Assembly (NCBI GenBank): GCA_943331105.2
Contig: CALQKH020000010.1
Coordinates: 130,298-162,297 of the forward strand
DNA length: 32,000 nt
DNA from: Akkermansia muciniphila
GTDB taxonomy: Bacteria; Pseudomonadota; Gammaproteobacteria; Burkholderiales; Burkholderiaceae_C
Direction: 5' to 3'
Shown: positions 1 to 32,000 of the stretch, piece after piece
How positions within the stretch are numbered: position 1 is the stretch's first letter
Layout of the letters: the number at the start of each line of letters is the position of its first letter
Notes under the pieces: generated by a model
Databases searched by the model: none
What the model saw: only the letters and a program-made list of their open reading frames with translations
Told to the model about the DNA's origin: nothing
Program-made: the position numbers and the translations under genes

Positions 1-580
1 CCTGTCGCAGCTGACCGACGACGAAGTGTTGGCCATGGCCGACAACCTCAAGGAAGGTTTCCCATTCGCCACGCCCGTGTTTGACGGTGCGGCCGAAGAA
101 GAAATCCGCGCGATGCTGCACTTGGCTTACCCAGACGACTTGGCCAAGGCCAAGGGTCTGACCGCCACACGCACACAAGCCAACCTGTTTGACGGCCGCA
201 CGGGCGATGCCTTTGACCGTCCAACCACCATTGGCTACATGCACTTCTTGAAACTGCACCACTTGGTGGACGACAAGATGCACGCCCGCTCGACTGGTCC
301 TTACAGCTTGGTCACACAGCAGCCGTTGGGTGGTAAAGCGCAGTTCGGTGGTCAGCGCTTCGGTGAGATGGAAGTGTGGGCATTGGAAGCCTATGGCGCC
401 TCCTATGTGCTGCAAGAGATGCTCACCGTGAAGTCCGACGACGTGCAAGGCCGTACCAAGGTGTACGAGAGCATTGTCAAAGGCGAACACTCCATCGAAG
501 CGGGCATGCCCGAATCGTTCAACGTGCTGGTCAAGGAAATCCGTTCGCTGGGCCTTGACATCGAGCTCGAGCGTTCTTAA
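1..580 (+). CDS. rpoB: DNA-directed RNA polymerase beta subunit, C-terminal part (5' end lies upstream of the window; reading frame starts at nt 2)
   Basis: The frame is open from nt 2. The translation ...[71 protein letters not shown]...[19 protein letters not shown] matches the well-known RpoB C-terminus. rpoC follows 23 nt later. Confidence 0.97.
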
Positions 581-603
581 TTCACAGGCAAAGGATTTAA
601 ACC

Positions 604-4818
<4,215 letters not shown>

Positions 4819-4853
4819 GCGATGAAGTCACCGGTCCTCCGGTGACCCTTGAG

Positions 4854-4895
4854 CAGCCCCTGTACCGCCAAGTGGTCAGGGGCTGTTTCATTTTC
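4854..4895 (+). terminator. Rho-independent terminator after rpoC, preceded by a second perfect hairpin at 4827-4846
   Basis: A 9-bp stem cagcccctg (4854-4862) pairs with caggggctg (4877-4885) and is followed by tttcattttc. Just upstream, gtcaccgg-tcct-ccggtgac forms another hairpin. Confidence 0.7.
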
Positions 4896-4919
4896 AAATA
4901 GGCATTCACGGCCCACCCC

Positions 4920-6353
4920 ATGACCCCAAAGCCACGCGCCCAACATCTCCCCAGGTCCCCCAGGCCGATCTTCAAAGCTGCAGAAGCACTTGAGCCGGGT
5001 CAGCCGTCCAAGCAGGGGCCCTCCAACCATTCGGCTCCCTTGTGGCAATTGCTGCAAGCGACCGCAGCAGTGGTGCAGGGCGTGCGTTCAGGGCGCTCAT
5101 TGACGCCTGAAATCGAAGCGGTGCCTTCCGAACTGCGCCCCGGCGTGCAAGCGCTGGCATTTCAGGTCATGCGCCAATTGGGCCGTGCCACTGCGCTGCG
5201 CGAACAATTGGCCAGCAAAGCCCCACCTCCAGCTGCCGACGCCTTGTTGTGCACCGCTTTAGCTTTGAGCTGGCAAGACGCAGAGGCGCCTTACCCGGTA
5301 CACACTTTGGTCAACCAAGCGGTCGAAGCTGCTCGCCAGCAAAGAACGACGCACGCCCAAAGCGGTTTCATCAACGCTTGTCTGAGGCGCTTCATGCGTG
5401 AACGTGAGGACTTGGTGGCTCTGACCGACACCAACCCGCAGGCCTTTTGGAATCACCCCCTGTGGTGGATTGAGCGCCTGAAAGCCGAATACCCGGCGCA
5501 ATGGCAAAGTCTCCTGGGCATGGCGCAGCAGCCCGCACCCATGAGCTTGCGTGTCGATCCACGCCACCACAGCGTGGCCGAATACCAAGCGCAGTTGCTG
5601 GCCCTTGGCTTGCCTGCTCAAGCCGTTGGGGCGACAGGCTTGCAGTTGGCAAAAGCAGTGCCGGTCACCCAGTTGCCCGGCTTTGCCCAAGGCCACGTTT
5701 CTGTTCAAGATGCTGCAGCCCAAGTGGCCGCCCCCTTGTTGCTGCAAGGCCGTGACGCCACCAAGCCCTGGCGCATTCTGGACGCTTGTGCGGCCCCGGG
5801 TGGTAAAACTGCTCACTTGTTGGCTTGTTACCCCCAAGCTCGGGTTCTGGCCCTCGATGTAGATGCCCGCCGTTGCCAGCGGATTGATCAGAACTTAAAG
5901 CGCTTGGGTGTTCAAGCTGAGGCTCGTGCTGAAGTTCGCGCCGCAGATGCGGCCAAGCCCGACAGTTGGTGGGACGGTGAAAACTTTGATGCCATCTTGC
6001 TGGATGCCCCATGCACCGCTTCGGGCATCGTGCGCAGACATCCTGACGTGCGTTGGCTGCGTCGTCCCAGCGACAGCGCCCAACTGGGCCAAATTCAGGC
6101 GCAATTGCTCAAAGCGCTCTGGCCTCTCTTGGCACCGGGCGGGCGATTGCTTTACTGCACCTGCTCGGTCTTCCGTTCCGAAGGGGATGAAACCGTGCAA
6201 GCGTTTCTTCAGCGCAACACCAATGCCCAATTGCTGCCATCTCCCGGCCATTTGATACCCGGTCATGCGCCCACAGGTCTTCCGGTCGTGGACAATGCGT
6301 TGGGTGAACATGATGGGTTTTATTACGCACTGCTGGAGAAAGAACGGGCTTGA
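4920..6353 (+). CDS. rsmB: 16S rRNA (cytosine967-C5)-methyltransferase, RsmB/Sun family (start codon uncertain)
   Basis: SAM-binding motif DACAAPGGKT. Catalytic cysteine motifs LLDAPCTASG and LLYCTCS. The N-terminal half is NusB-like. Confidence 0.85.
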   Translation: MTPKPRAQHLPRSPRPIFKAAEALEPGQPSKQGPSNHSAPLWQLLQATAAVVQGVRSGRSLTPEIEAVPSELRPGVQALAFQVMRQLGRATALREQLASKAPPPAADALLCTALALSWQDAEAPYPVHTLVNQAVEAARQQRTTHAQSGFINACLRRFMREREDLVALTDTNPQAFWNHPLWWIERLKAEYPAQWQSLLGMAQQPAPMSLRVDPRHHSVAEYQAQLLALGLPAQAVGATGLQLAKAVPVTQLPGFAQGHVSVQDAAAQVAAPLLLQGRDATKPWRILDACAAPGGKTAHLLACYPQARVLALDVDARRCQRIDQNLKRLGVQAEARAEVRAADAAKPDSWWDGENFDAILLDAPCTASGIVRRHPDVRWLRRPSDSAQLGQIQAQLLKALWPLLAPGGRLLYCTCSVFRSEGDETVQAFLQRNTNAQLLPSPGHLIPGHAPTGLPVVDNALGEHDGFYYALLEKERA

Positions 6354-6948
6354 GCTGCTCAGCAGCCTCGCGCGGCTTTTGTGCGTTGGCATCCTGTCTA
6401 TTTCCACAGCTTGGGCCCAAAATGCCAGCATCGAGCTGACCGAACTCAAAGCGCTGCGCGAGAACGGCAACTTGGTGCTCAACGCTCAGATGTCTTTGGA
6501 GTTGGGGCCTGTCCTGGAAGATGCCTTGGTCAAAGGCCTTGCACTTCACTTTGTGGCCGAAGCTGAGATTTTGCGAGACCGCTGGTACTGGACCGATGCC
6601 CAAGTGGGTGTGAGCCATCGCTACTACAGGCTGGCTTTTCAACCCTTGACGCGGCGTTGGCGTTTGAATGTGTCATCCGAACCAATCGCGGGCACCGGTT
6701 TGGCTGGCAGCATTTCACAAAGTTTCGAAACCTTGGGTGAGGCCCTGAGCGTCATCCGCAGGCAGTCTGCTTGGCGACTCATTGATCTGCAAAGCCTCAC
6801 CCCTGACGCTCGGCAACGCATTCGTTACAACTTCAAGCTGGATGTGTCTCAACTGCCCAGACCCTTTCAGATCGCTGCAGGCGGTCAATCCGACTGGAAT
6901 TTGCAGGTCAGCAGAACACTCCGCTTGAACCAGGATTTGGTGCGCTGA
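6265..6948 (+). CDS. DUF4390-like exported protein (real start probably ATG 6310 or 6313, overlapping the rsmB end)
   Basis: A signal-like segment LLCVGILSISTAWAQ is present. The RWYWTD...YRLAFQPLTRRWRL pattern and the position between rsmB and the NtrY-like kinase fit my recollection of the DUF4390 family. That assignment is from memory and has not been searched. Confidence 0.6.
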   Translation: MRPQVFRSWTMRWVNMMGFITHCWRKNGLELLSSLARLLCVGILSISTAWAQNASIELTELKALRENGNLVLNAQMSLELGPVLEDALVKGLALHFVAEAEILRDRWYWTDAQVGVSHRYYRLAFQPLTRRWRLNVSSEPIAGTGLAGSISQSFETLGEALSVIRRQSAWRLIDLQSLTPDARQRIRYNFKLDVSQLPRPFQIAAGGQSDWNLQVSRTLRLNQDLVR

Positions 6949-6949
6949 A

Positions 6950-9247
6950 ATGCCTTGGGCCCAAGCCTATCGCCAAAAGTTCACCAGTCTGCCCAAAGGG
7001 GCCAGCCGCTGGCTGTTGTTGGTGGGCGCGCTCAGCTCGGTGCTGATCGGAGTGGGTTTGTTGGTGCTCATGACGCAGGCGACCGACCAAAGCGAAAATT
7101 TCAACCACAACTACGAATGGCTGGTCGTCACCAATGCAGTAGTTGCTGGTGGTCTGTTGTTGACGATTTTGTGGGGCTCTGTTCGGCTTTGGCTGAGGCT
7201 GCGCAAGGGTCAGTTTGGCGCACGCTTGCTGGTCAAGTTGGCGGGCATCTTTGCCTTGGTAGGGGTTGTGCCTGGCGTGCTGATTTATGTGGTGTCCTAC
7301 CAATTTGTGTCGCGTTCAATTGAAAGCTGGTTCGACGTCAAGGTCGAAGCCGCGCTGGTGGCCGGCTTGAACTTGGGCAGGGCTACGCTGGACACTTTGA
7401 GCGAGGACCTTGCCAAACAAGCCAAAGCCGCAGCCGCGAACTTGGCAGAATCGGGCGAAGCGAACCCCGGTTTGGCTGTCGAAAAAATCCGCACTCAGAT
7501 TGGCGCCATCGATGTGACCATTTGGACAGCGGGCGGTCGCATGGTGGCCAGTGCCGGGCAATCGCAATTTCAGATTCGTTCCGAGCGACCCACCAACCTG
7601 CAATTCAGGGAGGCCCGCAAGAATACGAGCTTGTCTTGGTATGAGGGCCTTGATGAATCTGCTTCTGGTGCAGACAAGGGCCGCATCAAAGTGCTGGTGT
7701 TGATCCCGCAGTGGAGCCTGGCACTTGACGAGGATCGGCGTCTCTTGCAAGTGATTCAAGAACTGCCGCCCACATTGGTCAACAACGCCCTTGAAGTGCA
7801 GGCAGCTTACCGCGAATACCAAGAAAGGGCTCTGGCCCGTGAAGGTTTACGGCGCATGTACATCGGCACCCTCACACTGAGTTTGTTCATGGCGGTTTTG
7901 GGCGCCATTTTGCTGGCAGTGTTGTTGGGTAACCAATTGGCCAGACCTTTGTTGCTGCTGGCACATGGCATGCGCCAGGTGGCTGCAGGCGACCTCCGTC
8001 CCAAGTTGGCTTTGCAGGGCAAAGACGAGTTGGGTGGGCTGACCCGATCATTCGCCGACATGACCCAGCAACTGGCCGATGCCAGGGGTAACGTCGAGCG
8101 CAGCCTCAGTCAACTTGATCAAGCCAGAAGCAACCTGCAAACCATTTTGGACAACCTGACGGCCGGTGTCATGGTTCTGGATGCGCAAGGGCGCATACAG
8201 TCTGCCAACCCCGGTGCGACGCGCATCTTGCGCGTACCCGTTGCGGCGCACGATCAGCAAAGTATTTTGAGCCTGCCCGGCCTGACCGAGTTCGCCAAAG
8301 GGGTGTCTGATCAGTTCACAGCATTGGGTGCCGATACGGGGGCGCATGAACTCGACCATTGGCAAAAGTCATTTGAAATCCACGCGTCTGGCCAAGGTTT
8401 AAGTCAAACCGGTGTGAATTTGTTGGCGCGTGGCGCCGTTTTGCCTGATGGCATGCGTCTATTGGTGTTCGACGATATCTCCGAGATTGTGTCTGCGGAG
8501 CGGGCGCAGGCCTGGGGCGAAGTCGCCCGGCGGCTGGCCCATGAGATCAAGAACCCACTCACCCCGATTCAGTTGTCGGCCGAACGCTTGGAGCGCCGAC
8601 TGATCGGTAAGCTGGATGCTTCTGACGAAGTGGTTTTGGCCAAATCGGTCAAGACCATCGTGGACCAAGTCGATGCCATGAAGCGCTTGGTCAATGAATT
8701 TCGTGACTACGCACGCCTGCCATCGGCAGAGCTCAAGCCATTGCAGCTCAATGCACTGATCACCGATGTCATGGCCTTGTATGCCACGGAACCGATGGAC
8801 AGCACACCGCGCCCCAAAGTCATGGCTGACCTTGATCCGGCATGCCCGTTCATATTGGGCGACGAGCAGCAACTGCGGCAGGTCATTCATAACCTGTTGC
8901 AGAACGCGCAAGATGCTTGTGAGTTGCGGGGAGATGGGGCGTCGCAAGCCCGTGTTCAGGTGCGCACCGAATGGCGTCCCGCCCGGCAGCGCGTCCGAAT
9001 GACCGTGACCGACTCAGGTCCGGGCTTTGCTCCCCATATTCTCCAGCGAGCGTTTGAACCCTATGTGACCACCAAAGCGAAGGGCACAGGATTGGGCCTG
9101 GCGGTCGTCAAGAAAATAGCCGACGAACACGCCGCTCGCATCGAGATGGGCAACTTGCTGGAAGATGGTGACATACAAGGCGCGCAAGTCTCGTTATCAT
9201 TCGCGGTGGTGCAAGAAGCACAGGGGCCTCAATCGCCCACTTCATGA
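6950..9247 (+). CDS. ntrY: Membrane sensor histidine kinase, NtrY-like (TM segments, HAMP, PAS, HisKA, HATPase)
   Basis: The N-terminus has hydrophobic helices. The H-box HEIKNPLTPIQLSAERL is typical of NtrY. The ATPase part has DSGPGF and GTGLGLAVVKKI boxes. Confidence 0.8.
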   Translation: MPWAQAYRQKFTSLPKGASRWLLLVGALSSVLIGVGLLVLMTQATDQSENFNHNYEWLVVTNAVVAGGLLLTILWGSVRLWLRLRKGQFGARLLVKLAGIFALVGVVPGVLIYVVSYQFVSRSIESWFDVKVEAALVAGLNLGRATLDTLSEDLAKQAKAAAANLAESGEANPGLAVEKIRTQIGAIDVTIWTAGGRMVASAGQSQFQIRSERPTNLQFREARKNTSLSWYEGLDESASGADKGRIKVLVLIPQWSLALDEDRRLLQVIQELPPTLVNNALEVQAAYREYQERALAREGLRRMYIGTLTLSLFMAVLGAILLAVLLGNQLARPLLLLAHGMRQVAAGDLRPKLALQGKDELGGLTRSFADMTQQLADARGNVERSLSQLDQARSNLQTILDNLTAGVMVLDAQGRIQSANPGATRILRVPVAAHDQQSILSLPGLTEFAKGVSDQFTALGADTGAHELDHWQKSFEIHASGQGLSQTGVNLLARGAVLPDGMRLLVFDDISEIVSAERAQAWGEVARRLAHEIKNPLTPIQLSAERLERRLIGKLDASDEVVLAKSVKTIVDQVDAMKRLVNEFRDYARLPSAELKPLQLNALITDVMALYATEPMDSTPRPKVMADLDPACPFILGDEQQLRQVIHNLLQNAQDACELRGDGASQARVQVRTEWRPARQRVRMTVTDSGPGFAPHILQRAFEPYVTTKAKGTGLGLAVVKKIADEHAARIEMGNLLEDGDIQGAQVSLSFAVVQEAQGPQSPTS

Positions 9248-9265
9248 ACAGAGACAAACAGGCTT

Positions 9266-9928
9266 ATGGCAAATATATTGGTGGTGGACGACGAGCTGGG
9301 CATTCGCGACCTGCTCTCCGAGATCCTCTTTGACGAAGGGCACCAGGTTGAACTTGCCGAGAACGCAGCTCAGGCTCGCGAAGCCCGACTCAACATGCGA
9401 CCTGATCTGGTTTTGCTGGACATCTGGATGCCCGATACCGATGGCGTTAGCCTGCTCAAAGAGTGGGCTGCATCGGGTTTGTTGACCATGCCTGTGATCA
9501 TGATGAGTGGGCACGCCACCATCGACACCGCTGTCGAGGCGGTCAAAATCGGCGCCCAAGCTTTCCTTGAAAAACCCATTACCCTGCAAAAACTCCTCAA
9601 GGCGGTCGAGCAGGGTTTGGCGCGAGTTCAAGTTCAACAAGCCATGCTGGCTGCAGCGCCGCAGCCCCTTTCCAGCACCTTGTCCATCTCCAGTCTGGTG
9701 GTCCATGAGACCGTCGCCACCCCCGATGTTCAACAAAGCTTTGAACTGGACCGTCCGCTGCGTGAGGCGCGTGACGCTTTCGAAAAAGCCTACTTCGAAT
9801 TTCATTTGGCACACGAAGCCGGATCCATGACCCGTGTGGCAGAAAAAACAGGCTTGGAGCGAACCCATTTGTACAGAAAGCTCAAGCAATTGGGCGTCGA
9901 CTTGACCCGCAGCAAACGCCACAGCTGA
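9266..9928 (+). CDS. Response regulator with a receiver domain and a Fis-type HTH, NtrX-like but lacking a central AAA+ domain
   Basis: MANILVVDDELGIRDLL...LVLLDIWMPDTDG forms the receiver domain. The C-terminal MTRVAEKTGLERTHLYRKLKQLGV is a Fis/HTH_8-type helix-turn-helix. It lies 18 nt after the kinase gene. Confidence 0.85.
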   Translation: MANILVVDDELGIRDLLSEILFDEGHQVELAENAAQAREARLNMRPDLVLLDIWMPDTDGVSLLKEWAASGLLTMPVIMMSGHATIDTAVEAVKIGAQAFLEKPITLQKLLKAVEQGLARVQVQQAMLAAAPQPLSSTLSISSLVVHETVATPDVQQSFELDRPLREARDAFEKAYFEFHLAHEAGSMTRVAEKTGLERTHLYRKLKQLGVDLTRSKRHS

Positions 9929-9981
9929 CGGGGCTCAAGAGACCCGGAAGCAGCGTTCGACTCTGCTATGAATGTTGCTTT

Positions 9982-10007
9982 CCGGCCCGGTAGCTCGGTT
10001 GGTAGAG
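9982..10007 (+). pseudogene. Orphan 5' fragment of tRNA-Phe (acceptor 5' strand plus D-arm)
   Basis: ccggcccggtagctcGgttggtagag matches 12922-12947 of the intact gene at 25 of 26 positions. The downstream sequence cannot form an anticodon arm or a T-arm. Confidence 0.6.
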
Positions 10008-10280
10008 TACCTGACCGCATTTACGGGTACTGAATGCTACTAACGCAACAGTCGCAAGCACTTGCTGAACGATGGCACGAGGTACCTTGCAGAGCAATCA
10101 GAGTGTTTTTGGATAATGGAGCCATCGCAATTTACCTTGTGGAGACTGGCACAGCATATTTCTTTCGTTGCATCGCTCCACTTCAGTTTTGACATCATTA
10201 TTTGTCTACTGATTTGTGTAGTGCCAACCGAACGAGTTTTGTGTGTCCCCAAGCGCCAATTTTCTTTACGCTCAGCCTTG

Positions 10281-11093
10281 CTATGAAAAAAACCGTAAGA
10301 GTTTGAGTTTTGTTCGGACCATGTCAGCTAATTGATGTTGCTGCTTTTCATTCAGTGTCCGGTGCAAAGCATTTCCGTAATCACGCTTTACTTTAAGCGC
10401 TGCAGTCAGGGCGTTGAAATAGTCCAGCATGGCTTCAGGAATTTCAAGAAAATCAACGGATGGATCTGAAAGCGCCCTGGCGATATTGCTGTTGACTTGG
10501 TCGCCTTTTGCACCGAGAGCTGCCACTTGCGATGATGCATCCTGAAACAGGTTTGCAGCAGTTTTTGTCTGAGCTTCGGACATGCCAAGCTTGCGAACAT
10601 ATTCATCACTGGACAGATTTTCGATCTTGGCCAGATAGACAGAATTTTTCGTCATTGAGCTGAATGCTTTAGTAATGGTAGGGGCCATCCTTCCTCTAAA
10701 GTTCAAGCGCTGTTTTTCATCCAGACTGGCATCAAATTTTGCCCAGTGGCTTGCGATCTTATGATGGCCCATGACGGTCTCGTGTAGACGACCCTGATAG
10801 TGTGTTACCAAAACACTCGAGAGGTCAGAAAATGTGGCGTCCCTTCGGTCAATTGCCTCACTGATCGTTTGCTTGAATGATTTCTTTGTGCCACCAGTGA
10901 CGTCTGGAAATTTTTTGGTGCTCTCAATCGCCTCGTTCAATAGCGCTGTTTGTGCTTCAGTCAGATTGATTCCTCTGACTGCTACGTTCGCATCAAGGAG
11001 CAGATCATTTGTTCCTCTACCGGCATTGGTCGTCACAGAAGTCAGCGACAGAATGACGATTGCAATTGATTTCATCAGATTTAATCGAAGCAT
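10281..11093 (-). CDS. Exported protein with repeated LTXXQ-like motifs (possibly Spy/CpxP-like; function tentative)
   Basis: N-terminal signal peptide MKSIAIVILSLTSVTTNA. Motifs INLTEAQ, LDEKQ, GMSEAQ and LNEKQ. GC is lower than in the core. Confidence 0.55.
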   Translation of the reverse strand: MLRLNLMKSIAIVILSLTSVTTNAGRGTNDLLLDANVAVRGINLTEAQTALLNEAIESTKKFPDVTGGTKKSFKQTISEAIDRRDATFSDLSSVLVTHYQGRLHETVMGHHKIASHWAKFDASLDEKQRLNFRGRMAPTITKAFSSMTKNSVYLAKIENLSSDEYVRKLGMSEAQTKTAANLFQDASSQVAALGAKGDQVNSNIARALSDPSVDFLEIPEAMLDYFNALTAALKVKRDYGNALHRTLNEKQQHQLADMVRTKLKLLRFFS

Positions 11094-11335
11094 TTTTTTC
11101 CTGTTTCTTGATTTCGACCAGTATTTTTTAAATGCACAAGGGTTTGAGCATGAGGGCGAAAAACGGCGGAGTGGGCAGCCTCACTCCACGCCGTCTTGCT
11201 TCCTTGCAAGCGAATCCACAGCCGCCAAACGTCCCCTGACCAAGCGTCAATTTTATTTACGGTCAGTCACCAGCCGTAAAGCAGCACCGGACCTAACTGT
11301 GAAATCGTGAACAAGAGCAAGCTGGTACCGATGCT

Positions 11336-12517
11336 TTATTTCAAACTCGCCCACTCTGCATAAAGTGAGTAGAGTTCTGCCATGTAGTTCTCAACATTTG
11401 AGAATGCAATCAGAACTCTGTTGTTGGCATGATTCCAACCGATGCGTTGCCCCCCATGGCCCGCAGCCCAGTAGCTGTCGCGATGTTTGAAGTTATCAGT
11501 CCAAATTTGATAACCATACCCGTCAAAGTGAGCGCCAATTTTTCGTGAATTTGGTATTTGCTTTTTGACGGCTCTGCGAATGTAATCTGCGAAGCATCCG
11601 GTGCCCGATTCGTTGGCCTTGACCCATGCCGCGAACCTGATCCAGTCTTCAAGGTACATGCGAACATTTCCATCCGATGTCCCATATCCAAAGTGGTCCT
11701 GGCCGATGATGGCGGGTCTTCTGATACCGGCGGGGATCAGTACTTCTCGTTCGACATATTTGGCGTATGTTGTGCCCGTAGTCTTGTTCAGTGCAACACC
11801 GAGAGTCAGAGGGTCAGTACTACGATAGATAAACAGTTCACCGGGCTTCAAAGGGATGCCTTGACTATTTTTGGCTGCACAGGATACCTGACTTGTGGAG
11901 AGAATGTCCAAGTAAGTCATGGAACCACTGCGAACTCGCTGGTCTTGCTCCGATGTCCAAATGGTAGTGTCTGGGTTCCCGGCCCATGTGCCGGAGCTCA
12001 TTTTCAGCAAGTGCTCTATGGTCGCTTTTCCAAGATCGGTGCCAGATAACTCTGGAATCAACTTGCCGACCTCATCGTCCAGGGACATTTTGCCCTCGCA
12101 AATAGCTTTGCCCACTGCCATTGCAGTCACTGTCTTGCCAACGCTGAAGCTGAGAAATCGATTGGATGAACCAGCCGGGGACTTGTAGCCTACCCAAACA
12201 ACTTGGTTCGCATCGACGAGAGCCATCGCTTTGGCAGAAGAATGTTCAAAAAGCCGCTGTGCTTTTTCGACTATCTCTTTTTCATGACTCAATGGCGCTC
12301 TGAAAACCAATGAGGATGCAGGCTTTGCAACCCTGGTTTGGTAATGCCAAGCTTGACCATTAGATAAAAGCCATTCGTCTGGTGCCGAAGAGAACTGTCC
12401 CGAACTGGGTAATTGAGCTAACACTGTTAACGGTAAGCACATCAATGAAGCCAGTGCAGATTTCCAGAAAGCACACCTAGTCATGGCATAGGGCGCATTA
12501 ATCGTGTCAGATCTCAA
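11336..12517 (-). CDS. Beta-lactamase-fold serine hydrolase, exported (alternative start at 12484)
   Basis: Signal-like segment ALASLMCLPLTVLAQ. S-x-x-K motif in FSVGKTVTAM. YRS and GHGG motifs are plausible counterparts of the Y-x-N and K/H-x-G boxes of the class C / PBP-like hydrolase family. Confidence 0.8.
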   Translation of the reverse strand: MRSDTINAPYAMTRCAFWKSALASLMCLPLTVLAQLPSSGQFSSAPDEWLLSNGQAWHYQTRVAKPASSLVFRAPLSHEKEIVEKAQRLFEHSSAKAMALVDANQVVWVGYKSPAGSSNRFLSFSVGKTVTAMAVGKAICEGKMSLDDEVGKLIPELSGTDLGKATIEHLLKMSSGTWAGNPDTTIWTSEQDQRVRSGSMTYLDILSTSQVSCAAKNSQGIPLKPGELFIYRSTDPLTLGVALNKTTGTTYAKYVEREVLIPAGIRRPAIIGQDHFGYGTSDGNVRMYLEDWIRFAAWVKANESGTGCFADYIRRAVKKQIPNSRKIGAHFDGYGYQIWTDNFKHRDSYWAAGHGGQRIGWNHANNRVLIAFSNVENYMAELYSLYAEWASLK

Positions 12518-12923
12518 GATGGCCCATCCTTTCAGTTGCTCTCAGCCAAGGTTTCTTTCTTTAATATACAAGGGCTTGTGTGCTGTTGGCAATGAATGAA
12601 GACGTAGCAAACCTGAAGGACCACTCTGGCCAACGCTGCCCCATAGGATTAAAAACGGTCCAGTAACAAGCTGTGCGCCAGGCATGGCCGCAGCGTAAAT
12701 TTTCTTGACGCTTGAGAAATGCATTCAACGTTCAAACCGACTGGGGCAACCGCAAGCCTGTGGCGCATCCGCACCCCGCACGGTGCTCAATAAGTGTGCA
12801 ACGTCTGTGCTAAGACGCTGGCACAGCAAAACGTCAGCCAAGATTTGGACCATCCGGTGACGCACTTTTTGGGATGCAGCAGGAATCCTCGCGGAAAAGT
12901 CCTGCTACAATCCCATCCTTACC

Positions 12924-13045
<122 letters not shown>

Positions 13046-13110
13046 GGTTACAGCGTAATCACACGCTGCCAACGCTCCCTCTACTTGCTACACGCTGTGG
13101 GGCTTGCTAA

Positions 13111-14403
13111 ATGACGCAGCCACCGCAAAAGCCCCAGTATTTAGACAGCCAGCGACATGCGGATGGGCAAAATTCTGCGTTTCAAAACACCACCCTCCGT
13201 TCGTTTCTCACAGCCCTCCAACCCGCACAGCCCAAAGCCATTTACTTGCGAGACGGCGAAGTTGTTTTGTATCGCCGTAGCCGCAGTTTGCTGTACCAGT
13301 GTCGCTACCGATTGGCTGACGGCAGTTGGACGAGACAGACGACGGGCAAAGCCGCTTTAGAACACGCCATTGCCCGTGCTTGCGACATCTACGACGAAGC
13401 CAGATACCGACAACGGCTGGGTTTAGCACACCAAGCACACTCTGTCGCACAGATTGCGGCTATTTGCTGTGTTGACTTGCGGCAGCAGATTGACGCGAAG
13501 GGCAAGAAGACGGCGTTGAATGACTATCTAAGCATCATCGAACGCTACTTCGTGCCTTACTTTGGGGAGCGTCAGTTGGAGACATTGACGCACACGGACA
13601 TACGGGAGTTTGAACTGTGGCGAGATAGGCAAATGACACGCCGTCCCAAAACATCAACACTCAACAACTTCACAAGTGCTTGGAGCCGTGTGATTGAAAC
13701 GGCAGTAAGTCGTGGCTACATCTCAGAGCGTGTGCCAGTACCCAAACTCACCAGCAAAGGCGAGAAGGGCAAAACACGCCCAGCGTTCAGCAAGGAAGAA
13801 ATTGATGTGTTGTTGGAGTTTATAGAAGGGTGGAGCCAGCAAGGCAGGCTGGCTGTAGAACGCGAGATACGCCCGCTGTTGCGTGACTATGTGGAGATGT
13901 TGCTTTACACGGGTATGCGGCACGGTACGGAGGCAATGGGCATACGGTGGCGGGATTTGGAGTGGCACACAAAGGATGGTGTGCGGTATTTGCGAGTGTG
14001 GGTAGATGGCAAAACCGGCGGGCGTTGGTTGATTGCCAAGCACAAGGCAGTAGATGTGCTGCGTAGGCTACACGCGAGGCAGAAGGACATTTGCGAACTG
14101 TCGTTTGAAACGACATTCGCAGAGCGGGTGCCTCACAAGTTGTTCAGGTTCAGTGACGGCTATCAACCACCCAGTTTGAACGGCACATTCAGGCGGCTGA
14201 TGCGAGATACAGGTTTGCTGAAGAACGAGGACGGGCAGACACGCACTCTGTATTCGTTGCGGCACACCTACGCCACCTTTGAACTACTACGAAGTGGCAC
14301 TGACATACACACGCTCAGCAAGCAGATGGGCAACTCTGCGGCAATGATTGAACGGCACTACTCAAAGTTGACGGCAACTATGGCAGCGGATAAGCTTGCT
14401 TGA
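13111..14403 (+). CDS. Tyrosine-type site-specific integrase
   Basis: 430 aa. Catalytic-domain motifs LYTGMRHGTEAMGIRWRDL (Arg I), LYSLRHTYATFELL (H-x-x-R region) and MIERHYSKL (Tyr nucleophile). It is adjacent to the tRNA att site. Confidence 0.9.
   Translation: MTQPPQKPQYLDSQRHADGQNSAFQNTTLRSFLTALQPAQPKAIYLRDGEVVLYRRSRSLLYQCRYRLADGSWTRQTTGKAALEHAIARACDIYDEARYRQRLGLAHQAHSVAQIAAICCVDLRQQIDAKGKKTALNDYLSIIERYFVPYFGERQLETLTHTDIREFELWRDRQMTRRPKTSTLNNFTSAWSRVIETAVSRGYISERVPVPKLTSKGEKGKTRPAFSKEEIDVLLEFIEGWSQQGRLAVEREIRPLLRDYVEMLLYTGMRHGTEAMGIRWRDLEWHTKDGVRYLRVWVDGKTGGRWLIAKHKAVDVLRRLHARQKDICELSFETTFAERVPHKLFRFSDGYQPPSLNGTFRRLMRDTGLLKNEDGQTRTLYSLRHTYATFELLRSGTDIHTLSKQMGNSAAMIERHYSKLTATMAADKLA
14099..14115. 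repeat. Island palindrome copy 0: tgtcgtt-tga-aacgaca (inside the integrase CDS)
   Basis: Exact 7-3-7 palindrome read directly from the sequence. Confidence 0.9.
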
Positions 14404-14586
14404 GGCTTCCTTCAAGAAAAATCAATTTATCTCATACAAAACTGTGCTGTGTACTAGCAAACGGGCACAGCAAGTTAATACTTTTTAATCATAACTTGCA
14501 TAAATGAAAAAATTCAGCAAAAATGACATCTTTGCATATCCATGTCGGAGTTTTACAGCTTTATGAGCTGGGAAGGTTAGTAAATA

Positions 14587-16368
14587 ATGCCCTTTGAAAA
14601 AATACTAATCGCGCTAATCCGAAATACCAAATCAATTAAAGCGTTATTTTTTACCATAATTTTTTTATTGAATGCAAATTGTTATGCTCAATATATCCTA
14701 GATGACTCATTAATTGTGGGAGATAAGATTGAAGGTGTTGTAAAAATTAAAGATAACTCATCTAACAATGCGAAAATTCTAATGATTCCATTGCCGGATG
14801 GGCAGTGGAATATTCGTAAAATAGAAAGGCAAAAAGCATCTTTTTTTATAAAAGAGAATAGCATAATATACTTGGATAAAATAGAAAATAATTATGTACT
14901 TGAGTCAATCACTATTGATGTCAAGCTAACAAATAGCCCCAATTATTGCAAGCTTTATGAAAATGCTACTTATTTGAATTTGGTGTCACGGCACAGTAAT
15001 ATTTCTGATAATGCATCAGATTGTCAGGCTCTACAATTTTCCAAATCATTAAACTCCACAAATCGATTGGCTAATGAATTCAAAAAGGCGTGGACGAAAT
15101 CTGGAATTGATTGGACTGATGAGCAATATATATTAACGCATATTTATAACAGAATTCAAAATAATCAGATAATTATTTTATATTCAGCTTATATTTCTAA
15201 ACATTCAATCGCTAAAGACTGGGACTCTACCGAGCAAAATAGTAAACTGAGAAAGTGGGCCAATATCTACTATCAAACGATGATTGCAGCAATCACCAAT
15301 GATTCCAAAAGTTTAGAAAAAATATCATCATTAAGTCATCAAATAGATTCTAGATTTAAAGACCATCTTAAGTTGGTTGAAAGCGCTGCAGTGGCATTAA
15401 GCTTGAATACGGAGTCTATTGATCAAAAATTAAACTTTAATAACAACCCTTCTGTCAAACCCGATAGCTTAACGACGAACTCCAATGAGAATTATTCAGT
15501 ACCGCTGCAAACGAGCCCATCTTCTACCGCTAAGATTGATGCATTCACTCTACATGTCCCTTCGAATATTACAGAGCTAGTCAGCCCCAATCCTCAAGTG
15601 CTCTCTATTGACATTAGTACGCTTAAAAAACAGCAAAACGAGGCTGAGAAAGGAGGAGTAAACATAAAAAGTTCGAGACTTCACCAGGGATTGGCAAATG
15701 ATGACTTAAACAAACACATAAACTCATCCCGGATGAATCCCTCAACCAACTCGATGCAAGGTTTCAGCTCGAAAGAAATTAGCACTACAACCCACGTCGA
15801 ACAATCGATTCGCACTAATGCGGATAAGTCTATATCAGAAAATAAAAGTGTCAATCAGCACCGTCAGTCGATTCCTCAAGATTCAAAGGAAAAATACCAA
15901 CAACAAGTCGACGCGACTGAAGCTATAATGCAAAGCGGGAAAATATATCATTGTCTGCCAGGATATATTCTTGCCCTGCACCAAAATAAAATTAACTTTG
16001 CAGAAAAATGGAAGCTAAGAGTTAATAAACAAGAAAAAATTCCAGAAAAATTTAATGGTAGAAATAATGATGAGCTAGTTATTACTGAAGCTTGCTATGA
16101 GAATGAAAGGGCTCAATATTGGTGGGATAGTAATGTTAAAATTACCAGCAAAGGATATCATACAAGTTTAACTTCATGCGGAGATAAAATCGTATTTGTA
16201 GAAAGCGATACGAATAACAAAGGGCGTCCGACACTGTTTTTAAAAAGCCCTGGAAGGAATGCTGAAGTTTTGAGAGCAACTTGCTTTCCCGTTAATCAAT
16301 GCGAAAATCTGCCGCCTGGGCCATTTGTTAATTACGTAGCTAGCAAGTCTCTATGTCATAAAAGATAA
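14587..16368 (+). CDS. Secreted or membrane-anchored protein of unknown function, Asn/Ser/Lys-rich
   Basis: The 593-aa ORF in very AT-rich DNA is far too long to occur by chance at this composition. ggaagg lies 10 nt upstream of the ATG. Signal-like segment ALFFTIIFLLNANCYA. The C-terminal domain carries conserved cysteines. Confidence 0.6.
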   Translation: MPFEKILIALIRNTKSIKALFFTIIFLLNANCYAQYILDDSLIVGDKIEGVVKIKDNSSNNAKILMIPLPDGQWNIRKIERQKASFFIKENSIIYLDKIENNYVLESITIDVKLTNSPNYCKLYENATYLNLVSRHSNISDNASDCQALQFSKSLNSTNRLANEFKKAWTKSGIDWTDEQYILTHIYNRIQNNQIIILYSAYISKHSIAKDWDSTEQNSKLRKWANIYYQTMIAAITNDSKSLEKISSLSHQIDSRFKDHLKLVESAAVALSLNTESIDQKLNFNNNPSVKPDSLTTNSNENYSVPLQTSPSSTAKIDAFTLHVPSNITELVSPNPQVLSIDISTLKKQQNEAEKGGVNIKSSRLHQGLANDDLNKHINSSRMNPSTNSMQGFSSKEISTTTHVEQSIRTNADKSISENKSVNQHRQSIPQDSKEKYQQQVDATEAIMQSGKIYHCLPGYILALHQNKINFAEKWKLRVNKQEKIPEKFNGRNNDELVITEACYENERAQYWWDSNVKITSKGYHTSLTSCGDKIVFVESDTNNKGRPTLFLKSPGRNAEVLRATCFPVNQCENLPPGPFVNYVASKSLCHKR

Positions 16369-16404
16369 TTTTAGACAATAAAGCCATAAAGAAAGATTTC
16401 AGCG

Positions 16405-17271
16405 ATGGAAAATAGAAAGAGCTTTGCAATTGCTGCTTTTACATTGGTAATTTTATTCGCTATAAAATCGGCATCTGCTGAAACTTGGGAAAATTTTCTT
16501 TCAAAGCAGTCTAAAGAATTCAAGGAGAATATCGTTAAGGTAAATAAATTGATAGAAAAAGACAAGGTGCTGGCAAAGAGTTTTTCTGATATGAGAGGTG
16601 AGTATGCAAAATTATTGAGAAATCCAAAAATTGATAAACAATTGCTACTTCAGATAATGGATAATTTTAAATTTAGCCTTTATCAATGTGCATATGATGA
16701 TGCTGACTGCGTATTGGATGTTGTGCTTAGCATTTCCACCACCTTTAGGCTTAATAATTTAAATAATTCTCAGTGGAGTCCTCTGAATTATGTTCGGCCA
16801 TCATATAATAATCATGAATCAATTTATGATGAATATTATTCAAAGCTTAAAGAAAAAACCATAGCAGCTGAAAAACAGATTTCCAAAGCAATTAAAGAAG
16901 AAGAAATTAATAGAGCAGCAACCCTATATTCTTGTGAGCTTAAGTTTGCAACACTCAATTTTCTTATAGGAAATGATGGGATGGTTAAAATTCCAAGTTT
17001 TAAATTTAAAAGAGAGTCCAGCTCCTATGAACAATGCTACCTGCCCGGAACGCTTAAGACATCTCGAGCTTATCCGTTTAAGACTGACGGAAATAAGTAC
17101 ACATGGAAAGGAGACGATAAATTTATATCATATGAACTTGTAAAATCAGATTCTTCGAACTCATCGAAGAGTTTTCTTTACTGGGAAAATACTGACAAAA
17201 TGTCTAATCCGACGGGACTGCACAGGGGGGCATGTCGAATTATAGATGAGTGTCCATCATCATTGAGGTGA
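16405..17271 (+). CDS. Secreted protein of unknown function; its C-terminal Cys pattern resembles the preceding gene
   Basis: 288-aa ORF in AT-rich DNA. Signal peptide FAIAAFTLVILFAIKSASA. It starts 37 nt after the previous gene. Confidence 0.6.
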   Translation: MENRKSFAIAAFTLVILFAIKSASAETWENFLSKQSKEFKENIVKVNKLIEKDKVLAKSFSDMRGEYAKLLRNPKIDKQLLLQIMDNFKFSLYQCAYDDADCVLDVVLSISTTFRLNNLNNSQWSPLNYVRPSYNNHESIYDEYYSKLKEKTIAAEKQISKAIKEEEINRAATLYSCELKFATLNFLIGNDGMVKIPSFKFKRESSSYEQCYLPGTLKTSRAYPFKTDGNKYTWKGDDKFISYELVKSDSSNSSKSFLYWENTDKMSNPTGLHRGACRIIDECPSSLR

Positions 17272-17545
17272 GTGCTATATAATTTATAGACATTGAAACC
17301 GGTAATTATTTAAATATTAACCGCAGAGCACCCAAATCGGCTGCGTTAATTCGTTGCTTGCGACTATAAACTATCGTTACTCAGTGTTAAATTTATTGCC
17401 GCTATTTCTTATATAATAATACCTATGATCCTTATGTCATGATGAGCTATTTTAAAAATTAATATAAGTTACGAATTTACACCAGCGACCAAGGGATTGA
17501 CATAATCTTATCTTAATTGGTATATGGTGGAAATCAGTCAGGAAG

Positions 17546-17574
17546 AAAAAAGCCCGCTCAATGGCGGGCTTTTT
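17546..17574. terminator. Bidirectional rho-independent terminator
   Basis: aaaaa-agcccgc-tcaatg-gcgggct-tttt. A 7-bp GC-rich stem is flanked by an A-run and a T-run. It closes the leftward ATPase operon and the rightward AT-rich cassette. Confidence 0.75.
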
Positions 17575-17580
17575 GTATGG

Positions 17581-17597
17581 TGTCGTTCAAAACGACA
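17581..17597. repeat. Island palindrome copy 1: tgtcgtt-caa-aacgaca (between the terminator and the ATPase stop codon)
   Basis: Exact 7-3-7 palindrome read directly from the sequence. Confidence 0.9.
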
Positions 17598-17602
17598 TTG
17601 TT

Positions 17603-18268
17603 TTAAGGGGTGCTGGCACTCTGCTTGCGGCGGGCAAGGCGTTTGACACGGCTCATCACTTCACGCATTGAGCCATTGGCAGCGGCAATCTCAGCCGTCA
17701 ATTCAGTGTCGTTTAAAACGACATTCAAATCCGCAGCCACCTTGCGGGCAATGGGCAGCAGTTGCCCCGTGCTGGCAGCGTTCATTTCAACCAAAACGCA
17801 CCTGTCTTTGAGTCCTTTGTCCAACGACGAAATGTTGTTGGTTGTGAGAATGAAGATGGCACGCTTGGTGTTCATAACTGACTTGAGACTTTGCTGTGCC
17901 AGTTTTGACAGGTTATCCACCTCGTCCAAAACAAAGTAGTGCAAGCCACTGGCATTAAGAGAGCTCTTGCTCAGCTGCTTATCCAGCAAGGTTGTCACTT
18001 GAGGGCCATTAAATCCTTGCTGGCAGGCAATGAACTCTTCAGGCATAGCCAACTCTTTCCCTGTTCGTCCCATTTCGATACATTCAGGCAGCATCTTTGC
18101 GAGCGTGGTTTTGCCAGTGCCAAAGGCGCCGTAAAGCAGAATGCCGCACTTGCCATTGTCAGGCAGTTTCTCAAAGCTGCAAATGATGTCCTCAATGCGC
18201 AGGTAAGATTCTTCGTTGCCGTAGATGATGTCAAACGGCGTGGTAGGTGTGTAATCAATGGAAGTCAT
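17603..18268 (-). CDS. Clamp-loader (RFC / gp44 / delta-prime)-like AAA+ ATPase, 221 aa, without a collar domain
   Basis: Walker A GAFGTGKTT. Walker B FVLDEVDNL followed by AQQSL. Sensor-1 ILTTNN. SRC-like motif KDRC. GSMREV resembles the RFC GDMR box. The start is placed at ATG 18268 because of the RBS aaagga 6-7 nt upstream; the longer ORF reaching 18343 has no RBS. Confidence 0.8.
   Translation of the reverse strand: MTSIDYTPTTPFDIIYGNEESYLRIEDIICSFEKLPDNGKCGILLYGAFGTGKTTLAKMLPECIEMGRTGKELAMPEEFIACQQGFNGPQVTTLLDKQLSKSSLNASGLHYFVLDEVDNLSKLAQQSLKSVMNTKRAIFILTTNNISSLDKGLKDRCVLVEMNAASTGQLLPIARKVAADLNVVLNDTELTAEIAAANGSMREVMSRVKRLARRKQSASTP
17707..17723. repeat. Island palindrome copy 2: tgtcgttt-a-aaacgaca (inside the ATPase CDS, read as VVLND)
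   Basis: Exact 8-1-8 palindrome. It is part of the 23-bp repeat 17707-17729. Confidence 0.9.
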
Positions 18269-18290
18269 ATAAATCCTTTGTATAAAATAA

Positions 18291-18307
18291 TGTCGTTTTG
18301 AACGACA
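18291..18307. repeat. Island palindrome copy 3: tgtcgtt-ttg-aacgaca (5' leader of the ATPase gene)
   Basis: Exact palindrome 23 nt upstream of the ATPase start codon. A 7-bp hairpin acagggc/gccctgt lies beside it at 18313-18334. Confidence 0.9.
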
Positions 18308-18354
18308 GATAAACAGGGCAGTGAGCAGCCCTGTGCTGCCCACTTGCCTATTAA

Positions 18355-19083
18355 TTACGCAGCTTTCTTTTGCTCTGCGTAAAGGGCGGCAAAGGCGGCA
18401 TTGACTGCCCCGCCAGCCCGTGTAAAGCCACGCACAACAAAAGCACCTTCTGCGTTTTGTTCAGCAATCAGCAGGCAGCAATCACCCATAAACTCGCCGT
18501 CAGCCAGCAGAGACAGTGCCTCTGATTTCACAGTAGCCAGTTCAGGCATACATTCAAACTGCTGTTTCGCTGTTGCTGCTTTAATTTTGGGTTTGATGAA
18601 GGTGGCACTTTGGCTGAGGCGGATTTCTTGTATGCCGCCGTTCTGCTCAATCCACTCTGCCAGTTGTGTCGCCATAACCTTTTGCTTGATGGCTTCACGC
18701 AGTACCAGTGAGTAGGTGCTGAGGCGGCGTCTGTCCACCGCACCAAACACAGCCTTTACAACACGGGTGGCAGGTGAAGCGTCTTTCTTGTAGGAGTAGC
18801 CACGCAGTTTGTAGAAGGCTTCCAAACCAGCGTTGCGTTGCTTGGCAAGTTCAGGCGTGTCCGCTTGGGCAATGGCAAGGCATTTGGCAAGCACGGCATA
18901 CAGAGCCAGGTTGCTGGTGCGGTAAACGCCTTCTTCCCAAACAACACGCTGAGTTTCCAAATCTGCCAGCACTTTAGTCAGCGGCTGGGCAACGGCAAGG
19001 GGAGTTAAAGTAATTTCGTCGTTTTGAACGACAACGGTGGAAGTGGGTTGAGCCACAAGAGACATAGCGGTAGCATTTGACAT
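18355..19083 (-). CDS. Hypothetical protein, 242 aa, first gene of the ATPase operon
   Basis: Strong RBS aaaggagaatcct before the ATG. The composition looks protein-like, with Ala/Leu-rich segments that appear helical. I recognise no family. Confidence 0.7.
   Translation of the reverse strand: MSNATAMSLVAQPTSTVVVQNDEITLTPLAVAQPLTKVLADLETQRVVWEEGVYRTSNLALYAVLAKCLAIAQADTPELAKQRNAGLEAFYKLRGYSYKKDASPATRVVKAVFGAVDRRRLSTYSLVLREAIKQKVMATQLAEWIEQNGGIQEIRLSQSATFIKPKIKAATAKQQFECMPELATVKSEALSLLADGEFMGDCCLLIAEQNAEGAFVVRGFTRAGGAVNAAFAALYAEQKKAA
19017..19033. repeat. Island palindrome copy 4: Cgtcgtt-ttg-aacgaca (16 of 17; inside the 242-aa CDS, read as VVQND)
   Basis: Read directly from the sequence; one mismatch at the first base. 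Confidence 0.8.
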
Positions 19084-19298
19084 AGGATTCTCCTTTGATT
19101 GTCAGAATTAAAGATAAAAAAGTTAAAGAAGCAGCGTCAAAGACGCAAACACTGAGCAGTGCTGAAAACGGAATAAACCGTTGATTTTTATGGAAAAATT
19201 ATCTTGAACGGTGATTCGTTTAAGATGTATCTATTGTAAATTTTTAGGCTGATTTTGAGACCAGTTATTCATAATCGTGTAATTAGAGTGTTAAACAA

Positions 19299-20033
19299 AT
19301 GAGCATTGTTTTCAAAGCCCAGCACCCCATCTTTGGGCGGGGTAAAAAGCCGTTGGGCTTGTCCTACCAACAACGCAGCCCCTACTACTGGTGGTGGGAG
19401 TTTTTGCGGCGGAATAGGGACTACGCTGACTGCTGTGCTGCTGGTGGCACGGGGGCGTTGGCAGGGCTCTACGCTGACTTTGGTGTCGTTTCAAACGACA
19501 ACTTCAAAGAGTGGTGGACAGGGCACGGGTTCCGTCTGTTTGCGGAGCAGGCAAAGCCCGTCAAACTGTTTGAACTGGATACGCCCGCTGACTGGGATAG
19601 CTGTTGGACAAAAGACGCTGTGATGGTGGTGGCTGTGCCGCTGGATATACCCAAACGCAACCTACAGGGTTTCTTTGCCCGTTTGCTCAAAGACAGGCAC
19701 GGCGGCAAGCGTGGGCGTAAGGCACTGAGTGATGCGGACGCCAGCAACGCCCGTTATCCCTTGCACCGCAATGTCAGCATCCACACTCTGCGTATTCAAC
19801 TGGCTGTCTATGACGCTGTATTGGCAGCAAGAGCCAGTCCGAAGAAAATAACGCTGGCTCAAATTGCAAAAAGTGTAGGAATCAACCCCAAATCCAACAA
19901 AAGAACAGAGGGCGAGGTGATGGATGCGGCAAGGCGGCGTTCAGTGTTGGCGGCAACTGTCAGTCGTCACTTCAAAGATGCCCAACGCATCGTTGCCAAC
20001 ACGGCAAAAGGGCAGTTTCCCAACAGTGATTGA
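19299..20033 (+). CDS. Putative transcriptional regulator with an N-terminal WWWEFLRRNRDY motif (DUF6499/FseA-like, tentative) and a C-terminal HTH-like segment
   Basis: SPYYWWWEFLRRNRDYADCC resembles the WEFLRRN..Y signature I recall from DUF6499/DUF2285 regulators of integrative elements. ITLAQIAKSVGI looks like an HTH. It is divergent from the ATPase operon across an AT-rich 215-bp region. Confidence 0.65.
   Translation: MSIVFKAQHPIFGRGKKPLGLSYQQRSPYYWWWEFLRRNRDYADCCAAGGTGALAGLYADFGVVSNDNFKEWWTGHGFRLFAEQAKPVKLFELDTPADWDSCWTKDAVMVVAVPLDIPKRNLQGFFARLLKDRHGGKRGRKALSDADASNARYPLHRNVSIHTLRIQLAVYDAVLAARASPKKITLAQIAKSVGINPKSNKRTEGEVMDAARRRSVLAATVSRHFKDAQRIVANTAKGQFPNSD
19484..19500. repeat. Island palindrome copy 5: tgtcgtt-tca-aacgaca (inside the 244-aa CDS, read as VVSND)
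   Basis: Exact 7-3-7 palindrome read directly from the sequence. Confidence 0.9.
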
Positions 20034-20036
20034 CGC

Positions 20037-20053
20037 TGTCGTTTAAAACGACA
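20037..20053. repeat. Island palindrome copy 6: tgtcgttt-a-aaacgaca (fills the 21-bp gap between convergent stop codons)
   Basis: Exact 8-1-8 palindrome. It is part of the 23-bp repeat 20037-20059. Confidence 0.9.
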
Positions 20054-20054
20054 T

Positions 20055-20639
20055 TCAAACCAACTCAACAGCACGGCGTTTGACATCGTCATTGACGGTG
20101 ACATAACGCTGGGTTGTGGCAATGCTTTTGTGTCCAGCAAGTGCGGCAAGCACGAACACTGAAACGCCCTGTGACGCAAGACTGGTTAGAAATGTCTTTC
20201 TGCCTGAATGGCTGCTGGCATTGCTCACGCCTGCTCGTTTGTAAACCCAGTAAAAGTGCTGAGCCAGTGTGTTGGGCGAAAAGTGACGGCGGGGTCCCCT
20301 GTGTGATGGGAACAATGGCAGTTCTGGTGACTTGTTGGTGCGTGTCTCAATGTAGTCTGCCAACTCTGCCTGTAAGCGGCTGTTGATGTAAATGGTGCGG
20401 GCGTGTTGGTGTTTGACGCGATGTGCTGCCAAAAAAACCTCACTACGCACAGCCCCCTTGTTGTCCAACACATCGCCCAGTGTCAGCCCAGCAACTTCGC
20501 TGACACGCAAGCCCGCAGCAACCGTCATCATCAACATTGCCCTGTTGCGTTGTGCGTAGGGTTGCGTTGCCGTGTATGCCAAAACCGTTTGTAGTTCTGC
20601 GGGTGTGAGTGATTTTGCTGCTGCCATTTCGTGCTCCAA
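20055..20639 (-). CDS. Short (194 aa) tyrosine recombinase, catalytic domain only
   Basis: RBS ggagcacgaa before the ATG. Motifs AAGLRVSEVAGLTLGDV (Arg I), SHSGRKTFLTSL (H-x-x-R) and LAGHKSIATTQRYV (His, Tyr). There is no N-terminal core-binding domain. Confidence 0.85.
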   Translation of the reverse strand: MEHEMAAAKSLTPAELQTVLAYTATQPYAQRNRAMLMMTVAAGLRVSEVAGLTLGDVLDNKGAVRSEVFLAAHRVKHQHARTIYINSRLQAELADYIETRTNKSPELPLFPSHRGPRRHFSPNTLAQHFYWVYKRAGVSNASSHSGRKTFLTSLASQGVSVFVLAALAGHKSIATTQRYVTVNDDVKRRAVELV

Positions 20640-21499
20640 ATAATGTGCGTGAAATAAGTTTGCTTTCTTTGACGCTGGACGAGCAAGAGAAACCCGATGC
20701 TTTGGCGGGTTGATAGTGATCTGTTGAAAAACAAGAGGTTGCGTTGCCGTCCAAGTAGTTTGCGTATTCTGTTTGGTCTCGTGTATTTACACAGATGCGT
20801 GGGCAACGGGCAATGAAGTGGGCAAGAACGCTTAAAACGCCCTACAAGCGTGTGCGTGCCAGCGTCATAGTCGTAGCGGACTAGCCGCTCAAAATCACCG
20901 CGTGTAGGGCTGATTTGATGTGTTGCTGTGCGTTGCTGCCCAAATCCCATTTGCTGCTACAGAAAAATTGCTGCGTAATTTCTGCGTGATGCTGAGATCT
21001 CGCCACCTGGTGATTTGCTCTAACTGTGGTGTTGAACAAGAGTGCGGTCATACAAAAGTTTGACCGATGTATTTCTATACACCTGACGCACTCGAAAGAT
21101 GTAGGAAGATGATTTAGAGCGAACGCTGTTCGCTTGCGTATCGCTTGCCGCTCACGCAATCCGCTTCGCTTTCTGTATTTGAGATGACTGGTTTGGGAAA
21201 GTTTTGAGCAAACGACGGCTATGTCATCGCGTAGATGAACAGAAGCCGCCGTGTCGTTCTGGTCAGTGCAAAGCCCATCGCAGGACGAGATTGGAAGAGT
21301 TTGACGCGAGACGAATGTATTAAAACTCGCAATCTGCTTCTGCATTGATTTGCATTGCAGCAACTCTGCGGCTCACTCAATGCAACAAGCCTCCAATCCA
21401 ACCTGTTGCGAGTGCAGGGGCATTAGCCGTCATATTCCACCCTGCGTTTGTTCCCTTTGTTTGAGCAGTGGAGTATCTGCTGTAGTAGTGCCTGAATGT

Positions 21500-21922
21500 T
21501 TAGTGTTGTGCCAGTGCCAAATGTCGGTGCTGTTTGAATAGTTGTCTGTTGATTTTGCTGCTGATGTTGAGAACGGGATTGGCAGATGCAGGCTTGAGAC
21601 GGCAGCGTGTTCGCTTGTTGCTCATCGCCTGCTGAAACTGTTCCAGTGTCGTGCGTTGTGATTGATTCAGTAGGTTGCTGTGATGTTTGAGAAGAGCGTG
21701 TGCCTGTTGTTGTGCCTGTAGTAATCGAATGTGAGTAGTGCCAAATGTTTGAGCGTTAAAACCAGCGTCTGCCAGCCACTCGTTGGCTTTGATGGTGTCT
21801 GCTGTTTCGTATTTGCGGATTTGGTGTTGTAGTTCGTGTTTCTGCATACAAGTATTTAGCAACGACCAAACAATGCCTGTGTAAAAGTGAATGATTGTTT
21901 GGTGTGTGTGGCACTTTGACAC
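21500..21922 (-). CDS. Questionable hypothetical ORF (GTG 21922 or ATG 21847 start)
   Basis: Open frame with a Gln/His-rich sequence that looks helical. Neither candidate start has a convincing RBS. Confidence 0.3.
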   Translation of the reverse strand: MSKCHTHQTIIHFYTGIVWSLLNTCMQKHELQHQIRKYETADTIKANEWLADAGFNAQTFGTTHIRLLQAQQQAHALLKHHSNLLNQSQRTTLEQFQQAMSNKRTRCRLKPASANPVLNISSKINRQLFKQHRHLALAQH

Positions 21923-22001
21923 TGGACGGCATAAAGAGGTTGTCCAGATGTTGGTGATGAAAATAAAGTTAGTTCATTGCTACACACAAAGGAATAACGC
22001 A

Positions 22002-22442
22002 ATGACAGCACTGACAGGTTTGAAATTGACAGCAGCACAGAAGCCTACGCAGATGTCGCCAATCCAACAACGCCGCAACAAGTTGGCAAAACGCTTGTGG
22101 GAGCAGATGGAACTGGCAAAGGCAGAGCAATCGGGCACGACATTCGCTCCCAAACGCTTTCGCTCTGTCGTTCAAAACGACACGGGACAACGCATCCAAG
22201 TTGAGCAAGCCAAACGCATCAAGCAATGGTGGTTTGTTGCGGACAACGGCAAGTTGGTATTGAGCGTGAGATACGGCACCAAGTTGCTGGAACTGGCAAA
22301 GGGCAAGTGGGCAGTGGAAGTGGGCACTGAGAAAGAATTGGTGCCTACGCTGGAACTGCTGAAGAGTGCTGTGCTAGCTGGTGAGTTGGACACGCAGATT
22401 GAAGCGGCAGCCAACAAACTGCGTGAGGGTTTTGGCGGGTAA
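22002..22442 (+). CDS. Hypothetical protein, 146 aa (island-associated family, unnamed)
   Basis: RBS aaagga 8 nt before ATG 22002; the upstream part of the longer ORF looks non-coding. The sequence RRNKLAKRLWEQMELAKAE...KRIKQWWFVADNGKLVLSVRYG...GELD resembles proteins I recall from other proteobacterial islands. This has not been verified. Confidence 0.65.
   Translation: MTALTGLKLTAAQKPTQMSPIQQRRNKLAKRLWEQMELAKAEQSGTTFAPKRFRSVVQNDTGQRIQVEQAKRIKQWWFVADNGKLVLSVRYGTKLLELAKGKWAVEVGTEKELVPTLELLKSAVLAGELDTQIEAAANKLREGFGG
22166..22182. repeat. Island palindrome copy 7: tgtcgtt-caa-aacgaca (inside the 146-aa CDS, read as VVQND)
   Basis: Exact 7-3-7 palindrome read directly from the sequence. Confidence 0.9.
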
Positions 22443-22549
22443 GGATTGAGGTAGAGGGTATGGTTTTTTGAAAAGCACGGTTTTTGCCACGCTGCGTAGG
22501 TAGGGTGAAAAACCGTGCGTTTCTCAAAACAGGGGTGAGTAAATACTTG

Positions 22550-22738
22550 ATGCGTATTGACGAAATCATCCGAAAACCCATTAAGCCCAAGCCACCGATG
22601 AACCCCGCCCAAGCCCGCATCCACAGCCTCAAGCAAGGCGTAGAGCGTAGCAAGGAACAACTACGAACAGAACGCGAGCGACAACGACAGCAGCGTGAGG
22701 CAGAACGCAAACGCAAGCAGATGCAGCAACGCTTCTAA
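22550..22738 (+). CDS. Small basic Arg/Gln/Glu-rich protein, 62 aa, hypothetical
   Basis: ATG 22550 begins MRIDEIIRKPIKPKPPMNPAQARIHSLKQGVERSKEQLRTERERQRQQREAERKRKQMQQRF. The charged heptad-like tail suggests a coiled coil. The RBS is weak. Confidence 0.4.
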   Translation: MRIDEIIRKPIKPKPPMNPAQARIHSLKQGVERSKEQLRTERERQRQQREAERKRKQMQQRF

Positions 22739-22988
22739 CGCTGCGTGGTGCTGTGCTTGGCAGCGTAGTGCAACGCTGAAATGTTGCAAAACTGCGTGAA
22801 AAAGCTGGTTATGACGGCGAAATGTAGTGATTAAAAAAATCACGGCGACACGGATGAGAGGTATAGTAAAAATGGTGCGAGATACATTGACAGCAGCGTT
22901 TTACGAAACGCAGCAAAAACACGCACACCCCACTTTTAGAACGCTGCAGATGCTTGAGCAAGCACGGTTAGCAGTTTGGAGAGGTGCG

Positions 22989-23079
<91 letters not shown>

Positions 23080-23089
23080 TTTTGCGCCC

Positions 23090-24013
23090 TCACGCGTCCT
23101 GCAGCATCCCGCCTTGCATTTGCACAGCCCCGCTGCGTTCCAACTCGGCCAGCATCATGTCCAGCCAAGTCTCCAAAGTCAGGCCTTGGGCAAAGCGCTG
23201 GTGCAGGCTGTGCAGATAGGGCACGCGGGTGGCCCAGTCGCTGAACTCGGCTTTGGAGATCTGGCCCCATTCCAGCAGTTTGAACTTGAGCAGCACTTTG
23301 GCGCCATAGCGGGCGTGCCGCTCGGGGTTTTGGGCAAAGCCGTTGAGCTTGCTGCGGGCCAAGGCCAAGGCAGGGGCCAGTTCTGTGAACACCGCGCCGT
23401 GGCCAGGAATGATGGTGGCTGGATTCAGGTGCTCAATCAGGTCCAGCGTTTGCGCCACTTCGTCGAAGGCGTCCACGCCTTCGAGCTCCGGAAACACCAC
23501 GCCAAAGCCGTTTTGCCAAAGAGCGTCAGCCGACATCAACAAGCGGTGCTCGGGGGCAAACAAGATGACCGAGTGCGGGTCGTGTCCGGGTGCGGCGTGC
23601 ACTTGCCAGTCCATGTCTCCCCAGCGGTGGGTGCTGCCCGGTTGCAGCAAGCCATTGAAGCGAAATGCAGGGCAGTTTTGCCCCGTGGGTTTGTAGCTGA
23701 GTGCGTCTTCAGTCCAATGCTGTATCGCCTGGGCCAGCCCGGGTGGGATCCAGGTGTGCAGCTCGGGGTAATGCGTTTGCAGCGCATGGTTGCCGCCGCA
23801 GTGGTCGCTGTGCAGGTGGGTGTTGACCAACAGATCAAGCGACCGACCTTGTAAGGCATGTTGCACCAGCGCCAGTGTCTGCGCTTGGTGTTTCACATAA
23901 CCACTGTCGACCAAAGTGGCGCCTTCGGCGCCTTGCAGCACGACGTTGTTGGCCGACAGCCAGCCGCGTTCGAGCACGGTCACGCCCGAAGGCAGGAAGC
24001 TGACGCGGGTCAT
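23090..24013 (-). CDS. MBL-fold metallo-hydrolase
   Basis: H-x-H-x-D-H motif in VNTHLHSDHCGG, with downstream His/Asp residues (PGHD, PGHG). GC is at core level. Confidence 0.85.
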   Translation of the reverse strand: MTRVSFLPSGVTVLERGWLSANNVVLQGAEGATLVDSGYVKHQAQTLALVQHALQGRSLDLLVNTHLHSDHCGGNHALQTHYPELHTWIPPGLAQAIQHWTEDALSYKPTGQNCPAFRFNGLLQPGSTHRWGDMDWQVHAAPGHDPHSVILFAPEHRLLMSADALWQNGFGVVFPELEGVDAFDEVAQTLDLIEHLNPATIIPGHGAVFTELAPALALARSKLNGFAQNPERHARYGAKVLLKFKLLEWGQISKAEFSDWATRVPYLHSLHQRFAQGLTLETWLDMMLAELERSGAVQMQGGMLQDA

Positions 24014-24016
24014 GCT

Positions 24017-25702
24017 TTATTTGCTGGTGCGCAGTTCGCGGCGCAAGATTTTGCCGACGTTGGACTTGGGTAGTTCGTCGCGGAACTCGATGTATTTTGG
24101 GCGCTTGTAGCCGGTCAGATTCTCGTGACAGAAACGGGCCACGGCTTCTTCGGTCAGCATGGCGTCGTTGCGCACCACAAACACTTTGATGGTTTCGCCC
24201 TGCATGGTGTCGGGGATGCCCACAGCGGCGCATTCGACCACACCGGGGCAGGTCGAGATGAGGTTTTCCAGCTCGCTGGGGAAGACGTTGAAGCCGCTGA
24301 CAATGATCATGTCCTTTTTGCGGTCCACGATGCGGGTATAACCTTGCTCGTCCATGATGCCGATGTCACCGGTGCGCATGAAGCCGTCTGCGGTGAAGGT
24401 CTTGGCGTTTTCAGCGGGCTGGTTGTAATAGCCGGTCATGACGTTGGGGCCGCGGATGCAGATTTCACCCGAGCTGCCTACGGGCAAACTTTGACCATCG
24501 TCGTCCTTGATGGCGATGTCGATGCCCGGCAGGGGCAGGCCAATGTTGCCACTGAAGGTTTTTTGCGTGACCGGGTTGTTGGTGCCGATCGCACAAGTCT
24601 CGCTCATGCCCCAGCCCTCGATCATGGCGCTGCCCGTGGCGTTTTGCCAGTTGCGGGCGGTGCCCTCCGAGGCGGCCATGCCGCCTGCCTGCGTGAGCTT
24701 GAGCGAAGAAAAGTCAATCGACTTGAACATCGGGTGCTGCATCAGCGCGTTGAACAGGGTATTGACCCCGGGCAGCAGATGGAAGGGTCGCTGCTTGAGC
24801 ACCTCGATGAACTTGGCAAAGTCACGCGGATTGGGCACCAGGGTGAGGAAAGAGCCTTGGCGGATGGCCAGCAGGCACAGCGTCAGGGCAAAGATGTGGT
24901 ACAGCGGCAAAGCCGCGATGTTGTTCACTTTGCGCAGGTCTGGCACATCGGCCAAAGCGGGTGAAAACCAGCCTTCGGCTTGCAGCATGGCCGCCACAAT
25001 GTTGCGGTGGGTGAGCACAGCACCTTTGGACAAACCGGTCGTGCCCCCCGTGTATTGCAAAAACGCGATGTCGTCCATGGTTTGCGCAGTGGGGCGCAGA
25101 TTCAGGCTGCGGCCTTGGCCGATGGCTTTTTTGAAGGGGGTGACGGTACGACCGTTGGTCAAGGGCAGCTCAAAAGGCGGCACCATTTTGGCCAAGTGGC
25201 GCACGGCAAACGTCAGCCAGCGGCCATTGATGGGCCCCAGCAAATCGCCAATGGAAGCCAGCACGATGTGTTTGACGGAGGTGCGTTCAATCACTTCTTG
25301 CAAGGTGGCGGCAAAGTTTTCCAGTATCACGATGGCGCTGGTGCCGGAGTCCTTGAGTTGGTGTTCGAGTTCCCGTGGCGTGTAAAGCGGGTTGACGTTC
25401 ACGCAGGTGTAGCCCGCCCGCAAAATTGCGGCCATGGTGACAGCAAATTGCGGCAAGTTAGGCAGCATGATGGCCACGCGACTGCCGGGCTCAAGTCCTT
25501 TGTTTTGCAACCAAGCCCCCAGCGCGGTCGACAACTCGTCGAGCTGTTTGTAGCTCATCCAGCGGTTCATGCACACCGAGAAAGGGTTGTCGCCGTGTTC
25601 GCGAAAGGCCCTTTCAATTAAATCGGTCAGGCTTTTGTATTGTTCTGTGTCGATGTCGTGGGGCACACCGGCTGGGTAATTCTTTAGCCAAAAACGATCC
25701 AT
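24017..25702 (-). CDS. fadD: Long-chain-fatty-acid--CoA ligase (AMP-binding family)
   Basis: 561 aa. AMP-binding signature LQYTGGTTGLSKGAVLTH. Also GWGMSET, TGDIG and the C-terminal LPKSNVGKILRREL. Confidence 0.88.
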   Translation of the reverse strand: MDRFWLKNYPAGVPHDIDTEQYKSLTDLIERAFREHGDNPFSVCMNRWMSYKQLDELSTALGAWLQNKGLEPGSRVAIMLPNLPQFAVTMAAILRAGYTCVNVNPLYTPRELEHQLKDSGTSAIVILENFAATLQEVIERTSVKHIVLASIGDLLGPINGRWLTFAVRHLAKMVPPFELPLTNGRTVTPFKKAIGQGRSLNLRPTAQTMDDIAFLQYTGGTTGLSKGAVLTHRNIVAAMLQAEGWFSPALADVPDLRKVNNIAALPLYHIFALTLCLLAIRQGSFLTLVPNPRDFAKFIEVLKQRPFHLLPGVNTLFNALMQHPMFKSIDFSSLKLTQAGGMAASEGTARNWQNATGSAMIEGWGMSETCAIGTNNPVTQKTFSGNIGLPLPGIDIAIKDDDGQSLPVGSSGEICIRGPNVMTGYYNQPAENAKTFTADGFMRTGDIGIMDEQGYTRIVDRKKDMIIVSGFNVFPSELENLISTCPGVVECAAVGIPDTMQGETIKVFVVRNDAMLTEEAVARFCHENLTGYKRPKYIEFRDELPKSNVGKILRRELRTSK

Positions 25703-25862
25703 TTACTTCTCTCCTGATGGTGGGCCATTGTGACCAGCTTGAAGGCTGTTCGGTATCGGGCAATTCCCCAGTGTCAGTGGTGCAGGTCTCAGATGCGACA
25801 AAACCCGAAACAGACGTGGCCGTCGCAATGGATGCAAAATAAGTAGTAACCCTAGGACTCGC

Positions 25863-26612
25863 ATGAATACCCCTCGAAGTTCCCGTTCTTTTGGTTGGAG
25901 TCGATGGCTCAGCACCCAGTGGCAGCGATGGTTCGGGTCTTTTGTGTCGGCCAACCCTGCAACCCCAAAGCCACGTAAAGCCTTGCCTTGGGTGCCCATC
26001 CGCTCTTTGTCGCCCCGGCACAAGCCGCGCATTGCAAGGCATTTGTTGGCTTTGCCAGCGCAAGACCGCTACCTGCGGTTTGGATATGCCGCGACCGACG
26101 AGCAAATTGGCCGCTATGTGGCGGGATTGAACTTTGTCCGGGATGAAATATTTGGCGTGTTCAACCGGCGTCTGGATTTGGTGGCCATGGCGCATTTGGC
26201 CTATTCGATCGACCCGCAATGGGCCACTTGTGCCGAGTTTGGGGTGTCGGTGTCACCGCACCAACGCGGCAAAGGCTTGGGCGCCAAGCTGTTTGGTCAT
26301 GCGGTGATGCATGCACGCAATCAAGGTGTGAGCTTGTTGTTTATTCACGCCCTGAGCGAGAACGTGGCCATGCTCAAGATCGCTCGCCAAGCCGGCGCGT
26401 CGGTGCAGCGTGATGGCAGCGAAACTGAGGCTTATTTGGCTTTGCCCCAAGCCACTTTGGACAGCCAAATCAACGGTTTGGTGCAAGAGCAGATGGCCGA
26501 AGTCGATTACCAGCTCAAAATGCAAGCGAACCAGTTTCGCGAGTGGTTGCGCACGGTGCAAGAGATTCGCCAAGGGGTGCGCGATGCGCGGGATGCGGCG
26601 CGCGGGCCCTGA
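25863..26612 (+). CDS. GNAT-family N-acetyltransferase (start uncertain)
   Basis: Acetyl-CoA motif A, QRGKGLGAKLF, followed by a typical beta-strand/helix region, LFIHALSENVAMLKIARQAG. Confidence 0.7.
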   Translation: MNTPRSSRSFGWSRWLSTQWQRWFGSFVSANPATPKPRKALPWVPIRSLSPRHKPRIARHLLALPAQDRYLRFGYAATDEQIGRYVAGLNFVRDEIFGVFNRRLDLVAMAHLAYSIDPQWATCAEFGVSVSPHQRGKGLGAKLFGHAVMHARNQGVSLLFIHALSENVAMLKIARQAGASVQRDGSETEAYLALPQATLDSQINGLVQEQMAEVDYQLKMQANQFREWLRTVQEIRQGVRDARDAARGP

Positions 26613-26682
26613 CGCCCAGGTGTCATCCGATTCCGCTATCCTTGCAGCTTCGCCTCAACTGCATGTCCTGCAAACCTAGACC

Positions 26683-27591
26683 GTGTCTGACCCTCACCCC
26701 GCGCGCACAGCCGAGCGCGAAGACAAACGGAGTTTTCTGCAAAAACTGGCAGAGTTCATTCACCCCGGCCCCGACTCTGCGGCCGAATTAATCGAGACCT
26801 TGGCCGAGGCCGAGGACAACCAGATCATCAATGCCGAGAGCCGCTTGATGATCGAAGGGGTGATCCGCATGGCCGATATGACCGCTGGCGATGTCATGGT
26901 GGCGGCGCCCCGTATGGATCTGTTGAACATTGAAGACCCTGTCGATCAGTTGATGCATCAGGTCATTGACACGGCGCACTCGCGATTTCCGGTGTACGAA
27001 GGCGAACGAGAAAACGTGATTGGCATTTTGCTGGCCAAAGACCTGCTGAAGTTGCAACGTGCCCCAGAGCTGAACATCCGCGCCTTGTTACGTCCTGCGG
27101 TTTTTGTACCCGAGAGCAAGGGCCTGAACGATTTGCTGCGGCAGTTTCGCGATAACCGCAACCACTTGGCCATCGTCATTGACGAGTACGGCCGCACAGC
27201 GGGCCTGATCACCATTGAAGATGTGTTGGAACAAATTGTTGGCGAGATCGAGGACGAGTTCGACATTGCCGACGATGCGGGTGATATTTTTGGTCTGCCC
27301 GACCGCAGCTTCAGGGTCAGCGGTGACACCGCGTTGGAGCGCGTGAGCGAGGCCTTTGGCGTCGATTTGAAGCAAGCGCGTCAGGGTGACGACGACCATG
27401 ATTTCGACACGCTAGGGGGGCTGATTGCCCACGAAATGGGCCATGTGCCACACCGCGGCGAGACCTATGAGTTGGCCGGGCTGCGGTTCGTGGTTTTGCA
27501 CACGCGGGCCGGTGTCGTGCGTTGGTTCAAGGTGTCACCCGTGACGCCTTTGGCACCTGTGTCGATGGTGAAGTCCGGACCGTCTGCATGA
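26683..27591 (+). CDS. corC: CorC/HlyC-family magnesium/cobalt efflux-associated protein (CBS pair plus transporter-associated domain)
   Basis: GTG start. The CBS-pair region is VIRMADMTAGDVMVAAPRM...HSRFPVY...NHLAIVIDEYGRTAGLITIEDVLEQIVGEIEDEFD. It has the conserved position before lnt. Confidence 0.88.
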   Translation: MSDPHPARTAEREDKRSFLQKLAEFIHPGPDSAAELIETLAEAEDNQIINAESRLMIEGVIRMADMTAGDVMVAAPRMDLLNIEDPVDQLMHQVIDTAHSRFPVYEGERENVIGILLAKDLLKLQRAPELNIRALLRPAVFVPESKGLNDLLRQFRDNRNHLAIVIDEYGRTAGLITIEDVLEQIVGEIEDEFDIADDAGDIFGLPDRSFRVSGDTALERVSEAFGVDLKQARQGDDDHDFDTLGGLIAHEMGHVPHRGETYELAGLRFVVLHTRAGVVRWFKVSPVTPLAPVSMVKSGPSA

Positions 27592-29162
27592 ACGCTGCGC
27601 CCATGCGCGGCAAAGCGTGGCCCTTGTTGTGGCCCGCATGGGCTGGTGCAGCTCAGGCAGCGTCTATCGCATGGCCCAGCAGTGGTCAAGCGCTGGGCTG
27701 GTTACAGGTCCTGAGCCTGACTTTGTTGGCAGCGGGTTTGGCTGGCCTGGCACGTCAGTCAGTCGCAGGTCCTTTTCCTGTATCCAAGCCCTTCAAACGC
27801 GCGGCTTGGCTTGGCGGTGTGTTTGCCACTGCATGGCTGGCCGGCAGTTTTTGGTGGTTGTACGTCTCCATGCACCATGTGGGCGGTTTGCCTGCGCCTT
27901 TGGCTGTGCTGGCTGTGCTGGCGCTGGCGTGTGCGTTGGCGCTTTATTACGCTTTTGCAGCGGCTGTCTGGGTGAGTTTGGCACAGGGCTGGGTGACGCA
28001 ACGACCCGGCTTGGCCAGTGCCTTGTTTGCGGCTTTGTGGACTTTGGCCGAGCTGATGCGCGGGCGCTGGTTCACAGGCTTTCCTTGGGGGGCTGGCGGT
28101 TACGCTCATGTAGACGGCGTCTTGGTGGTCTGGGCCCCTTGGCTTGGCGTTTACGGTGTCGGTGCCTTGGCAGCTTGGTTGGCCATGCGCTTGGCGCTGG
28201 CGGGTTGGCGCCTGCGTGCGCTTAAACCTTTGCTGGGGGTCCTGTTGGCGTCTTGGGCTTTGCAGGGATTTGGCCCGACCTTTACCACTTCGGCAGGGCA
28301 GGGCCAGGTGCAGTTGCTGCAGGCCAATATTTCGCAAACCGACAAGTTTCAAGCGGCCAGCGGTGTGCGCGATGCGCTGCAGTGGTACGACGAACAACTG
28401 CGTGCCAGTCGCCAGCCCTTGGTGGTGGCCCCTGAGACAGCCATACCTTTGTTGCCCCAACATTTGCCGGAAGGCTATTGGTCAGGTTTGCAGCAGCACT
28501 TTGCCCAGCCAAACAGGCCTGTGGCTTTGGTGGGTGCGCCTTTGGGCAGTTTGACCGAGGGCTACGCCAATTCGGTGGTGGCATTCGGCCCGGAAGGCTT
28601 GGCGCCTTACCGTTATGACAAGTCGCATTTGGTGCCTTTTGGCGAGTTCATGCCGCCGGGTTTTGTCTGGTTCATTCGCATGATGAACATTCCTTTGGGC
28701 GAGTTCAAATCGGGTGGCTGGCGTCAGCCATCTTTGGCTTGGCAAGGCCAGCGTTTGGCGCCAAACGTTTGTTACGAGGATTTATTTGGTGAAGAATTGG
28801 CCATGCGTTTCACGGATCCGACCACTGCCCCCACCGCCTTGGTGAATGTGAGCAACATCGCTTGGTTTGGCGACACTTTGGCGGTCGATCAGCACCTGAG
28901 CATTTCGCGGCTGCGGGCCATCGAGTTGGGCCGCCCCATGCTGCGGGCCACCAACACTGGCGCCACGGCCATCATCGACCACACAGGAAAGGTCACCGAG
29001 CAATTGCCACGTTTTACCCGTGGCAGCTTGACAGGTACTTTTGAAGGCCGTAACGGGCTGACGCCGTTTGCGCGGTGGGCGGGTGCTTGGGGCTTAGGGC
29101 CACTTTGGGCTGTTTGCCTTGTTTTGGTGGCGTGGGCTGCTTGGAAGCGTCGAAAGTTTTGA
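27588..29162 (+). CDS. lnt: Apolipoprotein N-acyltransferase
   Basis: ATG 27588 overlaps the corC stop (ATGA). Multiple N-terminal TM helices. The CN-hydrolase triad context is APETAIP, YDKSHLVPFGEFMP and NVCYEDLF. Confidence 0.88.
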   Translation: MNAAPMRGKAWPLLWPAWAGAAQAASIAWPSSGQALGWLQVLSLTLLAAGLAGLARQSVAGPFPVSKPFKRAAWLGGVFATAWLAGSFWWLYVSMHHVGGLPAPLAVLAVLALACALALYYAFAAAVWVSLAQGWVTQRPGLASALFAALWTLAELMRGRWFTGFPWGAGGYAHVDGVLVVWAPWLGVYGVGALAAWLAMRLALAGWRLRALKPLLGVLLASWALQGFGPTFTTSAGQGQVQLLQANISQTDKFQAASGVRDALQWYDEQLRASRQPLVVAPETAIPLLPQHLPEGYWSGLQQHFAQPNRPVALVGAPLGSLTEGYANSVVAFGPEGLAPYRYDKSHLVPFGEFMPPGFVWFIRMMNIPLGEFKSGGWRQPSLAWQGQRLAPNVCYEDLFGEELAMRFTDPTTAPTALVNVSNIAWFGDTLAVDQHLSISRLRAIELGRPMLRATNTGATAIIDHTGKVTEQLPRFTRGSLTGTFEGRNGLTPFARWAGAWGLGPLWAVCLVLVAWAAWKRRKF

Positions 29163-29248
29163 GCCCTTAACTTGCCGAAAATCGCCGTCAAGCTCGGGCC
29201 TGCCCCCACTGCCCCGACTGGCTTGACGCCTCGATTGCCATAGCCGTT

Positions 29249-31354
29249 TTAAATGGCCTGAGGGTCTACATCCACCAACCACCGGATCACGCCTTTGTGT
29301 TCGGGCTGGCTGCGCACTTGGTGCAGGATGCCGTGAAGTAGCCACAGCACTTTTTGCAGCGCCATGCGGCTGGAACTTTCCAGCAACATTTGGGCGCGTT
29401 CCACATCGGCCACACGCTGCATGCTCATGGGCACAGCGGGGTAGAGGCTCACTTGCAACACCAAATCCGCAGTGGCAGGGTCTGCGCTTAAATGCGCTTC
29501 CAGGGTGTCGCGGGCTGAGTTCAACAACGCTTGGGCTGCTTCTTGGGTGCGGGCATCTGCCCGCAGCAGGGCCTGGTGGCTGATGGGGGGGAGCTCAGCG
29601 GCGGTGCGCTCGGCCAACTCGCTGGCGGCAAAGGCCGGGTAGTCGTGTTTTTTGAGCGCCTCAAACAGCGCGTGCTTGGGGTGAAAGGTTTGCACCCACA
29701 TCTCGCTGGTGGCGCTTTGGGCGGCATCGCGTCCGGCGCGACCTGCGGCTTGCATGAGCAGGGCAAACAGCCGCTCTGGCGCCCGAAAGTCGCTTGAAAA
29801 CAGCGCCGTGTCGGGGTTCACAGCTGCTACCAAGGTAATGCGCCTGAAGTCGTGGCCTTTGGCGATCATTTGGGTGCCGACCAACACATCGACCTCCCCC
29901 GAATGCACCTGCGCCAGTTGGCTCTCAAGGGCCCCCTTGAGGCGTGTGGTGTCTGCGTCGATGCGGGCAATGCGCACGGGATTGCCATCGGGCCGCAAGA
30001 CGTGCGCGAGCAATTCGCCGAGGTGTTCTTCGAGTTGCTCGGTGCCTCGGCCGATGGGGGCAATGTCGGCGTTGCCGCACTCGGGGCAGGCCCGGGGCAC
30101 GCGTTCGGTCAGGCCACAGTGGTGACAGCGCAAGGTGCGGTCGATTTTGTGGAACACCCGGAACGCGCTGCAGTGCTTGCACTCGCTTTTCCAGCCGCAG
30201 TCGGCGCAGTGCAGCACTGGGGCGTAGCCGCGGCGGTTGAGCAGCAGCATGCATTGCTCGCCACGCTGGACCCGCTCTTGGATGGCGGCCACCAACTGGG
30301 TGGACAGCACGGTGCGGCGCGATTGTTTGTTCATGTCCACGCGCCGCACTTTGGGCAACAGGCCTGTACCAATGCGCGAGGGCATGAGCAGGCGCTGGTA
30401 ACGGCCGCCTGGGTCATCCTCAGTGGCCGGGCGGCTGAGATGCCAGCTCTCGAGCGATGGCGTGGCCGAGGCCAGCAGCACGGGGGCGTTCTGTAGCCTG
30501 CCCCGGTACACCGCCAAGTCGCGGGCCGAGTAGCGTGCGCCTTCTTGCTGTTTGTAGCTGGGGTCGTGTTCTTCGTCGACCACGATGAGTTTCAGGTGCG
30601 GCATGGACGCAAAAATCGCCATGCGCGTGCCCAGCACGATGCGGGCTTGGCCCGCGTGCGCGGCCAGCCAGGCTTTGAGGCGCTGGGCGGGCGTCATGCC
30701 GCTGTGCATCGACACCACCGCCTCGGTGCCAAAGCGGGCCTGTACCCGTTCTTCGAGCTGGGGCGTGAGGTTGATCTCGGGCACCATGAGCAGGGCTTGG
30801 GCCTGCGGGTCGGCCGCCAGCATGCGCTCAACAGCTTGTAAATACACCTCGGTCTTGCCGCTGCTAGTGCTGCCAAACAGCAAAAACGGCCCGGTGCCCT
30901 CGGCCATCTGTTCCAGCACGGCGCTTTGTTCGGACGAGAGTGCCGGACCGGGCGTGGTTTGCACGGCGCGCTCGGTGTTCTGTTTTTTTAGGCGTCGTGC
31001 CAATTGCTTGGACGTCAGGTCGCGCAGCTGCGGCGGCAAAGCCGACAAAGCCACTTCGCCCAAGGCGCGCTGGTAATACTGGGCTGAAAACTGCACCAGT
31101 TGCCGCCAGGATGCGTCCAGTGGCGGCAGACCCTCCAGAACACCCAACACATCGCGCACACTGGAGGCGGGCATGTCGTTCGGGACTTGGTCGCGGATGG
31201 CCCAGACCACCCCCAGCACTTCGCGTTGGCCAAAAGGCACGCGCACCAATTGACCGAGGTGCACCGGTACAGGGCTGCGGTAGGTCAACAAGCCGCCCAC
31301 TTGGCTGTGCGCAGGGGCCTGAACGGCGATGTCAATCCAAATCGACAATGGCAA
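29249..31354 (-). CDS. priA: Primosomal replication restart helicase PriA
   Basis: 701 aa. Walker A GSTSSGKTEVY. DEEHD box. Cys-rich zinc region CADCGWKSECKHCSAFRVFH...CHHCG...CPECGN. Confidence 0.93.
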   Translation of the reverse strand: MPLSIWIDIAVQAPAHSQVGGLLTYRSPVPVHLGQLVRVPFGQREVLGVVWAIRDQVPNDMPASSVRDVLGVLEGLPPLDASWRQLVQFSAQYYQRALGEVALSALPPQLRDLTSKQLARRLKKQNTERAVQTTPGPALSSEQSAVLEQMAEGTGPFLLFGSTSSGKTEVYLQAVERMLAADPQAQALLMVPEINLTPQLEERVQARFGTEAVVSMHSGMTPAQRLKAWLAAHAGQARIVLGTRMAIFASMPHLKLIVVDEEHDPSYKQQEGARYSARDLAVYRGRLQNAPVLLASATPSLESWHLSRPATEDDPGGRYQRLLMPSRIGTGLLPKVRRVDMNKQSRRTVLSTQLVAAIQERVQRGEQCMLLLNRRGYAPVLHCADCGWKSECKHCSAFRVFHKIDRTLRCHHCGLTERVPRACPECGNADIAPIGRGTEQLEEHLGELLAHVLRPDGNPVRIARIDADTTRLKGALESQLAQVHSGEVDVLVGTQMIAKGHDFRRITLVAAVNPDTALFSSDFRAPERLFALLMQAAGRAGRDAAQSATSEMWVQTFHPKHALFEALKKHDYPAFAASELAERTAAELPPISHQALLRADARTQEAAQALLNSARDTLEAHLSADPATADLVLQVSLYPAVPMSMQRVADVERAQMLLESSSRMALQKVLWLLHGILHQVRSQPEHKGVIRWLVDVDPQAI

Positions 31355-31736
31355 ATGCTCCGATGTTTTGCATGAATTTGCAAATTTTGAGAGTTAGGTG
31401 AAGTCTCGAAATCAAGGCTAAGTGCTTGATTTCAAAGTGCTTTGGCCTCGTTCCAGAAAATCTGTGGATAACTTTGTTGAAAACTTGTCCTTAAGGTCTC
31501 CAAGGCCTTGCAAATCAAGGCCTTTGACAGATTGCTCACCAGATGGGCATTCAGATAAATATCAATCAAATCAATGACTTAGCTCATGTGTAAAAAACAC
31601 ACAAACCTGCTGTGTCACACCGCATATGAAAAGTGGCACGCCCTTTTTTTGTGCATAAGTCAAGAGGAAAAGTTGGTATTTTTGCAAAAAAACCGCATTT
31701 TTGGCGTGTTTGTGTGCTAGCTGAATTCTTCGGTTT

Positions 31737-32000
31737 TCAAGCCTTGTTGCGCAAATGGCGAGAGTGGCTGTGCACCGCTTCGACCAGTGCGGTCACATGC
31801 TCGGGTGGGGTGTATTGGCTGATGCCGTGTCCCAAGTTAAAGATGTGCGTGGGGCCCGTGGTGGCCCGGTCGGTGTGGGGGCGGCCAAAGCTGTCGAGCA
31901 CGCGGCGCACCTCAGTGGCGATTTGCTGGGGCGGCGCAAACAAGATGTTCGGGTCGATGTTGCCTTGCAGCGCCTTGCCGGGGCCGCCCACCTCGCCGCC
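31737..32000 (-). CDS. hemE: Uroporphyrinogen decarboxylase, C-terminal part (5' end lies beyond the window)
   Basis: The frame is open to the window edge. [15 protein letters not shown]...[27 protein letters not shown] matches the conserved HemE C-terminus. Confidence 0.85.

Follow-up and report, generated by a model that had tools for sequence, protein, structure and literature searches.

A dispersed array of palindromes in a tRNA-Phe island of Limnohabitans points to an undescribed parS/KorB-like DNA-binding system

Eight copies of the palindrome TGTCGTT-N3-AACGACA are dispersed over a mobile island of 10,034 bp that is inserted at a tRNA-Phe gene of a freshwater Limnohabitans. On comparison of sequences this array is a feature conserved in a family of islands, and the type of motif tracks perfectly a single residue, number 155, of the island protein p242 and not the other island proteins. 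The reading that we favor, with modest confidence and in the absence of binding data, is that the palindromes are double-stranded DNA sites of a p242 dimer which, with an RFC-like ATPase whose gene comes directly after that of p242, would form an island-wide nucleoprotein system like ParB-parS or KorB-OB.

The island and its genes

The window, by which we mean the whole stretch of 32,000 nucleotides that was analysed, contains the island between two 91-bp direct repeats (12955-13045 and 22989-23079, 99% identical), the first of which includes the 3' half of the tRNA-Phe gene. The island assumed in the original prediction is thus a real, bounded element, with the following features.

12924..12999, + strand: tRNA-Phe(GAA), the integration target (ARAGORN; Rfam tRNA, 68 bits)
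12955..13045, + strand: attL, 91-bp direct repeat, the tRNA 3' half plus the downstream terminator hairpin (repeat search)
13111..14403, + strand: island integrase, tyrosine recombinase of 430 aa (Pfam Phage_integrase; PHROG 1 integrase, E = 4e-37)
14404..17545, + strand: AT-rich cargo, GC 32-40%, two ORFs (593 and 288 aa)
17545..17575, no strand: terminator-like hairpin GCCCGC-N6-GCGGGC between an A-run and a T-run (seen in the sequence itself)
17603..18268, - strand: AAA+ ATPase, 221 aa from ATG 18268 (NCBIfam, PHROG and PDB matches)
18355..19083, - strand: p242, 242 aa, uncharacterised family, with R155 within GGIQEIRLS
19084..19298, no strand: AT-rich divergent intergenic region p242/p244 (215 bp)
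19299..20033, + strand: p244, 244 aa (weak Pfam PF20109 match, E = 0.005, below the family cut-off)
20055..20639, - strand: rec194, short tyrosine recombinase of 194 aa (Pfam Phage_integrase, E = 8e-28)
20655..21060, no strand: conserved stretch of ~400 bp upstream of rec194 (blastn 77-88% in about 16 loci)
21395..21490, + strand: conserved structured non-coding element
22002..22442, + strand: DUF6641 protein, 146 aa from ATG 22002 (Pfam PF20346, E = 3e-12; PHROG 31551, E = 2e-27)
22550..22738, + strand: p62, small basic protein (MRIDEIIRKPIKPKPP...; HMM search of small ORFs)
22989..23079, + strand: attR, second copy of the 91-bp direct repeat (repeat search)

The ATPase resembles the RFC small subunit and clamp loaders (NCBIfam RFC small subunit, E = 3e-12; PHROG 168 clamp loader, E = 1e-19; PDB RFC2/5, E = 3e-7), although it is without the collar domain; its translation shows Walker A (GTGKT), Walker B (LDEVD) and DRC (SRC-like) motifs. 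With respect to p242, searches of Pfam, PDB and Foldseek gave no match and no recognisable DNA-binding domain. Its AlphaFold2 model (pLDDT 72.6) has a disordered tail (residues 1-28, pLDDT below 50) and, in the neighbourhood of residue 155, a helix (138-147), the residues NGG and a second helix (151-156). We infer that segment 138-156 may be helix-turn-helix-like, an inference resting only on the AlphaFold2 secondary structure, which limits our main reading. The weak match of p244 is to a proteobacterial transcriptional-regulator-like domain, and a fold search with p244 found nothing. The recombinase rec194 consists of the catalytic domain only, and its NCBIfam XerA/XerD-like matches cover just the C-terminal domain.

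The two cargo ORFs have no family match and hydrophobic N-termini. The hairpin at 17545..17575, which adjoins the second palindrome, is missing from the consensus terminator-scan list; with an A-run and a T-run around it, it is possibly bidirectional. The divergent region presumably holds the promoters of both p242 and p244. No gene was called in the stretch upstream of rec194 in the relatives L001-L007. The non-coding element has a covarying stem, a near-invariant loop (CATTAGCCGTCATATT) and then a second hairpin, and an Rfam search gave no match to it, while p62 is kept in relatives, either downstream of DUF6641 or adjoining palindromes.

The palindromic array

All eight copies in the original prediction were recovered at their positions, and the encoded peptides of the five copies within coding sequences were as described. 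None of the sites is assigned a strand.

Site 1, 14099..14115: inside the integrase gene, read as SFETT
Site 2, 17581..17597: its end is 5 nt from the stop codon (17603-17605) of the ATPase
Site 3, 17707..17723: inside the ATPase gene, codon 183, VVLND
Site 4, 18291..18307: in the gap p242/ATPase, 22 nt upstream of ATG 18268
Site 5, 19017..19033: 5' end of the p242 gene, codons 18-22, VVQND, 49-65 nt into the coding sequence
Site 6, 19484..19500: p244 gene, codon 63, VVSND, 185 nt into the coding sequence
Site 7, 20037..20053: between the convergent stops of p244 (20033) and rec194 (20055)
Site 8, 22166..22182: inside the DUF6641 gene, codon 55, VVQND

The placement of the three intergenic copies (after the ATPase stop, in the ATPase leader, between convergent stops) also stood on rechecking; the leader copy is 22 nt from the start codon, and the copy in the convergent gap occupies 17 of its 21 nt. 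The 7-bp arms had been called invariant, and this holds for their six inner base pairs, the 15-bp core GTCGTT-N3-AACGAC being exact at 8/8 sites, but not for the outermost base, which is the single mismatch (16 of 17) at 19017. Our recount of the central triplets was the same (CAA/TTG four times, TAA twice, TGA/TCA twice), and since all of them follow Y-N-R the motif is better written 8+1+8, as TGTCGTTT-N-AAACGACA, where the inner T is sometimes C. Dinucleotide-preserving shuffles produced a match in 0 of 100 cases, giving an expectation of 0 against the 8 observed. No palindromes occur in the 21,875 bp of the window outside the island, in the AT-rich cargo or in the divergent region 19084..19298; the claim that the motif is confined to the island backbone is borne out.

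Conservation in an island family

A core of a short tyrosine recombinase, a variable regulator-like gene, p242 and the RFC-like AAA+ ATPase is common to over 100 related loci, which come from Limnohabitans, Polynucleobacter, Dechloromonas, Ferrovum and a Methylococcaceae MAG. All of these loci were retrieved through p242 homology, so the universal presence of p242 is partly by construction. The order of the core genes is the same in nearly all 115 loci, with L113 as the only exception seen. Every locus of at least 8 kb (28/28) has 2-9 exact sites, and in 75 non-redundant related loci the site density has its maximum at the p242 gene and is about 0 past 8-10 kb. Among the scan loci, gene core and motif are both kept even where p242 identity is as low as 39-53%, and the motif family reaches homologues that align at only 27-31% identity with the query profile's first sequence. 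A motif spread genome-wide, or one absent from homologous islands, would have refuted the original prediction. Neither was found: the 21.9 kb of flanks are empty and density decays in the 75 loci (the whole host genome being outside this scope), and homologous islands have the motif, often at shared positions around which the codons vary. The islands are also mosaic; for example, L083 and L073 have DUF6641 proteins 99% identical and p242 proteins only 68% identical.

Some islands carry a variant motif, GTCCTTT-N-AAAGGAC (C-type, as against the G-type of the window), and in these the p242 slot reads GTCCTTTTAAAGGAC, the encoded peptide changing from VVQND to VLLKD. The slot of site 5 is the most widely conserved of the family (exact motif in 58/71 unique loci). 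The other slots are filled more variably. The site at ATPase codon 183 is kept in many loci (VV-LND in 20/38 unique G-type orthologues), and the exact motif is found at site 6 in 14/34 unique G-type orthologues (elsewhere decayed to DVxND), at the site 1 column, about integrase codon 330, in 6/16 unique G-type integrases and at site 8 in 5/21 unique G-type DUF6641 orthologues. The slot at most 60 nt after the rec194 stop is filled in 15/47 unique loci plus the C-type loci L108, L112 and L114, and that within the same distance after the ATPase stop in 9 of the 47 unique first-set loci and in most C-type loci. Site 4 lies just after a hairpin (18313-18334), with the same spacing in L001-L007. 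Slots turn over between clades, while islands keep up their number of sites.

Site 5 lies in the disordered N-terminal tail of p242, which is hypervariable except for VVxND. Third-codon positions there are 0.98-1.0 conserved, versus a mean of 0.55 across the p242 gene, and the switch from G to C alters both arms with pairing retained. In these alignments the sites are shown to be kept by selection on the DNA, not on the encoded peptide.

Retained pairing could also mean that a hairpin of RNA or single-stranded DNA, present in every backbone transcript, is read by an RNase or by some protein that binds RNA, possibly p242. The same stem of 7 bp and loop of 3 nt would form whichever strand is transcribed, and many copies stand directly after stop codons. 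However, the hairpin is weak (about -6.6 to -9.7 kcal/mol) and has no U-tract; its stem is invariant in sequence over very large divergence, with one symmetric variant only and a free loop, the reverse of the usual RNA-hairpin pattern; and a symmetric change of both arms is equally expected for a dimeric DNA-binding protein. Hairpin recognition is not formally excluded, because the motif is palindromic, but we think it quite improbable.

Perhaps the sites are simply classical operators, bound by p242, or by some other island regulator such as p244, solely for the repression or activation of island promoters and without any structural or ATPase-linked role. Sites within the p242 and p244 genes could indeed bracket the divergent promoters, acting by roadblock or looping, and site 4 could set the p242:ATPase ratio. 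Yet the 215-bp divergent promoter region of the window is empty, and many sites lie 3-20 nt after stops, between convergent genes or deep in coding sequences (the integrase and ATPase copies), far from promoters; moreover, p244 is swapped for other proteins while the motif is kept. Slot turnover at a steady site number agrees better with a requirement for multiple sites than with one for particular promoters, and we consider pure operators unlikely, if still worth keeping in mind.

Covariation of the motif with p242

The motif type follows p242 residue 155 without exception: R or K goes with G in 54/54 loci and S or T with C in 20/20. A blind prediction was right for 8/8 new loci (seven chosen for S155, C-type only, and one chosen for K155, G-type only). 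Among 119 diverse cluster representatives, all 23 carriers of VVxND have R or K at 155 (Fisher p = 0.012, with no phylogeny correction). In p242 the 15 C-type sequences group in a clade of their own, whereas the two types are intermixed in the trees of the ATPase, rec194, p244 and DUF6641. Identities in the closest G/C pairs are 99% for DUF6641, 94% for rec194, 90% for the p244-like protein and 74-76% for the ATPase, against 56-71% for p242. Since the tree holds only two independent changes of residue and motif type, hitch-hiking with a tightly linked factor that has gone unrecognised remains possible.

The original prediction had listed the 244-aa helix-turn-helix protein among the island proteins to test for binding. 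The position of p244 varies across the family: some islands with an unchanged motif have a very distant or an unrelated protein in its place (replaced or highly divergent in L051, L058, L062 and L083). Because of this, and of the high identity of the p244-like protein across the motif switch, p242 rather than p244 is the best binder candidate on these comparisons, pending any binding data.

The other alternative raised originally, a set of recombination sites, is disfavoured; here they would be core sites of rec194 or the integrase, serving cassette or module exchange, inversion or resolution. Two tyrosine recombinases are present, the islands are mosaic as noted above, and several palindromes mark the edges of modules (where cargo meets ATPase, in the p244/rec194 gap and, for L112 and L114, past the stop codon of the integrase). 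However, tyrosine recombinases need an overlap region of 6-8 bp and the arms here are only 1-3 bp apart; the central base differs between sites, so that strand exchange would be blocked. Gene order is conserved as described (in the exceptional L113, breakpoints at sites were not checked), and identity profiles of mosaic pairs show no sharp breakpoints at sites. Moreover, the integrase family differs among islands with the same motif, and in rec194, which is nearly unchanged across the switch, 0 columns segregate by type and the motif types do not form monophyletic groups. We give this explanation very little credence.

Hardly more can be said for binding by a host or helper-phage factor, with the sites as targets of a nucleoid protein or of restriction-modification/methylation, or as uptake or packaging signals. 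The motif is, admittedly, far more conserved than any island protein, and it persists where p242 is only 39-53% identical to that of the window; the weak match of p244 aside, recognised DNA-binding domains are lacking in the island proteins. Nevertheless, the host flanks lack the motif, and in IMG/VR only 12 contigs have it, in single copies at chance level. A host factor is unlikely because both types occur within the genus Polynucleobacter (L011, L012), and the type follows a residue of an island protein.

A possible nucleoprotein system

Returning to p242 as the binder, its putative target sequence, again without binding data, is TGTCGTTTNAAACGACA. Residue 155 may contact half-site position 4, R/K recognizing G and S/T recognizing C. 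The site within the 5' end of the p242 gene would give autoregulation, for example by roadblock, and the remaining sites would seed a higher-order complex for the ATPase to assemble or remodel; this is inferred from the location of most sites just past stops, between cistrons or in tolerant loops of proteins, and of none in the divergent promoter region. Such a complex might insulate or silence backbone transcription, or else maintain or position the excised element. What the ATPase does and which biological output follows, be it silencing, roadblock or maintenance, are pure inference, and no replication gene, circular contig, plasmid or phage relative was found to support an episomal stage needing partitioning.

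The original suggestion of a dispersed operator or centromere-like set of sites, in the manner of KorB or parS, has nevertheless gained support from the confinement of the motif and its persistence in homologous islands. As in the ParB-parS and KorB-OB systems, sites dispersed across the island, some of them within genes, would be paired with a protein of the element itself, and the array points to an undescribed DNA-binding system of the parS/KorB kind.

The carrier island and its genes

The carrier is by definition a tRNA-integrated genomic island: a tyrosine integrase is encoded beside a tRNA gene, the 3' end of the tRNA recurs as a direct repeat, and the GC content deviates (32-53%, against 56-62% in the flanks).

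Features of the island and its surroundings
10000-12900: lower-GC region (46-51%) between a response-regulator gene (9266-9928) and tRNA-Phe
12924-12999: tRNA-Phe
12955-13045 and 22989-23079: 91-bp direct repeats, 99% identical, delimiting the island of 10,034 bp
Island gene order: integrase; cargo; ATPase; p242; p244; rec194; gap of ~1.3 kb; DUF6641; p62
14404-17545: cargo cassette, AT-rich, two ORFs, no family match
AAA+ ATPase: 221 aa, like an RFC small subunit without the collar domain
p242: 242 aa, no family
p244: 244 aa, divergently transcribed, sub-threshold match to a regulator-like domain
20655-21060: conserved stretch of ~400 bp upstream of rec194
rec194: 194 aa, tyrosine recombinase, catalytic domain only
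Gap between rec194 and DUF6641: ~1.3 kb, no conserved ORF
21395-21490 (+): conserved structured non-coding element in this gap
22550-22738 (+): p62, basic protein of ~60 aa
14099, 17581, 17707, 18291, 19017, 19484, 20037 and 22166: the eight palindrome copies

The ATPase matches RFC small subunits, and its translation contains GTGKT (Walker A), LDEVD (Walker B) and DRC (an SRC-type arginine finger), thus meeting the criterion for an AAA+ protein of the RFC/clamp-loader clade. Its C-terminal collar domain is missing: the protein ends at ~221, and the alignments reach RFC residues ~205-235 of 320-350. A defence-system reading was rejected, PADLOC having returned only weak generic AAA matches. 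The p244 protein is 100% identical to an NCBI protein of Limnohabitans sp. Rim8, by which the host is assigned to that strain, and p62 (MR[IF]YE...IKPIKP...AR I..LK) is conserved family-wide; its gene often lies beside a palindrome, as in the related locus L058, where a site is found 27 nt upstream of the p62 start. The cargo cassette has a GC content of 32-40%, compared with ~50% in the backbone and 56-62% in the host, and encodes proteins of 593 and 288 aa with hydrophobic N-termini. In related islands this slot typically holds porins, OmpA-like proteins, secreted proteins or other envelope proteins; such envelope-type cargo suggests that the islands diversify the cell surface. Host Porin_4 genes adjoin several islands.

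An Rfam search of the window returned only the tRNA. The element at 21395-21490 has a 6-bp stem with compensatory changes (GCAGGG/CCCTGC, GCGGGG/CCCGC, CCAGTC/ACTGG) around a near-invariant loop, CATTAGCCGTCATATT, with another covarying hairpin and a T-rich tail after it. At least 20 loci, distant ones included, have the element, which could represent a small RNA or else an oriT- or sso-like hairpin in single-stranded DNA. The stretch upstream of rec194 is 77-88% conserved in ~16 related islands but is not called as a gene in the relatives; it may be a regulatory or att/ori-like region, or perhaps an unrecognised small gene. Outside the island, the lower-GC region before tRNA-Phe encodes a 270-aa protein without a family match and a 393-aa serine beta-lactamase-family protein, and may have been left behind by an earlier insertion at this tRNA.

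A palindrome array in the island backbone

A search of the window for TGTCGTT-N3-AACGACA, with one mismatch allowed, recovered exactly the eight sites of the original prediction, and there were no matches in 100 dinucleotide-preserving shuffles of the window (0/100). The 15-bp core GTCGTT-N3-AACGAC is exact in 8/8 sites, the sole mismatch among them being the outermost base of the copy at 19017. Since the central triplets follow a Y-N-R pattern, with the inner T sometimes C, the site is better written as an 8+1+8 palindrome, TGTCGTTT-N-AAACGACA. Written out, the site is TGTCGTTTNAAACGACA for this form (hereafter G-type) and TGTCCTTTNAAAGGACA for a variant found in other islands (C-type), which differs at half-site position 4.

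The placements that had been described for these copies proved correct against both the gene calls and the sequence. The end of one copy is 5 nt away from the stop codon of the ATPase gene, another lies 22 nt upstream of the ATPase ATG, and a third occupies 17 of the 21 nt separating two convergent stop codons; five of the eight are within coding sequences, and translation confirms that four of these five read V-V-x-N-D. The claimed confinement to the island backbone also held, with no copy in the cargo and none in the 21.9 kb of window flanks, which are of course not the whole genome. In this island the sites also avoid the divergent promoter region. In the non-coding gap, AAACGAC at 21210 and TGTCGTT at 21252 are split, 'inside-out' half-sites (21210-21258) that form the base of a longer imperfect inverted repeat, AACGACGGCT...AGCCGCCGTGTCGTT.

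An RNA hairpin remains possible as an explanation of the motif but is a weak one: the fold is worth only about -6.6 kcal/mol and is followed by no U-tract, and the stems are invariant while the loop is free. An intrinsic terminator was rejected on the same energy and missing U-tract, together with the AT-rich stem and the five copies inside coding sequences. One might also read the arm as a -35 element, ACGACA resembling TTGACA, with an A/T-rich hexamer ~16-17 nt downstream in three copies of L058; this reading was dropped because the spacing is not upheld in the window.

The array across related islands

Close homologues of p242 in metagenomes number 545, and at 50% identity the family falls into 611 representative clusters, for which there is neither a Pfam family nor a solved structure. 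We retrieved 115 loci (numbered with the prefix L), namely 103 related islands and 12 IMG/VR motif matches. The related loci have a common core of rec194, a p244-like gene, p242 and the ATPase, often joined by DUF6641, p62 and an integrase; the integrase families vary, as do the integration sites (tRNA-Phe, tRNA-Met, tRNA-Ala or none nearby). These loci carry the palindrome throughout, frequently at a homologous position. The recurrent coding slots are p242 codon ~17, ATPase 183, p244 63, integrase ~330 and DUF6641 55, and there are recurrent intergenic slots as well. The most widely conserved slot is the 5' end of p242, with the exact motif in 58 of 71 unique loci; the others are restricted to particular clades. 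Exact sites number 2-9 (median 4) in every locus that is at least 8 kb long, and site density is maximal at p242, falling to ~0 beyond 8-10 kb.

The original prediction was to be abandoned if the motif were absent from homologous islands or similarly dense throughout the chromosome. It survives on both counts: the motif is present in the related islands, the flanks are empty (over 21.9 kb only) and density decays away from p242. With the flanks empty and this decay, a genome-wide repeat, be it REP/BIME or an uptake sequence, is not supported. Comparison of the loci shows the sites to be an island-specific array kept by selection.

A few loci depart from the usual arrangement. Next to sites of their own type, one site of the other type stands in L011 (5761/5807), L085 (63/108), L062 (4185/4390) and L040 (14205), the G-type and C-type copies being 45-205 bp apart near the DUF6641/p62 end; these may be tandem or hybrid islands, or perhaps reflect cross-talk of two specificities. 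L110 has two complete rec, p242 and ATPase modules on one contig (5374-9146 and 15302-18414), and in L058 a duplicated p62-plus-porin segment flanks the island (1323-3176 and 9688-11553).

Selection on the DNA rather than the peptide

The AlphaFold2 model of p242 predicts disorder for residues 1-28, which are hypervariable, with insertions and deletions, while VVxND is nearly invariant. The arms of the p242 site contain four third-codon positions; across 45 unique G-type genes these are conserved at 0.98-1.0, compared with a gene-wide third-codon mean of 0.55, and only 0.9% of third positions match the conservation of the arms. VVxND is found in low-complexity tails in 32 of the 149 representatives listed (25-90% identity to p242, the majority being distant). 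Some of the islands, moreover, have the C-type GTCCTTT-N-AAAGGAC in place of the G-type; it fills the same p242 slot, with the peptide recoded to VLLKD. Such codon-level patterns demonstrate, within the reach of comparative evidence, that the sites are kept by selection on the DNA and not on the peptide. Here, in a clear case from nature, a DNA motif dictates a peptide (VVxND or VLLKD) that several unrelated proteins contain.

Covariation of the site with p242

The G-to-C switch was treated as an experiment on specificity that nature had performed. In the closest G/C pairs, identity between the partners is 99% for DUF6641, 94% for rec194, 90% for the p244-like protein, 81-82% for the integrase and 74-76% for the ATPase, and only 56-71% for p242. 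In neighbour-joining trees the C-type p242 sequences (n=15) form an exclusive clade; in those of the ATPase, rec194, p244 and DUF6641, G-type members fall inside the C-type clade. DUF6641, rec194, p244, the ATPase and p62 were discarded as candidate binders, none of them segregating with motif type. The integrase does segregate, but all of it in a single tight clade (identity at least 94%), and integrases of other families occur in islands that have the same motif.

Seven p242 columns segregate perfectly with type, including R155 to S/T, R218 to H/Y and A223 to Q. Among 119 diverse p242 representatives, all of the VVxND carriers (23/23) have R/K at residue 155, whereas 20 of the 96 others do not (Fisher p = 0.012, phylogeny not corrected for). 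Besides R/K and S/T, residue 155 was also seen as A and C in the family. For a blind test, a profile of homologues without R/K at 155, most of them S155, served as the query; the residue was confirmed in the matches, eight new loci were fetched, and their DNA was inspected only afterwards. The seven S155 loci had the C-type palindrome only (7/7), and the single K155 locus had the G-type only, in four copies. R/K155 accompanies the G-type in 54/54 unique p242 sequences, and S/T155 the C-type in 20/20. Motif type is thus, by covariation, tied to p242, which is likely to be the reader of the site, although binding itself is inferred from comparative evidence (74/74 loci). Parsimony on the tree gives two independent switches of motif type; the covariation rests on these two events, and more independent switches are needed for a statistically robust code.

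Residue 155 lies in GGIQEIRLS, within a confident part of the model (helix 138-147, turn NGG, helix 151-156), and we infer from the predicted structure that the 138-156 segment may be helix-turn-helix-like. There were no Pfam or NCBIfam matches for p242 or for 60 diverse family members, and a profile of 60 diverse homologues found no match in the PDB. Foldseek gave nothing with E below 0.06 for the p242 model, and the AlphaFold2 models of p242 (pLDDT 72.6) and p244 (pLDDT 79.3) had no meaningful Foldseek match in the PDB or BFVD.

Two other kinds of reader have to be considered. A factor of the host or of a helper phage could recognise the sites, but this is disfavoured by the covariation with p242. 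That the genus Polynucleobacter contains both motif types speaks against a host factor, and the IMG/VR matches are single, chance-level copies on 12 contigs, which makes a helper-phage operator unlikely. Alternatively, the palindromes could be core recombination sites of a tyrosine recombinase; like dif, lox and attC they have inverted-repeat half-sites, and the island does contain recombinase genes. The arms, however, are 1-3 bp apart instead of being separated by the 6-8 bp of an overlap region, and the central bases vary from site to site when they ought to be identical between partners. Furthermore, the island recombinases do not co-vary with the motif (rec194 has 0 segregating columns across the switch), rearrangements are essentially absent, with the same gene order in nearly all loci (L113 is arranged differently), and the identity profiles of mosaic pairs change gradually, module by module, without sharp breaks at the palindromes. 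We therefore disfavour this reading as well, and retain p242 as the likely reader.

Possible function and significance

The feature is real, strongly conserved and mechanistically informative, and it is likely to be a dispersed binding-site array of a mobile element, with p242, a new protein family, as its likely reader. Considering that the arms are invariant, the centre free and the variant symmetric, p242 would bind double-stranded DNA at the palindromes as a dimer. The site in the 5' coding region of p242 would be autoregulatory, and the others may seed a complex to be loaded or remodelled by the AAA+ ATPase encoded alongside. In L108, L112 and L114 sites accumulate 3-20 nt past the stop codons of integrase, rec194 and ATPase, and sites also gather between cistrons and in tolerant loops; such positions fit a structural, insulating or roadblock role better than that of classical promoter operators. 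The output could be silencing, transcriptional insulation or maintenance of an excised form, and the choice between them is undetermined. We found no evidence of an autonomously replicating stage that would need partition: the island has no recognised replication gene, no contig had the terminal overlap of a circular form, and p242 gave no tblastn match in either PLSDB or INPHARED and lacks relatives in IMG/VR.

It is tempting to go further, to a proposal that we consider tentative and, as a whole, rather doubtful: p242 and the RFC-like ATPase could form a machine, of a class so far unknown, that organises DNA site-specifically – a new fold for binding DNA, a motor of the clamp-loader clade and a dispersed parS-like palindrome array – and is restricted to small integrative islands in Proteobacteria from fresh water and soil, whose silencing, insulation or inheritance it would control, with a one-residue code in which R/K versus S/T at 155 specifies G versus C at half-site position 4. 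This specificity rule is directly testable.

In abundant freshwater bacteria such as Limnohabitans and Polynucleobacter, small tRNA-integrated islands are among the main causes of variation between strains, and to our knowledge the regulation and upkeep of these islands are essentially unknown. The analysis defines a large unannotated protein family (611 clusters) together with the DNA site that is likely to be its cognate and a candidate residue for specificity. Centromere- or operator-array systems form a short list (ParA-ParB, ParM-ParR, TubZ-TubR and IncC-KorB); should the AAA+ protein indeed act on a p242-DNA complex, it would add a new class of NTPase to that list.

Comparison with known systems

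The searchable literature contained neither this backbone (rec194, p244-like protein, p242, AAA+ ATPase, DUF6641, p62) with its palindrome array, nor anything on DUF6641 or six exact site sequences; broader searches turned up only reviews on tycheposons and Xer. The closest parallel in organisation is KorB-OB of the IncP plasmids RK2/RP4. There too a palindromic site is dispersed in multiple copies over promoters, intergenic and intragenic positions, and an element-encoded binder (binding being inferred in our case), whose gene is next to that of an NTPase partner, provides element-wide control. KorB, however, is a ParB-family CTPase with a known helix-turn-helix, whereas p242 has no ParB, Pfam or solved-fold match; IncC is a ParA-type Walker ATPase, whereas the partner of p242 is an RFC-like AAA+ protein; and the carrier is a plasmid instead of a small tRNA-integrated island. 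The OB consensus is TTTAGCSGCTAAA, unrelated to the island palindrome.

ParB-parS similarly involves a 16-17-bp palindrome conserved over wide phylogenetic distances, far above its surroundings, in several copies of which some are intragenic, including within or next to the gene of the binder, itself adjacent to an NTPase gene. The differences are that the island has no ParB/Srx domain, that a search of its genes found no ParA, the ATPase being of the clamp-loader AAA+ clade, and that the island family gives no evidence of autonomous replication. The parS- or KorB-like character originally suggested is supported as a likeness of organisation. Dispersed, element-specific palindrome copies, intragenic ones included, are indeed present; the ParB/Srx N-terminal (CTP-binding) domain, the ParB helix-turn-helix and a ParA/IncC-type deviant Walker ATPase are not found, and the site sequence is unrelated. 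The system works like KorB-OB and ParB-parS, yet is not a member of those families.

As to the carrier, no primase, helicase or packaging gene was detected in the island, which sets it apart from tycheposon-like and PICI-like islands. With these it nevertheless shares the location of the integrase beside a tRNA, the direct repeats made of the 3' end of that tRNA and a conserved backbone with a variable cargo slot, here for secreted proteins, porins and OmpA-like proteins. Tycheposons have been reported in freshwater Betaproteobacteria (PMC10872708), and the island resembles the tycheposon-like cargo islands of freshwater bacteria (PMC10872708).

Follow-up and report, generated by a model that had tools for sequence, protein, structure and literature searches.

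ATPases of the clamp-loader clade are understood almost solely as pentamers that are held together by a collar and open sliding clamps. RarA/MgsA/WRNIP1 proteins belong to the same clade and work outside the clamp-loader pentamer. Two-gene systems in which a DNA-site protein comes first and an ATPase of ~220–250 aa second are exemplified by lambda O/P, DnaA/DnaC and IS21 IstA/IstB, and the lambda ori lies inside the O gene. On mobile elements, MuB, TnsC and TniB, which lack a collar, form ATP-gated oligomers on DNA under the guidance of a separate protein that recognises the site. Short palindromes which recur ~8–12 times per element, partly within genes, and are bound by one element-encoded protein are exemplified by the KorB OB sites of RK2 and the SopB repeats of N15.

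We analysed a 32,000-nt stretch of DNA, hereafter the window, in which a 221-aa ATPase gene lies beside a 242-aa gene, p242, on an integrative island. Domains I and II of the ATPase align end to end with those of the RFC small subunit, T4 gp44 and E. coli gamma and delta-prime. Unlike these proteins it has no collar (domain III), occurs as a single subunit type, is not accompanied by a clamp, a polymerase or a delta/gp62-type partner, and sits on an island beside an orphan gene. It also differs from RarA, a protein of ~450 aa with a C-terminal tetramerisation domain. The pair shares its gene order with the initiator and loader pairs, and, as with lambda ori in O, the island palindromes lie partly within the first gene, a comparison of mode of action and not of family; in contrast to the ATPase of the pair, DnaC and IstB are members of the initiator clade and lambda P falls outside the AAA+ proteins, and the island sites are dispersed instead of being arrayed as in an origin. 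MuB, TnsC and TniB serve DDE transposases, whereas the island has tyrosine recombinases only. In KorB- and SopB-type systems the partner ATPases are ParA-type and not AAA+, and no ParB-like protein was detectable on the island.

An island in a tRNA-Phe gene

The two genes lie in the conserved core of a 10-kb mobile island which sits in a tRNA-Phe gene (Table 1). The copies of the 91-nt repeat at its ends are 99% identical and start 10034 nt apart, and the island has the hallmarks of an integrative island, namely an integrase beside a tRNA gene, terminal repeats of the tRNA 3' end and AT-rich cargo. Homologues of the integrase in related loci measure 408–489 aa. PriA, encoded at 29249–31354, is a host gene outside the island. 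Neither cargo ORF matched Pfam, NCBIfam or PADLOC, and no nucleotide similarity to related elements was found in the cargo region. The original prediction had stated that the island encodes no clamp, polymerase, helicase or primase, and Pfam and NCBIfam scans indeed found no such domain in any island ORF; similarly, no clamp, polymerase or wrench subunit was present among the called genes of related loci. Beyond the pair, we found no gene for replication, transfer or packaging in the island core, and a role in replication or maintenance is therefore otherwise unfilled. An Rfam scan for replication signals of the host-origin type returned the tRNA as its sole match.

Table 1. Coordinates of the island features within the 32-kb window
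Feature	Position	Strand	Evidence or remark
tRNA-Phe (GAA), integration target	12924..12999	+	ARAGORN; Rfam tRNA 68 bits
Left 91-nt direct repeat (tRNA 3' end and downstream sequence), left island end	12955..13045	+	
Right 91-nt direct repeat, right island end	22989..23079	+	
Large tyrosine integrase, 430 aa	13111..14403	+	Pfam Phage_integrase, Phage_int_SAM_3
Palindrome in integrase ORF	14100..14114	.	Frame differs from other intragenic copies
Variable cargo, two AT-rich ORFs (593, 288 aa)	14587..17271	+	GC 33–40%
Bidirectional rho-independent terminator ending p242-ATPase operon	17548..17575	.	AAAAAGCCCGCTCAATGGCGGGCTTTTT, GC stem and T-run
Palindrome just 3' of ATPase stop codon	17582..17596	.	
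Collarless clamp-loader-clade AAA+ ATPase, core and lid, 221 aa	17603..18268	-	
Palindrome in ATPase ORF	17708..17722	.	Encodes VVLND, residues 184–188
Palindrome in p242/ATPase spacer	18292..18306	.	24 nt upstream of ATPase start codon
GC-rich stem-loop in p242/ATPase spacer, possible attenuator or stabiliser	18313..18334	-	Terminator-like site
p242, 242-aa orphan partner	18355..19083	-	ATG with AAGGAG ahead
Palindrome in p242, codons 18–22	19018..19032	.	Encodes VVQND
AT-rich divergent promoter region, p242/244-aa gene	19084..19298	.	Promoter-like match, minus strand
244-aa divergent gene	19299..20033	+	WWWEFLRRN motif of FseA/RovC-type activators
Palindrome in 244-aa ORF	19485..19499	.	Encodes VVSND
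Palindrome between convergent 3' ends of 244-aa and short recombinase genes	20038..20052	.	
Short tyrosine recombinase, 194 aa, catalytic domain only	20055..20639	-	FimB/FimE-sized
Conserved ~115-aa ORF divergent from DUF6641	21500..21847	-	No Pfam match
DUF6641 protein	22020..22442	+	PF20346 2.7e-12; start uncertain, ORF opens 21891
Palindrome in DUF6641 ORF	22167..22181	.	Encodes VVQND
Small basic ~62-aa ORF downstream of DUF6641	22550..22738	+	

The promoter region between p242 and the divergent 244-aa gene is conserved at the nucleotide level in ~10 related loci. Activators of the FseA/RovC type have a DUF6499 helix with the sequence AWEFLRRN and a C-terminal DUF2285 helix-turn-helix. The 244-aa protein resembles FseA and RovC in its N-terminal motif, its size and its location on a mobile element. 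A WEFLRRN-type motif has been described for activators of the FseA/RovC type, and FseA activates excision and transfer genes in ICEMlSymR7A (PMC10359603). The 244-aa protein scored below threshold against Pfam PF20109 (17.7 against 23.8 bits), a sub-threshold match obtained for 5 of the 22 members of its family, and together with the motif this may point to a kinship to FseA/RovC. It gave no match to DUF2285, and the profile of its family found nothing in PDB at E<=1, hence no match to RovC (PDB 6xz5). The FseA box consists of hexamers over 28 bp (PMC10359603), as against the 15–17-bp palindrome of the island.

Over its whole length the short recombinase matches Pfam Phage_integrase (7.8e-28), with further NCBIfam matches to XerA/XerD-like proteins and tyrosine-type DNA invertases. 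Counterparts of the ~115-aa ORF occupy the same place in related loci, being 42–48% identical in L007 and L012 and 26% in L010, and homologues of the ~62-aa ORF (65–80 aa) do so in L003, L006, L007 and L009. DUF6641 is likewise found in related loci.

A collarless ATPase of clamp-loader type

The ORF of the ATPase opens at a GTG (17603–18343), and its true start codon is the ATG at position 18268, which has AAGGA ahead of it. Every motif that had been listed for the protein as typical of RFC, gp44 and gamma was located: Walker A GAFGTGKTT at residues 47–55, Walker B LDEVD at 114–118 followed by AQQSL (RFC box VI) at 124–128, sensor 1 TTNN at 142–145, DRC at 155–157, in which R156 aligns with the arginine of the SRC finger (QSRC) in human RFC2, and sensor 2 GSMR at 199–202. 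Residues 8–18 further resemble RFC box II (P-x-x-F-D-I-I-Y-G-N), and the protein thus has RFC boxes II, III (Walker A), V (DEVD), VI (AQxSLKxxMN), VII (DRC) and VIII (GSxR). When 50 diverse members of the family (26–57% identity) were compared, G47, G50, G52, K53, E116, N144, R156 and R202 were invariant, and D115, D118, T142 and T143 were conserved in at least 90%.

Residues 5–213 of the ATPase matched the PHROG 168 clamp loader profile (1.2e-19) over positions 14–212 of 314. The NCBIfam model of the RFC small subunit was matched at 3e-12 and the DnaX N-terminal model was also matched, with scores that remained below the cut-offs (46 against 303 bits for the RFC small subunit, 41 against 250 for dnaX_nterm, 20 against 181 for holB). 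Against PDB, a profile of the 50 members found the archaeal RFC small subunit (2chg, 8e-25, positions 5–212) and T4 gp44 (4.5e-16), and each of the best 50 Foldseek matches was either a chain of a clamp-loader complex or an isolated subunit of the clamp-loader type. By its sequence and model, the ATPase is thus placed in the clamp-loader clade with RFC small subunits, T4 gp44 and E. coli gamma.

The alignment covers residues 10–208 of the 319 of the RFC small subunit and the protein stops after the lid, which bears out the earlier view that the collar is absent. The missing collar is a trait of the whole family, whose 273 clusters at 50% identity (E<=1e-10) consist nearly all of proteins of 205–260 aa. 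Without a collar the canonical clamp-loader pentamer cannot form. Since the residues for hydrolysis and the trans-acting arginine finger are retained, the protein would nevertheless have to act as an oligomer. Natural tandem ATPase-ATPase fusions were found. No sliding-clamp-binding motif was evident by eye in the ATPase or in p242.

We also compared the ATPase with other families to which it might have belonged, and it proved to be neither RuvB, nor RarA, nor a transposition ATPase. For RarA/MgsA, it had no match to the MgsA C-terminal Pfam domain, is only 221 aa long, and no RarA chain was among its best 60 PDB profile matches. RuvB_N was matched at E=0.06 over the P-loop only and RuvB_C not at all. 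No Pfam family of the IstB_IS21 or DnaC type was matched at E<=1, and the PHROG DnaC-like match (3.7e-4), the sole DnaC-like signal and a weak one, was limited to residues 11–58 around Walker A. As for TniB/TnsC/MuB, the island has no transposase and the AAA_22 match was weak, its best stretch being residues 43–61 only. In PADLOC the ATPase gave only weak generic AAA matches, the best to TRIP13 (1.9e-6), and p242 gave none.

The partner p242 and conservation of the pair

Both ORFs were confirmed as co-oriented genes on the minus strand, with p242 directly upstream. The ATPase gene had been called translationally downstream of p242; it does lie downstream, but the wording is imprecise, for an 86-nt spacer with a GC-rich hairpin separates the two. 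This spacer measures 50–130 nt in relatives and in most of them contains a GC-rich hairpin of different sequence. A terminator after the operon had been correctly predicted, and most related loci have an equivalent hairpin with a T-run behind the ATPase gene.

In each of the 50 fetched loci with both genes, a p242 homologue lay directly upstream on the same strand, down to ~30% identity. ATPase matches without p242 were truncated by the contig, distant and partial at a contig end (L062), or collar-bearing relatives of ~320 aa. The pair always occurs in one type of small integrative element, with the integrase, the short FimB-size recombinase, the divergent WEFLRRN gene and DUF6641; its position relative to these neighbours is fixed and it diverges along with them. 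The neighbourhood survey thus showed the pair conserved together, and pair and palindrome co-occurring in every related element examined. We read the p242-ATPase pair as a core life-cycle module of the element; it does not behave like cargo or a defence insert. What is best conserved across the element family is the short recombinase and DUF6641, not p242, and the palindrome may belong to these two proteins, with the pair perhaps having another target.

The view that p242 has no recognisable family has stood up well. Neither p242 itself nor 36 diverse members of its family (545 homologues), searched one by one, gave a sequence match in Pfam, PHROG, NCBIfam, PADLOC or PDB. The protein has a disordered N-terminal tail, a helical domain (~35–177) and a small alpha/beta C-terminal domain, and the best-conserved segment of the family alignment is TRVVKxVFG..DRRRxSxYSxxLR. 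Its AF2 model reached a pLDDT of 70 (85–90 in the helical domain), and Foldseek found no match for it in either PDB (lowest E 0.73) or BFVD (lowest E 0.15); there is therefore no support for p242 standing in for the absent collar. Judged from sequence character alone, p242 may bind island DNA, with a model that resembles no known DNA-binding fold. We also considered using covariation to find the protein that binds the palindrome, as the three GTCC-type elements differ in the p242 residue that follows Y124; common descent confounds this observation and it was not used.

A dispersed palindrome

The core carries a palindrome of 15–17 nt, GTCGT-(5–7 nt)-ACGAC, with conserved outer arms and a variable centre. 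The pattern GTCGTTYWRAACGAC (<=1 mismatch) matched eight times in the 32-kb window against 0 expected, and all matches lie inside the island. Three copies had been thought to frame the operon, and those in the spacer and at the 3' end were indeed found; four copies in fact touch the operon, the one at 17708 in the ATPase ORF having been missed, and the copy assigned to the start region lies within the coding region of p242.

The positions of the palindromes are fixed family-wide, that in the p242 ORF included. No 15-nt window of the gene varies less in nucleotide sequence than this last copy (13 of 15 positions invariant, against 28% gene-wide), which lies in the variable tail of the protein; it was carried by 31 scanned loci, in nearly all at a relative position of 0.06–0.20. 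The copy in the ATPase ORF (relative position 0.83–0.86) recurs in close and distant elements, e.g. L018, L043, L048 and L051. Counting the window, the copy 3' of the ATPase stop codon was in the same place in 20 scanned loci, that between the 244-aa and recombinase genes in 21, and an integrase ORF copy occurred in 12, at ~0.77 in the closest relatives and ~0.13 in the others. The promoter region between p242 and the 244-aa gene contains no copy. Exchange of cassettes at the palindrome was considered and rejected, as the cargo breakpoints lie beyond the terminator on the ATPase side and at the integrase stop codon, not at palindromes.

Possible functions of the pair

We tentatively propose that the pair consists of a site adaptor and an ATP-gated, DNA-bound oligomeric switch which serve replication or maintenance of the excised island. 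p242, in which the best-conserved part is a basic, helix-turn-helix-like DRRRxSxYS segment, would act as an adaptor and direct the ATPase to island DNA. On binding ATP, the ATPase would form an oligomer there, much as the matchmaker AAA+ proteins do (clamp loaders, DnaC, MuB, TnsC), and this oligomer would recruit or load parts of the host replisome, either the beta clamp or DnaB, allowing the excised island to replicate or persist. In this way the pair would fill the initiator-plus-loader role held elsewhere by lambda O/P or DnaA/DnaC, and the activator-like 244-aa neighbour would turn the operon on. As part of the same tentative proposal, the islands would be an undescribed family of small tRNA-integrating elements in freshwater Betaproteobacteria. 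Several observations count against a role in replication: DnaA boxes are at chance level with no iteron array, and the palindromes are dispersed (spacings 126–3482 nt) instead of forming origin-like clusters. Moreover, we know of no clamp-loader-clade ATPase that acts as a helicase loader, nor, to our knowledge, does a single collarless subunit type resemble any working clamp loader. A related and somewhat doubtful idea is that the collarless clamp-loader module and its orphan adaptor are a new ATP-driven DNA machine acting at scattered, element-specific palindromes or hairpins, which could, for example, load replisome parts at hairpin junctions or toggle a tyrosine recombinase or a partition-like complex. 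If true, this would mean a function new for the clamp-loader clade and a new, abundant freshwater mobile-element family.

Control of recombination, in which the palindromes are sites of the short recombinase or the integrase and the pair activates, directs or dismantles recombination complexes, is in our judgement unlikely. It has analogues in FtsK, which activates XerD, and in MuB/TnsC, which guide a transposase. The short catalytic-only recombinase is a fixed neighbour conserved better than the pair, the build of the palindrome (fixed arms, variable 5–7-nt centre) resembles tyrosine recombinase core sites, and related elements have two gene orders, one being the other with the fseA-p242-ATPase block inverted, and the ends of this block lie at palindromes (L023, L024, L031, L032, L035, L060). 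However, several palindromes fall within essential core ORFs, so that recombination at these copies would disrupt genes, arms of 5–6 bp would be short in the core site of a recombinase, the cargo breakpoint near the ATPase is not at a palindrome, and we know of no tyrosine recombinase that requires an AAA+ partner. We regard as equally improbable a nucleoprotein organiser or global regulator, in which one partner binds the dispersed palindromes, like KorB at the OB sites of RK2 or SopB at the centromere repeats of N15, and the ATPase remodels or spreads the complex, thereby silencing or activating island genes or partitioning the excised circle. The eight palindromes do lie at the boundaries of and inside every core transcription unit with positions conserved family-wide, a protein bound 50–70 nt into the p242 ORF could be a roadblock, and an operon of ATPase and partner recalls a partition operon; yet p242 shows neither a ParB or ribbon-helix-helix fold nor any other recognised fold for centromere binding, the divergent promoter region is itself free of palindromes, and no partition or KorB-like system with an AAA+ clamp-loader-type ATPase is known to us.

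It is quite unlikely that the pair, as the original prediction had suggested, targets host or phage replication, by binding or unloading the host beta clamp or by poisoning a phage clamp loader, as a means of defence or of replisome takeover. Mobile islands often carry defence genes, and the nearest sequence relatives of the ATPase are real clamp-loader subunits, those of the phage gp44 type included. The pair, on the other hand, is core, holds the same position in all elements and diverges with the integrase; PADLOC gave no specific model match, clamp-contact residues or clamp-binding motifs are not evident, and the conserved arginine finger with the full catalytic set argues against a passive decoy. 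Public automatic annotations (JGI) name such proteins DNA polymerase III delta prime or RarA, in keeping with their similarity to clamp loaders, but an ordinary gene of this type, or a decaying phage remnant, is hardly credible. The length of 221 aa against 320–450 aa, the lack of a collar or MgsA C-terminal domain and scores far under the NCBIfam cut-offs refute the former, with no clamp or polymerase gene nearby, and hundreds of diverged clusters of the same length with the same catalytic residues exclude decay.

Distribution

Searches of the literature on DUF6641, clamp-loader-like island proteins and Polynucleobacter islands did not find the element described, in line with the original remark that it is not a nameable system. 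p242 had no match in phage or plasmid records; the ATPase had none in plasmid records and, in phage records, only distant matches (<60% identity) to true clamp loaders. A phage satellite was considered and rejected: 2.9 million viral contigs contained no relative of p242, viral relatives of the ATPase were only 22–35% identical, as is usual for true phage clamp loaders, and the palindrome occurred just once per contig, in 12 viral contigs.

The ATPases form a large, diverged family that has kept its catalytic core and arginine finger, dropped the collar, acquired an obligate orphan partner and lives in small integrative elements only. Working out how the pair acts would reveal the capabilities of a bare clamp-loader module on DNA, and could explain the replication, upkeep or movement of widespread islands of Polynucleobacter-type Burkholderiales as well as a DNA site that is strongly conserved within four different coding sequences. 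Among genomes of representative species, a pattern-based scan, which is insensitive and no measure of host range, found two carriers, Polynucleobacter sp. MWH-HuK1 and a Burkholderiales MAG. The former is a cultured carrier of the element.

Conservation of the gene pair and its setting

The original prediction, a two-gene operon on an integrative island coding for a 242-aa unknown protein (p242) and a 221-aa AAA+ ATPase, was confirmed as an observation beyond chance. To place it among related elements we assembled 62 loci, taken from the contexts of close homologues, from a genome match in Polynucleobacter sp. MWH-HuK1 and from metagenomes scanned with distant ATPases as seeds, and BLASTed the core proteins of the window against all of their ORFs. 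Each of the 50 loci having both genes carries a p242 homologue directly upstream of the ATPase gene, in the same orientation and at a distance of 50-130 nt, and this pairing persisted down to about 30% identity. The ATPase matches without a partner were cut by a contig end (L021, L033, L042), were collar-bearing relatives of about 320 aa with 26-30% identity (L054-L057, L059), or, in L062, consisted of a distant partial match at a contig end. The loci bearing the pair also have the gene divergent from p242 (244 aa in the window), the short recombinase (194 aa in the window, FimB/FimE-sized), DUF6641 and an integrase; mean identity to the window in distant loci is 51% for DUF6641, 49% for the short recombinase, 44% for the integrase, 41% for the ATPase, 37% for p242 and 32% for the 244-aa protein. 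Cargo differs among the elements and includes OmpA-like genes, a beta-lactamase-fold gene and a LlaMI-type restriction system. The constant adjacency, together with the shared gene set, therefore establishes p242-ATPase as a core gene pair in a family of small integrative elements, in which the pairing with p242 is obligate. The original prediction named a lack of joint conservation as a ground for its refutation, and on this point it stands.

On the island of the window, which lies at tRNA-Phe, the order is a tyrosine integrase of 430 aa, two cargo ORFs rich in AT, the ATPase, p242, the divergent 244-aa gene, the short recombinase (catalytic domain only), an ORF of about 115 aa, DUF6641 and a small basic ORF. 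As had been predicted, no clamp, polymerase, helicase or primase domain was found on the island, and its core beyond the pair holds no recognisable replication, transfer or packaging gene. Coordinates are collected in the table.

Features of the island, its operon and the host flank (window coordinates, or residues of the ATPase)
Feature	Position	Strand	Remarks
tRNA-Phe	12924-12999
91-nt direct repeat	12955-13045 and 22989-23079		bounds the 10,034-bp island
Cargo ORFs (593 and 288 aa)	14587-17271		33-40% GC, against 51-66% in flanking host regions (1-10000, 23001-32000)
Terminator	17548-17575		bidirectional
ATPase ORF, 221 aa	ATG 18268, stop 17603	minus	AAGGA ahead of start
p242 ORF, 242 aa	18355-19083	minus	ATG with AAGGAG ahead
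ORF of about 115 aa	21500-21847	minus	divergent from DUF6641
PriA gene	29249-31354		host flank, outside island
Palindrome	19018		p242 codons 18-22
Palindrome	18292		spacer
Palindrome	17708		inside ATPase
Palindrome	17582		just after stop codon
PxxFDIIYGN	residues 8-18		RFC box II-like
GAFGTGKTT	residues 47-55
LDEVD	residues 114-118
AQQSL	residues 124-128
TTNN	residues 142-145
DRC	residues 155-157
GSMR	residues 199-202

The ATPase belongs to the clamp-loader clade

Pfam gave only generic AAA matches for the ATPase. PHROGs, on the other hand, matched it to 'clamp loader of DNA polymerase' at 1.2e-19, with residues 5-213 aligned to positions 14-212 of the 314 in the profile, and NCBIfam to the RFC small subunit (3e-12) and the DnaX N-terminal model (1.5e-10), the curated cut-offs lying far above both scores. 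A family profile built from 50 sequences with 26-57% identity to the query matched archaeal RFC small subunit in PDB at 8e-25 over positions 5-212 and T4 gp44 at 4.5e-16. In a Foldseek search of PDB with the AF2 model (pLDDT 68) the best 50 matches were without exception chains from clamp-loader complexes or isolated subunits of clamp-loader type. RarA, RuvB, DnaC, MuB and TnsC were all absent among the best 60 PDB chains for the profile. These searches agree with the predicted clade and place the ATPase in none of the RuvB, RarA or transposition-ATPase families.

In a pairwise HMMER alignment human RFC2 carries GPPGTGKTT, DEAD, AQQAL, ACN, SRC and GDMR at the counterparts of the ATPase motifs. 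G47, G50, G52, K53, E116, N144, R156 and R202 are invariant in the 50-member alignment, while D115, D118, T142 and T143 are nearly so. The protein is thus a catalytically competent member of this clade that works via a trans arginine finger: judged from sequence, an active, oligomer-dependent, RFC-like ATPase devoid of a collar. An exhaustive search of 1.84 billion representatives gave 273 clusters at E<=1e-10, nearly all of 205-260 aa; the absent collar, noted already in the original prediction, therefore characterises a large family throughout and does not reflect truncation. A few relatives of 416-489 aa from the same search appear to be tandem ATPase-ATPase fusions. Two matched stretches each were seen in P0253, P0256, P0263, P0272 and P0295, and pairwise alignment of P0256 resolved two collar-less copies in tandem within one polypeptide, which is natural evidence for protomers working side by side.

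Automatic annotation in public records gives the name 'DNA polymerase III delta prime subunit' or 'RarA'. Both names are unsupported by the domain and threshold tests, and the ATPase as a plain clamp-loader or RarA gene is refuted.

The orphan partner p242 and the operon

A word-indexed search gave 545 homologues of p242. Neither p242 alone nor 36 diverse members of its family had any match in Pfam, PHROGs, NCBIfam, PADLOC or PDB sequences, and Foldseek with the AF2 model (pLDDT 70) returned nothing from PDB or BFVD, which bears out the prediction of a partner without recognisable family. In the model a disordered tail (residues 1-30) precedes a domain of eight helices (pLDDT 85-90 over the greater part of residues 61-160) and a small alpha/beta C-terminal domain of low confidence. 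The core conserved across the family runs WE..Y..SN..LY, then TRVVKxVFG-x-DRRRxS(T/A)YSxxLR, then GGVQEIRL, of which the middle segment reads like a helix-turn-helix.

The ATPase gene is second in order, behind a spacer of 86 nt. This spacer holds a GC-rich stem-loop (18313-18334, minus strand), present in most related elements (L002-L060), in which the hairpin is kept and the sequence is not, e.g. GGGGCTAC..GTAGCCCC and GGTGGTGGC..GCCACCACC. It has the look of an attenuator between the two cistrons, or of a stabiliser of the mRNA, that sets the p242:ATPase ratio.

The island palindrome

With one mismatch allowed, GTCGTTYWRAACGAC has eight matches in the window, all inside the island, against 0 expected from shuffles. 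The operon had been described as framed by three copies; four touch it, the additional one lying inside the ATPase gene. Four of the five intragenic copies read GTC GTT nnn AAC GAC, translated as V-V-x-N-D, and variants in the family are GTCGTG...CACGAC, hybrid arms and GTCCTT...AAGGAC, with a total of 15-17 nt. Among the scanned loci, window included, the palindrome lies inside the p242 ORF in 31, nearly always at relative position 0.06-0.20; in 20 it follows the ATPase stop codon immediately, ahead of the terminator; and in 21 it lies 3' of the short recombinase. A copy at about 0.83-0.86 of the ATPase ORF recurs in close and distant elements, and further recurrent places are within the integrase gene and next to DUF6641 and cargo genes. 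Palindromes are thus conserved in and around the operon.

The p242 site lies in an otherwise unconserved tail and appears as VVxND, VVKND or VVQHD. When 10 genes with 50-90% protein identity were aligned by codons, no other 15-nt window of the gene was as invariant at the nucleotide level: 13 of 15 positions are invariant, versus 28% gene-wide. Selection here therefore acts on nucleic acid. The centre of the site is usually symmetric, which would suit a dimer on duplex DNA, and the spacers of 5-7 nt within one element favour a stem-loop or a flexible binder.

In the Polynucleobacter-type loci L002 (13247-20681) and L020 (5933-10399) palindromes also occur beyond the integrase, beside further ORFs, and the site is therefore not confined to the seven core genes. 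Most of these copies in L020 are at ORF 3' ends, and the stretch in L002 includes an LlaMI-type restriction gene.

Possible function of the pair

We regard the ATPase as representing a new branch of the clamp-loader clade that lacks the collar and is paired with an orphan protein, on integrative islands that themselves make up a new family; the original prediction could not name such a system, and literature searches found no published description of the element. Our best guess at its function, which we put forward as doubtful, is that p242 would be an adaptor bringing the ATPase to island DNA, where ATP would drive assembly of an oligomer that recruits or loads parts of the host replisome, and that the excised island would thereby be replicated or kept. 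Counted against this are that no origin-like array was found on the island, that DnaA boxes are not enriched and that no helicase-loading role is known in the clamp-loader clade.

The pair could instead assist the short recombinase in its action at the palindromes, as two gene orders exist that differ by an inversion with its ends at palindromes; however, palindromes also lie within essential ORFs, and the cargo breakpoints are beyond the terminator and not at a palindrome. A dispersed-site regulator or partition complex in the style of KorB or SopB is another rival to the replication proposal. Interference with host or phage replication finds no support and fits poorly to the core status of the pair.

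As to lifestyle, p242 was matched by none of 72,556 plasmid and 50,697 phage records, and the ATPase had no plasmid match and, as phage matches, true clamp loaders only (<60% identity). Among 2.9 million viral contigs no p242 relatives were found, ATPase relatives reached only 22-35% identity, and the palindrome occurred in 12 contigs, in single copies only. These results argue weakly against the lifestyle of a phage satellite.

Gene orders and other components of the elements

Compared with the window and L003-L020, the loci L023, L024, L031, L032, L035 and L060 have the block of fseA-like (244-aa) gene, p242 and ATPase inverted with respect to the short recombinase and DUF6641. Palindrome copies stand at both ends of the inverted block in L023, and one was seen at the ATPase/short-recombinase junction in L024, L031, L032, L035 and L060. 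L035, a metagenome contig, appears to carry a second, inverted module (9015-11521), with a second fseA-like match (10625-11521), a 260-aa ORF whose palindrome is at relative position 0.10 and a 228-aa ORF that has two palindromes behind it; this would mean tandem or nested elements.

The 244-aa protein contains WWWEFLRRN. FseA, which activates the excision and transfer genes of ICEMlSymR7A, has a DUF6499 domain characterised by an AWEFLRRN helix that is also present in RovC (PMC10359603). For the 244-aa protein Pfam PF20109 stayed below threshold, with such a signal in 5 of 22 members of the 244-aa family, and the family profile had zero matches among PDB sequences at E<=1, RovC included. This divergent neighbour is a putative activator-like protein.

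The ORF of about 115 aa, without a Pfam match, has counterparts in the corresponding position of L007 and L012, with 42-48% identity, and of L010, with 26%, and looks like an additional core gene. Upstream of the short recombinase gene (20640-21000) nucleotide conservation with related elements extends over about 350 nt that contain no convincing ORF; the stretch may serve as a leader, in regulation or as a cis site. A DUF6641 homologue of 29% identity adjoins a site-specific integrase on plasmid pAB510d of the alphaproteobacterium Azospirillum sp. B510 (L146, 421641-422090), so DUF6641 may more widely be an integrase-associated factor, e.g. a directionality factor.

The 593- and 288-aa cargo proteins are N/K/S-rich, with hydrophobic N-termini and no family match, and may be secreted or surface-located. 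Finally, the 19-nt motif GCAAGAGGCTGTGGGGTTT lies within the att repeat (13018-13036, 23052-23070), and a third copy, 79% identical, just upstream of the integrase start (13087-13105) may be an integrase arm or regulatory site.
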